The notes below the pieces were generated by a model. The model had not been told where the DNA came from. It saw nothing but the letters and a program-made list of their open reading frames with translations, and made no database searches. Below, in pieces: positions 1 through 64,000 of a stretch of DNA of 64,000 bases; within the stretch, counting starts at the first letter, position 1, and each line of letters begins with the position of its first letter. A program made the position numbers and the translations under genes. The DNA lies in IMG/VR virus record IMGVR_UViG_2814123293_000008, positions 12,264 through 76,263 of that record; one strand, 5' to 3'. Origin of the DNA: a virus (Duplodnaviria > Caudoviricetes).

Positions 1-439
1 CCTTGATGTACGATGCGCTGACATAGGCGGCCTTGCCGTTGTAGCTGACCTTCGCCCAGCCGTTTTCGATACCCTCTACTTGCAGCTCTGCGCCGCAGAC
101 CAGAGCGCCGTATTTGCCGTAGCTGGTGCTGGGGCCGGAGCGGACATTCAGGCCGCTTTTGGCTGTGACCTTGTAGGACTTTGCCGCACCCTCGGTCTTG
201 GCCTTGGAGGACGCGGACAGGCTTCCTGCGGAGGCTGCCGCGTCGATGGCGTCAGCCAGCCACTTTTTGAGCCAGATGTCATCGCGGTCCTGGAGCTTCA
301 GCTGTAGGTCGTCGGTACCGTCCGCCTCCTTGTCGGTGTAGGTGGCCGACAGGAAATAGGGTCGCATACTGCCGGTGATGTCCGCGCCCCGGAAAAAGAT
401 CTGCGCCGTGACGCGGCGCGCCTGATTCGGGCTGCTCAT
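1..439 (-). CDS. Late control D-like baseplate hub protein with an inserted SH3b domain (runs off the window)
   Basis: Manual translation from ATG 439, which overlaps the tail X stop (ATGA): MSSPNQARRVTAQIFFRGADITGSMRPYFLSATYTDKEADGTDDLQLKLQDRD...YKVTAKSGLNVRSGPSTSYGKYGAL...GWAKVSYNGKAAYVSASYIK; position after TMP and tail X. Confidence 0.75.
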   Translation of the reverse strand, partial: MSSPNQARRVTAQIFFRGADITGSMRPYFLSATYTDKEADGTDDLQLKLQDRDDIWLKKWLADAIDAAASAGSLSASSKAKTEGAAKSYKVTAKSGLNVRSGPSTSYGKYGALVCGAELQVEGIENGWAKVSYNGKAAYVSASYIK

Positions 440-648
440 CCGACCACCTGCTTCCACGGGGGCAGGGTGTCGCTGACATCCTCAACGAGATCTGGCAGCT
501 TCAGCACGATCCCCGCAGGGAAGGTATAGTACCCGAGATACTGCGGATTCAGATTCATCAGCCGGTCGGTGTATGCCTCGCTCCCCAGCTTGGAGAAGGC
601 GATGCTGTCCCACATATCGCCCTGAATAGTGGTGTATGTCTTGCTCAT
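436..648 (-). CDS. Phage tail protein X (P2 gpX/LysM-like)
   Basis: YTTIQGDMWDSIAFSKLG...MNLNPQY...FPAGIVLKLP motif directly after the tape measure gene. Confidence 0.85.
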   Translation of the reverse strand: MSKTYTTIQGDMWDSIAFSKLGSEAYTDRLMNLNPQYLGYYTFPAGIVLKLPDLVEDVSDTLPPWKQVVG

Positions 649-3600
649 TTGTAAGCCCTCCTTGCGGTGTCAATGCCAGCCTCTTCCATGACCTCCAGCA
701 CGCGCTCGGCAAATTCATCGCCGTATTCGCGCATGGCTTCCACCGTTTCCGGCGTTGCATTGCCCTGGATCTGGAACACGACCTGCAGCTCCACCACGCC
801 GGCGCCGGAGCCTGCGCCCGGCTCTGCCGAAAGCGCGCCGCCGACCTGGATGGCGTGCAGCGCCTCCAGCAGCTGCGGAGCGAAGGTAATGGCCTGGTTC
901 TCCATGCTGTCGCGCATGGCGGCGGTCTCCTCGGCGGTCATGACCTGCTCACCGCCGTTGAAGTAGACCAGCTCGGGGCCGTTCTCGCCGACGAGAGCGA
1001 AGCCCGGCGCGGCGGACTGCGTACCAACCGCATAGCCGGGGATGCTGCCAGCCGTCCCTGTGCCGGAAGTGGACAGCGCGGCCCTGGCTGCGGCGGCGGT
1101 GCGGCTATAAGCGGCAGTAACCTGGGGCAGCATACCGACAGCGCCGTCGATGAAGCCCTGAATAGTTGCCTGCGCGCTTTCCTTGGCCTCGTCGCCCAGG
1201 TCCATCGCTTCGATGTCCTCGGCAAGCGCCGTCCGCAATTCGTCCATGGTGGCCGTGAAGTCGGTCTTGAGGTCGGCCACGCTTCCGGCCGCGTTCTTCT
1301 GCTCCTGCTGCAAGGTCTGCCAGTTGGATACCATTGCCTCCAACTGCTCGTCGGTGGCGCCAGCCATGCCGGCGATGGCGTTCACGCTGTCGGAGCTTCC
1401 GTCCGCAAAGGAGGCGATCATGTCGCTCAGACCCTCGATGTCGGCGCTGCGGTCGGTGAGGGATTGCAGATTGGCGTTGTAGTCCTGCCAGTAGGTGATC
1501 TGGCTTTCCAGTGCGGAATTGATGCTCCCTGCGCTGGTTGCAACGACCTCTGCGGCCTCGTCCCAAAGCTGGTACTGTCCGGATATGCTCTCGTATGCCG
1601 CGCTGTACGCTTCGCTGTAGGACTCCGCAAGGGCGGCGATCTTCTCCTGAACGTCGGAGATGGTTGGTTGAAGCTCCTGCATTTGGGCAGCGGCCTCAGA
1701 AGTTACGTCTGCGTTGGCGGCGTTGGCGGCAGCCATCAGGTCTATCGCCTCGTTCGCCAACTCCATTTCCTGCTTAGCATCGGCGACGGCCTCGGCATCC
1801 TTCTCCATGGCGGTATTGAGGTTTTTTATCTCCCGCTCCGCTTGGTTAATTTCGTCGTTGTACCCGTAGACAGCGCTCTGCAAGTCACGGTACTCCTGGG
1901 ACAGGGCCGTATTATTATCGATGGAATCCTGGTACAGCTCGTCCATGCGCGCCATAGCGTCGGCACGCTTTTTTTCCGCTGCGTCTATTCTGAGCTGTGC
2001 CTTCGTCAGCTCAACACTGTTTTTGGCCTGCTCCACCAAGACATCATTGTACTGCTCGGCGAGCTCGTTCATGTACTCCTGGTACGCCTGAGCTTCCGCA
2101 TTTTCCCGCCACGCCTGCGTGTTGGCGCGGAGAGCGGCGGTACCGCCTTGAACCGTACCGTTCTGGATGTCAATCAGATCGGAGAGCTCTGGTATCAGTT
2201 GGCACAGCAACGACAAGGTATTTCGATACTGCTCCTGCTCCTCATTGGAGAGCTGGGTATAATCCCCCATCTCCTCCAGCTTTGCAATATACTGGTCAGC
2301 GACATCGGCAGTCGCTACGGTTTGTGCAGCCGTATTCTCAAACGTTTCCCCTGCCTCGTCCATGGCATCCCGCATCCCCTGGGCCGCCTGGGTCAGTTCG
2401 TCCACGGAGGGAACGGCGTCATTGGCGGCGGCGGTGGCAAGGGCGGCAACTGCGGCGGTCACACCGGCCACAGCAGCGGCCACGCCCATGATGATATTCA
2501 CGCCCGGAATGGCTGCGGTGAGCATGGCGGACGCAGCAGCAGCTACCTTTGCGCCGACAGTGTACGCGGCAAGGGCCACTACTACCACGCCGAGCACGCC
2601 CGCGAAGGCTGTAATGGCATTTACCAGTGCCGGGTTTTGCTTGATGAACTGCGCAACGCCGTTGAGAACGTCCGTGCCAACGGAGTACGCCTCCCGCAGC
2701 GCGGGGGTATAGGCATCACCGATGGCCACCTTCAAGTTCTTATAGGCGTTCTGCATCATGGTGAGCTGGCTCTGGGTGGTGGCATACCGCTTAGTGGCCT
2801 CGTTGGTGAGGGCGGTATTCTGCTGCCACGCGGTATTCGCGGTGTTCACCGCGCCGGTCATCTGGTCTGCGGCCAGTCCCAAGGCTTTGAGCATATTGCT
2901 CTGCCGGATGCCGGTCAGCCCCAGATCCTCCAGCACGAGCACGGTGCTTTCGCCCTGCTCGTCCAGCTTTCCCAAACCGCCGATGAAGGAGGTCAGGGCG
3001 CTCATGGCGTCGTTCCTCCAGGTAGAGGAGAACTCTTCGGAGGACATGCCCGCGATACGGGCGAACTCCGAAAGGTCGTCCCCGCCCTTTGCAACAGCCT
3101 TTTCGATGGCGTTGAGGGTCTGGGCCATGGCGGTACCGCCGGCCTCGGCCTCGATGCCGACAGAGGACATAGCCGCAGACAGGGCCATGATCTCGGGCTC
3201 AGTCAGACCGGCCAGCTTACCGGCAGATGCCAGGCGCGTACCCATCGCCACGATCTCGGATTCCGTTGTGGCGAAGTTGTTGCCCAGGTCGACGATGACG
3301 GAGCCGAGCCGCCCGTAATTGTCCGTCGCCATGCCGGTGATGTTGGCGAAGCGCGCAAGGGCGGTCGCCGCCTCGTCCGCCGTCATGTTGGTGGCGGTGC
3401 CAAGCATGGTCATGACCTCGGTGAAGTCCAGCAGCGCGTCCTTCTGGATGCCCAGCTGTCCGGCGGCTTCGGCAACCGCCGCGATCTCCTCGGTGGTCGC
3501 GGGGATCTCCGTGGACAGCGCCTTGATGGAATCCGACATCGCCGCCAGCTCCTCGTCGGTGAGGTCGGTGGTCTTGGCAACGCCTGTGATGGCGCTCTCA

Positions 3601-4202
3601 AAGTCCATCGACGCCTGCGCGCAGCTGGCGAAATATTTGTAGATTTCTTTCAGGGCGACGGCGATGCCTGCGGAAACGATGGCCTCGTGTACCTGGTTGA
3701 AGGCCTGTCCGGCCTTGTCACCGAAGGTCATGGCCTTATCGGCGGCCTCGCCCTGCTTCTTTTTCAGCGTGTCGATCTTGCTGGCGAGCTGCTCAGAGCT
3801 GTGGGAGAGGTCGTCGGTGTTGACGCCTGCCTCTTCCAGCGCCCCGCTCAGCTCGTTCAGCTTTGCCGCCTGCTTCTCCAGCGAGGCGGAGGTCTTGTCG
3901 ATCTGAAGCTGCTTTGCCAGCAGCTTGTTCTTCATGTCGGCGGACTCGTTGCCGGTCTCCTCCATCTCCCGCTGGATATTGTCATACTGCTGCCGCAGCA
4001 TCTCCAGCCGTTTCCGCGTCGCTTCCACGGCGGCCTGCTGCTTCTGGAATGCGGAAATATCCGCCTGTGTCTTGGAGAGGGCCTGGATTTCCTTCTGCAT
4101 GGACACGATTTCCTGCTGCGCGGCCTTGAAGGTCTTACTGTAGCTGCCTCCAAGCTGCGCGTTCAGCTGAAATAGCATCTCATACTCTTTGCGGCCTGCC
4201 AT
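645..4202 (-). CDS. Tail tape measure protein (TP901-like core)
   Basis: 1185 aa, Ala-rich helical; FESAITGVAKT core and C-terminal GYAVGT...VGENGPELV motif. Confidence 0.95.
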   Translation of the reverse strand: MAGRKEYEMLFQLNAQLGGSYSKTFKAAQQEIVSMQKEIQALSKTQADISAFQKQQAAVEATRKRLEMLRQQYDNIQREMEETGNESADMKNKLLAKQLQIDKTSASLEKQAAKLNELSGALEEAGVNTDDLSHSSEQLASKIDTLKKKQGEAADKAMTFGDKAGQAFNQVHEAIVSAGIAVALKEIYKYFASCAQASMDFESAITGVAKTTDLTDEELAAMSDSIKALSTEIPATTEEIAAVAEAAGQLGIQKDALLDFTEVMTMLGTATNMTADEAATALARFANITGMATDNYGRLGSVIVDLGNNFATTESEIVAMGTRLASAGKLAGLTEPEIMALSAAMSSVGIEAEAGGTAMAQTLNAIEKAVAKGGDDLSEFARIAGMSSEEFSSTWRNDAMSALTSFIGGLGKLDEQGESTVLVLEDLGLTGIRQSNMLKALGLAADQMTGAVNTANTAWQQNTALTNEATKRYATTQSQLTMMQNAYKNLKVAIGDAYTPALREAYSVGTDVLNGVAQFIKQNPALVNAITAFAGVLGVVVVALAAYTVGAKVAAAASAMLTAAIPGVNIIMGVAAAVAGVTAAVAALATAAANDAVPSVDELTQAAQGMRDAMDEAGETFENTAAQTVATADVADQYIAKLEEMGDYTQLSNEEQEQYRNTLSLLCQLIPELSDLIDIQNGTVQGGTAALRANTQAWRENAEAQAYQEYMNELAEQYNDVLVEQAKNSVELTKAQLRIDAAEKKRADAMARMDELYQDSIDNNTALSQEYRDLQSAVYGYNDEINQAEREIKNLNTAMEKDAEAVADAKQEMELANEAIDLMAAANAANADVTSEAAAQMQELQPTISDVQEKIAALAESYSEAYSAAYESISGQYQLWDEAAEVVATSAGSINSALESQITYWQDYNANLQSLTDRSADIEGLSDMIASFADGSSDSVNAIAGMAGATDEQLEAMVSNWQTLQQEQKNAAGSVADLKTDFTATMDELRTALAEDIEAMDLGDEAKESAQATIQGFIDGAVGMLPQVTAAYSRTAAAARAALSTSGTGTAGSIPGYAVGTQSAAPGFALVGENGPELVYFNGGEQVMTAEETAAMRDSMENQAITFAPQLLEALHAIQVGGALSAEPGAGSGAGVVELQVVFQIQGNATPETVEAMREYGDEFAERVLEVMEEAGIDTARRAYK

Positions 4203-4220
4203 AGACGGCCCTCCTTCAGA

Positions 4221-4412
4221 TTATTTCTTCTTGCTCCGATCCCGAGCTTCCTTCACGAGCTGGTTGCTGACCTTGATCCACTTGCACAGGGACGGCAGGG
4301 GCAGCGCCAGCCAGTAGGAAACGGGGGTTTGATTGGTCTTAGCCATAGTAAGGCATTGCCTGCGGAGCCAGACGCCGCCGTCGCCGGTTACAGCTCCGAT
4401 GCCAGCAAAAAA
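4221..4412 (-). other. -1 programmed frameshift extension (G-T-like chaperone)
   Basis: Slippery T TTT TTG at 4412-4406; the -1 frame stays open to TAA 4223-4221, just before the TMP RBS. Confidence 0.85.
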
Positions 4413-4813
4413 GAGCGGGCCTTGCCTCTGACGCGGTTGAACTCGAAGATTGGCAGAGCGCGCAGGGCGTCGTCGCCGATGCGGCGGGGGTGGCCGCTGG
4501 CGTCAACGATGGTATTGGTGCAAGCCCGCGCCGCCATACGCACAAGGAACTGGCCGGAGAAGGTGGGCGAGATCGTGGGCTTGCCGATGGCCTGAAGCTC
4601 GTCCTCGATGGCGAGGGCGTCATCGCCGGTCAGACCCTCGAAATCGAAATTCAGCTCGTCGAAGGTCTGCCCCTCATAGGTAAAGGGTTTTTTCAGCTTG
4701 AGGGTAAAGTTGCCCACGCTCTCCTTGGCCTGCGCCTCGGCAGCGGCGTACTCGTCGTGATCGACGGTGGAAAAAGCGTCGGCGGGGACAGCGGCCTTCT
4801 TGGTGTCAGCCAT
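4388..4813 (-). CDS. Tail assembly chaperone (G-like)
   Basis: Lies between tube and TMP; LKKPFTYEGQTFDELNFDFEGLTGDD motif; SD GAAAGGAG before ATG 4813. Confidence 0.85.
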   Translation of the reverse strand: MADTKKAAVPADAFSTVDHDEYAAAEAQAKESVGNFTLKLKKPFTYEGQTFDELNFDFEGLTGDDALAIEDELQAIGKPTISPTFSGQFLVRMAARACTNTIVDASGHPRRIGDDALRALPIFEFNRVRGKARSFLLASEL

Positions 4814-4836
4814 GATGATAACTCCTTTCAAATCTC

Positions 4837-4871
4837 AAAAAGATGCCCGGAACAGGTCTCCCGCCCCGGGC
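4837..4871 (-). terminator. Weak intrinsic terminator-like hairpin after the tail tube gene
   Basis: GCCCGG...CCGGGC stem followed by ATCTTTT on the minus strand. Confidence 0.4.
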
Positions 4872-4885
4872 GTTGGCCTGGCCTC

Positions 4886-5395
4886 TTACATACCGAGCGC
4901 CTTGCGGACGTCGGCCAGGTAGTCGGTGCCGTTGACATAGCAGATGAAGTTCAGCTGGTCGACCTCGCGCACCTTCTTGCCGTCGATGTAAGTCGCCCAG
5001 TAGCGGACGGCGTACTCGCCGGAGCCGTTGGAGGGCGCTGCGGGGGCGACGGAGCCGCCCTTGTCGCTCTTTGGGATGACCACAAGAATATGCTTGACGG
5101 AGCGCACGACCACCTTGCCGGCAACGACATCCTCGTCCTGCTGCGCAACGCGCAGGTCGATGGTGTGGCGGCGGGGCTCGGAGAGCTTCACGCTCTGGTC
5201 GGTGACGGTGCGGAAGTTGAGGCCCAGCGTCATCGCGTCGAAGTGGCCGAGGATGACCGCCTCCACATTGCCGGCAATGCCGGCACCGGAGATAGACTGC
5301 GTCAGCGCGGTCAGGTCGGGCAGCGTCGCTTGGGCCATGCCGACATACTCCACGGAATCTTCGTAGACCTTGAAGTTGATAATGCTCTGATCCAT
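4886..5395 (-). CDS. Major tail tube protein (P2 FII-like)
   Basis: 169 aa after the sheath; YVGMAQATLPDL...GAGIAG and VNGTDYLADVRKALG motifs. Confidence 0.9.
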   Translation of the reverse strand: MDQSIINFKVYEDSVEYVGMAQATLPDLTALTQSISGAGIAGNVEAVILGHFDAMTLGLNFRTVTDQSVKLSEPRRHTIDLRVAQQDEDVVAGKVVVRSVKHILVVIPKSDKGGSVAPAAPSNGSGEYAVRYWATYIDGKKVREVDQLNFICYVNGTDYLADVRKALGM

Positions 5396-5410
5396 GATTC
5401 AAACCTCCTT

Positions 5411-6835
5411 TTAGCCCTGCAGGGCGCTGGTGACATAGCTGGCGTCATACTCCAGCACGAAGTCGATCTCCTGAGCGGGGGAGGGCGGCGTCATGTGGAC
5501 ACGGAGTTTGATGATGCCGGCCATAAGGTTGGTCAGCGGGTTCTCACTCTCCAGCATCTCCACGCGAGCGCCCAGGATGTAGCCAATACCCACCAGGCCG
5601 TTGAGCCAGATGTTGGCGGAATCGAGAACGGTGTCGATGAGGCGGCGGGTCATGGGCTTGTCCAGCTTGCTCCAGAAGGTGCGGATCATGGTGTTTCCGA
5701 CCCAGCCAAACATCCGGGAGACGGGGATAAAGTAATCCTTGACGTCGGTGTTGCTGGGATAGCAGGCGGTATAGTTGCCCCAGGCGCACCAGCCGCCCAT
5801 GAAGTTCAGCGCGGTCAGGATGCCGTTGTCGTTGAGGATGTTCGCCTGTGCCAAAGTCAGATTGACTTCGGTGCCATCCTCCAGGACCATCGCATCGCAC
5901 TGGAAGCTCTTGTTGCTGGGGGACTCATAGGGGCAGCCGCCGTTGTCGGTGTCCACCTGGGCCATCAGGCCCGCCAGCTGCGTGCTCATGTGGAACTTGT
6001 AGTCCCCGAGCTTGAGCATGGGCCAGCAGGGAATCTCGTCCACATCGACGAAGTTCTTCCCGCTCTTCTCGGTGATGGCCGCGGTATAGCTGGTGGCGCC
6101 GGAGGAGCTGGAGTCGATGTCGATCAGCGCCTTGGCCTGGAACATCCCGTTGATGCCGCCGGCCTTGGTCGCCATGACGGCGGCCACGACCGAGGACTGG
6201 GAGTGCCCGGGGGCGCAGATCAGGTCGGGCACGATGCCCAGCGCGGTCATGCACAGCTCAATGCTTTCCATCCCCGCAGCAACAGCGGTATCGTCCACAG
6301 ACGCGGGCTTGACCTTGTTGTAGGCCACGTTGATCTGCGAAGCGGAATAGGCCTTGCCGTCGGCCAGCGCCTCAATGACAAGAAACTCCCCGTCGTAGTA
6401 GGTGCTGTAATCGGTGTCCTTGACGTAGGCATCGCCGGCGCCGCCCGCGGCCTTGACGACCAGATTGCTGTCGTCGATGGCCTCGATGGGCAGCTTGGCC
6501 TTATGGTCGGCCAGGGCCACATCGGATGCGGCCACTGCCTCCTTCATGTCCGCGGCATCAAGGACGTTGCAGAAGATGACCGGCTGGCAGCCGAACAGCT
6601 TGAAGTGGGAATACGCAAACTCACAGAGCGGATAGCTGGCCCAGTCGTCCGAGTAGCCCAGCTTCTCCACAGCCTCGGCCCAGCTGGTGCAGAGAGCAGG
6701 GACGCCGACAGCGGCGGGAGACGCCGCGCTCTGCACGGGGGCCGCGCCGACGACAAAGGGGACTCCGCTCTCGGCCATGACGGGGGTGCTGACGCTGGTC
6801 GCCTGCTGGGAGACGTTTACGCCATGATTTGCCAT
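5411..6835 (-). CDS. Contractile tail sheath protein
   Basis: 474 aa; HGVNVSQ N-terminus, PDLICAPG, YESPSNK, WGNYT and PPSPAQEIDF motifs. Confidence 0.92.
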   Translation of the reverse strand: MANHGVNVSQQATSVSTPVMAESGVPFVVGAAPVQSAASPAAVGVPALCTSWAEAVEKLGYSDDWASYPLCEFAYSHFKLFGCQPVIFCNVLDAADMKEAVAASDVALADHKAKLPIEAIDDSNLVVKAAGGAGDAYVKDTDYSTYYDGEFLVIEALADGKAYSASQINVAYNKVKPASVDDTAVAAGMESIELCMTALGIVPDLICAPGHSQSSVVAAVMATKAGGINGMFQAKALIDIDSSSSGATSYTAAITEKSGKNFVDVDEIPCWPMLKLGDYKFHMSTQLAGLMAQVDTDNGGCPYESPSNKSFQCDAMVLEDGTEVNLTLAQANILNDNGILTALNFMGGWCAWGNYTACYPSNTDVKDYFIPVSRMFGWVGNTMIRTFWSKLDKPMTRRLIDTVLDSANIWLNGLVGIGYILGARVEMLESENPLTNLMAGIIKLRVHMTPPSPAQEIDFVLEYDASYVTSALQG

Positions 6836-6847
6836 AGTGCTTCCTCC

Positions 6848-7192
6848 TTACTTTCTGCCGGAGGCCAGCTTCTTGTAGTTCACATTCAGCAGGTTTCCGG
6901 CGGTCTTGACTTTGATGCGATCCTCGGGGAGCGTGTCGCCGGTGACAATCAGCGAGGCGATCAGCGGGTATCGTTCCAGGGCCGGAGCCAACTCACTGAG
7001 CACATCAGCTTTGCCGCCCCGATAGACCGCGCCGGACTGGATTACTCCCCGGATGCTGGGGCCGAGGTAGACGCAAAACCCGGCGGCCTTGCCGTCGGGT
7101 TTCTTGGTTTTCTTGGGGGCCTTGGGCTCCTCCGCGTGCTCACCGGCGCGCTCGGCGGCGCTCTCGGCCGTTTCTTTCTTTACTACTGCCAT
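6848..7192 (-). CDS. Hypothetical virion/tail-region protein
   Basis: Coupled ORF with RBS between the tail completion gene and the sheath. Confidence 0.7.
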   Translation of the reverse strand: MAVVKKETAESAAERAGEHAEEPKAPKKTKKPDGKAAGFCVYLGPSIRGVIQSGAVYRGGKADVLSELAPALERYPLIASLIVTGDTLPEDRIKVKTAGNLLNVNYKKLASGRK

Positions 7193-7674
7193 TCTGCTAC
7201 CTCTCTTTCCACGCCGGGGACACGCCAGGTGGTCGTCATCTCTCCGGCAAAATAGGGGGCGGTGTCATCGGGGTAGATGAAGGTCTCCAAGCCAGCCTCC
7301 AGGTCAAGCTGGTAGCGCCGCCCGATGACGACCTGTCTTAAAAGGCGGATGCGAAGCCGCTCCATGAGATTGAGCAGCATAAGGCCGCCCTCCTGCTCGT
7401 CGCCGCTGTAAATAGCGAAAATAGAACGCACCACGGCCACGCCGCGCTCTCGCTCGCCGGCCGGCTGGACGTCTCTGCTGGTGATCGCCTGGTGGATGAT
7501 GTAGGGGGCCTTCTTTTTCGCGGATGTGCCATCCGGGAGCCGCATCAGGTAGACCTCCGCCGCCCGGTATTGCTGCCTCTCCTCGGCGCTCTGCACCCGA
7601 ACCGGCATAATCAGGTCTTTAATCGCTTCCTCGGTGACGGCCTTCAGCTCCTCCAGGAGCATAACCCTATCCAT
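7183..7674 (-). CDS. Probable tail terminator/completion protein
   Basis: Position, size and PYFAGEMTTTW C-terminus. Confidence 0.6.
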   Translation of the reverse strand: MDRVMLLEELKAVTEEAIKDLIMPVRVQSAEERQQYRAAEVYLMRLPDGTSAKKKAPYIIHQAITSRDVQPAGERERGVAVVRSIFAIYSGDEQEGGLMLLNLMERLRIRLLRQVVIGRRYQLDLEAGLETFIYPDDTAPYFAGEMTTTWRVPGVEREVAEWQ

Positions 7675-7677
7675 CGG

Positions 7678-8253
7678 CTACCCTCCCCACCCGTTGAGCA
7701 CCCGCATGATTTCGTGCTCAATGCGGCTCTCGTAGGTTTTTAGGATCTCCTCGTCCATCTTGTCGGTCGTCTCCTCGTGGGCGTAGAAGGCCTGGACGGC
7801 AGAGGGCCCGAACAGCTCCCGGATTGGAAAGCGCTCAGGGCCCTCTCGCTCGAATACGCCGGTGTGCCCGCCTACCTGGGTGACAAAGGCATTGTCCAGC
7901 GCCTCCTGGGCATTGGAGCGCAGCACGCGGGTATGCACCCGCCCATCCGAGCCGAACTTGGTGTCGAACTTAATCAGCGGGATTACGTTTCCACGGTAGC
8001 CGAAGGTGATGGAGTAGGCGCCGGCGGCATCCTTGATGACGGTGTTGATGTTCCTCGTCCGGGCTTTCAGCTCTCCTTGGGAAATGGCGTATTCCTCGGA
8101 AACGATCTTCATACCGACGGTGAGGCCGTGCCGCGCTGCCCGCTTCAGGGCGCTGCCGACGGCGCGGTAAACGCCGTCGGGAACTCCGGCCAGGAGCTTT
8201 GATGCCCGCTCAAGGCTGCCGTCGATCTCGTCAATGGTAATGGCGTAGCTCAT
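7678..8253 (-). CDS. Minor tail/neck protein (lambda gpZ-like)
   Basis: AFV...GHTGVFER...RFPIRELFGPS motif. Confidence 0.75.
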   Translation of the reverse strand: MSYAITIDEIDGSLERASKLLAGVPDGVYRAVGSALKRAARHGLTVGMKIVSEEYAISQGELKARTRNINTVIKDAAGAYSITFGYRGNVIPLIKFDTKFGSDGRVHTRVLRSNAQEALDNAFVTQVGGHTGVFEREGPERFPIRELFGPSAVQAFYAHEETTDKMDEEILKTYESRIEHEIMRVLNGWGG

Positions 8254-8618
8254 TCGTCGATCGCCTCCAGTTCCACCCGGAGCATACCCAGCTCACAGAC
8301 CGAGGAGGCGACATAGAACTCCCGGAAGAAACCGCCTCCGCCCTCCTGGTCGTTGATTTTGATGCGCTGTCCTTTCTCTGGCTGGTTGCCGCCCAGGTCA
8401 GATAGCGCACAGTGCAGGACGGAGGATACCAGGTAGAGCCCCTGGAGGTGGTCGGACTGGAGCTGGCGTCGCTCCCGCTCCTTCAGGCCGGACAAGACGA
8501 CGGGGATGTCCTGGTACTCCTCTCCGTCATAGCGAATGGTGCGTTTTTCGGCGAACTCATCCAGGTTGAGAAAGACGCTGTGGACGTCTTTGGCTACCAT
8601 GTCCTTGAAGCCGCTCAT
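8250..8618 (-). CDS. Head-tail joining protein (FII-like)
   Basis: FKDMVAKDVHSVFLNLDEFAE N-terminus; position after the capsid genes. Confidence 0.7.
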   Translation of the reverse strand: MSGFKDMVAKDVHSVFLNLDEFAEKRTIRYDGEEYQDIPVVLSGLKERERRQLQSDHLQGLYLVSSVLHCALSDLGGNQPEKGQRIKINDQEGGGGFFREFYVASSVCELGMLRVELEAIDE

Positions 8619-9091
8619 TCCACCGGCCCCTCCGCCCCCAGGCTGGGCGGAGCCTCCTCGTCGCCCTCCCCACCGGAGATGGCATCCTCCAGGGGGATGT
8701 CAGTGATGGCCGCGATTAGCTGTGCCTTCGTCTTGAGCTTGGCCGTGTCGATACCCAGGCCTTCGGCCAGCTCCCGGAGCTTGGCGTTGGTGAGCTCTTT
8801 AAGCTGCTCGGGGTCAAGACGGGCAGCGCCCTCGCCCTCCGCAGGCCCGTCCCCATCGGGAGTGTCCACGCCTGTCCCCGCGCCGTCCTCGCCCTCTGCG
8901 GGCGTTGCAACGGCCCCTGCGGTATCTTCCTCGGGGATGTCCTCGAGTACGACACCCACACCGAGGGAGGCCAGGCGGGCGGCCTCGGTGTCAGTCACGA
9001 CGCAGAGACCGCCCGCGGGTACCGACCGGGGGTGCTTCGCCCCCTCGGGCCGGTAGCCGTACAGGCCGTTGGTGATTTTTACATGCTTCAT
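8615..9091 (-). CDS. Head-associated protein with a C-terminal Rho-N/HeH-like helical motif
   Basis: LTNAKLRELAEGLGIDTAKLKTKAQLIAAI motif; follows the major capsid gene. Confidence 0.55.
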   Translation of the reverse strand: MKHVKITNGLYGYRPEGAKHPRSVPAGGLCVVTDTEAARLASLGVGVVLEDIPEEDTAGAVATPAEGEDGAGTGVDTPDGDGPAEGEGAARLDPEQLKELTNAKLRELAEGLGIDTAKLKTKAQLIAAITDIPLEDAISGGEGDEEAPPSLGAEGPVE

Positions 9092-9115
9092 GGTGTTGCT
9101 CCTTTCCCAGCCCTA

Positions 9116-10186
9116 TCAGGTGCCGACCACGTTGGCTGCGTACATCCAGGGGGCCTTGCTCCGGGGTGCAGCCAGGGGGCGGGCGGCCAGACGCAGCTTG
9201 CGGGTATCCTTGTCCTTGTCGACGACAAACTTGGGCACGCGCTGCATGGCGAAGCTGTGGTACTCGTTGTCGTCCTCGATCTGGTCGACGCGGCCATACA
9301 TCATGTGGCCGCAGTCGGGAGCGGTGACCATCGCGGAGGTCGCGGGGAACAGGCGGATGGTGCCGTCCTTGTCCAGCACGGTCTCGCGCACGGAGAAGAT
9401 GTCCAGGTCGGTGCCGTCGAAGTTCAGGTTGCCGATCCATACCACGCCGGGGTAGCGCACCTGGGGCGCCAGGCGGCCATACTCGGCGCGCCGGTTGTCC
9501 AGCAGCTTCAGCGTGGCCTCGTCGCTCTGGATGAAAGCGGCCACGTCGGTGCCCACGATCAGGTCGGTGGCGGGGAGGCCGCGATCCAGCAGGTCGTTCA
9601 CCATCGCGGCGACGTCACCCTTCCAGTCGCCGTCTCCAGCGTCCCACTTGTTCGCCACGGTGTACTTGGCGGGGTTGGAGCCGGTGGTGTCGAAGTAGAA
9701 GATGTCGTAGGTTTCGCCCACGGTGTCGTTGTCGATGTAGGCGACGATGGTGCAGCCGTTGTTGATCATGGTCTGGACGGCCATCCACTCCTCACGGCGC
9801 TGAATGCGGCGGTCCAGGTCGGTGAGGTCCTGCATCTGGAGCGCCCGGGCGCGCTCGGCGGGGGTGCTGCCGGCATACAGAGCCTCCCCGAAGCCGCGCT
9901 TCTGCAGGTCATCCATGGTCAGCAGACGGGAGGGAGCAGTGAAAGGCGGCTCGAACTCGTGGATCTCGTAGCCGCCGCGGGCCACGGGGATATCGCCGGC
10001 ACGGCGCACAACGAAGGGAGCCATAGCCCGGTCACGGTCGCGGTACTCCACCAGCACCTTGTTGGCGTTGAAGATGTCGGTCGCCGCGTTGGTGGGGAAA
10101 TAGCGGTCACGGAAGAAGCTCTGGACAGGGACAATCTCCTGGACCATGCCCGCCATGTAGTAGGTGTCAAAAATGTCGAAAGGCAT
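9116..10186 (-). CDS. Major capsid protein (lambda gpE family)
   Basis: 356 aa; FFRDRYFP, APFV, RIQRREEWMAVQ motifs. Confidence 0.92.
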   Translation of the reverse strand: MPFDIFDTYYMAGMVQEIVPVQSFFRDRYFPTNAATDIFNANKVLVEYRDRDRAMAPFVVRRAGDIPVARGGYEIHEFEPPFTAPSRLLTMDDLQKRGFGEALYAGSTPAERARALQMQDLTDLDRRIQRREEWMAVQTMINNGCTIVAYIDNDTVGETYDIFYFDTTGSNPAKYTVANKWDAGDGDWKGDVAAMVNDLLDRGLPATDLIVGTDVAAFIQSDEATLKLLDNRRAEYGRLAPQVRYPGVVWIGNLNFDGTDLDIFSVRETVLDKDGTIRLFPATSAMVTAPDCGHMMYGRVDQIEDDNEYHSFAMQRVPKFVVDKDKDTRKLRLAARPLAAPRSKAPWMYAANVVGT

Positions 10187-10201
10187 ATTCTTGTCCTCCT
10201 T

Positions 10202-10603
10202 TTAGTCCAGGACCTGGGCAAGATAGATTCCGCGCTCGCGCAGGGTGTCCTTGTCGGCCTGGGTGATGGTGTACTCATCATCCACGGTCATGGCGTCTTC
10301 ATTGAAGCAGCCCATCACATAGACGGCGACATTGGCATCGGCGTCGGTGCCGATGTCCTCGTCATCGCAGAGAATGCAGTCGGGGGTCAAAGTCTCGCTC
10401 TCGGCGGCGGTGGTGCCGAGGATCTTCAGTTTGCCATCGCCGCCGGTGCCGGAGCTGCGGCACAGGACGGTGCCCCGCGGATAGGTGGCGGCGACGGACA
10501 GCTTGGTGATGATGCCGGAGGCCACCTTCACAGGCGGTGTGATACCGGCGATCAGCTTGTCGTACTCCATAGAGCCGACCTTGTCGTTGAGATGCTTCGC
10601 CAT
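10202..10603 (-). CDS. Head decoration protein (lambda gpD-like)
   Basis: YPRGTVL, CILCDD, VYVMGCFNEDA motifs; lies between protease and capsid. Confidence 0.85.
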   Translation of the reverse strand: MAKHLNDKVGSMEYDKLIAGITPPVKVASGIITKLSVAATYPRGTVLCRSSGTGGDGKLKILGTTAAESETLTPDCILCDDEDIGTDADANVAVYVMGCFNEDAMTVDDEYTITQADKDTLRERGIYLAQVLD

Positions 10604-10604
10604 G

Positions 10605-11048
10605 TTACTTATCCTCCTTCTTGTTCAGGGCCTTCGCATCGGCGCGGCCCTTCGCCATGCGCTGCTCCGGGGTGAGCTCACCGGCGGGCGCGCCCTCATT
10701 GTTGGCGGCTCCGACCTGCTGCGCGCCGGACGCGCCGGTGTCAGCCTCCAGGGCCGCCATGTAGCTCTTGCCGGTCTGAGCGGCTTTCTGAGCCATACGG
10801 TAGGCCAGCTCCTGGGCCGTGCAGGGATGCCCGCCATACTTGGCCTCCCGGATGCTCTCGGCGTCATAGAGAGATGCCAGGGCGTCAATCTCCTGGATTC
10901 TCTGGCGCTCGGCCTGGGCGGGGTCAGCCCCGCCGTCACCTTCGGCCGCTGCGCTGGGGGCAGGGTTGGCAGCAGCTCTCGCCTCGGCCTCCAGCTGCGC
11001 GGTCAGCTCCGGGTACTCCGCCCGGAGCTCCTCAACAGTACTTGCCAT
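10605..11048 (-). CDS. Nested in-frame scaffold protein (Nu3-like)
   Basis: Internal AAAGGAGG SD followed by in-frame ATG 11048 (MASTVEELRAEYPEL...). Confidence 0.65.
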   Translation of the reverse strand: MASTVEELRAEYPELTAQLEAEARAAANPAPSAAAEGDGGADPAQAERQRIQEIDALASLYDAESIREAKYGGHPCTAQELAYRMAQKAAQTGKSYMAALEADTGASGAQQVGAANNEGAPAGELTPEQRMAKGRADAKALNKKEDK

Positions 11049-11861
11049 AGGTGTACTTCCTCCTTTTCTGCCGGTCTTGGCCGGCGGATTTGTATGTGTC
11101 TTAGCCGGGGCCGAGGCCTCGGGATCGACCGTGGGAATGCTATCCGGGGCGAACATCCCCGGAGTGAGGTGGATGGTGCGGCCGCGGACGAACAGGCTCC
11201 GGCCGTCCGCGCTGGCGGCAATATCCAGAGGAGCTGCGTCCTCCAGGAGCTCGTCGGCAAAGCCCTTTTCTACCGCCTCGCCGCCCGTCATATAGGTCGT
11301 GTCCGCCATCATGTGGGTCAAAACGGTGTCAGACAGGCCGGTCTTGCGCTTGTAGATGGTCGCCTGGGCCTTATCCCAGGCCGTATTCCTGTCTGCCAGG
11401 GCCCGCATCTCGTCGGCATTGTAGCCACCGAACAGGAACGTCCAGCACTTGTGGATCATCACCAGGCTGGAGGGGTTGACCTTCACCGTGTCGCAGGCGC
11501 ACATGATAAGCGAGCCGCCGGACATCGCCACGCCGTCCACGACGCAGGTGAGCTTCGCTCCGCCCCGCGCCAGCTCCCGGAGCCGGTTGTGGATGGTGAT
11601 AGACACGCCGGCGTCGCCGCCGTAGCTGTTCATGCGGATGGTGATGTCCTTGCAGGAGGCGATCTGCTCCAGGTCCTCCATGAACTCAGGCAGAAGCACG
11701 AACTCACCTTCGACAGGATTTCCGTCCCAGTCGGTGGGGTGCTGCTCGTAGATGTCACCGTACATGGTGATCTCTGCGCTCTGGCCGTCGGTAGTGGCCA
11801 TCGCGTAGACGGCCCGCTTGATGTTCACGGCAGGCCGCGCGGCCGGTACTGTTTTGCTCAT
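10605..11861 (-). CDS. ClpP-like head maturation protease with C-terminal scaffold region
   Basis: MNSYGGD, VDGVAMSGGSLI, MIH, TYMTGGEAVEKGFADE motifs. Confidence 0.92.
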   Translation of the reverse strand: MSKTVPAARPAVNIKRAVYAMATTDGQSAEITMYGDIYEQHPTDWDGNPVEGEFVLLPEFMEDLEQIASCKDITIRMNSYGGDAGVSITIHNRLRELARGGAKLTCVVDGVAMSGGSLIMCACDTVKVNPSSLVMIHKCWTFLFGGYNADEMRALADRNTAWDKAQATIYKRKTGLSDTVLTHMMADTTYMTGGEAVEKGFADELLEDAAPLDIAASADGRSLFVRGRTIHLTPGMFAPDSIPTVDPEASAPAKTHTNPPAKTGRKGGSTPMASTVEELRAEYPELTAQLEAEARAAANPAPSAAAEGDGGADPAQAERQRIQEIDALASLYDAESIREAKYGGHPCTAQELAYRMAQKAAQTGKSYMAALEADTGASGAQQVGAANNEGAPAGELTPEQRMAKGRADAKALNKKEDK

Positions 11862-13507
11862 GCGTTTTCTCCCTTCCCTTCGCCCTCGCCATTGCCGCCT
11901 TCGCCGTCATCGGCACCGGAGCTCGGCAGGTTGGTAATCCGTGCGCCGCCCGCTTCCGCGAGCTTCGCGTTTTCTGCTTTTAGCTGCTCCACGTTGGCCT
12001 CCCAGTCGCCTCCGCCCAGCTCGCGCGTGACCTGCTCGTGGGTCTTGAAGCCGTGGTCGACCAGGACAACGGCGGCGTTGGCCTCTTTCAACGGGTCGAG
12101 CTGTCCCTGCACGGGGCCGATCCAGCGCGCGCCGCACCACGCGGCCCGCACCAGGGGGTCTTCAAAGAAGCCCGGGGCCTTGATGCGGCCGCGGGCCACC
12201 GCCTCCGAAAGCCACACTTCATAGGCCGGCTGGCAGAAGTCGGTCACAAACCAGCTCCGGCGCATCTTGAACTCTTCCCAAGCCTCCAGGAGAGCGGCGC
12301 GGGAGGCCGAGTAGCTGGAGTTAAAGGTCTTCATCAGCACCTCGTAGGGCTCTCCCAAAGCCGCGCCGGTCTGCTGGCAGAAGGTCTTGACGAAGGTATC
12401 AAAGCCCGTGGTGGGGATGCTGGGGTTTCCGAATTTGATGTCCTCATTCTCCGCCAAGTGAGAAACCGTGCCGGGGCCCATCTCATACTCGCTGTCGCTT
12501 CCGGATAGGTTGTTCTCGATGGGATTTGCCGCGGGGACACCGGCGATGTCGCCGGTGCCGACCTCGTTGACGGGGATCTCGGTCTGGCTGGTCTTGGTGA
12601 TGATCCACGCCGTAAAGAAAGACTGGACGAGGGCGGCCATAAGCGTGCTCTCCGTGTACCGGCGTAGCTGTAGCAGCTGCTCGATCACTGGAGCCAGATA
12701 GGTCACGCCACGGTATTGGTCCGGCCGCTCGCTCCCCATGATGTGGAGGATGTTCGGCAAGCCCGTCCTGGGGCCGTAGGCCTCCACCCTCGTCCACTTG
12801 GTCGGCTCTGTCGTGGTCTGCCAGGGGTAGGTGTTGTGGACGTAGTAGGCGACGACCATGCTGTCGTTGTCCACCTCCACCCCGTCAAAGATGCGGTTTC
12901 CGTTCTCCGGGTTCTTCCCGTCCGTGATGTGTGCCACAGCCGTTCCGCCCCCGTACTCGGCGGGGGTGCGCACCCGGTCGGCCTCCACAAGATGGATGCG
13001 CAGGGAGTAGGGATTTACCGGCGTGGGGTTTCTCCGCTTGAACACGGGGAAAACGTCTCCGCTCTGGAGCCACGCCACCAGCGCCAGCTGCTGCATCCCG
13101 TAAAAATTGTTCATGCCGGTAGCGTCGCAGTTGGCCTTGTTCCTGGCCCATAGGGAAAACTCCGCCTCGGTGCGCCGTTGCCACTCCTTGGCTGCTTCCG
13201 GGGAGATGCCCAGCACCTCCCGATCCACGGAGCTCTTGAGGGTCAGGCCGACGCCGACTACCTTCGTCCGATTGGTGTTGATGGCTGACGTCGCCACCGG
13301 GGAGGACATATACAGCATCCGCCCCCTCTGGCGGAGGGTGAAGTTGTTCCAGTCGATGTCCTCCCTAGGGGAGCCGCTGCGCGGGGTAAAGCCTTTGAGC
13401 GCCCGCCGGGTCATGCTGGCGCCGGCCTCGCTGTATCCCTTGGCCTGGGGGCGCGCTGTGTCGGGCATGAACAGCCCGGTTTTCTTATCGCGGTATATGT
13501 CGCCCAC
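11858..13507 (-). CDS. Portal protein (lambda family)
   Basis: 549 aa; LRQRGRMLY, HLVEADRV, DQYRGV, NSSYSASRAALLE, DPLKE motifs; start codon uncertain (GTG 13507 or a downstream codon). Confidence 0.93.
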   Translation of the reverse strand: MGDIYRDKKTGLFMPDTARPQAKGYSEAGASMTRRALKGFTPRSGSPREDIDWNNFTLRQRGRMLYMSSPVATSAINTNRTKVVGVGLTLKSSVDREVLGISPEAAKEWQRRTEAEFSLWARNKANCDATGMNNFYGMQQLALVAWLQSGDVFPVFKRRNPTPVNPYSLRIHLVEADRVRTPAEYGGGTAVAHITDGKNPENGNRIFDGVEVDNDSMVVAYYVHNTYPWQTTTEPTKWTRVEAYGPRTGLPNILHIMGSERPDQYRGVTYLAPVIEQLLQLRRYTESTLMAALVQSFFTAWIITKTSQTEIPVNEVGTGDIAGVPAANPIENNLSGSDSEYEMGPGTVSHLAENEDIKFGNPSIPTTGFDTFVKTFCQQTGAALGEPYEVLMKTFNSSYSASRAALLEAWEEFKMRRSWFVTDFCQPAYEVWLSEAVARGRIKAPGFFEDPLVRAAWCGARWIGPVQGQLDPLKEANAAVVLVDHGFKTHEQVTRELGGGDWEANVEQLKAENAKLAEAGGARITNLPSSGADDGEGGNGEGEGKGENA

Positions 13508-13521
13508 CTCCTATGTTGCAT

Positions 13522-13577
13522 AAAAAACGGGCTGCCCGGCGGCGAAAGGAGCTGACAAACTCCGCCGGGCTGCCCGT
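13522..13577 (-). terminator. Long hairpin with U-tract between gpW and portal
   Basis: ACGGGC-A-GCCCGGCGG / CCGCCGGGC-A-GCCCGT followed by TTTTTT on the minus strand. Confidence 0.65.
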
Positions 13578-13632
13578 GGTAAAGCCCTCTCGGGCTTGTA
13601 CCCATATCATTTTCGTGACCTCACGAAAAAGG

Positions 13633-13890
13633 TCACCAGTCGCGGGGGATGACGCCGAAGGCCTTGCGGGGCCGCCTGCCGTTCAGCAGGGCGGTCAACT
13701 CGTCGATCTTCTGCTCGGCCTCCTCGATCTCGTCCTTGAGGGTGCTAAGGTCGAAGCGGGTGAGCTGCCGGTCGTCGATGGTATAGCTCTTGACGCGGCC
13801 GTCTACCAGGGCGGTGTAAGCCGCAGTCAGCTTCTCATAGGCGGAGCGCCAGAAGTTCAGCCGGATTTTCACGTCGGTCATATCTGCCAT
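13633..13890 (-). CDS. Head-tail joining protein (gpW-like)
   Basis: 85 aa between terL and portal; KSYTIDDRQLTRFDL motif. Confidence 0.8.
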   Translation of the reverse strand: MADMTDVKIRLNFWRSAYEKLTAAYTALVDGRVKSYTIDDRQLTRFDLSTLKDEIEEAEQKIDELTALLNGRRPRKAFGVIPRDW

Positions 13891-13900
13891 CGGGCATCAC

Positions 13901-15880
13901 CTACCATTCGTCGTAATATTTTTTCAGCGCGGAACCGCGCTTGGTCTGCTTTTTGGGGGGCGGCGGAGCCGTTGCAACGCCCGTAGAGGGGGCTTTCCCC
14001 CGGGCCGCCTTTAGCCGCCTGTCTATCTCGTCCAGGTTGGCAGGCAGGGCCTTGAATGCGGCCAGGGCGTAGTTGCGGCAATCCAGGGCTTCGTTGCGCT
14101 CGTGGCCGGGTATCTTCTCCCACACCCAGGGCTGCTTCTTGGCCGGGTCATATACCAGGTGCTCGGAGAGCAGGCCGGTAAAGTAGCCGGGGCCGTAGTC
14201 GTCCCGCCTCGGGAAGTGGCAGTACTTCGAGCCCGGCTTCTGCACCTTGAGGTTGTCCATGATGATCTGCTTACCGGAGTCGACGCCGAGCTGGTACTGC
14301 CAGCAGGTGCCGATGGCGACCTGATTGACCACGATCTTCATCTTCTTCGGCGGAGAGGTGTAGGGCTTATCCGCCCCGGGCATACCCTTGATGCAGAACA
14401 CCTTGCGGGAGATGCGCGCCCGGCATTGGAGGCGGACGTCCTGGGTGAAGTGGCCGCCCTCGTCCACGAAGGTCATAGAGCTTCGGAGTCCCAGGCCGTC
14501 CTCGAAGCGGAACACTCGGTTGAACACCATCTCGTCCAGCTTGGCCCAGGTATCCGGGTCATCCGGCCTGCCCATGACGATGCCCTTTTCAATGCCCCAG
14601 GTTTCCCCGAAGTGGCCGTGCCCGACGACCTCATACTCCATGCGGTCGTCCTGGGTGTCCACGCCGGCGGTGAGCACTAGCACCCCCTCCGGCAGCTCCA
14701 CGGGAGCGCCGTCCGGCCGGGTGCCGTAGTCCTCCCGGCGGGCCATGAGGCTGTCCTCGTCCTCCAGGTCGCCGCGGTCTTCCCACAGCAGGCCGAAGCA
14801 GGTGTTGTAGACCACCTGGAGCTTCCGGGTGTTGCCGATCGCTTTGAGATACTTGAGCACGATGGAGCTCCAGGAAGCCCACTGGCTGACAAAGGCATTT
14901 AGCCAGAAAGAGCGGACGCCCTGGGCGTATGCATCGGGGTTGTCCGCCTCCCAGCGCGCGGGCTGGTGCTTCATGGTCGTCTCGTTGGAGATACACCCGC
15001 AGCCAGGACAGACGTACCAGACGCGCAGCACCTTGAAGGTCTTGCGGCCAGCCACCACGCTTTCCTCGTGCTCATAGCGGATGTCCTCGAAGTTGATCTC
15101 GTGGTACTCTCCGCAGTGGGGGCATTTGCTTTTCCACCGCTCCATCGTGCCCTCGGCGTAGGACGCCTCGATTGCGCTGGCGTTCTTAACGGTGGGGGTG
15201 CTGACCTCCAGAGCCTTGGCGTTGTAGAACGTGGTCTGTCGGGCCTGGGCCAGTTCCCAGGGGTCACCCTCGTTGCCGGCGGAGGTCGCCCAGCGGTCGC
15301 GCTCGTCCCCCATGATGTAGCGGATGGGCTTGGATGCCAGAGCGTGGGCCTCGGTGGAACCGCACATCGTCAGGATGCCGCCGGGGTATGTCTTTTGCAG
15401 GATGGTGTTTCCGCTGTCGCGGCTTTTGGGGTCCGCCACCTTCTTTTTGAGGGTGGGGCAGTCCCGGATCATCGGAGCGATACGGAGCTTGGAGTACTCC
15501 TTGGCGTCAATGGTCGTGGGGTGGACGAACAGGATGGAGCCGGGATCCTCGTCGATGATATAGCCGATGGTGTTGTTGAGGAATTCCGACTTTCCCACCT
15601 GGGACGCCGCCACCATGACGATGCGGCGCACCCGGGGGTCGGTAAATGCGTCCATCGGCTCCCGGAGGTAAGGGGTGCGGTCGGTGCGCCAGGGGCCAGG
15701 CTCGGCGCTGGCCTCGGTGGACAGGCGGCGGTTTTTCTCCGCCCATTCCGTTACGGTCAGGTCATCCGGCGGCTTCATGCCGGCCAAGACCTTCGCGATG
15801 ACGGCGTTCAGCCGCTTTACCCGCTCGCGGGTCTCTTTCTCCCCAATGAGCCGGCGCGTTTCCTTATCCGTCATCGGCAT
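13901..15880 (-). CDS. terL: Terminase large subunit (lambda gpA family)
   Basis: PYLREPMD, ASQVGKSE Walker A, DERD Walker B, GVDTQDDR, RNEALDC motifs. Confidence 0.96.
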   Translation of the reverse strand: MPMTDKETRRLIGEKETRERVKRLNAVIAKVLAGMKPPDDLTVTEWAEKNRRLSTEASAEPGPWRTDRTPYLREPMDAFTDPRVRRIVMVAASQVGKSEFLNNTIGYIIDEDPGSILFVHPTTIDAKEYSKLRIAPMIRDCPTLKKKVADPKSRDSGNTILQKTYPGGILTMCGSTEAHALASKPIRYIMGDERDRWATSAGNEGDPWELAQARQTTFYNAKALEVSTPTVKNASAIEASYAEGTMERWKSKCPHCGEYHEINFEDIRYEHEESVVAGRKTFKVLRVWYVCPGCGCISNETTMKHQPARWEADNPDAYAQGVRSFWLNAFVSQWASWSSIVLKYLKAIGNTRKLQVVYNTCFGLLWEDRGDLEDEDSLMARREDYGTRPDGAPVELPEGVLVLTAGVDTQDDRMEYEVVGHGHFGETWGIEKGIVMGRPDDPDTWAKLDEMVFNRVFRFEDGLGLRSSMTFVDEGGHFTQDVRLQCRARISRKVFCIKGMPGADKPYTSPPKKMKIVVNQVAIGTCWQYQLGVDSGKQIIMDNLKVQKPGSKYCHFPRRDDYGPGYFTGLLSEHLVYDPAKKQPWVWEKIPGHERNEALDCRNYALAAFKALPANLDEIDRRLKAARGKAPSTGVATAPPPPKKQTKRGSALKKYYDEW

Positions 15881-16487
15881 CACGCCCGCTGTCAGCTTCC
15901 CAGGCCCTCCGCTCCCGGACGCGCTCCTCGTATTTCTTTGGGTCATAGCGGTAGTTGGAGAGCTCCCGCATGGCCTTGTTGACCTCGCGGCGGATGATCT
16001 CGGCGGCCTCCGCCGGGGACTGGGCTGCGGCCACGTCCACGGCCAGGCGGCCGGGCAGGGCCATCATCGCCCCGCGAATGGCGTAAATCAGGTCGGTGGT
16101 CATCGCGGCCACGTCCTCGCTCCGGTGCATTTTCCCCTGGAGCTCGTCGGCCTCGGCCTTGGCGATCTGGGCGCGGGCCACCTTCATCGTGACCTCGGCG
16201 GCGCTCTTGGCCTCCTCCCGCTTGATTTCCTGCTCAGACTTTTCAGGCCCCGCGCGGGCCTTGAGCATGGCGCAGTAGGCGCGCATCGTCTCGCCGAGCT
16301 CGAACAGGTTCCCGTGCGGGGTGCTGCGCTTGTGCAGCGTTCCCTGGGCCACCAACTGGCCGACCCACTGGTTACTGTTCCCGGTAGCCGAGCAGATGTC
16401 GGCGGTCTTGACGTAGACGGGAGTGCCAGCACGCAGCACATAGACGGCGCCGTCCTCCACGACAATATCCTGTTTTCTTGGTGCCAT
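15864..16487 (-). CDS. terS: Terminase small subunit (Nu1-like)
   Basis: N-terminal wHTH-like region and coiled coil; overlaps the terL start; SD GAAAGGAG before ATG 16487. Confidence 0.85.
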   Translation of the reverse strand: MAPRKQDIVVEDGAVYVLRAGTPVYVKTADICSATGNSNQWVGQLVAQGTLHKRSTPHGNLFELGETMRAYCAMLKARAGPEKSEQEIKREEAKSAAEVTMKVARAQIAKAEADELQGKMHRSEDVAAMTTDLIYAIRGAMMALPGRLAVDVAAAQSPAEAAEIIRREVNKAMRELSNYRYDPKKYEERVRERRAWEADSGRDADDG

Positions 16488-16659
16488 GGGCTGCGCTCCT
16501 TTCCTGGCCTGTGGCCCTCCGCCCGGCGTCCGGGGCATTTCTGCCCCGGGCCAGGCTATAAAAATAGGAGGCGGGCGTCCCACGCCCGGCGGAAGGTCAC
16601 GAGATGTCGATATTTTTTACTGAGATTTCAATTAAAGTTCCCCTATTTCGCGCGCACTA

Positions 16660-16725
16660 ACTAATCGTTTTTTGGGGTCGGCGAGCCCGCGGCGTGTGGG
16701 GCGGGGGTCGTCACAGTACCTTTTG
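16660..16725. other. Putative cos/packaging site
   Basis: GC-rich GGTCGGCGAGCCCGCGGC (16676-16693) matches lambda cosN GGGCGGCGACCTCGCGGG at 14/18 positions; lies upstream of terS. Confidence 0.45.
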
Positions 16726-16853
16726 CCGTCGTCGCCTGTTGCAACGCATTTCCCCGCCCTCAGCGCGACGATGCCGAGAGGGGGAGGGAGCAACACAGCC
16801 AGACGCAGATACGCCGCTCTCGTGCGATGTATGCGTCTGGCTGTGGTATTGTG

Positions 16854-17378
16854 TTATAACTTCGTCAGCAATTCCGCATGGCTATATCCCTTAACGCCCT
16901 TGGTCATCATGCCGAGGAAGTCATCGCGCGAGAAATCAGAGAGCCGGAATACTTCTTCGGGTTTCATTCCGAGCTGTTTGCCGATCTCCTGAACGGACTT
17001 GCCCTCGTCCAGCAGCCGCTTTACGATGGCTTTCATCGGCTCAAGCAGATGTGTACCACGAGCGCGGTTGTGTGTGACGGTGCCGTAAATATCCTCGGTC
17101 GCGTCATCATGCCGCACGATCACCACCGGCACCTTGCCTTTGAGCATGGTGTGCAGCGGCTCCTCTCCGGCCACGGTCCAGCGGTGAAAGCCGTCGATGA
17201 TGGTGTAGTCGGGACGCACGACGATGGGAAGCGTCCAGCCATTGGTCATGATCGATTGCACCAGCAGTTTCAGATTCTCACGGTTGACCTTGTTGGGGTT
17301 GTAGTCATTGGGCTTGAGCTGCTCCCGGTCTACCCATTGCAGGGAGGATAACGGGGCGAACAGATCCGCGTCAGCCAT
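16854..17378 (-). CDS. ParB/Srx-like protein (IbrB/YbdM-like)
   Basis: LKPNDYNPN, GWTLPIVV, IIDGFHRW, TVTHNRARG motifs. Confidence 0.88.
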   Translation of the reverse strand: MADADLFAPLSSLQWVDREQLKPNDYNPNKVNRENLKLLVQSIMTNGWTLPIVVRPDYTIIDGFHRWTVAGEEPLHTMLKGKVPVVIVRHDDATEDIYGTVTHNRARGTHLLEPMKAIVKRLLDEGKSVQEIGKQLGMKPEEVFRLSDFSRDDFLGMMTKGVKGYSHAELLTKL

Positions 17379-18525
17379 TTGCCTCACCTCCCTTCCGGAA
17401 GCGCTTGGCGTAATCGGCATAGGCGCAGGATATGTCCTGATAGATGGCGCGCAGGGTGCGGAGCTTGGGATCACCAGCAGTCAGACCGCCGTACATTTTC
17501 TTGTAGTCGCGCGGCCGCGCCATTCCGTCCATCTGAATGAACATCTTGCGGTACTGCTTGGCGATCTTGCGCTTATGCTCCGTGTTGAAGAAGTCTCCCG
17601 GACGGACGAACAGCATCTCCTTCAGGAGCGCACGGTAGTCCTTGGTGTCCTCGCCCTCCAGCTCCCGGCGCTTCCTTGTGGTGCGGTGGAACATTTCGCT
17701 GTCCCAGTACAGCATGGCAAGGTAGGCATTCGGCTCGCGCCGAAGGACGCGCTCCATGAGAGATGGGTCATATTCGCCCAGGTGTACCAGCACAGGTACG
17801 GTATCAACAGAGAAGAACTGCGACACGCGCAGCTGATTCCGATTGACGCCGACCTGATACATCTGCAGGTAGACCTCGGGGACTTCGATGCGCTGGTCTC
17901 GCAGGTACAGCCAGACGTCCGCCGTCTTCCAGTCGTAGATGGGATAGATGGTGTTCGTGCCGGTGATGCCCTTTGCGCCCATATTTAGTGCCGCCATATA
18001 TTGGAGCCGCTGAATGGACTCTGCCGCGCGGACGCCGGTGATCATGATGCCGTCCATCGTCACGCGGGGCAGGAAGGATTGATAGTTGTCGATCCTTGGC
18101 CGGAGCTGCGGGTGATTGCGGATGGCAAAGGGCGGCGGCTGCCGCACCCAGACATCGCGCTTGCGCCGATCCCAGCAGACGAAGGTTTCATCGCTGGACA
18201 GCTCATTGAGACAGCTGAAATGCTTGACCTCGATGCACCACCATTGAAACTTGGCACCGGCAAGCAGGAACTTCTTCCGCCACGCCTTGGTCGTTGCTTC
18301 AATGGAATCGAAGATTGCCTCCTCGTCCACGAAAAGGACGGTCAACTGCGAGGGATTGATCTCTCCAGCCTGGATCAGCTTATAGGTCAGGTCGGCAAGA
18401 ACGATGCTGTCCTTGCCGCCGGAAAACGAGAGGTATACGGGGACGCCGTTGGAAAATACGTTTTTGATCCGCTGGCGCGCCGCAGTCACAACGTCGATGT
18501 CTGAGCTGATGCGCTTTACAGCCAT
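17371..18525 (-). CDS. PAPS-reductase-fold PP-loop protein (IbrA/YbdN-like)
   Basis: SFSGGKDS, GVRAAESIQR, YPIYDWKTADVW motifs. Confidence 0.88.
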   Translation of the reverse strand: MAVKRISSDIDVVTAARQRIKNVFSNGVPVYLSFSGGKDSIVLADLTYKLIQAGEINPSQLTVLFVDEEAIFDSIEATTKAWRKKFLLAGAKFQWWCIEVKHFSCLNELSSDETFVCWDRRKRDVWVRQPPPFAIRNHPQLRPRIDNYQSFLPRVTMDGIMITGVRAAESIQRLQYMAALNMGAKGITGTNTIYPIYDWKTADVWLYLRDQRIEVPEVYLQMYQVGVNRNQLRVSQFFSVDTVPVLVHLGEYDPSLMERVLRREPNAYLAMLYWDSEMFHRTTRKRRELEGEDTKDYRALLKEMLFVRPGDFFNTEHKRKIAKQYRKMFIQMDGMARPRDYKKMYGGLTAGDPKLRTLRAIYQDISCAYADYAKRFRKGGEANG

Positions 18526-19121
18526 ATCCGCTCACCACATTTCGGGCAGAGGATAAACCTCTTAGCGGGCTCGGTGGAAGACGCCGTGCCGCTCTGTGCG
18601 GGTGCGACTTCCTCAGCCTGCGCCGCAGCAGCTTCTTCCCGGGCGGCGTATTTCTCGCGCGTCTCGGTGATGGCCGCAGCCTGCTCCGGCTCAATGGTGC
18701 CGTACTCAAGCAGGGCGTCGCTGGCTTCGTCAGCCTCCATCACCATCGCACGGAGAAGATCCTCTTCGTAGCCGGGAATGTCCAGGTCGTCTTTCAGGTC
18801 GAGGATAAAAGCGTCCAGCGCGGCCAAATCGTCAACACCCAGGTCAAAGACGCGGTTATCGGCCAGCATGAGCTTTTTCTTCTCTGCCTCAGTCAGCCCG
18901 GACACAACATAGCAGTCCGCTTCTGTGCGGCCGAGGGACAGCAGCGTTTCATACAAGCCGTTGCCGGCGAGAATAACGCCGTCCTCGTCGACCACGATGG
19001 GGCGGATCTGACCGAACATTTCGACAGAGCGTCGGAACTCCTTCAGCTGCTTGTCGGTGTGCATTCGGACATTCCGATCCGGTCGCCGCAGCTCGGTCAG
19101 AGGCTTCTTTATGACCTTCAT
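18516..19121 (-). CDS. ParB-like N-terminal domain protein with C-terminal CPKCG Zn-ribbon
   Basis: RNVRMH, FGQIRPIVVDE, ILAGNG, LADNR motifs. Confidence 0.85.
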   Translation of the reverse strand: MKVIKKPLTELRRPDRNVRMHTDKQLKEFRRSVEMFGQIRPIVVDEDGVILAGNGLYETLLSLGRTEADCYVVSGLTEAEKKKLMLADNRVFDLGVDDLAALDAFILDLKDDLDIPGYEEDLLRAMVMEADEASDALLEYGTIEPEQAAAITETREKYAAREEAAAAQAEEVAPAQSGTASSTEPAKRFILCPKCGERIWL

Positions 19122-19900
19122 GCCTGCACCCCCTTCAAGAAGGCGCGAGCGCTGTCGATCTTTTCAGCCGCCGCAAGGACGATGCTGTGGTCGATATCGT
19201 AGACCTCGTGCCAGCCGTTCTCGATGCTGCCCGTCCATTGGCGGGCGGGCCACGGGTGAGTGCCGCACAGATATCCGTTCTTCCAGCCGTAGATCGGCGG
19301 AAGCGGGAGCTGATGGTAGTGAATATAGGCAAGGATGTGCTCATGCTTCCACGCAGCGAGCGGGCTGAATCGCGTAACACCTTTGCCATCGGTATAGATA
19401 TTGCTGTTGCGACCGACATAATTGCCGTCCGCACGGCGGCGGCCGAGAATGATGACGTCCAGCTCGTGCGCCTTGAAGTATTCACGCTGCGCTCGGTGCT
19501 GCACGATAGAAAACCATCGTCCGGCCGCGGCGGAGCCCTTGGGGAAAAGCATCTCTTGATGCTTCGCCAGCCAGTCGATATCCTGATGCGTGTTGATGAC
19601 TTCACAGCCTGCCGGCTTATGCTCCTCGATCCACGCGGCAAAAGCGGGGTATTCCAGGTCGCACACGCCGATCATACTATCGGTGACGCCGGCCGCTTCA
19701 CAGAGTTTGCCAAGGACAATACTGTCCTTACCAGCGCTCCATGCGTAGGCAGCACACTTCCCAGCCGTCACGGCCTTGATGTCCGCCACGGTCGCGGCAG
19801 TAAGTTCGTCCAGCTCTGCGCGGGAAACGGCTTCTTCGATAGTTGCAACGGCATCCAGCCACGCGCCGTTGTCGATCCTCTGCTTCCTTCCGAGACTCAT
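19118..19900 (-). CDS. Second PAPS-reductase-fold PP-loop protein
   Basis: AWSAGKDS, LGRRRADG, SPLAAWKHEHILAYI motifs; ATG 19900 overlaps the symporter stop. Confidence 0.8.
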   Translation of the reverse strand: MSLGRKQRIDNGAWLDAVATIEEAVSRAELDELTAATVADIKAVTAGKCAAYAWSAGKDSIVLGKLCEAAGVTDSMIGVCDLEYPAFAAWIEEHKPAGCEVINTHQDIDWLAKHQEMLFPKGSAAAGRWFSIVQHRAQREYFKAHELDVIILGRRRADGNYVGRNSNIYTDGKGVTRFSPLAAWKHEHILAYIHYHQLPLPPIYGWKNGYLCGTHPWPARQWTGSIENGWHEVYDIDHSIVLAAAEKIDSARAFLKGVQA

Positions 19901-21279
19901 GCTCTCACCGCCTTTCTCGAGGCGATAACAGCGACAAGGCCGCTGGACAGGACGGTCGTCAGACTGCCTGCCGCTTTCACAGCCGGAATGCCGGCGAGAT
20001 TGCCGTAGGCGAAGATTGGAAGCCCGACACACAGCGCAGTCAGCACACCGGCAAAAACGCCCTTGCCCGTCAGCTTCTTACCGAGCAGCGTCATGACCGT
20101 CGGCAGCAGCGTCGAAGCGCGGAGCGTTCCGTAGAACAGAAACAGGTATGTCACCGTCAGGCCGGGAATGTTGGCGATGGCGATAGCCACGATCAGCAGG
20201 CAAAGCATGGTGCGGCGCGAAGTCTGCACCGTGTCCTTCCCAATGCCGAGCCAGTCTGTCGTGAGCGACGCTGCCGCGCAAAGGTTGCTATCTACCGTGG
20301 AGAGCAGGCCGGAGATAATCATAAACAGGAACGGGACCAGCACCCATGTCGGAAGCAGCGAGGAAACGAATTCAAAGTTGACCATGCCGGTGTCGCTGGC
20401 CACAAAGTCGGAGCCTGCGGCAAGGAAGCCCACCGTTCCCATACAGATCGGAACGAGCGCAAACAAAAGCGCACCGGCAAAAAACGATCTGCCGATGCGG
20501 TCGCGCCTGATTGCGAAAGCTCGCTGCCAGAAGCACTGATCCCCGAACGGGCCAGAGATCAGACCGACAGCCATCGGCAGACCGTAGCCCAGCAGGACCT
20601 CAATGCCCGTGGAGGAGATGAGCGAAGTATATTCTCCGGAGACAGCACCGAGCCCTGCCCGTACCGTGTCAAAGCCGCCGGTCATGCGAAGGCTCAGAAC
20701 GACCAGCAGAGCGCCACCCATGAGAATAATGCCCAGCTGGACGACATCGGTGATGATGGAGGCTTTCAGCCCGGAGAAGCGGGAGTAGGAATATGCGATA
20801 GCTGCCAGGGCGAGCGTCATGCTCCAGAATGGCAGCCCCGTAATGAGAGCCAGCGTCTTTCCCCCGGCGAGCAGCTGCACCGCCGTTGAAAGAACGGCCA
20901 GCGCGCCGAGCTGGAAGGAGTAGACGCCCTTGACCTTGCCGGAGTGATAGCGCTCCGCCATGTAGCCGGTCAAGGTGATGCCCTCCGGGTACTGCGCCCG
21001 GATCCTTTTTGCAAAGGGGATAAACAGGATCAGGCACAGCACATTCGGTACCGTAAACCAGAACATCCCCGGGATGCCGCGCGTATAGGCCATCTCCGAG
21101 GAAGTGAACAGTGAGGGAGCCCAAATCCAAGTGGCGGCGATGCTCATGGCGGCAATCGCCGAGCCGATGCGCCGGTCCGCCACATGGAAGCCCTCTGCGT
21201 CGGTCGTCTTTCGGGTGAACATCAGCGTGACACCGATCATCAGCACCGCATAGACGGCCAGAATGACAATTCCGAACAT
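19897..21279 (-). CDS. Sodium:solute symporter (DUR3-like)
   Basis: 460 aa with many TM segments; SIAATWIWAPSL, GLKASIITD, DQCFWQRAFA, LSTVDSNL motifs. Confidence 0.88.
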   Translation of the reverse strand: MFGIVILAVYAVLMIGVTLMFTRKTTDAEGFHVADRRIGSAIAAMSIAATWIWAPSLFTSSEMAYTRGIPGMFWFTVPNVLCLILFIPFAKRIRAQYPEGITLTGYMAERYHSGKVKGVYSFQLGALAVLSTAVQLLAGGKTLALITGLPFWSMTLALAAIAYSYSRFSGLKASIITDVVQLGIILMGGALLVVLSLRMTGGFDTVRAGLGAVSGEYTSLISSTGIEVLLGYGLPMAVGLISGPFGDQCFWQRAFAIRRDRIGRSFFAGALLFALVPICMGTVGFLAAGSDFVASDTGMVNFEFVSSLLPTWVLVPFLFMIISGLLSTVDSNLCAAASLTTDWLGIGKDTVQTSRRTMLCLLIVAIAIANIPGLTVTYLFLFYGTLRASTLLPTVMTLLGKKLTGKGVFAGVLTALCVGLPIFAYGNLAGIPAVKAAGSLTTVLSSGLVAVIASRKAVRA

Positions 21280-21284
21280 TTTGG

Positions 21285-21440
21285 AAATCTCCTTTTATGA
21301 TGTCACCGCTGCCCTCTGCTGGCGAACATCGGACCCGGCGCATGACCGGCGCGCAAGGAGTAACGCGCAGGCCTCAACCTCCTTCCCAAACGAATGACGG
21401 CCACCCCGCGAGGGATGGCCGCCTGGCTTATGTAGGATTT
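21285..21440 (-). promoter_or_regulatory. Structured 5' leader of the symporter operon (candidate cis-regulatory RNA)
   Basis: Four stem-loops; one loop carries an anti-SD sequence CUCCUU. Confidence 0.45.
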
Positions 21441-21509
21441 TACGAGTCTAATCCTAATACATGGTGCGGGGAATATCAAGAAACGAGTTGCAACAGCGAA
21501 GAACAGCTT

Positions 21510-21902
21510 TTAACTACCGAGGTAGCGGTAACACACCATCTTTACCGAATCCTCCGAATTGCGGCCTCCTATGACCGCTGCGACCTCTTTCCATGCGAGC
21601 CCTCTCAGGAAGCGCAGCCGGAAGATCAGGCGCGTCTGGTCATCGTCGATGCCTTGAATGAACGGCATGATCTGTCCCTCGCTGGCCTTGACCTCTTCCT
21701 CCAGAAAGCCGACACGCGCATCCATATCCACAATCTCAGCTGCGAGGTCGCCGACCTTATCCTTTATGCCGGGAGTATGCGGCATACCTGTGAGGGCAGC
21801 CGCGCCGGGGCAAGCCGCGTCACGCAAGGACTGTAGCATCTCCCTTGCCCTTGCCAGTTTCTCTATCAGCTCAAAATGCTGATTCAATTCCGAAAGCGTC
21901 GT
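21510..21902 (-). CDS. Late transcriptional activator (ArpU/RinA/DUF1492-like)
   Basis: DDQTRLIFRLRFLRGLAWKEVA C-terminal HTH; last early gene; start probably non-canonical (ACG 21902 or ATT 21905) or TTG 21887. Confidence 0.75.
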   Translation of the reverse strand, partial: TTLSELNQHFELIEKLARAREMLQSLRDAACPGAAALTGMPHTPGIKDKVGDLAAEIVDMDARVGFLEEEVKASEGQIMPFIQGIDDDQTRLIFRLRFLRGLAWKEVAAVIGGRNSEDSVKMVCYRYLGS

Positions 21903-21924
21903 AATAGCTCACCCCAATCTGTTC

Positions 21925-22113
21925 TTACTTCCTCTTGCCGCCCTGTCGGCTGACAGTCTCTCCAATCTGCATTTGCCGGTATGATGGCTGCACTACCTCT
22001 ACCGACACCACACGGGTATCTCCGTACCGCTCCAAATCCTGAGCAATCTGCTCCTTTATGCCAATGGCCTGCCCCGCCGGGGCGTTCACATGAACGGTGA
22101 TGACGAGCATCAT
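21925..22113 (-). CDS. Hypothetical protein
   Basis: Coupled ORF in the early operon. Confidence 0.6.
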   Translation of the reverse strand: MMLVITVHVNAPAGQAIGIKEQIAQDLERYGDTRVVSVEVVQPSYRQMQIGETVSRQGGKRK

Positions 22114-22811
22114 CGCACCGTCTGATAGGCGCGAGCTTTCTTGTTATAGGCCAGATCGACCGGCGCGCCGCAGGAAAGGCAGCTGTAGGTGAAGACGTCC
22201 CCCTCGAAATTCGTCCGGTATTTGAAGTGCTTTCCGCACTTGCAGCGGATGTGCGCCGACGTGAGATCGTGCAGCGGCGTCTCTCCGTTGCAGGTTGCGC
22301 ACCGATAGGACGAGATAGGCTGTTTTGCGTAAAAGCCGCGCAGCTCGCCGCATTGTGCGCACCGAATAAGCAGAAATCCCTTGTATGTCTTCGGCGTGGT
22401 CTCCTCGGCTTCCGCTCTATCAGGGATAGCCCAGGCCTCTTTCGGCCCGAACATAGTCTCCGCGCGGCTGGGCTTTGCACGAAGCAAAGTCGGCTCTGCC
22501 TTGTGTATCTCCGGCAGGGAGGCCTTCGTTGCAGCCCCGCGCCACACAGGGCGGCAGTCTATGCCATTCCCGAGGCGGCAATGCCATCTGTTCGCGCCGC
22601 TGAATTCCTCTTTCTCTCCATGCTCGCAGTATTCGCAGTTGCCGTTCAGCCAAAGCAGAGCGGCAATATCGGTCGCGGCGGCGTTGATCGCCTCCTCCGC
22701 TCCCGCAAACTCCTGCACCAAGTCAAAAAGACGGCTGTAATCGTCATACTGAATACGCCCGTTCTCATTCAGCTCATTGATAAAATCGAGCAGGTTTTCA
22801 AATCGTTCCAT
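22110..22811 (-). CDS. Hypothetical Cys-rich (Zn-binding) protein
   Basis: Multiple CxxC motifs; RBS; coupled to neighbouring ORFs. Confidence 0.7.
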   Translation of the reverse strand: MERFENLLDFINELNENGRIQYDDYSRLFDLVQEFAGAEEAINAAATDIAALLWLNGNCEYCEHGEKEEFSGANRWHCRLGNGIDCRPVWRGAATKASLPEIHKAEPTLLRAKPSRAETMFGPKEAWAIPDRAEAEETTPKTYKGFLLIRCAQCGELRGFYAKQPISSYRCATCNGETPLHDLTSAHIRCKCGKHFKYRTNFEGDVFTYSCLSCGAPVDLAYNKKARAYQTVR

Positions 22812-22823
22812 AGAAGCTCCTTT

Positions 22824-23228
22824 TCATTCCATCGCCACGCAACCACAGACTGTACATTGACCGTGAAAGTGTCCGTTGCTGCGCGCCCTTGCTCCGACCA
22901 TCGTGCTCTTTCCTCCGCAGGAGGGGCAGTCCATGCGAACTTCCTCCGGCGGCTTGCTCCATTCCTCCGTAAGCGCGTCGGGCAGAAACCTTTGACCGCA
23001 GAAGACACACCGCTCCAAGCTGTACGGCATATTCCCGCAGGAGGGGCATTCGGGATATCTGCCGCTCCAATAATCCTCAGCCCAGCGAATATGTACCGGC
23101 TCAGCCTTGCCGTTTTCCTTATCATCGGCGGCGGGCTGGTGTTCGCAGGTATCGCAGTAAAACTCCTTCTTGCAGACCAAGCCCTTATCCCAATGGCAGT
23201 ACATAGTGAGATCTCCGGTATCAATCAT
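22824..23228 (-). CDS. Hypothetical Zn-ribbon protein
   Basis: CPSCG twice, plus further CxxC motifs. Confidence 0.65.
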   Translation of the reverse strand: MIDTGDLTMYCHWDKGLVCKKEFYCDTCEHQPAADDKENGKAEPVHIRWAEDYWSGRYPECPSCGNMPYSLERCVFCGQRFLPDALTEEWSKPPEEVRMDCPSCGGKSTMVGARARSNGHFHGQCTVCGCVAME

Positions 23229-23640
23229 TTTTGTCGTCCTCCTTCGGCGGCGCAGGCAGCGGCATCCAATAGACAACTGCAACATCGCTTCTATCTCCGA
23301 TACCGACATGGACGCTCCATTCCGCCCTTTCGGGAGCGCACCAGCCCATATAGACGCCCCATCTTTCGTTCCAATACGCGACAACGAGGACATTGCTACG
23401 ATCTTCCGGTAACCTCTCTTTTACAGATACCCATTTTGGCATCCGTTTTGTCGCAGCATTCAGCTTCAATTCGAGCCGGCCGGAATAGCGCTTGCTATCC
23501 TCGAACATCATCCCCATCTTTACGATTTCGTCCGGCATCAACTCTGTTGCTTCGTAAGAAGCCAGCCGCGCCAGCGCGACCTCATATCCGCGGCGGCAGT
23601 AAAGCCGCCCATCCTCGTCATACCATGTCAGCTTATCCAT
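23221..23640 (-). CDS. DUF551-like protein
   Basis: WVSVKERLPE...VVYWMPLPAPP motif. Confidence 0.8.
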   Translation of the reverse strand: MDKLTWYDEDGRLYCRRGYEVALARLASYEATELMPDEIVKMGMMFEDSKRYSGRLELKLNAATKRMPKWVSVKERLPEDRSNVLVVAYWNERWGVYMGWCAPERAEWSVHVGIGDRSDVAVVYWMPLPAPPKEDDKND

Positions 23641-23902
23641 TGCGTTCCTCCCTCGATTTGAAGTTGCCTGCCGCCCGGCAGCTCCCCCAGTGGGGAGCGA
23701 AGCCGGTGCCGGTGGCCTTGTGCGGATCTTCCGTATACTCGCAGGAAATGACCTCGCCGTTGGGCGTGACGATCTTTTTACTGCCGGAACGGGGCTTTTC
23801 GATGTAATAGCGCGGGGTGGCGTCACACGGCATGGACTTCCCGCCGGGTGTTCTGATCCAGACGATAGCCGCGCCGCAGCCTTTGCAGGTAGATGCTCTC
23901 AT
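23633..23902 (-). CDS. Hypothetical phage protein
   Basis: CKGCGAAIVWI...GKSMPCD...HWGSC pattern. Confidence 0.7.
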   Translation of the reverse strand: MRASTCKGCGAAIVWIRTPGGKSMPCDATPRYYIEKPRSGSKKIVTPNGEVISCEYTEDPHKATGTGFAPHWGSCRAAGNFKSREERNG

Positions 23903-25272
23903 TCGTCGGTCACCTCCCCGAAAAGCTCATGTGTTCCGTCCTGGAGAGCCTTTTCATCGTCGGACATCTCGTAGCCCAGCTTGACGAGCAACGCATAGAT
24001 GCGGTCCAGCTTCTCGTTTTCCTCGTGCTTCATGGTGTAGCTGTTCCAGTAGCTGCGGAAATAGCCCTCGGATTTGCCATCACCCAGGCGCGCATAGATC
24101 ATTCGCAGGAGCGCCTTTTCGGGCGTCTTGCCGATTGCGTCGGTCACGGCCTGGAGCGTAAATGCGGCATCGTCCTCACCGTCCTCGTCATCTTCGGCAA
24201 GGGTCTCGGCGCCAGTAGCCTGCGCGATCTCCTCTTCGGTGAGCCAACCGGTATCGTCCCAGTATTCGGCGTAGGCCCACAGCGCCACGATGTCCGCAAG
24301 GCGCTTTTTGATGGCGGTTGTGGAAACGGTAGCCACGAAGTCGGCGCGAAGCTCGTAGGCGCGGGCGGTTGCTTCGGACAGCGCCTTTTCTGCGGCGTCC
24401 TTTCGCTCCTGCTTCAGCTGCTCCTCGCGCCCTTTCGCTTCTTCCTCCGGGGTAAGGGCGGTGGGCTCATCCTTGACCATCAGCACAATATAACCCCATG
24501 TTTCGACGAAGAAGAAATACTCAATGGTATCGGCATCCTCCGGGCGATCCACTTTGACTTCTCCGTTGGTGTAGAAGCTATTGACTCTCTTATAGCCGGT
24601 CTTGTCGGTAATCTGCGTCGCAAAGGTACTCAGCTGCTCTACCCATAGGGCTTTGCGCGCCTCTGCTGCTTCATCATTGATGGCTTGTTTCAGCTTGTAC
24701 TTGAAGTTCTCGGTGCCGATGTAATCAAGCATTTCATTCTTACGCTCCGGACTTTTCAGCTTGTCCAGCTCCATGTACTCGAAAAGGCTGACGCCGCGCT
24801 CCTCGGACTTCTTGAATTTGTCCTTATCCAGCTCCAGGAGCTTCACACGGCGCCGGACGGTGGTGGCGGAAAAACCGGACTTTTCCGCGATGTCCTCGAC
24901 GGTATCGCCCATGTCAAGCATCATCTGGAAGCCCTGCGCCTGCTCATAGACCGTCAGATCGGACCGCTGCATATTCTCCGTGAGCATCGTACTCAGCTGC
25001 TCCCGCTCCGACATCTCGACCACGACGCAGGGAAGCTCCTCCAAACCAGCCAGCTTTGCGGCCGCAAGACGGCGGTGGCCGATGATGACGCGGTAGCTTT
25101 CTCCGTCCCACTTCTTTGTGATTTCCCCGATCAGCGGAACAACGGTGAGGTTTTGGAGTACGCCGTTGACCTTGATGCTCTCAGCCAGCTCGGTCACATC
25201 GCCCAGGTCCTTACGGGGGTTATCGGGATGCCCCCACAGTTTACTGACCGGAATGTACTTGATTTCTGCCAT
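23899..25272 (-). CDS. ParB/RepB/Spo0J-family protein
   Basis: HPDNPRKDLGD, GVLQNL, IIGHRR, ENMQRSDL motifs. Confidence 0.9.
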   Translation of the reverse strand: MAEIKYIPVSKLWGHPDNPRKDLGDVTELAESIKVNGVLQNLTVVPLIGEITKKWDGESYRVIIGHRRLAAAKLAGLEELPCVVVEMSEREQLSTMLTENMQRSDLTVYEQAQGFQMMLDMGDTVEDIAEKSGFSATTVRRRVKLLELDKDKFKKSEERGVSLFEYMELDKLKSPERKNEMLDYIGTENFKYKLKQAINDEAAEARKALWVEQLSTFATQITDKTGYKRVNSFYTNGEVKVDRPEDADTIEYFFFVETWGYIVLMVKDEPTALTPEEEAKGREEQLKQERKDAAEKALSEATARAYELRADFVATVSTTAIKKRLADIVALWAYAEYWDDTGWLTEEEIAQATGAETLAEDDEDGEDDAAFTLQAVTDAIGKTPEKALLRMIYARLGDGKSEGYFRSYWNSYTMKHEENEKLDRIYALLVKLGYEMSDDEKALQDGTHELFGEVTDE

Positions 25273-25322
25273 AAAACGCTCCTTTCTTATGCCGAGCTTT
25301 GCCCCTCGGCTGGGACAGCTTA

Positions 25323-26507
25323 TTATTTTCGGCTCATGCCGTTCACGCGGCACCAGTGCCGCTGGGCCTGCTTCTTCCTCGCGGTGCGGCAGGCCAAGCA
25401 GAAGCGATTTTCCTTGCGCTCATAGAAGGTAGCCCCGCAGCGGGCGCAGTATTGCGGGGGTATGCGGCGGAACTCTGTGCAGGAATCGCAGTCCTTGCAC
25501 CCGGCGGCGCATCCGTCGAAGTCATCCCAGTTCATGCACATAAACCGCTGCCAGTAGGGGTCATACCCGAGGTCGTTCATCCTCTTGCGGAGCAGTGCCG
25601 CCAGCGTGGAGAGGTCGCGCCGGACCTGCTGTCTGGTGCGCGAGATATAGAAGCTGTGCTTGACGTCCATCTCCGGGGCTCCGGATCCCCAGGGTCCGTC
25701 GCCGAGCATTTCACGCACCTTGTCCATGTTTTCGGTCAGGTAGTCGTTGTAGACCTTGGAGCGGACACATTTCTCCGACCGGCCTACGGCCTTCCCGATG
25801 GCGGCGTAGCTGTCGCCATTGCGAATACCGTCAACCAGTGCCTCAAAGTCCTCCGGTGACCATGTCCCACGCTTCCCGGTCAACTCCATAGCCACAGGCC
25901 GGTCTTTGATACCAAGGTCGCGGCAACGGCGGGAAATCGCTCCATGGGAGCGGTGCATCATGTCGGAAATTTCGGCCCACGAATACTTGTGCAGGCTGAC
26001 CAGCATTTTTAGGCGGGAGTCCTCTGTCGGTGTCCATGCGTCCTTTCTCTGAAGCGCATAGGCCTCATAATCTTTTCGGCGCTGCCCCGGCAGCCAGTCT
26101 GGTTCCTCCCCCAGTGCCAGGGGCTCCATTTTGGAGAAATCCAGGAAAGAGCGGTTTTTCTCGGCCCACGCCCAGAATTCACCCAGGTAGACCACACGGA
26201 TCGTCGATGCTCCCCGCCGCTTGTAGTGCAGGGGGAAGCCCCGGTTTTCCACCCAGCTTTTCATGAAATACTTATCCGATGATGCCCCGAAGCCAAGTGC
26301 GCGTGACAGTTGGTGCAGGGTGATGTATTCTCCACTCTCCAGGTAGGGCGGAAGCCCCAGCCGGTTTACCCTTACCATGATAGCGTTTTTTGTGCGGTTC
26401 AAGTGGCGGCAGATTCCATCGACCGTCACGGTACCCCAGCTCTCCCGGAGGTAGTTTTCTTCCTCCGCCGTCCATGTCCTTTTCCCAAGCGGCGGCGATA
26501 CGCGCAT
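25323..26507 (-). CDS. Protein with three Myb/SANT-like HTH repeats and a Cys-rich C-terminus
   Basis: WTAEEENYL, WTPTEDSRL, WSPEDFEAL repeats; C-terminal CxxC clusters. Confidence 0.7.
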   Translation of the reverse strand: MRVSPPLGKRTWTAEEENYLRESWGTVTVDGICRHLNRTKNAIMVRVNRLGLPPYLESGEYITLHQLSRALGFGASSDKYFMKSWVENRGFPLHYKRRGASTIRVVYLGEFWAWAEKNRSFLDFSKMEPLALGEEPDWLPGQRRKDYEAYALQRKDAWTPTEDSRLKMLVSLHKYSWAEISDMMHRSHGAISRRCRDLGIKDRPVAMELTGKRGTWSPEDFEALVDGIRNGDSYAAIGKAVGRSEKCVRSKVYNDYLTENMDKVREMLGDGPWGSGAPEMDVKHSFYISRTRQQVRRDLSTLAALLRKRMNDLGYDPYWQRFMCMNWDDFDGCAAGCKDCDSCTEFRRIPPQYCARCGATFYERKENRFCLACRTARKKQAQRHWCRVNGMSRK

Positions 26508-26521
26508 TTTCTCCCCTCCCA

Positions 26522-27382
26522 TCAAAACAGTGTCAGCTGGCCGCCCTTGCCCTCGGACAATGTAGGCCCATTTGTGCCTGGCGGCTCCGGGGCCAGCGTT
26601 TCCGCCTGGCCTTTCGGAGCCGCCGTGAACAATACGCGATCCATCTGCACCCACAGCCGGCGCCAGTGCCAAACGTCCCGGAAGTACATGGGCGTGTACC
26701 AGACGTTTGGTCCGTCGCGAGGAATGAGCCCATGAGGATCAATCCCTGTTATGGGGTGGGAGATACTGTCGTCTATGACCACATACCCAGGGCAGCCCAT
26801 GAGGCTCAGCTGGATATAGCACATCATCCCTGCCAGGAAGTCGATGTCTTGGGCCACGAACAGCACCGACGTCTGGAAGTTGATGTCGTGGCCAGGGCGG
26901 CGGCACTCGTTTGCAAAGGCAATCAGCAGGGCCCCTGCTCCGCAGGCCGGGTCGTTAACGGCCACCCATCCCCTTTGTTCGATACGCGCCTTGAGATCGT
27001 CGCCGTAGGTCATGCCGGACATCGCCCGGCACACGGAGTACGGGGTGAAGAACTGCCCCTTCCACTTGTTGCTGAGGTCGAGGGCCATAAACAGCTCCCC
27101 GAGGAGGTCTTGATCGGGCTCTCGCTCCATTTCCATAGCCACCTCCGCCAGCATCTGTGCGAATACCTCCAGCTCCTTCCGGGAGTACCGGGAAGCGTGC
27201 TCCATGTACTCGCGCTCACGGGCCTCCCGGTGAGGGCCGCTCAGGACGTTCGCGATGCTGATGGCGGACATGATGATGAAGTCCTGCCACACTTCCCACC
27301 TGGAGTAGTGGCCGCACAAGCCGTCCAGCAACTTGACGATATTCTTTTGGCACTCACCACGGAGACGGATGGCCTTTCCCAT
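26522..27382 (-). CDS. N6-adenine methyltransferase-like protein (HsdM-like, apparently truncated)
   Basis: GQFFTPYSV and DPACGAGALL motifs; no NPP(F/Y) motif visible. Confidence 0.75.
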   Translation of the reverse strand: MGKAIRLRGECQKNIVKLLDGLCGHYSRWEVWQDFIIMSAISIANVLSGPHREAREREYMEHASRYSRKELEVFAQMLAEVAMEMEREPDQDLLGELFMALDLSNKWKGQFFTPYSVCRAMSGMTYGDDLKARIEQRGWVAVNDPACGAGALLIAFANECRRPGHDINFQTSVLFVAQDIDFLAGMMCYIQLSLMGCPGYVVIDDSISHPITGIDPHGLIPRDGPNVWYTPMYFRDVWHWRRLWVQMDRVLFTAAPKGQAETLAPEPPGTNGPTLSEGKGGQLTLF

Positions 27383-27385
27383 GAC

Positions 27386-27562
27386 TTATCCCTCCGCTTC
27401 CGGCGCGCCGTCGGCGGCCTTCGCCTGGATGGCAGCCTTGGTCTTGGCGATGACAGACTTGACGCCCGCATCGAAGCCGCGCTGGTAGACTGTCTGGAGA
27501 TATTTCTCCATCTGGGTCTTATCCATGTGTTTTACGGCCTTGTAGTCCTCACGCCTCATCAT
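27386..27562 (-). CDS. Small hypothetical protein
   Basis: Coupled ORF (MMRREDYKAVK...). Confidence 0.6.
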   Translation of the reverse strand: MMRREDYKAVKHMDKTQMEKYLQTVYQRGFDAGVKSVIAKTKAAIQAKAADGAPEAEG

Positions 27563-28277
27563 CGCTCTCGCCCTCCTCGCCGTCATCGTCATCGGGGAGG
27601 TCACTGGGGAGCACCTCTCGCGGGTCGGAGCCGTTGTAGGGGCCGACCACGCCCAGACGCTCCAAGGCATCCAGGAGGCGGGCAGCCTTGGCATAGCCGA
27701 TATTCATGCGTCGTTGCAAGAGGGCCGTGGAAGCCTTGTTCTCACCCCGGACGATACGGGTAGCCTCCTGGATGTCCGGGGCATCCTCGTCGAGCTCCTC
27801 GTCTCCGGGGATCTCGCCGTCGTCCTCGTATTCCTCCAGGGGCTCGGCGCCCTCCGGCGCGGGCGGGGCCTCGCTGTCGTCGGCCTCGTCCTCGTCGATG
27901 ACGGGCATTACGCCGGGGCGCAGGGCGTTCTTCTCCATCACATCCCGGAAGAAGTACTGCTGCCAGTAGGCAATCATCTTCACCAGGACGTTCTCGATTT
28001 TCCCCCGGAGGGTCTTGCTGATGGTGAAGGTGCCGCCGGTGACCTTCGTCTCCAGCACCCCGTCCTCGAAGATCCAGGTCATGGAGGCATCCGGGCTCCG
28101 ATAGCCGACCTCCTCCACGTCCTCCAGCATAGACATCTGGGCTTCAACGCCCTGCACAGGCTTGATGGTGAGGGTGATTGGGTAGCGGTCTTTGATGAAG
28201 CGGTAAACAAGGTCGTGCTCGTCGCAAAGGCCCTGCAGCTTCTTCTTTTGGGCTTCATACATGGAAATCTCGCTCAT
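27549..28277 (-). CDS. Protein with a C-terminal FtsK/SpoIIIE gamma domain
   Basis: ASTALLQRRMNIGYAKAARLLDALERLGVVGPYNGSDPREVL. Confidence 0.85.
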   Translation of the reverse strand: MSEISMYEAQKKKLQGLCDEHDLVYRFIKDRYPITLTIKPVQGVEAQMSMLEDVEEVGYRSPDASMTWIFEDGVLETKVTGGTFTISKTLRGKIENVLVKMIAYWQQYFFRDVMEKNALRPGVMPVIDEDEADDSEAPPAPEGAEPLEEYEDDGEIPGDEELDEDAPDIQEATRIVRGENKASTALLQRRMNIGYAKAARLLDALERLGVVGPYNGSDPREVLPSDLPDDDDGEEGESDDEA

Positions 28278-28293
28278 GGTAATCTCCTTTCGT

Positions 28294-28806
28294 TCAGTCG
28301 AGCAGCTGCAGCGTGGCGTTCCACGCCGTATGCACTCGGTATCGCTCCAAGTCGGCCTCGGTGACATACTTGCGGCCGAAAAGCTCTTTCATGGCCCTCC
28401 ATGTGGGCCAGGGGATGCGGTAGACCTCACCGGAGCCGAAGCCAGCCAAAACATAGCATCTTGCCCCCAAGCGTTCGTGCCGGTCAAGATATTCGCTCTG
28501 GGTCCGTTCCACGCGATCCTGCTCCATCCGGTCCTTCGCCGTGAATTTCGCCTCGAACATGACGGTGCGGCCGCCCTTGATGGTTCCCTTGTAGTCGGGC
28601 TGGGCCTTCTTCTCAAAGAAAGCGATGAACTTGCCGTTGCCCAGATTTTTGGTCGGGCGCATGGGCTCCGGGGTCTTTTCGATGATGGCGTACCCGCAGT
28701 CGCGGTAGTAGGCGAAGGAGGCGTCCAGGCGCTCCTCGAAGTGCTTGCCCTTGGCCTTGCTGATTTTCCCCATCAGCTGCCGGCGTGGGTCCTTATCCTT
28801 GCTCAT
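28294..28806 (-). CDS. recU: RecU-like Holliday junction resolvase
   Basis: KTPEP, PDYKG, FEAK motifs. Confidence 0.85.
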   Translation of the reverse strand: MSKDKDPRRQLMGKISKAKGKHFEERLDASFAYYRDCGYAIIEKTPEPMRPTKNLGNGKFIAFFEKKAQPDYKGTIKGGRTVMFEAKFTAKDRMEQDRVERTQSEYLDRHERLGARCYVLAGFGSGEVYRIPWPTWRAMKELFGRKYVTEADLERYRVHTAWNATLQLLD

Positions 28807-28985
28807 TCGATATACCCTCCCAAATAGCATCCGGCGGCAAATAGCCCGAGCTCCAAGGCCGCCAAGCAAAACGATTCCGGACGGTCGAGGGTGCCGGTAT
28901 CGCTGCCCCCGGCCGCTACCAGCATGATAAAGAAACCGATGCCGGCCACCACGCCGCAGGCAGTTCTAAACTTGCTTCTTCTCAT
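28803..28985 (-). CDS. Small membrane protein
   Basis: 60 aa with two hydrophobic segments; coupled to neighbours. Confidence 0.55.
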   Translation of the reverse strand: MRRSKFRTACGVVAGIGFFIMLVAAGGSDTGTLDRPESFCLAALELGLFAAGCYLGGYIE

Positions 28986-28989
28986 AAAG

Positions 28990-29607
28990 TCACTCCCAGG
29001 CATAGGCGTAACAGAACACATGGCCGCCGATCTTGCCCCACACGCGGTCGTTTTCTCCGCTCTGGGAGAAGAACACCACATCGGCCGGCAGGATGGAGGG
29101 GCCGTACAGGGCTGCGTCGATAGCGTCATACTGGGCTTGGGTTGGCTCCGCTTTCGGCAAGAGGCCGATGGTGGAGAACTGCGGCACCGCCTTTCCCTCT
29201 CCCTGGTGCAGCACCTCGTTTACGCTGTCCGGAAAGTCCGGGGAAATCACCCTGTTCAGGATGACCTCGGCCACTGCCTGTTGCCCCTCGGCCGGCTCTC
29301 CGCGAGCCTCCAGGTAGATGATCGCCGCCAGCTCGGCGCGCTCCGCCTCGGTCATGGAGACATCCGCATATCGGGCCATCACCGTCGGTGTCGGCTCCGG
29401 GGTCGGAATTGCCTCTACGATATAGGTAGGCTCCGGCCGCAATACAGCCGTTTCCTGGGGCGTTGCCTCCGGGGTGGTAGATACCTCGCCCGCCACCGGC
29501 TCCGCCTCTATACGGGCGATTATCAGCGTTGCAACGACCGCCAGGAGCAGCACCAGTGCGATGCGCTGCGCCCAAGCCCGGCGGCGGTAGCTTTTTCTCG
29601 TTCTCAT
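28990..29607 (-). CDS. Membrane-anchored SleB/CwlJ-type cell wall hydrolase
   Basis: N-terminal TM segment; LAAIIYLEARGEP, VAEVILNRV, QFS, IGGHVF motifs. Confidence 0.88.
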   Translation of the reverse strand: MRTRKSYRRRAWAQRIALVLLLAVVATLIIARIEAEPVAGEVSTTPEATPQETAVLRPEPTYIVEAIPTPEPTPTVMARYADVSMTEAERAELAAIIYLEARGEPAEGQQAVAEVILNRVISPDFPDSVNEVLHQGEGKAVPQFSTIGLLPKAEPTQAQYDAIDAALYGPSILPADVVFFSQSGENDRVWGKIGGHVFCYAYAWE

Positions 29608-30113
29608 GGACTCAACTCCTTCTTTTTCCCGGAGGTCAGCCGCGCCACCGCCCCGGGCACTTCTTTTCGCATCAGCTTTTCGTACATATCCCGGAACTCG
29701 TAGTAGTTCCAGCTTCCTTCTCCCTTGGTGGCGAACTTCTCCATACCGCCCAGGGCGTCAATCACGGCCTTAACGTCGCTATTGGTGGGTAGCCTCTGAT
29801 ACCATTCCTGCGGCGACTTATCCAGCAAGCGGGAGAACTTGATCTCGTTCCACTCCAGGTCAATGCGTGACCTGATTTCCTGCTGGACGTTGTCTGCTTT
29901 TTCCTTAAACTCCGCAATAGAGGGAGGAAATTTGCACTCGCGGCACAGCCGGATAACAGCCTGCTGGCCCAGCCAGAAGTCCACGTCGGAGAGGCAGTCT
30001 GTCCAGAGCTCGATGGTCGGCCCCAGTTTGGCGACGCCACCCTTGAACATTTCAGCGTTGGGCCACGCAAGGAGCATGACACTGAAAATCTCCGTCATTT
30101 CCTTCTTGGTCAC
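29604..30113 (-). CDS. Replicative helicase loader/inhibitor-like protein (G39P-like)
   Basis: W..CL.DV...KFPPSIAEF motif; directly after the initiator gene. Confidence 0.7.
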   Translation of the reverse strand: MTKKEMTEIFSVMLLAWPNAEMFKGGVAKLGPTIELWTDCLSDVDFWLGQQAVIRLCRECKFPPSIAEFKEKADNVQQEIRSRIDLEWNEIKFSRLLDKSPQEWYQRLPTNSDVKAVIDALGGMEKFATKGEGSWNYYEFRDMYEKLMRKEVPGAVARLTSGKKKELSP

Positions 30114-30117
30114 AACA

Positions 30118-30915
30118 TCACCCCTCACCGAACAGCTCGTGGAGCTCCCGCAGATCCTCCGCAGCACCCTGGGATGCGCTTTTCCTCGTGCCGCCCACTG
30201 GGGCCGACGTCCGTTCAAGTCCCCAGCGCCCCTTGCTGCATTTCCGAATGACGAGATTCCAGTCCTTCCACTTGTTCTTATTGCCGGTGGTCTGGGCGGC
30301 CTCGTCGACATAGGTAATGCAGCGGGCCAGCTCGTCCGGCCCCAGGTCGCGGGTGAGGCGGTCCATCTCCTCGTCGGTAAGGCGCACCCATCCGTACTGG
30401 CCGCGCTTGTGGCGCACCTGCCTTTCCGGGGTAGCCTCGGCGCCGTCGCTGCCTTTCCTGGGTGGGGGAGGCAGCTCGCTGCCCGCCGGCGGCTGGTCGG
30501 TCCAGTGTTCATAGGGAACGCTCACGCTGTCCCGCTCGTTGTAGCGGTCGGCCAGATACTCCCGGAAGCTGTCACACTTCACCGTCCGAATCTCAGCCAG
30601 CAGGGGCTTATCCAGCTTTTCCGAGGCGTTCCAGTTGTAGCGATACCAGTTGAGCACCAGGAGCTCCTTCGTGGGGGCGCTGTATCGGATGACATTGTGC
30701 GCCCCATCCAGCCGCTTCAAGAGCCGCTCCACGGTGTCGGTATTGTACCCCAGCTCATGGGCAATCTGCTTGATGCTGACCTCGTAACAGCCGCAGAGGT
30801 TGGTGTGAGGATTGGTCAGGCACCAGAGGTATGCGTACTTGTCCTCCGGCGTGAAATCATCTTCCACCTTGCCGTCCATCCAGAAATTTGTGCTGATAAG
30901 GCGTCCCTTGGCCAC
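30118..30915 (-). CDS. Phage replisome organizer / replication initiator
   Basis: FWMDGKV...FTPEDKYAYLWCLTNPHT N-terminal wHTH; SD before GTG 30915. Confidence 0.85.
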   Translation of the reverse strand: MAKGRLISTNFWMDGKVEDDFTPEDKYAYLWCLTNPHTNLCGCYEVSIKQIAHELGYNTDTVERLLKRLDGAHNVIRYSAPTKELLVLNWYRYNWNASEKLDKPLLAEIRTVKCDSFREYLADRYNERDSVSVPYEHWTDQPPAGSELPPPPRKGSDGAEATPERQVRHKRGQYGWVRLTDEEMDRLTRDLGPDELARCITYVDEAAQTTGNKNKWKDWNLVIRKCSKGRWGLERTSAPVGGTRKSASQGAAEDLRELHELFGEG

Positions 30916-30972
30916 ACTTGCGTCACCTCCTTTTGGTGGCGGGCCGCCGCCCGAAGGGACGGCCCGCACAGG

Positions 30973-31473
30973 TCAGAACGGGAGCTCCCCGTCATCGTCA
31001 TCGCCCAGCTCCGCGAAGTCTCCGCCGCCGTAGTTGGAGGGCGGATAGCCCCCGGCCGGTGGGCCAGACCGCCCGGACGGTGGAGGCGCATACCCGCCGT
31101 AGGCGTCCTGCGGGTAGCCGCCTTGGTAGCCCCCGCCTCCGTCCCCGTCCCTCTTGGAGTCCCCGAAGTACACGTTGTCGGCGACGACCTCGGCCGAGCG
31201 GCGCTTGTTCCCGTCCCGGTCCTGCCAGGGGCGGATCTGCAGCCGCCCCTCCACCACGGCCATGCGGCCCTTGGTGAAGTACCGGGACACGAACTCCGCA
31301 GAATTGCGCCAGGCCACCACGTCGATGAAGTCCGTGGACTTCTCGCCGGTGGTCTTGTCCTTGAAGTCCCGGTCCACCGCCAGGGAGAAGGAGGCGACGG
31401 CCGTGCCGCTCTGGGTGCGGCGAAGCTCTGGATCACGGGTCAGCCGACCCATGATGATGATTCTATTGAGCAT
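30973..31473 (-). CDS. ssb: Single-stranded DNA-binding protein
   Basis: MLNRIIIMGRLTRDPELR N-terminus; acidic DGELPF tail. Confidence 0.97.
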   Translation of the reverse strand: MLNRIIIMGRLTRDPELRRTQSGTAVASFSLAVDRDFKDKTTGEKSTDFIDVVAWRNSAEFVSRYFTKGRMAVVEGRLQIRPWQDRDGNKRRSAEVVADNVYFGDSKRDGDGGGGYQGGYPQDAYGGYAPPPSGRSGPPAGGYPPSNYGGGDFAELGDDDDGELPF

Positions 31474-31702
31474 CGCCCTCCACCTCCGGTTTGCCCAGGA
31501 GCACCTTGTTCCGGGCCTTCTTGATGGCATCCAAAACGGTGCCAACGGCATACTTGTTTTCGCCCAGGACCGTGGCCTCCAGGACGTCGCGCTCCGCCTC
31601 AGCCCGCACCAGCTCCTCAAAGCGATCCTGCGGCACCAGCACGAAGCCGGGCTCCAGGCACAGCTGCGCCAGCAGCTCCTCGGGGCTTCTCTTTTCATCC
31701 AT
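31463..31702 (-). CDS. Hypothetical protein
   Basis: Coupled ORF with RBS. Confidence 0.6.
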   Translation of the reverse strand: MDEKRSPEELLAQLCLEPGFVLVPQDRFEELVRAEAERDVLEATVLGENKYAVGTVLDAIKKARNKVLLGKPEVEGDAQ

Positions 31703-32090
31703 GTGAACTTCCTCCTCTCGTTTCGTTCTCGATGATATGAATGGCCTTGCGACACTGCGCCACATCGAACATCCCGATATGGGTCTGCTCCACGGGCAAG
31801 CCCATCTTCTGGGCCAGCCATCCATAAGCCGCGTTGCGGTGGCCGCGGAAACGCCCCCGCTGCCACAGGGGGTCGAAAACGGCGTGGGCCCGCTTCTTCC
31901 AGTAGCGGAGCTCCGCGTTGGACAGCCGGCCCAGGGGCTTGTCGGTGCCCTTGTGAACACCGACGTAGGCCATGCAATTCCGGCAGAGGTACATCATGCC
32001 GTAGCTCTTGCCGTAGACGACCTTGCTGTCCACATACTCAGCCTCGCGGCCGCAGTAGTCGCAATGAACCTTTCTCATGTTTTGTTCCAT
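31695..32090 (-). CDS. Zn-finger protein (DUF3268-like)
   Basis: CDYCG...C..C.AYVGVHKGT...LG...FDPLW...HIGMFD motif. Confidence 0.8.
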   Translation of the reverse strand: MEQNMRKVHCDYCGREAEYVDSKVVYGKSYGMMYLCRNCMAYVGVHKGTDKPLGRLSNAELRYWKKRAHAVFDPLWQRGRFRGHRNAAYGWLAQKMGLPVEQTHIGMFDVAQCRKAIHIIENETRGGSSHG

Positions 32091-32605
32091 TCCTCCTTGT
32101 ACCGGGCCAACTGTTCCGGTGTGTCGGTCTCGATACCCAGCTCCCGGGCGACCTCAACAGCGCCGTCAATCAGGCGGGCCATTTCCTTGCTGTCCATGAG
32201 ATGCGTCTGCTTGTAGACCAAGTAGCACTTGAACAGCTTCCCGCCCTCCTCCCGGGTATCGAAGCACTTGACATAGGGGTAAATGGTGGAGACATCGACC
32301 GAGGCCGGGAGTTTGAAGCCGACCGTCAGCCCGTCCTCGTCCTTGGCCAGCGCGCCATATTCGCATACCAGCGAAGTCTTTGCGGACTCCTCGCTGCCTC
32401 CGCGCTCGGCGGCAATTTTGCTGACCAGGACGTGAAAGTAGGCGTTGGCCGAAAGGGAGCGGCGGTTGCGGTGTTTCTTGATTTCCACATCCAGCTCTGC
32501 GTCCTTCAAGCGGTCAAAGTCCTCTCGGAAGTCCCGATCGACCTCCACCGTGATTCTCTGCTTGCGGTTCAGGCCGATGGCGAGGTCAATCAATCGTCCT
32601 CTCAT
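32075..32605 (-). CDS. NinB-like recombination accessory protein
   Basis: RSLSANAYFH and MDSKEMARLID motifs. Confidence 0.7.
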   Translation of the reverse strand: MRGRLIDLAIGLNRKQRITVEVDRDFREDFDRLKDAELDVEIKKHRNRRSLSANAYFHVLVSKIAAERGGSEESAKTSLVCEYGALAKDEDGLTVGFKLPASVDVSTIYPYVKCFDTREEGGKLFKCYLVYKQTHLMDSKEMARLIDGAVEVARELGIETDTPEQLARYKEEWNKT

Positions 32606-33273
32606 TGCTCCGGCCCTGCTTCCTCAACGTCCTGATGGCAGTGCAGATAAACATACTGACCGCCTGGACCGATGTTCGCATATATGAAGTCGTCACACTT
32701 CGCCTTTGACAAGTGGTTGTGCAGTACCTGGTATTCATAGGCGTATTCCTGATTCTCTTTTTTCTGGCGAATTTTCTCCCGGATAGCGTCATCCTCATAG
32801 TTGGCTTCAATCAGATAGAGGTCATAGCCCCTTGCTCTGATTCCGTTCAGGTTGTTGGTGTCCGTGGCATAGAATACTTTCCCTGTTGGAAAATGTACTT
32901 TATAGCCGCAATTCGGCACATTGTGCACCAGTAGAACGGGAATGACGTTGCATAGGCCATATCCGTACATCACATCCGGCTCCAGCACATCAATGTTCCC
33001 CTTTCCAACCCCGGCTGCCACTAGTGGCTCCACAAGCCACCGGCAGCAGCCAAAGCGGAGCGTCGGCCGCTCGTACGCCAGCCTGCGGATTGTCGTCCGG
33101 TTGAAGTGGTCGGAATGAATGTGGGTCAGCAGCACCAGCTTCAAATCTCGGTAATAGTCACGGAGCGCCTTGAATGGTACGCCGCAGTCGATTAGGATAA
33201 ATTGATTCAGCACAACGGCGTTTCCCTTGCTGCCAGTCGAAATGATTTCATAGGGAATATTCACACCGGCCAA
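32602..33273 (-). CDS. MBL-fold metallo-hydrolase (probable exonuclease partner of RecT)
   Basis: STGSKGN, THIHSDH, YATD, EANY, HLS motifs. Confidence 0.9.
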   Translation of the reverse strand: MAGVNIPYEIISTGSKGNAVVLNQFILIDCGVPFKALRDYYRDLKLVLLTHIHSDHFNRTTIRRLAYERPTLRFGCCRWLVEPLVAAGVGKGNIDVLEPDVMYGYGLCNVIPVLLVHNVPNCGYKVHFPTGKVFYATDTNNLNGIRARGYDLYLIEANYEDDAIREKIRQKKENQEYAYEYQVLHNHLSKAKCDDFIYANIGPGGQYVYLHCHQDVEEAGPEQ

Positions 33274-33289
33274 TCTCCTTTCGTGAGGA

Positions 33290-34252
33290 TTACAGCGTAG
33301 AGATGTCGACCTGCTCCACTACGTCCGACGCTTCCGGACGCAGGTCATCGTTCAGCACATTTCCCGGGGGCATTTGCCGGTCAGGATTCTCCGGCGCGTC
33401 CAGTACCGGCTCGTCGGCGGGCGTGGTTACGAAGCCTTGCCCGGCATCCACTTCGACCAAAGATGCATCCCCGGCAAATGCCTGTTGCAACTCTGTAGAC
33501 ATGACGCCCCATCTGGAGATAAGCTGCCGCAGCATGGTCTTTTTCGCCATATCATCGAAGTTTTTGTACCAAAAGCTGCTGAACTTCCAAAGGTCCTTTT
33601 CCGGGATTTCGCCGGCGAGGAGGCGCTTGTACGCCTGTGCGGAGAATGCGGGGGAAAAGCTGTCAGCGTGGGTCATCATCTTTTCCTTGCTCCAGTAAAT
33701 CGCCTTGCGGAAGCCGTTCACATACTCGAACATGGCATAGTACCCCGTGGTTTCCGCCTGCTCGCGCTTCTCAAAGTCCTCAATCAAACGGCATTCGATT
33801 TCCTCGTTGAGCGGGTCGAAGTGTACCAACTCGCCCTCTTTGATTTCAATGACATTCAGCTTTTGGTAGTAGCCGCTACGGATTGCCAGCTGGATATACC
33901 CCTTATAGCCAAGGACAAACTGAGCCTTGTAGCATTCCGGGGCAATCATATTGCCCTGTCGGTCGTACTTGGCTTTCTGCTTAAACGGAACGAGGTAATA
34001 CTGCCCAAGCTGGGGAGAGGGGGAGAGATTCAGGCTTTCCCCGAGCAGCCCTCCGGCAAGAATGCTTCCGGCTTCACAGGTCTGAAGCTGCGGATTGACG
34101 GCTACCGCCGAAGTGATGGCGGCTACAAACCTCTTTGCCCGGTCAGGGTCGCCCAGCGTATTGTTAATCAGGCTTTGATAGCCTTTGGTGGTTATTGCAA
34201 CGCTGAACTTTGGCTGCTGCTGCGTGGACTGGAGCTGTGTGGAATTACTCAT
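33290..34252 (-). CDS. recT: RecT-family ssDNA annealing recombinase
   Basis: LSPSPQLGQYYLVPF, QFVLGYKGYIQLA, MAKKTMLRQL motifs. Confidence 0.93.
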   Translation of the reverse strand: MSNSTQLQSTQQQPKFSVAITTKGYQSLINNTLGDPDRAKRFVAAITSAVAVNPQLQTCEAGSILAGGLLGESLNLSPSPQLGQYYLVPFKQKAKYDRQGNMIAPECYKAQFVLGYKGYIQLAIRSGYYQKLNVIEIKEGELVHFDPLNEEIECRLIEDFEKREQAETTGYYAMFEYVNGFRKAIYWSKEKMMTHADSFSPAFSAQAYKRLLAGEIPEKDLWKFSSFWYKNFDDMAKKTMLRQLISRWGVMSTELQQAFAGDASLVEVDAGQGFVTTPADEPVLDAPENPDRQMPPGNVLNDDLRPEASDVVEQVDISTL

Positions 34253-35135
34253 AGTCAAAACCCCCATCAGTTAAGAATTGCTTGACCTGCTTCAGCCGGT
34301 CTATGGTGCCCCTGACGGTGAACGTCATGGCGTAAATTTTCGTCGAATCGCCAAGCGGCGCTGCCGCTGAATCCCGTCCGGGCATCTCGGATTCTGGCGC
34401 CGGAGCAGCGACGGGGGGAGCCATCGGAGAAGTAGCCGCTCGGGTTTCCCGCACAATATCTTCCACCCGCATCTGTGCCTGCTTGCGATTTGCGCGCTCA
34501 ACCTCGGCAGCCTCTCTGCGCTGGCGTTCCTCGTCAATGGCGGCGTGACGCTGAATAGCGAAGGTTACCGCCTGAGATGCATTCAGTGTCTTTTTGTACT
34601 CGGCCAGAATCTCGTCCTTGAACTCCTGTGTACCAATCATCGCCAGATCATCCATGACCCGGTCCAAATACGCCTGTGCCTTTTCTTTCAGCGATTTTTT
34701 GGATGACGTCATTGTTATGGCAATGCCGGAATTTTCAAATGAGACGAAATCAATGCCAAGGCTTGATTTGTATTCGTCGAAGAACGCGCGGACTTCATCT
34801 TCTTTTTGCTTTTTCAGGCCGTCCTCCACCTCGGAGATTTTGGCTTTCAGGTCGGCGTCAGCGTCCTTGAATTTGTCGGTGACGCACGCTTTATAGATGG
34901 CCTCAAAACTGGAATAGGGGTCCATCACAGCCTTTTTTACGGCAATGCGCTGGGCTTCCAACTCCTTGAACTGGGCGGACAGTTCAGCGCGGGTTCGCTT
35001 AACGTCCTTGTAAGTGTCCTCCGTGCAGACGAGGCTTTTGGCATCGGTGACTCTCTTGTCAATTTCAGATGCCAGCGCGCGAAGATGCTCCTCGATGATG
35101 GGGAGCTGCTTGACAATAATCAGCTCATTCGACAT
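34245..35135 (-). CDS. DUF1351-like coiled-coil protein
   Basis: Family-like pattern and position directly upstream of recT. Confidence 0.7.
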   Translation of the reverse strand: MSNELIIVKQLPIIEEHLRALASEIDKRVTDAKSLVCTEDTYKDVKRTRAELSAQFKELEAQRIAVKKAVMDPYSSFEAIYKACVTDKFKDADADLKAKISEVEDGLKKQKEDEVRAFFDEYKSSLGIDFVSFENSGIAITMTSSKKSLKEKAQAYLDRVMDDLAMIGTQEFKDEILAEYKKTLNASQAVTFAIQRHAAIDEERQRREAAEVERANRKQAQMRVEDIVRETRAATSPMAPPVAAPAPESEMPGRDSAAAPLGDSTKIYAMTFTVRGTIDRLKQVKQFLTDGGFDYE

Positions 35136-35367
35136 ACATCTGCTCCTCCTTCCGCTGGGTGATAGTTTTCAGCAGGGGCATAATGCGTTCATCAACCCTG
35201 CTCTCAGGGACGTTGATTTCAACGATAACTGCCTCGTTCTCGCCGGTGGCCGTAGGGGCGATTACCTTGTCTCCCGGCTGGATGTCGGGAATATCGCACA
35301 GGTAGCTATAAGCCCTACCCCGAAACTGGCCCGTCTTGGAATCCCGGTAGTTGACACTGACAATCAT
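35125..35367 (-). CDS. Hypothetical protein
   Basis: ORF with RBS. Confidence 0.65.
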   Translation of the reverse strand: MIVSVNYRDSKTGQFRGRAYSYLCDIPDIQPGDKVIAPTATGENEAVIVEINVPESRVDERIMPLLKTITQRKEEQMYVE

Positions 35368-35379
35368 AAAAAGCTCCTT

Positions 35380-35637
35380 TCAGTTGGTAACGGCTTCGCG
35401 CCGCAGGGTGATGATTTCGTGACACCGGAAGCCAAAATTATCTCGCCGATACATCTCGGTCAGCTTGAAGTGAGCCTCGTCGTACACGCTGGAACAGTTC
35501 AAGAGGCCCTCGGTCTTGTCCGGGTGGTAGGCTCTGAACGCAGCACAGGCCGCGTGGCCATCCGGGGCCTCGACCTCCGTCCAGCCGCCGACAAACGGCT
35601 GGCCCTCGGCGCCGTAGGTGAAATAGAATTTAGGCAT
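35380..35637 (-). CDS. Hypothetical protein
   Basis: MPKFYFTYG...GGWTEVEA; coupled to the upstream ORF. Confidence 0.65.
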   Translation of the reverse strand: MPKFYFTYGAEGQPFVGGWTEVEAPDGHAACAAFRAYHPDKTEGLLNCSSVYDEAHFKLTEMYRRDNFGFRCHEIITLRREAVTN

Positions 35638-35854
35638 CTTCGCTCCTTTCAGGGAAGCAGTCTTCAACTTCCCATGCGTCCTTGGTTTCCATGCACACGT
35701 CGCAGCCGACGTATGCACCGTATCGGTCTTTGTAGACGGTTTCGCACTCCTCGCCGCAGATGGGGCAACGGGGGCAGCGGGGCTCCTTTCCGTCCGGATA
35801 GCCGGTGCGCTCCAGGTTTTGCACGACCGGGTGATCCGGCAGGTCATAGTTCAC
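35630..35854 (-). CDS. Small Zn-ribbon protein
   Basis: CPICGEEC...GCDVC motifs. Confidence 0.65.
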   Translation of the reverse strand: MNYDLPDHPVVQNLERTGYPDGKEPRCPRCPICGEECETVYKDRYGAYVGCDVCMETKDAWEVEDCFPERSEDA

Positions 35855-36225
35855 GCTTCCACCTCCCCGGCAAGATACCGGCGCACCAGGGCGGTCATGA
35901 GCTCCTGGGCAGTGGCATATCCATCGGCTTTCATGCGCTGTTGCAACGCCTCCATATCGGCGTCCTCCAGGCGGCAGGTGATACGGCCCGTCAGCCGGTG
36001 GCGGTCTTTCTTCCGCCGGCTGGCCTTGGTGCCACCAGGGGCGAACTTCTCATACAGCGCCTTCATGGCGTCCGGCCGGAGGGAGATCCCGTAGTCATCG
36101 CCGTTCTCGCACTTGCTCTGCATGGTCTTGTCGTACTTGGGATAGAGCCCCTGGACGACGGCCACCATGTCGCGGGCCGGTAGGCCCAGCTCAATGCGAA
36201 GACTTCTCAGTTCATTGTCCGGCAT
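35851..36225 (-). CDS. Hypothetical DNA-binding protein (C-terminal ribbon-helix-helix-like)
   Basis: RITCRLEDAD...TAQELMTALVRRY. Confidence 0.6.
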   Translation of the reverse strand: MPDNELRSLRIELGLPARDMVAVVQGLYPKYDKTMQSKCENGDDYGISLRPDAMKALYEKFAPGGTKASRRKKDRHRLTGRITCRLEDADMEALQQRMKADGYATAQELMTALVRRYLAGEVEA

Positions 36226-36401
36226 GGCATTACCTCCAGCCCTTGACTTCCAGCCGACGGGCTGATAGACTGGGTTTGTGTCCATTTGCGTGAGGTCGTT
36301 CCCGTGGCAGCGGGGGCGGCCTCTTTTTCTACTTCCCGGCAGTCACAGGGCTCGCCGGGGTCGAGATGCGCCCCACAGCGGGGGCATTCCCTGAAATACA
36401 T
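36207..36401 (-). CDS. Small Cys-motif protein
   Basis: CPRCGAHLDPGEPCDC. Confidence 0.6.
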   Translation of the reverse strand: MYFRECPRCGAHLDPGEPCDCREVEKEAAPAATGTTSRKWTQTQSISPSAGSQGLEVMPCRTMN

Positions 36402-36412
36402 AGGTACCTCCC

Positions 36413-36688
36413 TCAAACCTTCTTCGCTGGGGGGGTCTTGGTCTTGATAATGCACACAAACCGGTCGGCGCGGTACATATCGAAAACTTCCTGCAGCTTG
36501 TTGGCGTTTCGGAAGTTCCGCAGGCTGTCATACCGCTTCTTGGCCTCCTTGGCGTCATTGTACTCGAAGACCATATTTCGCTGTCGTCCATCTGCCAGGA
36601 AGGACTTCAAGGCAGTCACTTCCTCGCTTTCCTTCCTGTTGCCTCGTTTCCGCTCAGGAAGGTGCTCTACGTTATAGGCGATTTTCAT
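36413..36688 (-). CDS. Hypothetical protein
   Basis: ORF with RBS. Confidence 0.6.
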   Translation of the reverse strand: MKIAYNVEHLPERKRGNRKESEEVTALKSFLADGRQRNMVFEYNDAKEAKKRYDSLRNFRNANKLQEVFDMYRADRFVCIIKTKTPPAKKV

Positions 36689-36698
36689 TTCATCCCTC

Positions 36699-37079
36699 CT
36701 ATGCCGAGTAGACCAGGTGCTCCTCGGTGATAATGTCCGCCCAGGTCATCCCATCTGTTCCCGGGATGGGGTCATCCAGGCTGACAGTCTTAATTCTGCG
36801 GGCCTGCTTCCGCTTTTCGTTTGAGACGGCCGACCGCATGGACGCCCAGGCGATGGTGGAAAATTCGTACTGGTACAAGTCCGGGCGACTAAACCACTTT
36901 TTGACGGCCAGCAGGAGCCCAAGGGCAACGACATCGCAGTATTCGTCTTTTGGCAAAGACCGCTGTGCTATGTACTTGTCAATCATCTGGTAGTGGCGCA
37001 TCGCCACAGCCTGCTCGGCCGGTGACAGCTGGCTTAGGCGCTGTCGTTTCATGCCCCCCGCGATTTTCTGGCCCATCAT
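36699..37079 (-). CDS. Truncated sigma-70-like protein (regions 2-3, no region 4)
   Basis: LGLLLAVKK..FSTIA...SLDDPIPGTDG motifs. Confidence 0.65.
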   Translation of the reverse strand: MMGQKIAGGMKRQRLSQLSPAEQAVAMRHYQMIDKYIAQRSLPKDEYCDVVALGLLLAVKKWFSRPDLYQYEFSTIAWASMRSAVSNEKRKQARRIKTVSLDDPIPGTDGMTWADIITEEHLVYSA

Positions 37080-37082
37080 CCG

Positions 37083-37328
37083 TCAGCTCCTCTCGGAAAA
37101 CTCATGGATGCAGGCCCCGCAGAGGGAAACCCCGTTGAACTCGACCAGATCCTCCGACGACCCGCAGCAGATACACCCGGGTTTATAGGGGCGGATAAGG
37201 ATTCCGTCCTCCGTCGTGAAAATCTCCATCGGGTCCTCTTCCTTGATTCCGGGGGTGCGGCGCAGCTCCATCGGGATCACCAGGCGCCCTAAGCTATCCA
37301 CCCTCCGCACGATTCCGGTTGCTTTCAC
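37083..37328 (-). CDS. abrB: AbrB/SpoVT-family transcriptional regulator
   Basis: MKATGIVRRVDSLGRLVIPMELRR with C-terminal CxxC...CxxC. Confidence 0.9.
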   Translation of the reverse strand: MKATGIVRRVDSLGRLVIPMELRRTPGIKEEDPMEIFTTEDGILIRPYKPGCICCGSSEDLVEFNGVSLCGACIHEFSERS

Positions 37329-37355
37329 AGAAATCAGCTCCTTTCCATTGCCCGG

Positions 37356-37583
37356 CTACGCTCGCTTAACTTGGCGCAGCGCCCGGGCTACTTTCATGTC
37401 CGGCCGTGCCGGGTGCGTCGCGCGGGCCAGATACTCGACCAGCGCCTCTTCGGTAATCCAGACCTTTCCTCCGGGCTTACGCTGTATGTAGGCCAGGTGG
37501 CCGCTGCTCCGCTCGGCGTCTAAGGTCATTACCGTAATGCCAAGCCGCGCAGCCGCCTCTTTCCGGGTCAACAGGTTTGGCAT
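37356..37583 (-). CDS. xis: Excisionase-like HTH protein
   Basis: LLTRKEAAARLGIT, MerR/HTH_17-like. Confidence 0.75.
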   Translation of the reverse strand: MPNLLTRKEAAARLGITVMTLDAERSSGHLAYIQRKPGGKVWITEEALVEYLARATHPARPDMKVARALRQVKRA

Positions 37584-37606
37584 CTGATTACCTCCTTTCG
37601 CCATCC

Positions 37607-37635
37607 TTGCCTGCCCCATCTTTCCGTGATAAAAT
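37607..37635 (+). promoter_or_regulatory. Sigma-A promoter for the reverse-oriented gene
   Basis: TTGCCT-17 nt-TAAAAT with extended TG. Confidence 0.6.
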
Positions 37636-37658
37636 CCATTGTGAAAGGAGGCGATAGG

Positions 37659-37937
37659 ATGGACTTCAAAATTGAGCTCTTATGCAGTAAATGCAAGTGC
37701 TCTTGTGAATTGCGGCCAGAGGAATTCAAAGCGCGCACATCCATGGAGTGCCCGAATTGCGGTCAGGCGCTTCCGGCGGATGTTTACAACGACTTGAAAG
37801 CTGGGGTCGAGGCCCTTGGGAGGGTCCCGGAACGCATCAGCGAGAATGCCACAAATCCATTTTCCGAAGATCTCTTTACGGTGCGTGTAAAAAGCTTCGG
37901 CACTCTTCACAACCTTCTGGATAACCGCCAAAACTAA
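37659..37937 (+). CDS. Reverse-oriented Zn-binding hypothetical protein (moron-like)
   Basis: SD GAAAGGAGG, own promoter, CSKC and CPNCG motifs. Confidence 0.75.
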   Translation: MDFKIELLCSKCKCSCELRPEEFKARTSMECPNCGQALPADVYNDLKAGVEALGRVPERISENATNPFSEDLFTVRVKSFGTLHNLLDNRQN

Positions 37938-38143
37938 ATCTTTGCCCTGCGTAGACGGCCTTTCGCTACCTCAAGCAATAGCTCTGCTTGCTGGAACGAG
38001 AGGCCGTTATTTACAAGCAAGCCACAGATTTCGTTTGGGATAGTCTTCAGCTTTTCGGTCGGAATTCCAGCCAGGATCTGTTCGGGTTGCTCCTTGTTGA
38101 TAGCAGCCACAGCCTTCTCTAACGCTTCGCACATTTTCTTCAC
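37934..38143 (-). CDS. Hypothetical protein
   Basis: ORF with RBS. Confidence 0.6.
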   Translation of the reverse strand: MKKMCEALEKAVAAINKEQPEQILAGIPTEKLKTIPNEICGLLVNNGLSFQQAELLLEVAKGRLRRAKI

Positions 38144-38340
38144 CTCCTTTTTGACAGGCGCATTCTTCGTAAAAAAGTCACTCCAAAGTAGTTCGCCATT
38201 TTAATTTTCACGGAATCTTTTGGGACGCGCCGGTTTGTTTCGTACATTCTGAGGGAGGATGCGGAGATACCAAGCTCGCTTGCTACCTCGTCTCCGCTTC
38301 TGCCCCCGCGCAATTTTTTAAGCCGCCTACCAAGGTTCAT
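38140..38340 (-). CDS. Second XRE/Cro-like HTH protein (C-terminus possibly frameshifted)
   Basis: LGRRLKKLRG...VASELGIS...YETNRRVP motif. Confidence 0.75.
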   Translation of the reverse strand: MNLGRRLKKLRGGRSGDEVASELGISASSLRMYETNRRVPKDSVKIKMANYFGVTFLRRMRLSKRR

Positions 38341-38362
38341 AAAATCATCTCCTTTCCTCGAT

Positions 38363-38736
38363 TGTGTAGTCGGTTAAACAGTTTCAGTAAAAAAAATACG
38401 GTCTACGCTTGTGTTGAGTGCCTGGGCGAGCTTCAGCAAGGTTTTGCTGGTTGTGTTCCGCATGGAGCCGTTCTCCAGCGCGGAAATTGTACCACGGCTG
38501 ACACCACTTTTGTCGGCAAGCTCCTCCTGGGTCATCTTCATGGCTTCACGAAGCTCTCGGATTCTGTACCCCATAGCTGCCCCCTCCTTTCTGAAAAATC
38601 GCGGTGTGTTTAACCGGCTGCACAGACATAGTACACCAGGACGCAGGGCCTGTCAAGTGAGTTACACAAATTTTGCTCAATAAATTTCACACTTTTATTG
38701 ACAGCCCTCATGTGCGCGTGTATAATAGATTAAACA
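38363..38736. promoter_or_regulatory. Lysis-lysogeny switch: divergent promoters and four 18-bp operators
   Basis: Plus: TTGACA-17-TATAAT at 38698-38726. Minus: TTGACA-17-TACTAT at 38656-38628. TGT-N12-ACA quasi-palindromes at 38363, 38607, 38651 and 38719. Confidence 0.85.
38374..38574 (-). CDS. cro: Cro-like XRE repressor
   Basis: HTH_3 motif; divergent from cI. Confidence 0.88.
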   Translation of the reverse strand: MGYRIRELREAMKMTQEELADKSGVSRGTISALENGSMRNTTSKTLLKLAQALNTSVDRIFFTETV

Positions 38737-38755
38737 AAAACAGGGGGTCAAAGTT

Positions 38756-39154
38756 ATGACACTGAGCGATTTGGTGCAGGAATACCGCAGGGAGCACGGC
38801 CTGTCCCAGCGTCAATTTGCTTCCATCTGCGGCCTGTCGAATGGCTACATCTCCATGCTGGAGCGGAATGTCAACCCCAAAACTGGCCAGCCGGTAACTC
38901 CATCGCTCCCCGCCTTGAAGAAGATTGCGGACGGAATGAGCATCACGTTAACCGATCTTTTTACCCGCACTGACGACATCCCCGTCGATTTGCTAACAGA
39001 GGGCCTGGATGAAACAACGCCCGCCCCCAAAGCAGGGAGCGGGCGTTGTGGCCTCGACAATGAGTTGGCAGCTATTCTTCTCGAACTGACGCCTGAGAAG
39101 AAGCGGGAGGCGTTGAGCTATCTGCGGTACCTCGCAGAGAGCGCAGATAAATAA
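38756..39154 (+). CDS. cI: CI-like XRE repressor lacking the S24 peptidase domain
   Basis: N-terminal HTH_3, short helical C-terminus; divergent from cro. Confidence 0.88.
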   Translation: MTLSDLVQEYRREHGLSQRQFASICGLSNGYISMLERNVNPKTGQPVTPSLPALKKIADGMSITLTDLFTRTDDIPVDLLTEGLDETTPAPKAGSGRCGLDNELAAILLELTPEKKREALSYLRYLAESADK

Positions 39155-39227
39155 TCAGTCGCCCTTTTTGAGCAACCGACAGCTTTGACAGCATGGCTTC
39201 TATTTCCTGTCGCTCTTTTGATTTCAT
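39072..39227 (-). CDS. Unannotated 51-aa peptide resembling the CI C-terminal domain (candidate anti-repressor)
   Basis: MKSKERQEIEAMLSKLSVAQKGRLIIYLRSLRGTADS...; AAGGAG SD 8 nt upstream; extended -10 TGCTATAAT at 39279-39271. Confidence 0.7.
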   Translation of the reverse strand: MKSKERQEIEAMLSKLSVAQKGRLIIYLRSLRGTADSSTPPASSQASVREE

Positions 39228-39378
39228 TTCCTCAGCTCCTTATCGAAAAGTAGCTGCCGGCAGTGGCACCATTATAGCAAAGGTCAGTAGATTTTTGCTG
39301 GAAAAGATAAAAAATCACTTTCGACATACTTCGGCACGAAAACGCTGTATATTGGAAAATATGTGAAAGGGGATCGCT

Positions 39379-39636
39379 ATGATTATTACTACATCCTTTA
39401 CCGTAGAGGGGCGCCCTGTCATTGAGTACCTGGGTATCGTTTCCGCCGCTCAGGTCATGGCTCTGCCTGGGGGGAACAAGGGGGTGCAGCGTGGGTGGCA
39501 GACAGGCGTAGAAGGGGCCGTTGCCGTCCTTCAGCAGCAGGCCGCAGAATTAGGGGCCGATGCCGTCATCGCCGCCCGCTTTGAACCATTCGGATCCAAT
39601 ATCTGCGCCACGGGGACGGCCGTTCGGCTCGGCTGA
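39379..39636 (+). CDS. YbjQ/UPF0145-family protein
   Basis: MIITT...VEGRPVIEYLGIV...AAELGADAVIA...ATGTAVRL. Confidence 0.85.
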   Translation: MIITTSFTVEGRPVIEYLGIVSAAQVMALPGGNKGVQRGWQTGVEGAVAVLQQQAAELGADAVIAARFEPFGSNICATGTAVRLG

Positions 39637-39790
39637 TACCCTATCCATGCTTTTGCGGATACGGTATGGATAGGGTATCAATAGGGTATGGATACTCGCG
39701 CGCGTGCGCGCGCGACGCGCCTATATCTACTTTCTATTCTATCTTAAGACTAAGTCTGTATTTAATCTTCTGGTTATTCTGTCTTAGGAA
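39635..39790. repeat. Iteron-like 11-bp repeats, (CG)n tract and AT-rich segment (candidate origin)
   Basis: GGATACGGTAT-GGATAGGGTAT-CAATAGGGTAT-GGATAC at 39657-39695; inverted copy at 39635-39648. Confidence 0.6.
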
Positions 39791-39820
39791 AGCTACCAAT
39801 AGAAGAAGGGGGGCGGTGGC

Positions 39821-41020
39821 ATGGCTCGGCCAAAGAAGCCAACCTACGAATGGATTGAGAGCCGTAAAGAATTTCGGAAACGTATCAAGGGGCCAGGAGG
39901 AAAGTACATCGCCCTCTATGCCCAAACGGCGGAGGAGCTGACCGAGAAGATCGCCACCGTTCAGCGCCAGATTGAGGAAGATATCTACCGTCGGGATAAT
40001 CCCACCGTCAAGGACTACGCTGAAAAGTGGCTCACCATGCAGGCCGCGCACGTCCGAGCCACTACGCTGGCCGACTATGCCTCCAAGGTCAAGATCTACA
40101 TCATAGCGCCCCTGGGGGAGAAATACATGGCCGAGGTGACGCCGGATGATATTAAGCTGGCGATCTCCAAGGCAGCAGAGAAGTCGGCTTCTATCTACCG
40201 TAGCGTTCAGATGCTCTACAAGATGATTTTCGGCTCCGCGCTGGAGAATCGCATCATCGACGAAAGCCCGTGTAAAAACCTCAACCCCAAGGGAGGGAGG
40301 GCCCCAAAGGAGAAAACTGCGCTTACCGATAAGCAGGTCAGTATTTTGCTGGATGCCATCCGGGGATTACCGCCGTATCCGTTTGTCATGCTCTGCCTAT
40401 ATGCGGGGCTCCGTCGAGAGGAGGCCCTGGCGCTGCAATGGGATAGCGTTTTTCTGGAGGGGGGCGCCCCTCACATCTCCGTCTGCAGAGCCTGGCACAC
40501 TGAGCACAATAGGCCAGTCATATTGACCGACCTGAAAACCAAGGCGTCCAAGAGGATCATCCCGATCCCTCCCCAGCTGGTGGAATGCCTAAAGGCCGTC
40601 AAAGAAGCAAGCCAGTCTGAGTATGTGATTTCCAACCGGGACGGTGGGCCGCTATCCGGTACCCAGTGGGCGCGACTCTGGAAATATGTAACCGTACGAA
40701 GCACAAAAGAGCGCACATACACCAGATATGTCAAAGGCCAGAAAATCAAGCACACGGTCACGCCGGTGCTTGGAGAGCGGGCCGCTCACAACAAGACCGT
40801 CATTTACAGCATGGACTTTCAGGTGACGCCGCATCAGCTCAGGCATACCTACATCACGAATCTGCTCTTATCTGGCGCTGTTGACGTCAAGACCGCTCAG
40901 GTGCTGGCCGGCCATGAGCACGCGAAAATCACCTTGGACATCTATGCCCACTTGACCTATAATCAGCCTAAAGACTTGATCTCCAAGGTCACGGCCGCCT
41001 TCGCTTCCAGTCCAAAATAA
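39821..41020 (+). CDS. int: Tyrosine recombinase (phage integrase)
   Basis: YAGLRREEALAL, TPHQLRHTY, AGHEHAKITLDIYAH catalytic motifs. Confidence 0.97.
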   Translation: MARPKKPTYEWIESRKEFRKRIKGPGGKYIALYAQTAEELTEKIATVQRQIEEDIYRRDNPTVKDYAEKWLTMQAAHVRATTLADYASKVKIYIIAPLGEKYMAEVTPDDIKLAISKAAEKSASIYRSVQMLYKMIFGSALENRIIDESPCKNLNPKGGRAPKEKTALTDKQVSILLDAIRGLPPYPFVMLCLYAGLRREEALALQWDSVFLEGGAPHISVCRAWHTEHNRPVILTDLKTKASKRIIPIPPQLVECLKAVKEASQSEYVISNRDGGPLSGTQWARLWKYVTVRSTKERTYTRYVKGQKIKHTVTPVLGERAAHNKTVIYSMDFQVTPHQLRHTYITNLLLSGAVDVKTAQVLAGHEHAKITLDIYAHLTYNQPKDLISKVTAAFASSPK

Positions 41021-41042
41021 GGTTCATTTTGAGGTGCATTTT
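41020..41042 (+). repeat. Putative integrase arm-type direct repeats
   Basis: AGGTTCATTTT at 41020-41030 and AGGTGCATTTT at 41032-41042. Confidence 0.45.
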
Positions 41043-41089
41043 TGGAGGCGTGACTTATACCCATTGAAAATAAAGGGGATTTCGCCAGA

Positions 41090-41149
41090 GAGCGCAAGAA
41101 GTACGGCCTCAAGGCTGCCCGTCGCGCTCCCCAGTTCAGCAAGCGCTAA
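41090..41149 (+). other. rpsI: Displaced 3' end of rpsI = attachment site
   Basis: Encodes ERKKYGLKAARRAPQFSKR* (S9 C-terminus); upstream in-frame sequence is not S9. Confidence 0.92.
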
Positions 41150-41179
41150 TCAGCACTTCAAACTGGTTCAAAGATGCTC

Positions 41180-41215
41180 AAAAACCCCGAAAAACTGCGG
41201 TTTTTCGGGGTTTTT
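41180..41215. terminator. Bidirectional intrinsic terminator downstream of the rpsI fragment
   Basis: Perfect 16-bp inverted repeat AAAAACCCCGAAAAAC-TGCG-GTTTTTCGGGGTTTTT. Confidence 0.85.
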
Positions 41216-41285
41216 CTATTTCACATCTTCTGTTGCAGCTTGTCTGATTCTGGCAGGATTTGAACTGTTCTTACCCTGTTTTTCT

Positions 41286-41400
41286 TGATTAAAAATGGGG
41301 CAACCGGCCCTTTTTGACCCCATTATGATTAAAAAATGGGGCAACCGAGAGCCAAAATCGAGCCGTTTTCTAGGTGCTTTTGCCCTGTCCTTTGCCCCTC
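41286..41400. repeat. ICE-end repeats (candidate recombinase arm sites)
   Basis: TGATTAAAAA(A)TGGGGCAACC at 41286-41305 and 41326-41346; inverted TTTGCCC(C)T motifs near 41378-41400. Confidence 0.5.
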
Positions 41401-41591
41401 ATTTTAGGAGCCTTTCTTTATGATTTTTCTTTTGAAAGGGCTGGCCTGATTTGTCAGGATTTGACCAAATCGAATCCGGTTTATCTTTTCTTGCTCATGG
41501 CGTCCAATACCCTTAAAGCTGGTGAATACTCGCACATTTGCGCTGCACGTCTTTGAACAGCTACAATGAAGGCGAAAAGGAGGACTGCACT

Positions 41592-41756
41592 ATGAGGAAA
41601 CAGAAATTCAAGGTATACCTCACCCCTGCTGAAAACAGCATTGTGATCCAGAGCCTGAATCATCTGCGGAACACCCTGCTGCGGGAAAATCGGGACACCG
41701 GCTGCGTGGATGATCTTTTGCTCAAAGTCATGTGCGCCCCTGTCAAGAGAATTTGA
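41592..41756 (+). CDS. Small hypothetical protein
   Basis: AGGAGG SD; followed by terminator-like AGCCGT...ACGGCTTTTTT. Confidence 0.6.
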   Translation: MRKQKFKVYLTPAENSIVIQSLNHLRNTLLRENRDTGCVDDLLLKVMCAPVKRI

Positions 41757-41891
41757 AAACTACATATTGTGCCGACTGAATCAAGCCGTTTATTCTTTCA
41801 TAGAGTAGACGGCTTTTTTTCATGCCCATTTTACCGCATACATAGCTGTTCGTCTTGCCAACGGGCAGCTAAATCTATCAAAAAGGAGGAC

Positions 41892-42746
41892 ATGAAAATG
41901 CCGGAACAGAGAAGCCGCCCGAAGGAAGGCCGTGTCATCGCATTGGCCAACCAGAAAGGCGGAACAGGCAAAACCACCACAACGGTGAATCTGGGCATTG
42001 GGTTGGCCCGCCTGGGACAAAAGGTTCTGCTCATTGACGCAGACCCCCAGGGCGACCTCACCACTTGCCTGGGCTGGCAGGATCAGGACAGCTTGCAGAC
42101 CACCCTTGCAACCATCATGGAGAAGGTGATCCGCGACGAGCCGTTTTCTGTGGATGAGGGCATCCTGCACCACAAAGAGGGTGTTGACCTTATGCCAGCC
42201 AACATTGAGCTGTCGGCTATGGAAATGAGCTTGGTAAACGCCATGAGCCGGGAGTTCACGCTGCGAACCTATGTCAATGCAGTCAAGAAGAACTATGACA
42301 CGGTTCTGATCGACTGTATGCCGTCCCTCGGTATGATTACGATCAATGCGCTGGCGGCGGCAGACAGCGTGATTATCCCGGTGCAGGCCCACTATCTCCC
42401 GGCCAAAGGCATGACCCAGCTCATGCGAACCATTGGCAAGGTCAAGCGGCAGATCAACCCGTCCCTCAAGGTGGACGGCGTACTGCTGACCCTTGTGGAT
42501 GGGCGCACCAATCTGGCCAAGCAGACAGCCGAAACCTTGCGGCAGAGCTACGGGAGTGTTTTGAAAATCTATCGTTCCGAGATTCCCGTTGCAATCAAAG
42601 CCGCAGAAATCAGCGCCGCTGGCAAGAGCATCTACGCCTATGATAATGGCAGCAAGGTAGCTCAGGCTTATGCGGAATTTTCAAAGGAGGTGCAGGCGGA
42701 TGGCGAGAAACAACGCGCTAAACTTCAATCTGCCCTCAGTCGATGA
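41892..42746 (+). CDS. parA: ParA/Soj-family ATPase
   Basis: NQKGGTGKTTT deviant Walker A; IDADPQG and IDCMPSLG motifs. Confidence 0.95.
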   Translation: MKMPEQRSRPKEGRVIALANQKGGTGKTTTTVNLGIGLARLGQKVLLIDADPQGDLTTCLGWQDQDSLQTTLATIMEKVIRDEPFSVDEGILHHKEGVDLMPANIELSAMEMSLVNAMSREFTLRTYVNAVKKNYDTVLIDCMPSLGMITINALAAADSVIIPVQAHYLPAKGMTQLMRTIGKVKRQINPSLKVDGVLLTLVDGRTNLAKQTAETLRQSYGSVLKIYRSEIPVAIKAAEISAAGKSIYAYDNGSKVAQAYAEFSKEVQADGEKQRAKLQSALSR

Positions 42747-43671
42747 CCTCTTTTCCACCGAGGAAAGCCGTGCAGAGGCCAGATTGGAGAAAGTCGTCAA
42801 CCTGAATCCCTCAGAGATCAGCAATTTCCCAGATCACCCTTTCAAAGTGCGGATGGACGCGGCCATGCAGGAAATGGCGGAGAGCGTCAAGCAGTACGGC
42901 GTGTTGGTTCCTGCGCTGGTACGCCCCAAGCAGGGCGGCGGTTATGAAATGGTAGCCGGACACCGCAGGAAAATGGCGGCGGAGCTGGCGCAGCTCCTGG
43001 AAATCCCCTGTATTGTGCGAAACCTCACCGACGATGAAGCAACGATCATCATGGTGGATTCCAACCTGCAACGAGAGCAGATTTTGCCCTCGGAAAAAGC
43101 CTTCGCGTACAAGATGAAGCTGGATGCCATGAAACGGCAGGGACAGCGCACGGATTTAACTTCTGCAACAGTGTTGCAGAAGTCCACAGGAAAGACTTCG
43201 CGCCAGATGCTTGCCGAGCAAGTAGGAGAAAGTCACGAACAAATCCGTAAGTATATCCGCCTTACCCACCTTATCCCGGATATTCTGGAACTGGTGGATA
43301 ATTCCGTTCTGCGAGAGCCGGAAGTGCTGCAAATCGCCATGCGTCCTGCGGTGGAACTGTCCTACCTGCGAAAAGAAGAACAGGCAGACCTGTTTGCTAT
43401 CATGGAGGAAATGGACTGCACTCCATCCCATGCCCAGGCAATCAAAATGCGGCAGATGTCCGAAGCCAAGACCGGTGATGAGCGGCTTGCCAAAGATGCC
43501 CTTGTCGCCATTATGAAGGAGGAAAAGCCCAATCAAAAAGAACAAATCAAAATTCCGAAAGAGCGGATCAGCAAGTATTTTGCGCCGGGGACGCCCGCGC
43601 AGAAGATCGAGGATACCATTGTTCAAGCTCTGGAACTTTACCGCAGACGTCAACGCAGTTTAGAACGATAA
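42700..43671 (+). CDS. parB: ParB/Spo0J-family protein
   Basis: HPFKV, GVLVPALVRP, AGHRR, DSNLQRE motifs. Confidence 0.93.
   Translation: MARNNALNFNLPSVDDLFSTEESRAEARLEKVVNLNPSEISNFPDHPFKVRMDAAMQEMAESVKQYGVLVPALVRPKQGGGYEMVAGHRRKMAAELAQLLEIPCIVRNLTDDEATIIMVDSNLQREQILPSEKAFAYKMKLDAMKRQGQRTDLTSATVLQKSTGKTSRQMLAEQVGESHEQIRKYIRLTHLIPDILELVDNSVLREPEVLQIAMRPAVELSYLRKEEQADLFAIMEEMDCTPSHAQAIKMRQMSEAKTGDERLAKDALVAIMKEEKPNQKEQIKIPKERISKYFAPGTPAQKIEDTIVQALELYRRRQRSLER
43159..43183. repeat. Palindrome inside parB (candidate parS)
   Basis: ACTTCTGCAAC-AGT-GTTGCAGAAGT. Confidence 0.55.
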
Positions 43672-43896
43672 TCCCACTCACAAGGGAAAAGTACGCCCAT
43701 TTGCCGGGGAACGAATTTTCCGCTCCCCCCTCTCCACACCTCACCCCCTACAAACAGCCTAAACAACCCAAAAAAGAAGATATTGGGGCAGCCTGTTTCA
43801 AAAAAATACCGGCTGTATTGGTAAAAGGCTGACATGGAGAAAAAGCGGCGTACCACTTCTTTTTTAGACAGTAACCAACAATCATAAGCTGAACGG

Positions 43897-43928
43897 CAGC
43901 ACATCAGGAAACGATGTGCTGTTTTTTT
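43897..43928 (+). terminator. Intrinsic terminator 25 nt upstream of the adhesin start
   Basis: CAGCACATC-AGGAAAC-GATGTGCTG-TTTTTTT. Confidence 0.8.
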
Positions 43929-43953
43929 CGGCCAATTTTCAGGAGGTAACAAG

Positions 43954-46900
43954 ATGAAAGCATTGAAAAAGCCTTTGTCCCTGTTCCTGGCGTTTCTGAT
44001 GTGTTTTGGAGTGTTCGCCGGAACGGGCGTCACGGCCTTTGCCGCAGGCGAAACCATGACCACCTATATGGTGGATATTCCCCGTGCCAGCGATCCCAAT
44101 AAAGCCGGATGGGGCCACTCTGACATGAGCTTTCTGGGCGGCTGGTCTGCGCAGGCCAATGACAGTTTTTCTGTTCATACACAGGACGCTTACAACGGCA
44201 AGGCCATCTATTGCATTGAGCCTGGTATCGGTGTGAAAACCGGCGACCAGTACACGGGCCGGGGCGAGGATTTCTGGGACAACTATCCGTCCCATCTGAA
44301 CCCCACCATTCCGCCCAGCACCATCAAGGAATATATCGGACGGATCATGACCTACGGCTGGCAGGGCAACGCCGATACTTCGTGGAACAGCAACAATCCC
44401 GATGATGCCAATGAGATGGCGGGCTATATCGCTACCCAGCTTCTTGTTTGGGAAACGGTTGTCGGTGAGCGTGATAGCCAGTTTAACCATGTGGATGCCA
44501 ATGCTCAGGGGAAAAACAACGTGGCCGAATATATCAGCAGCAGTCATCCGCTGCGCAGCCAGATTTTCAGCCAGTATTCCGCCATTGAGAGCGCCGTAAA
44601 GCGCCACACCATGCTGCCCAGCTTTTTCAGCGGTTCCCCGGATGCTAGAGCTTATGAACTGAAATGGGATGGCGAGAAGTATTCCGTTACCCTGACGGAC
44701 ACCAACAATGTGCTGGGTGATTACACCTTTACCAGCAGCACCACCGGCCTGAACTTTTCGGTGGACGGCAACCAGCTTACCATCACATCCAATCAGGCCA
44801 TCAAAGGTTCTGTGACGGTGAAAGCGGAGAAGATCACCGCCCAGCGCAGCGGCGTTGTGGTCTGGACGGACGGTGTAACCGGTGGTGGTACGCAGGACTT
44901 CGCCACCTATGGAGCTACCGTTTCCGACCAGATGGTGGGCTATCTCAATTTGGAAGTCAAAACCGGCAACATGAAGCTGATCAAAACTTCCGAGGACGGC
45001 AAAGTAGAGGGCATCTCCTTCACGATCACCGGCGAGGGATACAGCGCCACCAAGACCACCAATTCGGCGGGCGAAATCGACATCACCGACCTCAATCCCG
45101 GTGTTTATACCGTCACCGAGCAGGCCATCGACAAATACGAACCCCAGGCTACTCAGCGCGTGACCATCGTCAGCGGCCAGACGGCCACCGTGAACTTTAA
45201 CAACGTGCTGAAGCGCGGCAGTCTGGAGGTCACAAAGACCAGCGAGGACGGTTTGGTGGAGGGAATGACCTTCCATCTCTATGGAACTTCTCTTTCCGGC
45301 CTGCCGGTGGATGAATACGCTGTGACCGACTCCAGCGGTGTGGCAAGGTTTGAAAACGTCCTCATCGGCTCCGACTTCGTGCTGGAGGAGGTTGATACGC
45401 CGATTCGCTATGTGGTGCCGGAGGCTCAGAGTGCCACGATTGCCTGGAACGAAGTCACAAACAAGAGCGTGAACAATGTGCTGAAAAAGTTCCGTGTCAC
45501 AGTAACTAAGAGCGATGTGGAAACCGGCGCGCCCCAGGGCGACGGTTCTCTTGCCGGAGCCACCTATGGGCTTTATAAGGGCGACACCCTTATCGACAGC
45601 TATACCACCGATGAGAACGGTCAGTTTACCACGGATTATTATATCTGTGATTCCGACTGGACGATTCGTGAAATCAACCCCAGCGAGGGGTATCTGCTGG
45701 ATTCCACTATTCACAAGGTAGGTGCGGAGCCGGAACTGTATGAGATCGAGCTGAACGACACCGCCAATGATGTGACTGAACAGGTTATCAAAGGCGACAT
45801 CGCCATCATCAAGCATACCGACGACGGAGAAACCCAGATCGAAACCCCGGAAGTCGGTGCGGAGTTCCAGATTTATCTCAAGGCGGCAGGCAGCTATGAC
45901 GCTGCAAAGGAATCTGAGCGCGACGTTCTCACCTGTGACGAGAATGGCTTTGCACAGTCCAAAAAGCTGCCCTATGGAACCTATATTGTCCACCAGACAA
46001 AAGGCTGGGAAGGCCGAGAGCTGATGGACGATTTTGAAGTGTATATCGCTCAGGACGGCCAGACCTACCGCTATCTCATCAACAACGCCAACTTTGAGAG
46101 CTTCATCAAGGTGGTCAAGGTGGATGCGGAAACTGGTGTTACCATCCCCTATGCAGGAGCCGGGTTCCAGATTTATCGTCCCGATGGCAGCAAGGTGGAA
46201 ATGACCTTCACCTATCCTACGCCCACAACCATCGACACGTTCTATACCAATGCTGAAGGATATTTGGTAACACCCGAAAAGCTGGAGTATGGCTCCGGGT
46301 ACTCTTTGGTAGAGGTACAGGCTCCCTATGGTTATGTGCTGGACAGCACACCGGTGTACTTTGATGTGACCGAGGACGCTTCCAGCGAGGAAGGCGGCGT
46401 GACGGTCATTAAAGTCACTAAGCCCAATATGGCACAGAAAGGCGTCATCAAGGTCAGCAAAACCGGCGAGGTGTTCTCCACCGTCACAGAATCCAACGGA
46501 GTATATCAGCCGGTGTATGACGTAACCGGCCTGTCTGGTGCGGTGTTTGAAATCACAGCGCTGGAGGACGTTTATACGCTGGATGGTACGCTGCGTTATT
46601 CTGCGGGCGAGGTGGTGGACACCATTACCACCGGCGAGGATGGCACAGCCCAGAGCCAGCCTCTCTATTTGGGCAAGTTCCAGGTGAAGGAAATCGAGTT
46701 CCCCCACGGCATGGTGGATACCGGTGAGAATGTCACCAATGTTGAGCTGGTGTATGCAGGCCAGGAGGTAGAGATCACCGAAACTTCCGCCAGCTTCTAC
46801 AACCAGCGCCAGAAAGCACAGGTCACTCTGAATAAGCTGCTGGAGCAGGATGAAGCCTTCGGCATTGGTGTGAATGGCGAGATTTCCGCCGTCACCTTTG

Positions 46901-48183
46901 GCCTGTATGCACAGCAGGATATTCCCGCAGCGGACGGTTCTGTGATTCCGGCAGACGGGCTTCTGGAGATCGTTTCGGTGGCTGAGAACGGTCAGGCCGT
47001 TTGTGCTACTGACCTTCCCTTTGGCAGCTTCTATCTGAAGGAACTGTCCACGGACAGTCATTATCTGCTGAATGGCGAAACCTTCCCGTTCACCTTTGAA
47101 TACGGCGGGCCGTCCGTTGCTGTGGTGGAGATTACTGCAAACGACGGCGAGGCCATCACCAACGAGCTGATTCGCGGTGAAATCCACGGCCTCAAAACAG
47201 ACGAGAATGGCGCTGGCCTGGGTGGGGCTGTGATTGGCCTGTTCAAGTCTGATGAAAGCGAATTTACCGCAGAAAATACCATTGCCACCGCCACCTCTGC
47301 GGACGACGGCAGCTTCTCCTTTACCGATGTGCCGTATGGAAATTGGGTGCTAAAAGAGCTGGAAAGCCCGGAGGGATTCGTCCTCTCCGATGAGGTTATT
47401 TCCGTTACCATCGAGGAAGATGGGCAGGTTGTGGAAATCTCCTTTGCCAACGAGCGCGTTTATGGCGACCTGCGCCTTACCAAAGTGGATAAGGATTACC
47501 CGGACAACAAGCTGACCGGTGCCGAGTTTGAGGTGTACCGTGATACCAATGGTAACAAGGAGCTGGACGAGGGCGACGAACTGCTGGGCAAGCTGGAGGA
47601 AACCAGCACCGGTATCTATGAGATGTCCCATATCCTCTACGGCGGTGTGTTCGTGAAGGAAACCAAAGCGCCGGAGGGCTACCTGTTGGATGAAAACGCC
47701 TACTATGTGGAGATTGTTGAGAACGGCAAAATTTACGAAGTGGAAAATGAAGCTGGAAAGGGCTTTGTCAATGCGGCACAGACCGGCTCCCTGCGGATCG
47801 AAAAGACATCCAGCGACGGCAAGGTGGAAGGGTTCTCCTTCCGCGTGACGGGTGCCAATGGTTATGACCAGACATTCAAGACCGACAGCACCGGCAAGAT
47901 TGAGATCACCGGACTGCGCGTGGGCGATTACACCGTATCGGAGGTATCGGACAATGCCAGCGCTAACTATGTGCTGCCTGCTGATAAGACGGTGACGATC
48001 TTTTCGGATAAGACCACCGTTGCACAGATGCACAACGAACTGCGCGACACCCCGAAAACCGGTGATGAGAGCAAACCGTGGCTATGGATGACCCTAATGG
48101 GCGTATCTGCCGCCGGAGCCGCTGTTCTGGGGATTGCGGCCTATGTGAGCAAGCGCCGGAAGGACGAAGAATCCGCTGAATAA
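43954..48183 (+). CDS. Sortase-anchored adhesin with N-terminal thioester domain and SpaA/CnaB repeats
   Basis: Signal peptide; YCIEP and TQLLVW TED motifs; repeated KT(S/D)...G..F..Y domains; TPKTG-TM-KRRK tail. Confidence 0.9.
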   Translation: MKALKKPLSLFLAFLMCFGVFAGTGVTAFAAGETMTTYMVDIPRASDPNKAGWGHSDMSFLGGWSAQANDSFSVHTQDAYNGKAIYCIEPGIGVKTGDQYTGRGEDFWDNYPSHLNPTIPPSTIKEYIGRIMTYGWQGNADTSWNSNNPDDANEMAGYIATQLLVWETVVGERDSQFNHVDANAQGKNNVAEYISSSHPLRSQIFSQYSAIESAVKRHTMLPSFFSGSPDARAYELKWDGEKYSVTLTDTNNVLGDYTFTSSTTGLNFSVDGNQLTITSNQAIKGSVTVKAEKITAQRSGVVVWTDGVTGGGTQDFATYGATVSDQMVGYLNLEVKTGNMKLIKTSEDGKVEGISFTITGEGYSATKTTNSAGEIDITDLNPGVYTVTEQAIDKYEPQATQRVTIVSGQTATVNFNNVLKRGSLEVTKTSEDGLVEGMTFHLYGTSLSGLPVDEYAVTDSSGVARFENVLIGSDFVLEEVDTPIRYVVPEAQSATIAWNEVTNKSVNNVLKKFRVTVTKSDVETGAPQGDGSLAGATYGLYKGDTLIDSYTTDENGQFTTDYYICDSDWTIREINPSEGYLLDSTIHKVGAEPELYEIELNDTANDVTEQVIKGDIAIIKHTDDGETQIETPEVGAEFQIYLKAAGSYDAAKESERDVLTCDENGFAQSKKLPYGTYIVHQTKGWEGRELMDDFEVYIAQDGQTYRYLINNANFESFIKVVKVDAETGVTIPYAGAGFQIYRPDGSKVEMTFTYPTPTTIDTFYTNAEGYLVTPEKLEYGSGYSLVEVQAPYGYVLDSTPVYFDVTEDASSEEGGVTVIKVTKPNMAQKGVIKVSKTGEVFSTVTESNGVYQPVYDVTGLSGAVFEITALEDVYTLDGTLRYSAGEVVDTITTGEDGTAQSQPLYLGKFQVKEIEFPHGMVDTGENVTNVELVYAGQEVEITETSASFYNQRQKAQVTLNKLLEQDEAFGIGVNGEISAVTFGLYAQQDIPAADGSVIPADGLLEIVSVAENGQAVCATDLPFGSFYLKELSTDSHYLLNGETFPFTFEYGGPSVAVVEITANDGEAITNELIRGEIHGLKTDENGAGLGGAVIGLFKSDESEFTAENTIATATSADDGSFSFTDVPYGNWVLKELESPEGFVLSDEVISVTIEEDGQVVEISFANERVYGDLRLTKVDKDYPDNKLTGAEFEVYRDTNGNKELDEGDELLGKLEETSTGIYEMSHILYGGVFVKETKAPEGYLLDENAYYVEIVENGKIYEVENEAGKGFVNAAQTGSLRIEKTSSDGKVEGFSFRVTGANGYDQTFKTDSTGKIEITGLRVGDYTVSEVSDNASANYVLPADKTVTIFSDKTTVAQMHNELRDTPKTGDESKPWLWMTLMGVSAAGAAVLGIAAYVSKRRKDEESAE

Positions 48184-48219
48184 TACAGCGGTCAAAATTT
48201 GTGACAGGAGGAATTGACT

Positions 48220-48309
48220 ATGGAATTGAAAACCATCATTGCGGTAGGATTGGTACTCTTTATTCTCGGCGGCCTGATCTTTCTCAAGATCAAAAGCCAG
48301 AAGAAGTAA
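48220..48309 (+). CDS. 29-aa single-pass membrane micropeptide
   Basis: AGGAGG SD; MELKTIIAVGLVLFILGGLIFLKIKSQKK; followed by a GC-rich hairpin. Confidence 0.7.
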   Translation: MELKTIIAVGLVLFILGGLIFLKIKSQKK

Positions 48310-48375
48310 TCCAGCGGGGGCGGCTTTGAGGGGCCGCCCCTTTACATTTCCCAAAAAGAAAGGAGCGTGATTGCG

Positions 48376-48618
48376 ATGAGAGAACGATTTGAACAACGGT
48401 TATTCCGTATCTTTGCCCAGGCGGGATATTCGCTGGTGCAGCTTTTAACGATCACCCCGGAAGAAATGGTGGAGATTCCCGGTATCACCGTCCCCAATAT
48501 CCGGGCGGTGCTTTGTGTTCAGAACAAAGTGCTTGCGGATCGGAACAAGGTTCGCAGTGGCAAGCTGGTAGAGGCACTTTTGAAGGAGGCAGAGGAAAGC
48601 GGGTGTTGCCATGAGTGA
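48376..48618 (+). CDS. Hypothetical ICE protein
   Basis: SD; coupled ORF. Confidence 0.7.
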   Translation: MRERFEQRLFRIFAQAGYSLVQLLTITPEEMVEIPGITVPNIRAVLCVQNKVLADRNKVRSGKLVEALLKEAEESGCCHE

Positions 48619-48847
48619 ACTGCATCTGCTGGACATCCTTGCAGCACGGCGAGGGTGCTTTATCTCAGACCTGAATCTTTCTCCTATTCTGCGGAGGGCG
48701 GCCCTTTTAGACCTGTGCAGGATGGAAACAAACAAATTTCCTCTCTCTCAATGGCAGGATACCGTGCGATACCTGACGGGTATTGAGAAGGACTTTGCAT
48801 CCATCGAGGAAATCAAAGCATTTTTGCGAAATGAGGTGAAGTTATGA
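48611..48847 (+). CDS. Hypothetical ICE protein
   Basis: Coupled ORF. Confidence 0.7.
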   Translation: MSELHLLDILAARRGCFISDLNLSPILRRAALLDLCRMETNKFPLSQWQDTVRYLTGIEKDFASIEEIKAFLRNEVKL

Positions 48848-49470
48848 AAGATGAAACACATAGGCGTATGGCTGGTGACTATGAGATCATCCAGGCCATC
48901 CACATCGGTGACAGAGAAATCGTTTTGGGAGAAAAAATCCAGGATGAAAGCGTTGAGAAATATATGTGTGCCTTCTGTCAGCAGAATGAGTTATTTGCGG
49001 CATACAGCGAGGTCATGTGCAGCGACAACTATGCGGAGATAGTAAAGATGTTCGGTGAGCGCGTCACCGAGCAGGCCGAGAAAACCCGTGTGGCAATGAA
49101 CAAGCCGAAAATACAGGGCATTGATGACCGCCCTATCACAGCCAGCGATTGTACCGTAGCGTCCTACGAGGACGACTTGAATAACAAGATCGTGGTCATC
49201 AAGCCGGAAGTGCTGCGCCGGGAGTACCGCAGGGCCACTTGCCAGTTAAAGCTCTGCACAGGCGGCTTTGGTGCTTACCCTCGCAGCCGTGGTTCAGCCT
49301 GCTTCTGCATCGACCTCTATACCGGAAAAGAGAGCCGGTATGAGCGGATGGACATTCTCGGCATCATGGAACCGGAGAAACTGCCCGGATGGGCAAAACA
49401 CGGGCTGCTGACTGTTCAGCAGGAACGGGCGAAAAAAGAACAGCACAAAGGCGAAAAGGAGGCACGATGA
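48844..49470 (+). CDS. Hypothetical ICE leading-region protein
   Basis: Coupled ORF; GGFGA...G.ACF motif. Confidence 0.75.
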   Translation: MKDETHRRMAGDYEIIQAIHIGDREIVLGEKIQDESVEKYMCAFCQQNELFAAYSEVMCSDNYAEIVKMFGERVTEQAEKTRVAMNKPKIQGIDDRPITASDCTVASYEDDLNNKIVVIKPEVLRREYRRATCQLKLCTGGFGAYPRSRGSACFCIDLYTGKESRYERMDILGIMEPEKLPGWAKHGLLTVQQERAKKEQHKGEKEAR

Positions 49471-49473
49471 ACG

Positions 49474-50118
49474 ATGGATGTTCGTATCAATCAAGGATAT
49501 GTCATCACGGATTCCTGTCATGTAGGTGATAGTGAATTTGTTCTGGGGGTTCATTCAACAGCACCCCAGCAGTTTGTAACCTGGAAATGCAAAGATCAGA
49601 CAGATTACTATTGGGGTCACTATTTCAGCACCCTATTTGATGCACAGAAAGATTTAGTAGCACGGGCGCAAGAGGAAGTTCAATGCCTGGAGGAACAACG
49701 GCAGAATACCAGTGTGTATGAAGCACCGGATTATTCCCCCTGGGGAGAAATCCAGACCTGTGAAACCCTCTGCCCTGGCGCGTATTCCGTCAGCACAGCG
49801 GGACATGGCGGCGTTATGGTGCGTCAGGAGCTGGCGGGAAAGGAGTTCCGAAAAGCAGCGCGGGATTGCAGCTTTGTGGAGGGAGCGTGGCTCTGCTACG
49901 AAGAGGATTGTGACGGGCCGCTAGCCCTGCGAGAACTGATGGACAAAAAGATGTATCAGGCTCCCGTCAACCAGTATTTCCGCCCTGGTGAATATGAAGC
50001 AGTCATCAACCGCAGCTTACAGACCTATCATCCCGAATACTGGCAGGCACGGGCAAAGGATTTGAAGGAAAAAGGCCAGCCTTCTATCCAACGAAAAAAG
50101 AATGAGCGTGAACGATAA
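49474..50118 (+). CDS. Hypothetical ICE leading-region protein
   Basis: QFVTW...YYWGHYF and SPWG...STAGHGG...YEED motifs. Confidence 0.75.
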   Translation: MDVRINQGYVITDSCHVGDSEFVLGVHSTAPQQFVTWKCKDQTDYYWGHYFSTLFDAQKDLVARAQEEVQCLEEQRQNTSVYEAPDYSPWGEIQTCETLCPGAYSVSTAGHGGVMVRQELAGKEFRKAARDCSFVEGAWLCYEEDCDGPLALRELMDKKMYQAPVNQYFRPGEYEAVINRSLQTYHPEYWQARAKDLKEKGQPSIQRKKNERER

Positions 50119-51068
50119 TGGAACTGGAAATCATCAGTATGACCCCGCAGGAACGGATGTACTCTTACAGCCAGAGCAGCCAGATCGAGGCCCAGACCGG
50201 CTGTATCGGCCACCTGCGCGGTGATTTTGGTGCTGGCCAAGAGTTTTTCAGCTCATGGTTTGACCACCGTGGAGAGTATAAGACCGACGAGTTCAAAGCG
50301 GAGTTTGATGAAGTGGTCAACAGCCTGCGGAAGAAGGACGGGCTGCTTTTCAGCCGGGACAGCATGACCCGCTATTGTCGGCAACGCCCGGAAGCCGAGA
50401 TGGTGGGCAACTACTGTACCGAGTACGGCTTTAAGCTGAAAACCGACCAGCACACCTATATGTTGCGGTGCAATCCCAATTATGGGGATTATAATTTCTA
50501 CCTCTATGCCTATGTTGGTCGGTTCCTGGAACACCACATGGAAAAGGCCAAGCAGGGCATCCGATTTATCACTCCCGGCTACAAGGAGATTTTTCGCATT
50601 CCGGACGGCGATAGCATCCGCATTTTCACAGGCGGAGGAGGAACCCGTGACCGAACCTGCCGGTTTATCGACGAAACACACTTTGAAACCAGCGGCGACT
50701 ATCCCAGCGCCCTCTATCATATCTGCGAGTTTGCGGAACGTCTGGAGAAAACCCACGGAAGTGTCATTCCTCTGCGTTCTTCTCTACCGCCCAACTGTTT
50801 GAGTATTCTCCCTTCCAGCGGAGAGCTGATTATCATCACACGGGGCGAAAAAGGATATTTGCTCTCGGATATGCAAATTAAAGGAAAATCCAATCAGGAG
50901 GTGGCGGAGATCGCAAACCATGCTGCTGGTGTTACCAAAGCACAGGAAGCTGCAATGCTGGCAGGCTCCATGTTTGGCTGGCAAACGCCCGCCGCTGATC
51001 CTAAAAACTACGATGAGCAGGGCCAGCCCATCCGTCCAAAGCAAAAAGACCGGGGTGATGCCCGATGA
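50118..51068 (+). CDS. Hypothetical ICE leading-region protein
   Basis: GCIGHLRGDF and AMLAGSMFGW motifs. Confidence 0.75.
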   Translation: MELEIISMTPQERMYSYSQSSQIEAQTGCIGHLRGDFGAGQEFFSSWFDHRGEYKTDEFKAEFDEVVNSLRKKDGLLFSRDSMTRYCRQRPEAEMVGNYCTEYGFKLKTDQHTYMLRCNPNYGDYNFYLYAYVGRFLEHHMEKAKQGIRFITPGYKEIFRIPDGDSIRIFTGGGGTRDRTCRFIDETHFETSGDYPSALYHICEFAERLEKTHGSVIPLRSSLPPNCLSILPSSGELIIITRGEKGYLLSDMQIKGKSNQEVAEIANHAAGVTKAQEAAMLAGSMFGWQTPAADPKNYDEQGQPIRPKQKDRGDAR

Positions 51069-51610
51069 ACGAGGATAAACACATTATCTGGAGTAACTAT
51101 GATCTGGATTATGAGGACTGGCGCGGTGATCTGGAAGCAGAATACCCGGAGCTGTCCGAGGATGAGCGTATCTCTCTGATGTATGAAATCAATGGGCATT
51201 ATCTGGATGATGAGCGCATGAACCTCAATGTGCAGCTTTCCCAGCCTATTTTGGTAATCGGTGATCTGGGCTTATGGAACGGACGCCGCATGGGATACAA
51301 GGAGATTCCCAGCGGCAATATCCGTGACTGCCTTTACGGAGATACGGACTACTCCACATGGTATGTAGACCGCCTGGGCGATCTGCGGTGTGATGCCATC
51401 CACCATGACGGCACCAACCATTATCTCTATCGAGTTTATAAGGATGGTGTGCGAGATTCCCAGATTGAACTTCTGAAAGAAAAACTGTATCGCGGCACAG
51501 CGACCCGCGCCGATATAACGAGAGTGACCCGCAGGCTGGGCGACGACATCGCCAAAGTCTACGGGTTTTCCATTCCCCGGCAGCGGCAGGCCGCTACAAT
51601 CGAAAGGTAA
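51065..51610 (+). CDS. Hypothetical ICE protein
   Basis: Coupled ORF; DLGLWNGRR and HHDGTNHYLYR motifs. Confidence 0.75.
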   Translation: MNEDKHIIWSNYDLDYEDWRGDLEAEYPELSEDERISLMYEINGHYLDDERMNLNVQLSQPILVIGDLGLWNGRRMGYKEIPSGNIRDCLYGDTDYSTWYVDRLGDLRCDAIHHDGTNHYLYRVYKDGVRDSQIELLKEKLYRGTATRADITRVTRRLGDDIAKVYGFSIPRQRQAATIER

Positions 51611-51622
51611 GGTGAATACGCA

Positions 51623-51937
51623 ATGGCATATCTGCCACCAGTAAAGTTGGAAACCCATACAAGCTGGTTTGACATTCTGCTTACGGTTCTGCATGAACAC
51701 GCGGAAAGCGATCCCTATGAAGAATATCGGGAGATGGCGCAGCGGCTGATCCAACACTTTATGGCACATGGGCGCTCGTTTACAGACGGCTACCAGAAAG
51801 AATGTGTGAATCTTCGGATGTATCCCAACGAGGCCGCAGACACAATCTGGCTGCTTCTGCTGTCGCTCTCTGGTCATTATTCGGCAGATAAGAACTATCA
51901 CGCCGATTTGCAGCCATACAGAAAGAATAACGAATAA
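51623..51937 (+). CDS. Hypothetical protein
   Basis: ORF with SD-like AAGGTGA. Confidence 0.65.
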   Translation: MAYLPPVKLETHTSWFDILLTVLHEHAESDPYEEYREMAQRLIQHFMAHGRSFTDGYQKECVNLRMYPNEAADTIWLLLLSLSGHYSADKNYHADLQPYRKNNE

Positions 51938-51951
51938 AGGAGGTGCGCCGG

Positions 51952-54900
51952 ATGGCGATTCGATATAAAGCCTTGACGGAGCTGTACCAGGAAACACAGC
52001 GCAAGGTTACAGCTCCGGCAGAATGGCAGCAATTTCTTACGTCTGCTTGCCGTAACTACCGGCTTTCATTTGACGAACAACTGCTTGTCTATGCCCAGCG
52101 CCCGGACGCTACCGCCGTCCTGGAGATCGAGCGATGGAACAAGCGGTTCGGACGCTGGGTGAACCGGGGCGCAAACGGAATTGCCGTATTTGACGGTGAG
52201 CATAGTGGCAAACAGCGACTGAAATACTATTTTGATGTTTCCGATACCCATGAAGGCCGGTTCTCCCGGCCTGTTCCCCTGTGGACGGTACGCTCGGAAT
52301 ATGCGCCGGACATTATCGAGGCATTGGAAAACAGCTTCGGAGAACTGGAGCAGAAGGACAATCTGGGTGCGGCACTTCTCTCTGCGGCAAAAAATGCGGT
52401 AGAGGATAATATCCACGATTATCTTTCTGAGTTGTCCCATCTGACCGAAGGCAGTTTTCTGGAGGAATTGGACGAATACAATGTGGAAGTGATGTACCGG
52501 CGGGCATTGCAGACCAGCATCGGATATATGCTGGTGGTACGCTGCGGCCTTGATCCGTCCGAATACTTTGAGGATGACGATTTTCGGGATGTGCTGAATT
52601 TCAATACACCCGAAACATTGAACGCCCTGGGCGTGGCCGCTGGGGACATCTCTCAGATGTGTCTTTCTGAAATTGCCCGCACGACCCTTGCCCTGCAAAG
52701 ACAACCTCAAAAAGAAAATCGCACGTTTGAAACCGCACAGGAAAACCAGTATCCTGTAACTGAACAGAAAATCAAGCAGCCGGAAAGGAGCATTGAATAT
52801 GACCGAGATCACATACAGCAGACAGGGCAGCTACAACCTGCCGAATCTTCTGCCCCCGCAGGAGCCGGAAGTGGCTCTTGGGAAATACGCATTACTTCGC
52901 CGGAAGTTCCTGAAGGAGAATCGCAGGATCACCTACACCAATCTGCTGACCAGCGGCAAGCTGAACGGCCATCTGGCAGAGATCGAGCAGACGGCACTCT
53001 CCCGGATGGATCAGATGGTGGCGCAGATGGCCAAAACCGAGGGCGTGACGGAGGAACTGAAAGCCCGCGATCCGATGAAGTGGGTGCAACTCATGAACAA
53101 CCTTCGGAACGCAGCGGAGGAAACGATCCTCACGGAGCTGATTTACAGTTAAGCGATACGGAGCAAGCGGACAGCCAGGAGCTGCCCGCTTTTCTTGATG
53201 AAGCGCAGATCATGGCTGTTATCGCCAACAAGGACGACAACCTCAAATACAAAAAGCAGCAGATCGAGCTGTTCTTTTCCGTTCACACCGACCAGCGGGA
53301 ACGGGCGGATTATCTCAAATCCGCCTATCAGGACAGATACACCGAGATCATCGCAGACGGTCAGCGCCTGGGCTATAAGCCGCAGGAGGACGGGCTTCTC
53401 ATGTGGGAGGGTTCCTACCTTTCCCGCACAAAAGAATCGGTGTTCTCCTGGGACTTGGTGGCCGGATGGACAGCACAGCTTATTGACAAAAAGGAATATT
53501 TCATTCAGACGGACATCCGCCAGCTTCCGACCCAGGAGAGCCAGCAGATGTCCCTTTTTGATTTCCCTTCCTTTGGAAGTTCTACTCCATCCGAGGGCGA
53601 GCCGCAGCGTTCTCTCTTTTCGCGTCCGGCGCTTTCTCAGCAGGTCATTGACGAGGCGCTGTGCATTGGAGCCAACGATCAGAACAGCCGCCTTATCATT
53701 TGCGCTTATTTCAAAAAGGATAAGCCGCTGGAGGACAACACCCGGTTCCTGATGGAACACTATGGTGAAAATGGTGCTGGCTTTTATCTGGATAGCCGGA
53801 AGTATTCCATTTGGTACAACACCGAAGGTATCCATGTGGCAGAGGGCGAAACCGCGCAGCGCACAGCAGCCACGCTGATTCCCTGGGAACAGGCAGCCAA
53901 GCGCATCCGGGAATTGCTGGATTTGGGCCGGTATATGCCTCAGAGTGAACTTGACCGGGTAGACGGGTACGAGCGCCAGCAACGAGCCGCCCAGCTATGG
54001 TATCTCAGGCAGGATTTTGCAGAAGGAACCGCCAATGCGGGGTTCCTTCCTACTATTAACGCGATTTACAGCCGTCATAAGGGTTTCCCTGATGAAAGCG
54101 CCGCCATTGAAGAACTGTTAAATAGCCCGGATACGCTCCAAACCGTGAGAGATGAACTGGAGGGATTTATAAAGGCGTATGAGTACGATAAGGAACTTTT
54201 ACGCTTCCGTTTCCATCGTCCTCAAAAGTTGCTGGAACAGATTTCCGACCTGCAACGGGAACCGCTGCACTTTACCGCCGCCGAGGGATATGATCCCCAG
54301 CGGCGTTTCTTTATCTCCGGCGACGAGATCGACAATCTCCTGCGTGGTGGAAAGCGCAGCACGGACTACCGGCTGGCAGTGTACTCCTTTTATCGCAACC
54401 ACTCTGACCGAAAGGAACGAGAAGATTTTTTAAAGCACTATCACGGAGAATACAGCGGATACAGCAGCGGCAACGATGATGTGACCTATCAGCTCAGTAA
54501 AGGTGTCCATTTCAGCCACGGCAGCATGACAGAACCCTATGCTAAGGTGGAGCTGAAATGGAATGCGGTGGAAAAGCGCGTGAGCGCCATGATCGCCCAG
54601 GGGCGGTTTCTGAGTGATGAAGATCGGGCCGCCATGCCTCAATACGAAAAGCACCAGCTCGCACAAAACATCCGAGCCTTCTTTGAGAATGTTCCCCAGG
54701 AGCAGGCCCACCCTTACCCTTATGGCTTCGATTATTGGGATGCAGTAAAGCTCATCGAGCCGCAGCTCGACGACCCGGCCCGCGTGGAAGAAATCTATCA
54801 GATGATGGTTCCAGTCTGGGAGGCCACGCCGCAGGATGATCGGATGTACGCGCTTCGGCAGCGAGCATTTGAGAATTTGACCGCATACCGGCAAGGCACA

Positions 54901-57900
54901 TTTACCCTGTTTGCAGAGAAAAAGGAGCCGGTATCACCGCAGGCTGTGCAGGAACCGAAGAAAGCCTACGATTTAGGATTCGGGCATCTGGGAAATGGGC
55001 TGACCGTTTGGAACCGGCTGGAAGAAGTGGATGGGGACTACCGCACGGTTGCCCATATTGCGCCGGATCGCACGGTGCAGATTTACGACGAGGAAATGCC
55101 CCAGGAGGTTCGGGACAGGATTCAGCAGGTGGCCGACACTTCGGAGATGACGGTTTCCACCACACAGAACGCGCCCGTATTCTCGGTGCCGCCCAGAGAG
55201 GAACCACCGCAAAAAGAAGAAACAGCCGACCTCTACCCTGTATTGGCCGCCCAGGTACTGCACCTCATGGGGGAATTTGACGGCTCCCGTATGGGCTACG
55301 GAGAGGACGATGCTCAGGCGGTGGAAAATATCGCCCAGCAGCTCCAAAATACAACACAGAGGCAGGAAATCCATGCGTTGCTGCAATCCTTCCTCGACCA
55401 TGCAGACCCGGAAGAAGAAATCGCGGCAGATGTTGCACTCTGCATTGAGCGAATCGAGGAGCTGCCCCAGCCCTTCACCCAAGATCAGGCCCTGTTGGAG
55501 CAGGCAAAAGAACTGATCGACCAGTTCTGCCAAGAAGAATATGATAGCTATGCCGATTTCAGCGATCTGGAGAAGGTAGGAATCGCCTATACCACGGTCA
55601 CAGACGAAGAAATTCCCATCCAGGTGAACGTGGATTTGGTGAATTACCGTGTAGAGCGGTATCTGGACGGACAGTTTTTGGAGCGCAGGCAGTATGAGAG
55701 TCTGGAGGCACTCATTCAAAACGAGTTGACAGACCTCGACTTTGACAACCTCACTGCTGTATCGGAAGATGAGATGGAATCCATCGGCGTGACCCAAGAC
55801 GATTATCGCCTGTTGAGCCGTCTGAAAGCGGATTGCGACTACTATCTGGGTGCTGGCGGACGTGCGGAAAAACACCTGTGGGCTGGAAGCGTAGAAGCGC
55901 AGATTACCAAAATGCGGGAACTGTACGACGCTTTGCCGGAAAAACCGGAATGGCTTACTGAGCAGGACATTGACCGCTACGAAAGCCAGATGACAGACGG
56001 CCCGGAGCTGTCACACCCCCCCAAAAAAGAACCGGTTCCGCTGGCTCCGAAACGGATTCGCCGTGAGCGCGTCACCTTTGCGCCTCTGCATCCTGAAATA
56101 CCACGAGAACAGCGCCATGATTTCCACATCACGGATGATGAGCTGGGTCACGGCACACCAGGCGAAAAGTTTGCCGCCAACGTCAGAGCCATCCGCTGCT
56201 TGAAACGGATCGAAGCGGAAGAACGCCTTGCCACACCGGAGGAACAGGAAATCCTTTCCCGCTATGTGGGATGGGGTGGGCTGCCGCAATGCTTTGAGGA
56301 AACACACAGCAAGTATGCGGAACTCAAATCCCTTTTGGATGAGGACGAGTATGCAGCAGCCAGAGCCAGTTCCCTCACCGCATTCTACACGCCACCTGTG
56401 GTCATTCGGGGGATTTACAAGGCGCTGGCGCAGATGGGTTTCCAGCAAGGCAACATCTTGGAACCGGCCTGCGGCACCGGCAATTTTATCGGTTTGCTTC
56501 CGGCTGATATGGCAGGCAGCAAAGCCTATGGCGTGGAGATTGACAGTATCAGCGGCAGAATTGCCCAGCAGCTCTATCAAAATGCCAGCATTTCCGTCAA
56601 TGGATTTGAAACGGTGCAGATGCCGGACAGCTTTTTTGATGTAGCCATCGGCAACGTCCCCTTTGGGGATTTCAAGGTGGTAGACAGGCGGTACGACAAG
56701 CACCATTGGCTGATCCATGATTATTTCTTTGGGAAGGCCCTGGACAAAGTAAGACCCGGCGGCATTGTTGCGTTCATCACATCGAAAGGCACGATGGACA
56801 AAGAAAACTCGGCTGTTCGCCGCTATCTCGCCCAGCGCGCCGACCTGATCGGAGCCATTCGTTTACCTTACAACACATTCAAGCAGAATGCCGGAACGGA
56901 AGTCACCAGCGATATTCTGTTCCTGCAAAAAAGAGATCACATCACCGATCTGGAGCAGGATTGGGTGCAACTGGACACCGATGAAAATGGCATCCGCATG
57001 AACCGCTACTTTGTGCAGCACCCGGAAATGGTTCTGGGCGATATGGTGATGGAATCCACACGATTCGGAATGGACAGCGCCTGCAAAGCCCGCGAAGGTG
57101 CTGACCTGTCGGAGCAGCTTGCCGAGGCCATCCAGTTTCTTCAGGCCGAGATCAAGCCCTATGAACAGGAAGAACCGGACGAGGAGGAAGATCGTTCCAT
57201 CCCCGCAGACCCTACTGTTCGGAATTTCAGCTACACGATTGTGGACGGTCAGGTGTACTACCGTGAAAACAGCCTCATGTACCCGATGGAGGTTTCTGTT
57301 ACAGCGGAAAACCGTATCCGGGGTATGATCGAGCTGCGGGAATGTGTCCGCAGACTGATTGAGTATCAAACCGAAGGATACCCGGACGAGGACATCCAGG
57401 CGGAGCAGAAAAAGCTGAACTCCCTCTATGACAGCTTTACGGCCAAATATGGGCTTATCAGCAGCCGAGGCAACAAACTGGCCTTTTCCGAGGACTCCAG
57501 CTACTGCCTCTTGTGTTCGCTGGAGGTGCTGGATGAGCAAGGCAACCTAAAAAGAAAAGCCGATATGTTCTCCAAGCGCACCATCCGCCCTCATGTGGCC
57601 GTCACCAGCGTGGATACTGCCAGCGAAGCATTGGCGGTGTCTATCTCTGAAAAAGCCTGCGTGGATATGGACTATATGGCCGAGCTGTCCGGCAAATCCC
57701 CGGAGGAACTGGAGAGCGAGCTTGCCGGCGTGATCTTCCGCAATATTGAAGGCCCGGAAAGCCCGGATGAACTGCGGGGAAATCCCCTCAGCCTGCAAGC
57801 CTTTTCCCTTGTGACGGCGGACGAGTACCTTTCAGGGAATGTGCGCCGGAAATTGCGGATGGCAAAAGCCTTTTTGGAAACTGCCTCAGACAGCCAGAAG

Positions 57901-60900
57901 GAAGCGGCCCGCAGGCAGGTAGAGGCGCTGGAAGCGGTACAGCCCGCAGATTTGGGCGCTGGGGAAATCGGCGTCCGCATCGGTGCCAACTGGGTGCCTA
58001 TCGACATCTACCAGCAGTTCATGGTGGAGCTGCTTACCCCTGGATATTACGCCCAGAACCGCATCAAAATCCTTCGCTCTGAAGTTACCGGCCAGTGGGC
58101 CATCACGGAAAAGAACTCTGACCGAGGCAATGTAAAGGTACTCACCACCTACGGCACCAAGCGCATGAGCGCCTATCACATCCTGGAGCAGACCTTGAAT
58201 CAGAAGGATGTGCGGGTATTCTACTATATCGAGGATGAAAACGGCAATAAAAAAGCTGTCCTCAACAAGAAGGAAACCGCCATTGCCCAGGACAGGCAGG
58301 AACTCATCAAGCAGAAATTCTCGGAGTGGATATGGCGGGACATTGACCGCAGAGAACGCCTGTGCCACATCTACAACGAAACCTTCAACAGCATCCGTCC
58401 CCGTGAATATGACGGACGGCATATTCGCTTTGAGGGGATGAACCCGGAAATCTCCCTGCGGCCCCATCAAATCAATGCAATCGCGCACATTTTGTACGGT
58501 GGAAACACCTTGCTTGCCCACGAAGTGGGGGCCGGGAAAACGTATGAGATGGTTGCGGCGGCAATGGAAATGAAGCGGCTGGGGCTTTGTACCAAGTCGC
58601 TGATTGTGGTTCCCAACCACATCACAGAGCAATGGGCGGCTGAATTTTTGCAGCTCTATCCCAGCGCCAATATCTTAGTTGCCACAAAGAAGGACTTTGA
58701 GAAGCAGAACCGGAAGAAGTTTTGCAGCCGTATCTCCACCGGGGATTATGACGCCATCATCATCGGCCACTCGCAGTTTGAAAAAATCCCCATGAGCGCC
58801 GAGCGCCAGCAGGCCATTCTCCAGCAGCAGATCGACGAGATTCTGTTCGGCATTGAACAGGCCAAGTCACAAAAAGCGGAACGCTACACCATCAAACAGA
58901 TGGAGCGCACCCGTAAATCTCTGGAGGCGAAACTGGCGAAACTCAACGACCAAAGCCGGAAAGACGATGTTGTGACATTTGAGGAATTGGGTGTTGACCG
59001 CATCTTCATTGATGAGAGCCATTATTTTAAGAACCTCTTTTTGATGACGAAAATGCGGAATGTGGGCGGCATCGCCCAGACCGAGGCGCAGAAAAGTTCT
59101 GACCTCTTTATGAAGTGTCAGTATCTGGACGAGCTGACCGGCGGGCGCGGTGTGATCTTTGCCACCGGCACCCCTATATCAAACTCTATGGTGGAGCTTT
59201 ACACCATCCAGCGGTACTTGCAGTACCGCACCTTGCAGGAAATGGGCCTGATCCACTTCGACGATTGGGCGTCCAACTTTGGAGAAACTGTCACAGCCAT
59301 TGAGCTGTCGCCGGAAGGCAGCGGCTACCGCGCCAAGACCCGGTTCGCAAAGTTTTACAACTTACCGGAACTTATGAGCGTATTCAAACAGGTAGCCGAT
59401 ATTCAGACGGCAGATATGCTGCATCTTCCCGTACCAAAAGCCAATTTCCACACCGAGGTTATCAAGCCTTCGGAAATCCAACAGGAGATGATAAAAGGGC
59501 TGGCGGAACGGGCGGAAAAAATCCGTGGCGGCGGCGTCGATCCCCATGTGGACAATATGCTCCGCATCACAAATGACGGCAGAAAGTTGGCTCTGGATAT
59601 GCGGCTCATCCAACCGCTTGCCCCGGATGACCCGGACGGCAAGGTAGCTGTCTGCGCCCGCAATATTTACCGCATCTGGGAACAGACGAAAGAGAATCGC
59701 TCTGCGCAGCTTGTGTTCTGCGACCTGTCCACACCCGAAAAGCGTAGACCCATAGAAATGACGGTTGATAATGAGGGAACAGCCCACATGGCGGATTTCC
59801 AAAATGTTTACGATGATTTGTTAAAAAAGCTGATCGACCTGGGGATTTCGTGGGAAGAGATTGCTTTTATCCATGATGCAGATTCCGAGGCAAAGAAGAA
59901 AGAGCTGTTTGCGAAGGTGCGCGCCGGTCAGGTGCGTGTTCTTATGGGCAGCACACAGAAAATGGGGGCTGGAACCAATGTTCAGGACAGGCTCATTGCC
60001 CTGCACGATCTGGATTGCCCTTGGAGGCCAAGCGACCTTCAGCAGCGGCTTGGAAGAATTGTCCGTCAGGGCAACGAAAATGAGGAGGTGGAGATTTTCC
60101 GCTATGTAACAGAGGGAACATTCGACGCTTATCTATACCAGCTTGTAGAGAACAAGCAAAAATTTATCGCTCAAATCATGACCAGCAAAGCCCCTGTCCG
60201 CGTGGCGGATGATGTGGATGAAACCGCCCTGAGCTATTCCGAGATCAAGGCGCTTGCCACCGGCAATCCCCTTATTATCGAAAAATGCAATCTGGATATG
60301 GAGGTAGCAAGGTTGAATATGCTCAAGGCCAGCCACTTGAATCAGGTGTATTCTTTGGAAGAACTGGTACACCGCAAATATCCGGCAGAGATCACCCGAT
60401 TGACAGAGAGAATTGCGGGCTATGAAAGAGATGTGGAGCTGGCGAAAGCCCATCCGAAAGCGCAGGAGGGATTCTGCGGCATGGAGGTGGACGGCAAACA
60501 CTACACCGAAAAAGAGGATGCAGGAAAGGCGATCATCGACGTCTGCACAAAGATGACCGGCTCCGATGCTGTCCTTTTGGGGCAGTACCGGGGCTTCTCT
60601 ATGGTGCTGGCCTATGACGGGATGAGCAACGAGTACCGCATCACTCTGAAAGGCACCCTATCCCATACGGTGACGCTGGGCGCGGATGTGTTCGGCAACA
60701 TCACCCGTCTGGACAACGCGCTGGAGAATCTGTCAGGAAACCTTGACGCGGAACGGGCCAAGCTGGAAGAAGCCAAGGTACAGCTTGAAAATGCCCGCAC
60801 CGAACTGGCTACACCGTTTGCCCGCGAGGAGGAGCTGGCCGAGAAAACCGCACGTTTGAAAGAACTGAACATCCTGCTTAATATGGATGAGAAAGACAAA

Positions 60901-60972
60901 ACGCTGATCGATGAGGCTCCCGATGAGGGTGAGGAACCGCCCATGCGAAAAGTTGTAGGTCTGGAGCGATAA
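51952..60972 (+). CDS. Large N6-methyltransferase / SNF2 helicase fusion (DarB-like)
   Basis: LEPACGTGNF, IGNVPF, LAHEVGAGKT, IDESHYFKN, ATGTP, QRLGRIVRQGN motifs; LPD11-like segment. Confidence 0.95.
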   Translation: MAIRYKALTELYQETQRKVTAPAEWQQFLTSACRNYRLSFDEQLLVYAQRPDATAVLEIERWNKRFGRWVNRGANGIAVFDGEHSGKQRLKYYFDVSDTHEGRFSRPVPLWTVRSEYAPDIIEALENSFGELEQKDNLGAALLSAAKNAVEDNIHDYLSELSHLTEGSFLEELDEYNVEVMYRRALQTSIGYMLVVRCGLDPSEYFEDDDFRDVLNFNTPETLNALGVAAGDISQMCLSEIARTTLALQRQPQKENRTFETAQENQYPVTEQKIKQPERSIEYDRDHIQQTGQLQPAESSAPAGAGSGSWEIRITSPEVPEGESQDHLHQSADQRQAERPSGRDRADGTLPDGSDGGADGQNRGRDGGTESPRSDEVGATHEQPSERSGGNDPHGADLQLSDTEQADSQELPAFLDEAQIMAVIANKDDNLKYKKQQIELFFSVHTDQRERADYLKSAYQDRYTEIIADGQRLGYKPQEDGLLMWEGSYLSRTKESVFSWDLVAGWTAQLIDKKEYFIQTDIRQLPTQESQQMSLFDFPSFGSSTPSEGEPQRSLFSRPALSQQVIDEALCIGANDQNSRLIICAYFKKDKPLEDNTRFLMEHYGENGAGFYLDSRKYSIWYNTEGIHVAEGETAQRTAATLIPWEQAAKRIRELLDLGRYMPQSELDRVDGYERQQRAAQLWYLRQDFAEGTANAGFLPTINAIYSRHKGFPDESAAIEELLNSPDTLQTVRDELEGFIKAYEYDKELLRFRFHRPQKLLEQISDLQREPLHFTAAEGYDPQRRFFISGDEIDNLLRGGKRSTDYRLAVYSFYRNHSDRKEREDFLKHYHGEYSGYSSGNDDVTYQLSKGVHFSHGSMTEPYAKVELKWNAVEKRVSAMIAQGRFLSDEDRAAMPQYEKHQLAQNIRAFFENVPQEQAHPYPYGFDYWDAVKLIEPQLDDPARVEEIYQMMVPVWEATPQDDRMYALRQRAFENLTAYRQGTFTLFAEKKEPVSPQAVQEPKKAYDLGFGHLGNGLTVWNRLEEVDGDYRTVAHIAPDRTVQIYDEEMPQEVRDRIQQVADTSEMTVSTTQNAPVFSVPPREEPPQKEETADLYPVLAAQVLHLMGEFDGSRMGYGEDDAQAVENIAQQLQNTTQRQEIHALLQSFLDHADPEEEIAADVALCIERIEELPQPFTQDQALLEQAKELIDQFCQEEYDSYADFSDLEKVGIAYTTVTDEEIPIQVNVDLVNYRVERYLDGQFLERRQYESLEALIQNELTDLDFDNLTAVSEDEMESIGVTQDDYRLLSRLKADCDYYLGAGGRAEKHLWAGSVEAQITKMRELYDALPEKPEWLTEQDIDRYESQMTDGPELSHPPKKEPVPLAPKRIRRERVTFAPLHPEIPREQRHDFHITDDELGHGTPGEKFAANVRAIRCLKRIEAEERLATPEEQEILSRYVGWGGLPQCFEETHSKYAELKSLLDEDEYAAARASSLTAFYTPPVVIRGIYKALAQMGFQQGNILEPACGTGNFIGLLPADMAGSKAYGVEIDSISGRIAQQLYQNASISVNGFETVQMPDSFFDVAIGNVPFGDFKVVDRRYDKHHWLIHDYFFGKALDKVRPGGIVAFITSKGTMDKENSAVRRYLAQRADLIGAIRLPYNTFKQNAGTEVTSDILFLQKRDHITDLEQDWVQLDTDENGIRMNRYFVQHPEMVLGDMVMESTRFGMDSACKAREGADLSEQLAEAIQFLQAEIKPYEQEEPDEEEDRSIPADPTVRNFSYTIVDGQVYYRENSLMYPMEVSVTAENRIRGMIELRECVRRLIEYQTEGYPDEDIQAEQKKLNSLYDSFTAKYGLISSRGNKLAFSEDSSYCLLCSLEVLDEQGNLKRKADMFSKRTIRPHVAVTSVDTASEALAVSISEKACVDMDYMAELSGKSPEELESELAGVIFRNIEGPESPDELRGNPLSLQAFSLVTADEYLSGNVRRKLRMAKAFLETASDSQKEAARRQVEALEAVQPADLGAGEIGVRIGANWVPIDIYQQFMVELLTPGYYAQNRIKILRSEVTGQWAITEKNSDRGNVKVLTTYGTKRMSAYHILEQTLNQKDVRVFYYIEDENGNKKAVLNKKETAIAQDRQELIKQKFSEWIWRDIDRRERLCHIYNETFNSIRPREYDGRHIRFEGMNPEISLRPHQINAIAHILYGGNTLLAHEVGAGKTYEMVAAAMEMKRLGLCTKSLIVVPNHITEQWAAEFLQLYPSANILVATKKDFEKQNRKKFCSRISTGDYDAIIIGHSQFEKIPMSAERQQAILQQQIDEILFGIEQAKSQKAERYTIKQMERTRKSLEAKLAKLNDQSRKDDVVTFEELGVDRIFIDESHYFKNLFLMTKMRNVGGIAQTEAQKSSDLFMKCQYLDELTGGRGVIFATGTPISNSMVELYTIQRYLQYRTLQEMGLIHFDDWASNFGETVTAIELSPEGSGYRAKTRFAKFYNLPELMSVFKQVADIQTADMLHLPVPKANFHTEVIKPSEIQQEMIKGLAERAEKIRGGGVDPHVDNMLRITNDGRKLALDMRLIQPLAPDDPDGKVAVCARNIYRIWEQTKENRSAQLVFCDLSTPEKRRPIEMTVDNEGTAHMADFQNVYDDLLKKLIDLGISWEEIAFIHDADSEAKKKELFAKVRAGQVRVLMGSTQKMGAGTNVQDRLIALHDLDCPWRPSDLQQRLGRIVRQGNENEEVEIFRYVTEGTFDAYLYQLVENKQKFIAQIMTSKAPVRVADDVDETALSYSEIKALATGNPLIIEKCNLDMEVARLNMLKASHLNQVYSLEELVHRKYPAEITRLTERIAGYERDVELAKAHPKAQEGFCGMEVDGKHYTEKEDAGKAIIDVCTKMTGSDAVLLGQYRGFSMVLAYDGMSNEYRITLKGTLSHTVTLGADVFGNITRLDNALENLSGNLDAERAKLEEAKVQLENARTELATPFAREEELAEKTARLKELNILLNMDEKDKTLIDEAPDEGEEPPMRKVVGLER
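52799..53152 (+). CDS. tnpV: TnpV-like protein nested in the +1 frame of the helicase gene
   Basis: YSRQGSYNLPNL...GKYALLR..FLKE...LLTSGKL...EGVTEELKA.DPMKWVQLMNN.R..AEE; AAGGAG SD 8 nt before ATG 52799. Confidence 0.75.
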   Translation: MTEITYSRQGSYNLPNLLPPQEPEVALGKYALLRRKFLKENRRITYTNLLTSGKLNGHLAEIEQTALSRMDQMVAQMAKTEGVTEELKARDPMKWVQLMNNLRNAAEETILTELIYS

Positions 60973-60983
60973 GCTCATCCCCG

Positions 60984-61012
60984 GCACCGATTGGAACTGT
61001 TCCAATCGGTGC
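60984..61012. repeat. Perfect 14-bp inverted repeat after the helicase stop
   Basis: GCACCGATTGGAAC-T-GTTCCAATCGGTGC. Confidence 0.8.
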
Positions 61013-61102
61013 ATACATAAAGAAAGCCCCCTTACATAGCCGGTTCCCACAGGAATAATCTTTGGCTATATAAGGAGGGTGTTTTATGATGCTGTTGTTG
61101 TT

Positions 61103-61471
61103 TTAGTGGATTTTTCTATCTGCCGTGCGGAGGTTTGCATCCCGGCGCAGGGTATCTTTCAAAGAACCGATCATATCTTTGATGATACGGATTTCATACT
61201 CGTCGCAATCTTCCAGCAACAGCGCAATATCCTTTTCAAACTGCACTTTTGCCATGACGATGTTGTCACAGAGAAGATCATCACCGGTGACAGACAGTGC
61301 ATTTGCAATACTGATAATCGTGTTCAGGCTAACGCGGGTGGTGCCGGTTTCAATGTTACTCAGATGTGTCGGAGAGATGTCAATGAGTTCGGCAAGGCGC
61401 TCCTGCGTTAAATCTGCCTTGATACGGGCAATCTTGATTCGTTTGCCGATTGCTTTATAATCAAGTTCCAT
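61103..61471 (-). CDS. XRE-family HTH regulator
   Basis: IGKRIKIARIKADLTQERLAELIDISPTHLSNIETG. Confidence 0.92.
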   Translation of the reverse strand: MELDYKAIGKRIKIARIKADLTQERLAELIDISPTHLSNIETGTTRVSLNTIISIANALSVTGDDLLCDNIVMAKVQFEKDIALLLEDCDEYEIRIIKDMIGSLKDTLRRDANLRTADRKIH

Positions 61472-61540
61472 ATCGCGCCCCCTTCGCTTCAATAATTTAC
61501 ACAATGATATTGTAACCACGGAGGGAACGCATTATAATAA

Positions 61541-61567
61541 CTTATATCCGTATACTACGGATATAAG
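61541..61567. promoter_or_regulatory. Palindromic operator between the divergent XRE and SLOG genes
   Basis: CTTATATCCGTA-TAC-TACGGATATAAG. Confidence 0.6.
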
Positions 61568-61587
61568 CCAAGAGTTTAAGAAAATAG

Positions 61588-62058
61588 GTGATATTTTTGA
61601 CTGTTTGTACCTTTGCTGGTCATCGGGAGGTGTTTTCCTCAACAGTTGAATCGGAGATAGATAAAGCACTGATTGAGATCATTGAGGCAGATAAAGAATG
61701 TGTTTTTTACTCTGGTGGAATGGGTGATTTCGATAAAAAGTGTGAATCTGCTGTGCGAGGGATGAAAAGAAAGTATCCAGAACGAAGTATTCGCCTTGTG
61801 CGGGTTCTCCCCTATCTGACCCATGAGATTAACCGTGACAAGGAATATTTTGAATCCTATTATGATGATATTGTGGTTCCGATGGAATTGATGGGTGTCC
61901 ATTACAAGGCGGCCATCAAGAAGCGGAACCGCTGGATGGTTGACCAAGCAGACAAAATACTGGCCTATATTTATCGTGATTTCGGAGGTGCCTTTGACAC
62001 CATAAAATATGCTTACCGCATGGGGAAGCCGGTTCTGAACTTTGCAGTGAAAGAATGA
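61588..62058 (+). CDS. SLOG-superfamily (YpsA/DUF1273-like) protein
   Basis: CTFAGHR, SGGMGDFD, KRNRWMVDQAD, GGAFDTIKYA motifs. Confidence 0.75.
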   Translation: MIFLTVCTFAGHREVFSSTVESEIDKALIEIIEADKECVFYSGGMGDFDKKCESAVRGMKRKYPERSIRLVRVLPYLTHEINRDKEYFESYYDDIVVPMELMGVHYKAAIKKRNRWMVDQADKILAYIYRDFGGAFDTIKYAYRMGKPVLNFAVKE

Positions 62059-62127
62059 AATCGCACATTTGATATTATTTTTGTGGGTGGGTATAGTATA
62101 ATAAAAATGGAAACGAGGTGAACTCGA

Positions 62128-62460
62128 ATGAGCGATCAATATACTCCGATGATTGAGCGCATCTCAGAAGAATACGATGAGAGCGACAGTAATATGGTTC
62201 TTGAGCTGGCCGCCACCAATCAGGAATATGCTGACCTCAAACAGCAAATGAGCGAACTGAAACACCAGTACCCTTTCATCGAGAAGCTGCTGGAGGGGGA
62301 CGGCGAAGTACAGCTTACTGATCAGGAACATGAAATTTTGAATCAGTATTTCCGGCTGTATTTGCGGGCCGACAACATGGAGCGCAAGCATATCTACTTC
62401 CGAGGCCACACGGATTGTTTTTCCTATCTGGAGAAAATTGGGGCATTCAAAAAAGAATAA
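62128..62460 (+). CDS. Hypothetical protein (DUF6664-like)
   Basis: YFRGHTDCFSYL C-terminus; followed by terminator AAAGCCGATTGGA-GAAA-TCCAGTCGGCTTTTTT. Confidence 0.7.
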   Translation: MSDQYTPMIERISEEYDESDSNMVLELAATNQEYADLKQQMSELKHQYPFIEKLLEGDGEVQLTDQEHEILNQYFRLYLRADNMERKHIYFRGHTDCFSYLEKIGAFKKE

Positions 62461-62585
62461 TCAATATGGAAACAGCAAAGCCGATTGGAGAAATCCAGTC
62501 GGCTTTTTTCATACAAGCCCCCTTTACATAGTCAGCTATCCCAATCGGACAGCAAATCTACGGCTATGGAAAGGGGGCTATTTTT

Positions 62586-63557
62586 ATGCCTTACTACGAC
62601 TCGGAAGCGATTGAACGGGCGCGGCAGGTGGACTTGCTCACCTATCTACAAACCTGTGAACCGCAAGAACTTGTCCATGTGTCTGGCAATGTCTACTGCA
62701 CCAAGACCCATGACAGCCTGCGGATTTCCAACGGCAAGTGGTGCTGGTTCTCTCGTGGGATCGGCGGATACAGCGCCCTGGACTATCTTATCAAGGTCAA
62801 TGGCTATTCGTTTATGGACGCAATGGAAACCATCACCGGCAGGGCGGCAATCAGGCCGCCTTCTTTTGTGCCTGCGCCTAAAGAGGAAAAACCCAAGCAT
62901 CTGCTTCTGCCGCAGGCCGCGCCGGATAACCGGGCTATGGTGGACTACCTCAAAAAAAGAGGGATCGACCAAGAGGTGATCGACTACTGCATCCAGACCG
63001 GGCGGCTCTATGAGAGCCGGAACAAGGGCCACAGCAATGTTGTTTTCGTAGGTTTTGACAAAGATGGCAAGGCGCGGTTCGGCTGTCTGCGCGGGATCGG
63101 TGAAGGACGTTTCCACGGTGATCTGAGTGGCAGCGATAAACACTATTCCTTTGCCCTGCCCGCCTGCGTGGAGAATCCGGCGATACACCTGTGTGAATCC
63201 GCCATTGATGTCATGTCCTATGCGACCCTCTGCAAGCTGGACGGTATCGACTGGAGGCGGCACAATCTGTTGTCCCTGGCGGGAATTTACCAACCGAAAA
63301 AGGTGCTGGCAGAAAGCAAGCTACCCGTTGCCCTCATCCGGTTTCTGGAGGATCACCCATCCGTGAAAACCATCTATCTGCATCTGGACAATGACGGCCC
63401 CGGCAGGCTGGCAACAAAGGCAATCATGGCGGTCATTCCCAAAGAATACGAGGTCAAAAACCGCCCGCCGCCCACCGGCAAGGACGTGAACGACACCCTT
63501 TGTCACCGGCTGGGAATTCCCATTCGGTGCAGCAACGGAAAGGAGCATGAACGATGA
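62586..63557 (+). CDS. DUF3991 and Toprim domain protein
   Basis: HDSL, GKWCW, YLKKRGI, ESAIDVMS, LDNDGPG, KDVND motifs. Confidence 0.9.
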   Translation: MPYYDSEAIERARQVDLLTYLQTCEPQELVHVSGNVYCTKTHDSLRISNGKWCWFSRGIGGYSALDYLIKVNGYSFMDAMETITGRAAIRPPSFVPAPKEEKPKHLLLPQAAPDNRAMVDYLKKRGIDQEVIDYCIQTGRLYESRNKGHSNVVFVGFDKDGKARFGCLRGIGEGRFHGDLSGSDKHYSFALPACVENPAIHLCESAIDVMSYATLCKLDGIDWRRHNLLSLAGIYQPKKVLAESKLPVALIRFLEDHPSVKTIYLHLDNDGPGRLATKAIMAVIPKEYEVKNRPPPTGKDVNDTLCHRLGIPIRCSNGKEHER

Positions 63558-63745
63558 GAGAGTACGAAGTGACCATCACCGAAACGCTGGAAATGACCGT
63601 CACGGTGGAAGCGGAGAGCCGCGAGGAGGCGCAGCAGATCGCCTCGGACAACTGGAAGAACGGCGACTATATCCTGGACGCCGACCACTTCAAAGACGTG
63701 ACATTCCGCACCAAAGGCCGGAACCGTGACCGAGACGAGCGGTGA
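63554..63745 (+). CDS. DpnD/PcfM-like protein
   Basis: YEVTITETLEMTVTVEAES.EEA...YILDADHF. Confidence 0.75.
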   Translation: MREYEVTITETLEMTVTVEAESREEAQQIASDNWKNGDYILDADHFKDVTFRTKGRNRDRDER

Positions 63746-63768
63746 GATTTCTTTTTAGCTGTGAAGGA

Positions 63769-63856
63769 TTCCCCGCAGGGGAATGGAATGTGTATGTACC
63801 AGCAAGCATCGCCGTTTGGGGACAAACGGCAGCTTGTTAGGGGGAACGCCCCCTAA
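63769..63856. other. Candidate oriT (three short inverted repeats)
   Basis: TTCCCC-GCA-GGGGAA; GCCGTTTG-GGGA-CAAACGGC; TTAGGGGG-AACG-CCCCCTAA. Confidence 0.4.
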
Positions 63857-63883
63857 TCCCCCTTTTGCAGAATGGAGGTTTTC

Positions 63884-64000
63884 ATGGAAGGATTGTTTTT
63901 TGTCATCGGTTTTCTGCTGGGCAGCCTGAGCGGCGTCACCCTCATGTGCCTAGTGCAGATCAACCATATCAGGAAGGAGGATCACGATGAGCAATCGTAA
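63884..64000 (+). CDS. Small membrane protein (DUF3789-like)
   Basis: GGAGG SD; MEGLFFVIGFLLGSLSGVTLMCLVQINH... Confidence 0.65.
   Translation: MEGLFFVIGFLLGSLSGVTLMCLVQINHIRKEDHDEQS

Follow-up and report, generated by a model that had tools for sequence, protein, structure and literature searches.

A conserved late-operon cassette of gut-Clostridia prophages combines an importer, PP-loop enzymes and ParB-like proteins: a candidate DNA-modification module

The late (DNA-packaging) operon of a gut-Clostridia prophage was found to open with genes for an importer, two PP-loop enzymes and two ParB-like proteins, a cassette which recurs in hundreds of phages and whose gene arrangement is far beyond chance. 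We tentatively regard it as plausible that the cassette is a late-expressed, importer-fed DNA-modification module, by which an imported nitrogen compound would be joined to phage DNA; we infer both DNA as the target and the identity of the substrate. The host phage is a temperate siphovirus of gut Oscillospirales, and a literature search returned no paper describing the cassette.

Organization of the cassette and its genomic setting

All coordinates refer to the window, namely the whole stretch of 64,000 nucleotides of viral DNA that was analysed. ORF calling confirmed the existence of five cassette genes, all on the minus strand. The first encodes an SSS symporter of 460 aa (19897..21279; PF00474 SSF, 3e-22; phrog_20720, 2e-169), followed by PP1 (19118..19900; 260 aa; phrog_424), a stand-alone PP-loop ATP pyrophosphatase of the PAPS-reductase fold with the motif SAGKDS (PAPS_reduct, 8e-10), and by the ParB-like protein ParB1 (18516..19121; 201 aa; phrog_620, 1e-44). 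The second PP-loop enzyme, PP2 (17371..18525; 384 aa), carries SGGKDS and matches phrog_2302 over residues 1-363 (1e-85), and the last gene encodes ParB2 (16854..17378; 174 aa; ParB_N, 6.5e-8; phrog_2159, 5e-70). Read off the sequence, the successive junctions are ATGA twice, then overlaps of 10 nt and 8 nt, and the five genes are translationally coupled through these stop/start overlaps. The preliminary description of five genes with overlapping stop and start codons is thus borne out by ORF calls, family matches and junction reading alike, as is its placement of the cassette between a late-activator ORF and terS/terL.

The late-activator-like ORF that precedes the cassette (21510..21887, minus strand; 125 aa; phrog_36 transcriptional regulator, 6.7e-6) shows 41% identity to the protein that fills the RinA-like activator slot in phage FP_Taranis, and lies directly 5' of the symporter gene in many related loci. 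It is separated from the symporter by a conserved leader (21280..21509, minus strand) comprising a TAAAAT promoter-like box, a 12-bp GC hairpin with a U tract, further stems and an AAGGAG ribosome-binding site. In an alignment of 11-12 diverged loci, 14 of the 33 predicted pairs in the leader stems showed compensatory changes; the leader matched no Rfam family. Directly 3' of the ParB2 stop codon and ahead of terS, a 14-bp inverted repeat was read off the sequence (16794..16845, minus strand), a possible terminator-like element or component of the packaging site. Then follow, on the same strand, terS (15864..16583; phrog_57), a GpA-type terL (13901..15946; phrog_15; GpA_ATPase, 2e-79; GpA_nuclease, 6e-69) and a lambda-family portal gene (11858..13507; phrog_21; Phage_portal_2, 2e-95).

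Conservation of the cassette across phages

Relatives of the symporter with 55-99% identity were surveyed in IMG/VR contigs (149 relatives) and GTDB species genomes (190 relatives), each counted locus having to extend at least 3.3 kb downstream. The arrangement is beyond chance because ParB1, PP2 and ParB2 lie downstream of the symporter in 134 of the 136 loci (66/67 from IMG/VR and 68/69 from species genomes), with identical order and strand in every one. This symporter clade occurs essentially only ahead of ParB1, the IbrA-like PP2 and the IbrB-like ParB2. Co-occurrence of symporter and enzymes, whose failure had been named beforehand as grounds for refutation, therefore holds and is almost obligate; correspondingly, among 301 sampled Oscillospirales genomes five were PP2-positive, and all five also had the symporter. 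Dysosmobacter segnis BX15 and Anaerotruncus colihominis DSM 17241 are among the strains with the cassette.

PP1 was also present in 122 of the 136 loci. Since the roughly 10% of loci that lack it retain ParB1, the core consists of the importer, ParB1, PP2 and ParB2, with PP1 optional, and the unit is not the "two enzyme/ParB pairs" originally proposed. The synteny is kept across differing terminase and portal backbones, and symporter alleles have been exchanged within it, PP2 being 86-90% identical where the symporter is only 57-59% identical. In FP_Taranis-type phages, a highly divergent membrane protein of 333 aa occupies the symporter slot; 70 of 72 such loci contain the core, and 14 contain PP1.

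PP-loop enzymes and their relatives

Alignment of relatives showed SxGKDS and GRRxxDGN to be invariant in PP1, which belongs to a large group (288 clusters at 50% identity, E<=1e-30) and has no invariant Cys. Its AF2 model (pLDDT 97) gave Z of about 14 against APS/PAPS reductase, CysD and FAD synthase, and 11-12 against TilS, the latter match being confined to the PP-loop core. In PP2, SFSxGKDS is invariant, C105 is the sole invariant Cys, and a helical C-terminal domain follows the PP-loop domain; the best Foldseek matches of its model (pLDDT 74) were NcsA, TilS and TtuA, with TM <= 0.40 for TilS. Taken together, model comparison matched the folds of PP1 and PP2 with PAPS reductase, CysD, FAD synthase, NcsA, TilS and GMP synthase.

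The last gene pair had been likened to IbrA/IbrB of E. coli (K-12 paralogues YbdN/YbdM), and rightly so: both PP2 and ParB2 show full-length homology to phage families, phrog_2302 and phrog_2159 respectively, and PP2 aligns with IbrA of Streptococcus phage CHPC1230 (tblastn, 26% identity over 93% of PP2 length). PP2 has the N-terminal PAPS_reduct domain expected of IbrA (PF01507, 5e-13), and ParB2, encoded right after it, has the ParB_N domain expected of IbrB (33 bits; cut-off 26.3). The canonical C-terminal domain of IbrA, DUF3440 (PF11922), matched CHPC1230 IbrA at 1.8e-52 but gave no match in PP2 at E<=1; because the alignment with CHPC1230 IbrA spans nearly all of PP2, its C-terminal domain may be a divergent DUF3440 homologue. 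Phage genes annotated as IbrA/IbrB, or as 'PAPS reductase' and 'ParB-like', are likewise adjacent, overlapping and often beside the terminase, whereas the present cassette also has a dedicated importer, a further ParB-like protein and another PP-loop enzyme. In many phages of Mycobacterium, Streptococcus and Flavobacterium, IbrA/IbrB-like pairs occur with no transporter; import is therefore no inherent part of IbrA/IbrB-like chemistry. In E. coli, IbrA/IbrB reportedly activate prophage gene expression (a finding ascribed to Sandt et al., 2002), the only phenotype known to us. To our knowledge, no reaction has been established for any homologue of PP1, PP2 or ParB2, and comparison with IbrA/IbrB gives no mechanism.

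TilS, GMP and NAD synthetases, asparagine synthetase B and Gat-QueC-type enzymes activate an oxo or carboxyl group by adenylation before an amine or ammonia is added. The cassette enzymes resemble them in PP-loop motif and fold (Z 10-13) and differ from them in the substrate-binding domains; with PF01171 (ATP_bind_3) reaching only E 0.13 for PP2 and the structural match limited to the PP-loop core, they are not assigned to the TilS family. The earlier suggestion of amine ligation gains support from the gene neighbourhoods of PP1 relatives. In two related loci, L117 and L142, the gene immediately following PP1 encodes a class-II glutamine amidotransferase with an MCGIFG N-terminus (GATase_6, 3e-11 and 2.5e-13), a pairing reminiscent of AsnB-type enzymes; two further loci (L256 and L257) have beside PP1 a KamA-family aminomutase (E 7e-116 to lysine 2,3-aminomutase 2A5H), and another (L261) an AMP-binding, adenylating enzyme fused to a methyltransferase. 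These rare accessory enzymes next to PP1 therefore point to ATP-dependent amine or amide ligation. The amidotransferase and aminomutase occur in a few distant loci only and are absent from the window, which we count against the DNA-modification reading.

Sulfur chemistry of the DndC/SspD kind, which had also been considered, is not borne out. Neither PP1 nor PP2 retains a 3-Cys Fe-S site, a Cys dyad or a CysH-type C-terminal Cys. DndC, SspD and BrxP share the PAPS-reductase-like fold and act on DNA, but DndC/SspD-like phosphorothioation is judged unlikely from the sequences because the cysteines conserved in DndC, among them 4Fe-4S ligands and a Cys dyad, or in CysH are missing from both PP-loop enzymes. 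The hallmark of PAPS/APS reductase (CysH) is a C-terminal catalytic Cys in an ECGLH-type motif, or else an Fe-S Cys cluster; the cassette enzymes have the fold but neither of these, and score far below the cut-offs of the equivalog models.

ParB-like proteins

ParB1 begins with a ParB/Srx-like domain of a type that is found fused to DNA methyltransferases (phrog_498, which covers the N-terminal portion of one such methyltransferase family, 5e-27; PADLOC MTase_II N-domain, 2.4e-15), followed by an acidic linker and a C-terminal CPxCGExIWL tail. No Pfam family, ParB_N included, matched it above threshold. Its alignment shows GNGL at the usual ParB-type Gly-x-x-Arg box and hence no nucleotide-binding arginine box; with HTH_ParB also missing, ParB1 was rejected as a partition ParB (CTPase clamp). 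ParB2 is the most conserved cassette protein (65-100% identity across all loci), with invariant DGFHRW and HNRARG and an HTH-like C-terminal region. It too does not qualify as a partition ParB (parB_part 29 against a cut-off of 58; no HTH_ParB). A separate ParB of 484 aa, at 23899-25353 in the window, does carry HTH_ParB.

The idea that ParB-like proteins are partners of phage DNA-modifying enzymes now has an experimental precedent, as phage thymine dioxygenases (5mYOX) acting on dsDNA require ParB-like activators and their pathways often lie beside terminases (PMC13229309). Both these pairs and, in the 7-deazaguanine (Dpd) system, DpdA/DpdB resemble the cassette as read here in that a ParB-like partner is required by an enzyme that modifies dsDNA after replication, and in gene clusters that often adjoin terminases; there, however, the partner is a dioxygenase or a transglycosylase, and here a PP-loop ATP pyrophosphatase. 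We know of no importer in the 5mYOX/ParB or Dpd systems.

Symporter and its likely substrate

The symporter clearly belongs to PF00474 (Sodium:solute symporter; 79.4 bits, cut-off 22.8, residues 31-413), of LeuT fold, and among solved structures comes closest to DUR3 (1e-21), a urea/polyamine-proton symporter, and to a choline transporter (1.5e-17). Both of these carry small nitrogen compounds, which we count for an imported nitrogenous substrate. The urea site of AtDUR3 is formed by W93, W95, T98, Y117, Q124, N305, Y315, W338 and Y461, and its proton site by D312 and E402 (PMC11840088). When these residues were mapped onto the symporter through a phmmer alignment of roughly 20-25% identity, W51, W53 and D247 were found to retain DUR3 site residues; more generally, the TM1 Trp-x-Trp, TM6 Asp, TM10 Pro and aromatic pocket positions of DUR3 (PDB 9j7c, 9vim) are kept. 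The symporter differs by Y117F, Q124C, N305L, Y315F, W338F, Y461F and E402N (AtDUR3 numbering), replacements that are invariant within the phage clade. The resemblance to DUR3 noted earlier thus stands as far as kinship is concerned but does not extend to the urea hydrogen-bond donors. Since the residues that hydrogen-bond urea are replaced by hydrophobic ones, the symporter is not classed as a DUR3 urea transporter, and urea is probably not its substrate. That the substrate is deduced through so distant an alignment counts against the DNA-modification reading.

Proposed function and alternative explanations

Under the reading of the cassette as a DNA-modification module, the symporter would import, late in infection, a small nitrogenous compound, probably cationic or hydrophobic, while the two ParB-like proteins would bring PP2 to double-stranded DNA. 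PP2 would spend ATP to adenylate an acceptor position, from which the imported amine would displace AMP in the style of TilS or of GMP and NAD synthetases. PP1, where present, could perform a second ATP-dependent amidation or an extension of the adduct, a step that in rare relatives might be served by the glutamine amidotransferase or by the aminomutase, forming a beta-amino acid. The neighbouring terminase would then package the modified DNA, which would probably be shielded in this way from host restriction or another DNA-targeting defence; the earlier suggestion had been anti-restriction or better condensation. In favour of this reading we count the synteny, the stop/start overlaps, the accessory enzymes, the invariant PP-loop motifs, the ParB1 subtype, the 5mYOX precedent and the kinship of the symporter; the missing arginine box of ParB1, the transporter-less IbrA/IbrB-like pairs and the prophage-activation phenotype of IbrA/IbrB count against it. 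The more specific claim of a new DNA hypermodification, in which a ParB-loaded PP-loop enzyme adenylates a base, a phage-imported amine displaces AMP and some phages amidate further or use a beta-amino acid, is a possibility that we consider doubtful. If true, it would extend lysidine/agmatidine-type chemistry to DNA for the first time, would be the first phage DNA modification supplied by a virus-encoded importer, and would at last give IbrA/IbrB a biochemical function.

It is rather unlikely that the enzymes act instead on a non-DNA target, be it RNA (tRNA or another), protein (of phage or host) or an unbound nucleotide or metabolite, yielding for example an anti-defence small molecule or a modified packaging or virion protein, with the ParB/Srx-fold proteins being NTP-using enzymes or kinases and not DNA loaders. 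In structure, PP2 and PP1 do come closest to enzymes that act on tRNA (NcsA, TtuA, TilS) or on small molecules (PAPS/APS reductase, CysD, FAD synthase, GMP/NAD synthetases). Kinases of small molecules or proteins, for example sulfiredoxin and an archaeal serine kinase, are known among ParB/Srx folds, and KamA/EpmB-type aminomutases feed protein beta-lysylation, EpmB being among the matches of the aminomutases found beside PP1. A DNA target is favoured by the methyltransferase-fused subtype of ParB1, the HTH-like tail of ParB2, the constant position of the cassette beside the terminase across phyla and the precedent of a ParB-dependent DNA-modifying enzyme (PMC13229309).

An IbrAB-type regulator, in which PP2/ParB2 and ParB1 would co-activate late or prophage genes, with the symporter serving as a sensor or simply riding along as a lysogen-benefit gene, appears improbable. 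Homologues are annotated as 'co-activator of prophage gene expression IbrA/IbrB', the cassette directly follows the late promoter and leader, and ParB2 ends in the HTH-like region. Being itself downstream of the late promoter, however, the cassette cannot switch that promoter on, and a pure regulator would need neither the strictly conserved ATP-pyrophosphatase motifs of both PP-loop enzymes, nor the near-obligate transporter link over 55-99% sequence divergence, nor the recruitment of amidotransferase, aminomutase and adenylating enzymes.

Distinctly improbable is a packaging accessory, with the ParB-like proteins as nucleases or DNA clamps aiding the terminase in recognising or cutting concatemers and the PP-loop enzymes and importer in support. 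The cassette does lie immediately 5' of terS/terL in Clostridia phages, and in mycobacteriophage Pipefish a set of ParB ... PAPS-reductase-ParB genes lies directly 5' of terL, no terS being annotated there. Such a role would leave nothing for an importer or an amidotransferase to do; moreover, the window already encodes terS together with a complete GpA-type terL that includes a nuclease domain, and certain IbrA/IbrB pairs lie at a distance from the terminase, as in phage CHPC1230, where the pair follows the lysis genes. DNA phosphorothioation or another sulfur transfer of the DndC/SspD/BrxP kind is hardly credible, as cysteine desulfurase, DndD/E and SspB/C occur in 0/136 surveyed cassettes and the local matches of PP2 to the models of BrxP (4.7e-13) and DndC (3e-8; TIGR03183, 23.5 bits against 290) cover only about 60 core residues (PADLOC 156-219), although Dnd systems do have a partner of the ParB superfamily, DndB (PMC10853773).

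Organization of the cassette and its surroundings

The source record is a 76-kb IMG/VR provirus, part of which forms the window. The cassette occupies positions 21279-16854 on the minus strand and consists of five co-directional genes, encoding, in order, a symporter of the SSS family (460 aa; PF00474, E 3e-22; phrog_20720, 2e-169), a PP-loop enzyme with the PAPS-reductase fold and the motif SAGKDS (PP1, 260 aa), a ParB-like protein (ParB1, 201 aa; phrog_620, 1e-44), a second PP-loop enzyme with the motif SGGKDS (PP2, 384 aa; phrog_2302, 1e-85, a family annotated as IbrA) and a ParB_N protein (ParB2, 174 aa; phrog_2159, 5e-70, an IbrB-type family). In the window sequence the first two gene junctions are both ATGA, and the last two are overlaps of 10 and 8 nt. 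A regulator-like ORF of 125 aa and a leader of ~230 nt lie on the 5' side, and terS, a terL of the GpA type and a portal gene of the lambda family on the 3' side. The preliminary description of five overlapping genes between a late activator and terS/terL was confirmed. Three further minus-strand genes upstream of the late region encode a full-length ParB (23899-25353; ParB_N and HTH_ParB, 484 aa), a Myb/HTH protein (25323-26672) and an N6-methyltransferase-like protein (26522-27382); together with ParB1 and ParB2, this phage thus possesses three ParB-superfamily proteins.

The leader RNA (21280-21435, minus strand) is structured and kept across diverged phages. It comprises, in order, a TAAAAT box, a GC hairpin of 12 bp in which several changes are compensatory, a U tract, an AAGGAG/CTCCTT stem, a CCGG stem and the true ribosome-binding site, the hairpin and U tract together being terminator-like. 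An Rfam scan of positions 15500-24000 (E ≤ 1) found no riboswitch or other Rfam family in it, and its appearance is closer to that of a late-operon attenuator or antitermination target than to any known riboswitch. Directly 3' of the ParB2 stop codon, a perfect inverted repeat (16794-16845) with arms of 14 bp and a loop of 24 nt lies within the 270-nt ParB2-terS gap; it is followed by no T run and could belong to the packaging site or form a structure internal to the operon.

Co-occurrence of the importer and the enzymes

Relatives of the symporter numbered 149 in IMG/VR and 190 in a one-genome-per-species collection, and the loci of the best 80 from each set (symporter identity 55-99%) were examined. 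ParB1, PP2 and ParB2 were encoded in 134 of the 136 examined loci having at least 3.3 kb downstream of the symporter, and PP1 additionally in 122 of these, with identical gene order and strand in every locus surveyed. Both exceptions are decayed copies with internal deletions, one fusing PP1 to ParB2 (L025) and the other spanning ParB1 into terL (L141). The symporter therefore does co-occur with the enzymes, a point on which the preliminary description had staked its proposal. Within a blind sample of 301 Oscillospirales genomes, close PP2 relatives were found in just five, too few for a frequency estimate, and the symporter stood in front of all five.

The importer-enzyme link persists across phage backbones, with terminases in many loci different beyond detection. 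Hosts named in the records of symporter relatives are Oscillospiraceae, Lachnospiraceae, Ruminococcus, Anaerotruncus and Anaerovorax, and most carriers come from samples of the human gut. We consider it likely that the importer and the IbrA/IbrB-type enzymes constitute one functional pathway using an imported small molecule. The chemistry of the cassette can be tested directly, since it is present in the cultured strains Dysosmobacter segnis BX15, Agathobaculum ammoniilyticum, Yanshouia hominis, Anaerotruncus colihominis DSM 17241 and Acetatifactor muris DSM 23669.

In seven loci (L066, L114, L116, L121, L130, L131 and L154) the four enzyme and ParB proteins are 73-93% identical to those of the window; PP2 reaches 86-90%, whereas the symporter is only 57-59% identical, indicating that symporter alleles have been exchanged within the same slot. 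In another group (L083-L089) the cassette proteins are 93-100% identical across five named genera, Dysosmobacter, Agathobaculum, Yanshouia, Faecousia and Hominicoprocola, and two uncultured genomes. One of the latter is a contig that was assigned to Bacteroidales, which may be a binning error. The adjoining terL genes of this group are only 76-81% identical, and the cassette thus moves between phage backbones as a unit.

Conserved core of the cassette

The earlier view of the cassette as two enzyme/ParB pairs could not be maintained, since PP1 is absent and ParB1 kept in approximately one tenth of the loci. In the Faecalibacterium phage FP_Taranis and 80 relatives, a different membrane protein of 333 aa precedes ParB1-PP2-ParB2, and only 14 of 72 loci of this type include PP1. 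Mycobacteriophage Pipefish has no transporter; its gene order runs from ParB through two small genes and a PAPS-reductase-like gene to another ParB and terL. Taken together, these three arrangements define ParB1, the IbrA-like PP2 and the IbrB-like ParB2 as the conserved core, before which a membrane importer has been added in phages of gut Clostridia, with PP1 as an optional extra enzyme.

The Taranis-type protein was considered as a second, unrelated transporter family, which was not upheld: it is colinear with the symporter profile over 196 columns, at an hhalign probability of only 2.5% (E 0.018) and with an Atlas SSF lead of 0.92. Judged from these profiles, it may be a very divergent, shortened symporter relative, and it was accordingly not counted as an independent recruitment.

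The phage collection searched also contained IbrA/IbrB-like gene pairs in phages that infect Mycobacterium, Streptococcus, Flavobacterium, Bacillus, Arthrobacter and Rhizobium. Few unexplained gene pairs are as common beside phage terminases as these "PAPS reductase + ParB" pairs, and we know of no reaction assigned to them. Our searches of the literature on IbrA/IbrB, YbdN/YbdM, PAPS reductase with ParB, and Faecalibacterium phages yielded neither a biochemical study nor any reference to a transporter link. The cassette is real and widespread and, as far as the searchable literature shows, an uncharacterised phage module. Its importer-linked form narrows the problem, pointing to a small molecule from outside the cell as the substrate.

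Predicted substrate of the symporter

Among transporters of solved structure, the symporter is closest to the DUR3 urea/polyamine symporters (profile E 1e-21), in agreement with the resemblance noted from the sequence at the outset, and next to the high-affinity choline transporter (1.5e-17). The residues of the AtDUR3 urea site (PMC11840088) were mapped onto the symporter by means of an alignment only ~20-25% identical. The Trp-x-Trp of TM1 (W51, W53), the Asp of TM6 (D247) and the Pro of TM10 (P393) are kept, whereas all hydrogen-bonding residues of DUR3 (Y117, Q124, N305, Y315 and Y461) are replaced, by F, C, L, F and F, respectively, and W338 and E402 are replaced by F and N. Both the kept and the changed residues are invariant within the phage symporter clade. 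A cage of this kind, aromatic, more hydrophobic than that of DUR3 and containing a single acid, would suit a cationic amine rather than urea, which is a lead only.

Accessory enzymes beside PP1

Rare variants of the cassette with distant PP1 members, absent from the window, carry additional enzymes. In locus L256 the order is symporter, a gene of unknown function, a KamA-family radical-SAM aminomutase, PP1, ParB1, PP2, ParB2, terL and portal, and its symporter is 49% identical to that of the window with the same pocket residues. The aminomutase matches lysine 2,3-aminomutase (2A5H) at E 7e-116 and retains Asp293, with Tyr in place of Asp330, the two aspartates that hold the lysine side-chain amine; the product of an aminomutase is a beta-amino acid. 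Its adjacency to PP1 was seen again in a second sample (L257); no relatives of this aminomutase were found in IMG/VR, and no PP1 of this type in the metagenome scan. Two other loci (L117 and L142) encode a class-II glutamine amidotransferase of 197-199 aa with the catalytic MCGIFG start between PP1 and ParB1. Such a pairing of glutaminase and PP-loop enzyme corresponds to an amidotransferase of the asparagine-synthetase or Gat-QueC type in split form. Locus L261 harbors an AMP-binding enzyme fused to a methyltransferase, between an IbrA-like gene and IbrB-PP1. Because glutaminase and aminomutase adjoin PP1 in these variants, homology suggests that PP1 adenylates an oxo or carboxyl group, which ammonia or an amine would then attack; the accessory amidotransferase and aminomutase likewise point to ATP-driven amine or amide ligation.

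A protein of 201 aa with a typical signal peptide is encoded between the symporter and PP1 in one cassette variant (L259:1949-2554 and L260:1269-1874). Phages of Gram-negative hosts may use it as an outer-membrane channel, and the L259 variant is likely Gram-negative. The ~200-aa genes in this position in L256, L259 and L261 do not form one family, as they are mutually non-homologous.

Possible target of the pathway

The N-terminal domain of ParB1 belongs to the subtype that occurs in fusion with phage DNA methyltransferases (phrog_498, 5e-27; PADLOC MTase_II, 2.4e-15), and ParB2, the most conserved protein of the cassette, ends in an HTH-like C-terminus. A subclass of phage thymine dioxygenases depends on a cognate ParB-like activator for its action on double-stranded DNA; the nucleotide-binding residues of this activator are dispensable, and ParBs and terminases often neighbour these pathways (PMC13229309, published in 2026). 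The degenerate GNGL box of ParB1 fits such dispensability. The ParB-like ATPase DpdB plays a comparable part for DpdA. The timing of expression, from the late promoter and shortly ahead of packaging, suits a post-replicative modification. Import-fed, ATP-dependent amine ligation to phage DNA, the reading that these features favor, is nevertheless tentative, with somewhat less than an even chance, and action of the cassette on RNA, protein or a small molecule instead is a serious rival. If DNA is the target, the cassette would represent a new modification chemistry, relevant to restriction evasion, sequencing artefacts in gut viromes and enzymatic DNA labelling.

The C-terminus of ParB1 (18516-18560; ParB1 alignment A5) carries an invariant CPxCGExIWL peptide after a low-complexity acidic linker. 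Its single CxxC is half of a zinc ribbon, and a partner or a second ParB1 copy could supply the rest of a metal site.

Fold and cysteine content of the PP-loop enzymes

The ATP-pyrophosphatase loop is kept in every sequence of both PP1 and PP2. The alignments contain no invariant cysteine in PP1 and a single one, C105, in PP2, and hence no DndC-type Fe-S site, cysteine dyad or CysH-type catalytic cysteine; the DndC and BrxP models match only locally, over ~60 residues, with scores well under their curated cut-offs. Sulfur transfer or DndC/SspD-like phosphorothioation is unlikely, and the lack of conserved cysteines speaks against the former. The PP1 model (pLDDT 97) matched APS/PAPS reductases, CysD and FAD synthase equally well (Z ~14), followed by NcsA (Z 13.4) and by GMP synthase, TilS and NAD synthetase (Z 10-13), and the PP2 model (pLDDT 74) gave NcsA, TilS and TtuA as first, weak matches. 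Sequence searches of the PDB with both profiles yielded marginal matches alone (E ~1e-3). The predicted fold by itself assigns no reaction.

At E ≤ 1e-30 the PP1 family comprises 288 clusters (50% identity), nearly all stand-alone proteins of ~260 aa. A search for fused forms found no ParB-PP1 fusion and only seven long proteins, mostly symporter-PP1 read-throughs, which were not accepted as genuine fusions and resemble artefacts of gene calling or frameshifting where the two genes overlap at ATGA.

Follow-up and report, generated by a model that had tools for sequence, protein, structure and literature searches.

How a prophage whose repressor carries no autocleavage domain is induced is the question raised by the immunity region described here, and to our knowledge the induction of most gut Clostridia prophages is poorly understood. 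The window, which is the whole analyzed stretch of 64,000 nucleotides, is part of a 76-kb IMG/VR provirus record. Genes for RecT, SSB, a helicase loader and ParB-like nucleases are located on the left flank of this region, and on the right flank the gene of a YbjQ-like 85-aa protein is followed by a tyrosine integrase gene (Table 1). The product of the cI-type gene contains an HTH_3 domain above threshold (Pfam, 38.3 bits versus a cut-off of 23, E = 1.4e-9), and the gene is divergent from a Cro-like HTH gene. Based on this position and family, we regard the 132-aa protein as the immunity repressor (CI). Homologues of CI (n = 677) are found in genomes of Oscillospiraceae and other Clostridia and also on many 40-58 kb viral contigs. 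Besides the HTH no Pfam domain was detected in CI, which agrees with the absence of an autocleavage domain reported in an initial annotation of this DNA. The same annotation had seen no ImmA-like or Ant-type gene nearby, and this holds on a larger scale, as Peptidase_M78, Peptidase_S24, ANT and Bro-N are all missing from the whole 76-kb provirus record.

A small gene on the opposite strand, running tail-to-tail with cI, may offer an answer. The 51-aa minus-strand ORF with its AAGGAG motif, the extended -10 element and the 83-nt overlap with cI, all noticed in the initial annotation, are present in the sequence. The gene is missed or nameless in the annotation seen here: it is absent from the gene track and is not recognized by Pfam and PHROGs, and the nearest ESM Atlas clusters are small, score below 0.85 and are labelled "hypothetical protein." Literature searches likewise returned no description of this small-gene family.

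Table 1. Positions of the genes and sequence elements in and around the immunity region (window coordinates unless a residue range or another locus is given).
Feature	Position	Strand	Remarks
AbrB/MazE-fold gene	37083-37328	-	early leftward operon (37083-38340)
HTH_17 excisionase-like gene	37356-37619	-	early leftward operon
Second XRE HTH gene	38140-38340	-	early leftward operon
Cro-like HTH gene, 66 aa	38374-38574	-	divergent from cI; first in early/lytic operon; HTH_3 E 7e-20 (Pfam); synteny conserved
Operator-like palindrome	38662-38680		TTGNACAAA-W-TTTGTNCAA
cI promoter	38698-38726	+	TTGACA-17-TATAAT, 12/12 matches
cI-type repressor gene, 132 aa	38756-39154	+	XRE/SinR-like HTH, linker and hairpin
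CI domains	residues 3-71; 80-97; 99-129		HTH; disordered linker; C-terminal two-helix hairpin (AlphaFold2 model)
Intrinsic terminator of small gene	39006-39049	-	GC-rich 15-bp stem-loop and short U tail; 22 nt past small-gene stop
Predicted small-gene RNA	~39264 to ~39008	-	roughly 255 nt; complementary to final ~145 nt of cI
CI hairpin codons	39050-39142	+	helix 99-110, turn, helix 113-129
Small gene, 51 aa	39072-39227	-	tail-to-tail with cI, last 83 nt overlapping
Core of degenerate ~180-bp palindrome	39119-39149	.	centre 39134
Shine-Dalgarno AAGGAG	39236-39241	-	8 nt ahead of ATG at 39227
10-bp dyad CTGCCGGCAG	39254-39263	.	centre 12 nt past -10; ~+1 to +10 of transcript
Extended -10 promoter of small gene	39271-39279	-	TGCTATAAT
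Second conserved block	39290-39325	-	upstream of small-gene promoter; conserved in diverged loci
YbjQ_1 gene, 85 aa	39379-39636	+	putative heavy-metal-binding
Repeats upstream of integrase gene	39635-39760		inverted/tandem
Tyrosine integrase gene	39821-41020
M78/ImmA-type protease gene, L016	3425-4165 of that locus	-	overlaps repressor 3' end
M78/ImmA-type protease gene, L020	3508-4110 of that locus	-	overlaps repressor 3' end

The initial annotation had made its proposal dependent on the conservation of this ORF. We scanned 118 loci encoding CI homologues for convergent ORFs over the end of cI. Such an ORF was found in every locus with enough downstream DNA and a hairpin-type CI, i.e., a tail of the L..L..L(S/T)PEKK.EAL.YLRYLA type, and it is conserved in 39 distinct repressor/peptide pairs. 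Conservation reaches down to about 45% CI identity, and many of the loci are on 40-58 kb IMG/VR viral contigs. Across 20 diverged lineages, represented by sequences less than 70% identical in the CI tail, the frame is open for 23-38 codons outside cI. The start codon is ATG, or GTG in one lineage, all representative loci have a Shine-Dalgarno-like site ahead of it, and the spacing between TGnTAtAAT and the ATG is constant in most of the 37 distinct upstream regions. As a pattern in the sequences, the recurrence of ORF, Shine-Dalgarno site, ATG, promoter and terminator at diverged loci is far beyond chance. In seven sequences, pN/pS over the 72 nt outside cI is 0.54 in the frame of the ORF, whereas the two remaining frames of that strand give about 1.2; taken alone, this would be weak evidence for coding. 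Against 1.84 billion proteins, a profile of the peptide family gave 175 cluster representatives with E<=1e-3, of which almost all have a length of 37-55 aa, and a word-index search with the single peptide gave two near-identical proteins and no more. A real, conserved gene is supported by these data.

The small gene is confined to the hairpin-type repressors, as no such ORF was found next to homologues with the same HTH and other C-termini. Two of these homologues (L012 and L013) carry a fused Peptidase_S24 domain on the same HTH and have no small ORF, and in two other loci (L016 and L020) a gene of the Peptidase_M78/ImmA type occupies the convergent, overlapping position of the small ORF. The latter is an unusual arrangement, since immR and immA of ICEBs1 are co-directional. 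"Full-length" CI matches in Streptococcus phages turned out to be proteins of 245-281 aa with other C-termini and were rejected as cases of this module.

A further point is the relationship between the peptide and its neighbor. Without gaps, peptide and CI align over 29 columns with 11 identities, and none of 300 shuffles attained this score (z = 6.5). The count equals the 11/33 of the initial annotation once its flanks are included, and we also counted the same five identities outside cI. When profiles of 18 peptides and of 18 CI C-termini were aligned with hhalign, the probability was 96.5% and the E-value 9.7e-10 over 32 columns, which supports the resemblance to the repressor's C-terminus suggested before. 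Restricting the peptides to the part outside cI excludes a contribution from shared DNA; the probability was then 92% (E 6.2e-7, 23 columns) with an unchanged register, and this part is homologous to helix 1 of the CI hairpin. Furthermore, within its own record the peptide HMM matches the C-terminus of CI with an E-value of 4.8e-8. The same hairpin is predicted by AlphaFold2 for both proteins: the peptide model contains helices 3-14 and 18-35 with a pLDDT >90 over residues 1-30 and a disordered stretch from 36 to 51, the CI model contains helices 99-110 and 113-129, and at an alignment offset of 95 no helix boundary differs by more than one residue. We presume that the CI hairpin is an oligomerisation module and that the peptide is its copy.

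In one subfamily (L011, L025 and L031) both tails are altered together (..IKGILSNQ and ..IKSLLSEK), and the peptide stops where the homology stops. This suggests that the STPPASS... tail of the present peptide results from reading on into antisense cI codons. Compared with other CIs, the whole peptide is only marginally closer to its own CI (p = 0.04), and the non-overlapping part shows no excess (p = 0.7), so that there is no locus-specific co-evolution signal beyond the homology of the families. As the paired-versus-unpaired test is weak to absent, we make no claim of specific co-variation or of gene conversion still at work. Judged from sequence, the relationship between peptide and CI is an old homology at family level.

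Searches for further relatives of the hairpin gave weak hits. The peptide model had no match in the PDB at E<=0.001 (Foldseek), and a wide fold search with the 51-aa model (VIA-align) produced tied weak rows, all with Z<=4. Among these rows are C-terminal hairpins of HTH repressors (3ivp, TP901-1 CI 6fxa and CapH 7t5w), which we treat as leads only. With DUF2281 (PF10047), the CI C-terminus of the window scores 13.1 bits and P0048, P0052 and P0270 score 25.9-26.0 bits over profile positions 2-28 of 64 only, all below the gathering threshold of 26.5, and none of the peptides matches this profile. P0270 is an unrelated XRE-type HTH protein of 142 aa with two tandem copies of the hairpin motif (..LPPDK...LL.YLRY..), indicating that the hairpin moves as a module, and the packing of hairpin against hairpin could be modelled on this natural fusion.

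It is well known that SinI inactivates SinR via mimicry of the SinR oligomerisation helices, and the initial annotation had described the peptide as SinI-like. The best fold match of the CI model in the PDB is indeed SinR from the SinR-SinI complex (1b0n_A, E 8.4e-5, 129 columns, Foldseek), and the HTH of CI matches SinR by sequence (E 2e-4). Profiles of the peptide and of the CI C-terminus found no SinI/SinR match at E<=10 among all PDB chains including 1b0n, and no solved chain is related to the CI hairpin in sequence. "SinI-like" is therefore an analogy and not a family membership: the copy of the partner's C-terminal helices stands, whereas sequence homology to the C-termini of SinI and SinR was not found. 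In both systems an XRE-type HTH repressor with a C-terminal helical module for oligomerisation, presumed in the case of CI, is combined with a small partner that is essentially a copy of this module. In contrast, SinR of Bacillus subtilis is a host biofilm switch and the genes described here belong to a prophage immunity region; moreover, sinI is located upstream of sinR on the same strand, whereas the two genes here are convergent with an 83-nt overlap and a common palindrome.

By analogy, the closest functional precedent is AimX/AimC of the extended arbitrium systems of Bacillus phages. AimX is an antirepressor of 29-80 aa, which is encoded convergently with aimC and sometimes overlaps it, and it heterodimerises with the C-terminal oligomerisation domain of AimC, thereby abolishing DNA binding; this domain consists of two helices and a beta-hairpin in AimC_BMBtp14 (bioRxiv 10.1101/2025.11.23.689978). 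Both systems share a short repressor without autocleavage domain, whose gene is divergent from a cro-like gene, and a convergent gene, overlapping here and sometimes in arbitrium phages, for a small helical antirepressor, which is putative in the present case. They differ in that aimR and aimP are missing here, where only the YbjQ_1 ORF and the integrase gene are located upstream of the small gene, and in that AimX is not reported to be paralogous in sequence to the C-terminus of AimC. A tblastn search with CI against 50,697 phage records revealed no Bacillus phage match at E<=1e-3. The protease-based systems ImmR/ImmA, DdrO/IrrE and the LexA-like S24 repressors share the task of inactivating an XRE repressor and are used by homologues of the CI HTH, but the locus described here lacks a protease.

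Taking these data together, we assign a probability of about 0.6 to the small gene product being a decoy antirepressor of the SinI/AimX type and a paralogue of the CI C-terminal domain. We assume that CI, similar to SinR, dimerises or tetramerises via its hairpin to hold its operators. Firing of the small-gene promoter would then lead to the RNA listed in Table 1, and its 51-aa product would adopt the hairpin of the CI type and pair with the hairpin of CI. The resulting CI-peptide heteromers would have a single DNA-binding domain and repression would be lost; the complementarity of the RNA to the end of the cI mRNA and head-on transcription may reinforce the switch. We infer that the peptide binds CI, abolishes repression and induces the prophage. 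The mode of inactivation would be stoichiometric sequestration and not cleavage, whereas relatives of the same repressor use S24 or ImmA-type devices instead.

The same homology and structure evidence would also apply to a peptide that binds the CI hairpin without being the induction switch, for example by SlrR-like tuning or retargeting, by setting the lysis-lysogeny threshold during infection or by acting as anti-immunity against the CI of a related resident prophage. We found neither an inducing signal nor a regulator of the small-gene promoter, and its strong extended -10 could mean a steady low expression. However, the small gene is located exactly where relatives carry ImmA-type proteases, and there is no other inactivation device in the record. 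Therefore, we favor an inactivating role in induction and consider these other roles rather unlikely.

A signal could act on the decoy gene through its upstream region. The dyad CTGCCGGCAG has its sole exact match in the window at this position, and other loci contain the variants CTACCGGTAG or CTGTCGGCAG with changes on both arms. It may function in the DNA as an operator or at the 5' end of the transcript as an RNA hairpin; G-T and A-C mismatches, counted to separate RNA hairpin from DNA operator, amounted to 12 and 13. The second conserved block contains another TGn-AT-rich -10-like element, flanked in several lineages by GAAAG/CTTTTC arms, and may represent a tandem extended -10 promoter or a site for an operator or regulator. 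By eye, we found no convincing CI operator-like half-sites of the TTGAACA type at the peptide promoter and no convincing Cheo/LexA box in the conserved upstream block.

The predicted transcript itself ends within cI. Codons of the disordered CI linker harbor the terminator stem (39049-39014), which is followed by a weak U tail in this window. Of 43 distinct homologous regions, 35 contain a terminator-like site past the small-gene stop codon and on its strand, in the form of a GC-rich stem-loop with a T run behind it, versus none of 43 on the cI strand and 0.9 expected from shuffles, and the sequence of the stem varies between lineages. The linker at 39014-39049, as well as that of homologous loci, is thus encoded by the complement of an antisense intrinsic terminator, and its Pro/Ala/Gly-rich sequence (TPAPKAGSGR) looks as if it were dictated by the GC-rich stem. 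On the plus strand no cI terminator was seen ahead of the small gene, so that cI transcription probably crosses the small gene towards ybjQ and int.

That the mRNA is antisense to cI, as stated in the initial annotation, is in agreement with the predicted transcript, and the functional product could therefore also be the RNA, acting by pairing with the cI mRNA or by convergent transcription, with an incidental or weakly used ORF. The OOP RNA of phage lambda is such a short convergent transcript and overlaps cII, the gene of a lysogeny regulator, at its 3' end. Promoter and terminator define a short RNA over the cI 3' end in our case as well, and no terminator separates cI from the small gene. 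In contrast to OOP, however, this RNA bears a conserved, structured ORF: ATG and Shine-Dalgarno site are correctly spaced in all representatives, the frame stays open outside cI across the diverged lineages and is under pN/pS below 1, and the part outside cI is homologous to CI helix 1 with a confident predicted fold. A function of the RNA alone appears quite unlikely to us.

To get insights into the origin of the decoy gene, we analyzed the symmetry of the DNA. The core of the palindrome is formed by an 8-nt inverted repeat (TATCTGCG at 39119-39126 and CGCAGATA at 39142-39149), to which the YLR and AD matches between the proteins had already been attributed. Scanning +/-150 nt for dyads with arms of 90 nt, we found 40 of 90 complementary pairs in this window (z 3.9). 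The best dyad centre is located 20 nt ahead of the cI end and is common to 13 of 25 representative loci, in which 35-46 of 90 positions are complementary (z 3-5); three further loci, belonging to the IKGILS subfamily, have their centre at -18.5. As the centre is the first base of both CI codon 127 and peptide codon 32, the two frames are mirror images and both strands read similar residues (YLRxL ... AD), which explains these matches. Past the centre, each gene enters the antisense of helix 2 of the other. This geometry fits that expected from an old inverted duplication of the cI 3' end, the origin proposed in the initial annotation; convergence at the protein level as cause of the DNA symmetry would be an alternative explanation. 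The degenerate palindrome with its conserved centre would also suit an ORF that is a decaying relic of the duplication or a by-product of palindromic DNA serving as recombination or binding site, but this is highly improbable, because ORF, start signals, promoter and terminator are found in every lineage examined although the complementarity of the arms is down to 39-51%, and with about 0.32 of random 24-codon stretches being open the chance for 20 lineages is roughly 1e-10, a rough estimate as the lineages are not fully independent.

A more far-reaching reading combines these features in a self-contained, RecA-independent prophage switch, which might have emerged from one inverted duplication. 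Repressor and decoy would be encoded on the two strands of a shared palindrome with the decoy terminator embedded in the linker codons of the repressor, control would be exerted by protein mimicry, antisense pairing and head-on transcription, and the signal input would come through the CTGCCGGCAG dyad. Whether a large group of uncultured gut Oscillospiraceae/Clostridia phages uses it as its general means of induction is speculative, and we regard this wider reading as possible but doubtful. If the decoy function holds true, the principle of SinI and AimX would extend to phages without arbitrium, a decoy could arise via inverted duplication of the 3' end of a repressor gene, and both genes would stay locked by the common palindrome and the embedded terminator. 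The 51-aa peptide provides a testable handle, as expressing it should induce a defined set of prophages.

Some additional features of the region deserve mention. An operator-like palindrome, TTGNACAAA-W-TTTGTNCAA, is located between the cI and cro-like promoters and has equivalents in L051, L001 and L002, and related TTAAACA half-sites are found beside the cI -10 element and near 38605-38615. These sites are probably the CI/Cro operators. The genes for the second XRE HTH protein, the HTH_17 excisionase-like protein and the AbrB/MazE-fold protein in the early leftward operon are all kept in relatives. An 8-mer, TAGCTGCC, has three copies around the module and eight in the window versus two expected; we dropped it, because relatives have not kept it at the start of cro or at the stop of the peptide gene. 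The YbjQ_1 gene separates the immunity module from the integrase gene, and as its place is taken by a SHOCT-domain gene or other small genes in relatives, this position resembles a moron slot. The inverted and tandem repeats immediately ahead of the integrase gene (GATACCCTATCCAT... / ATGGATAGGGTATC) are followed by an alternating CG run and may represent arm-type or att-related sites.
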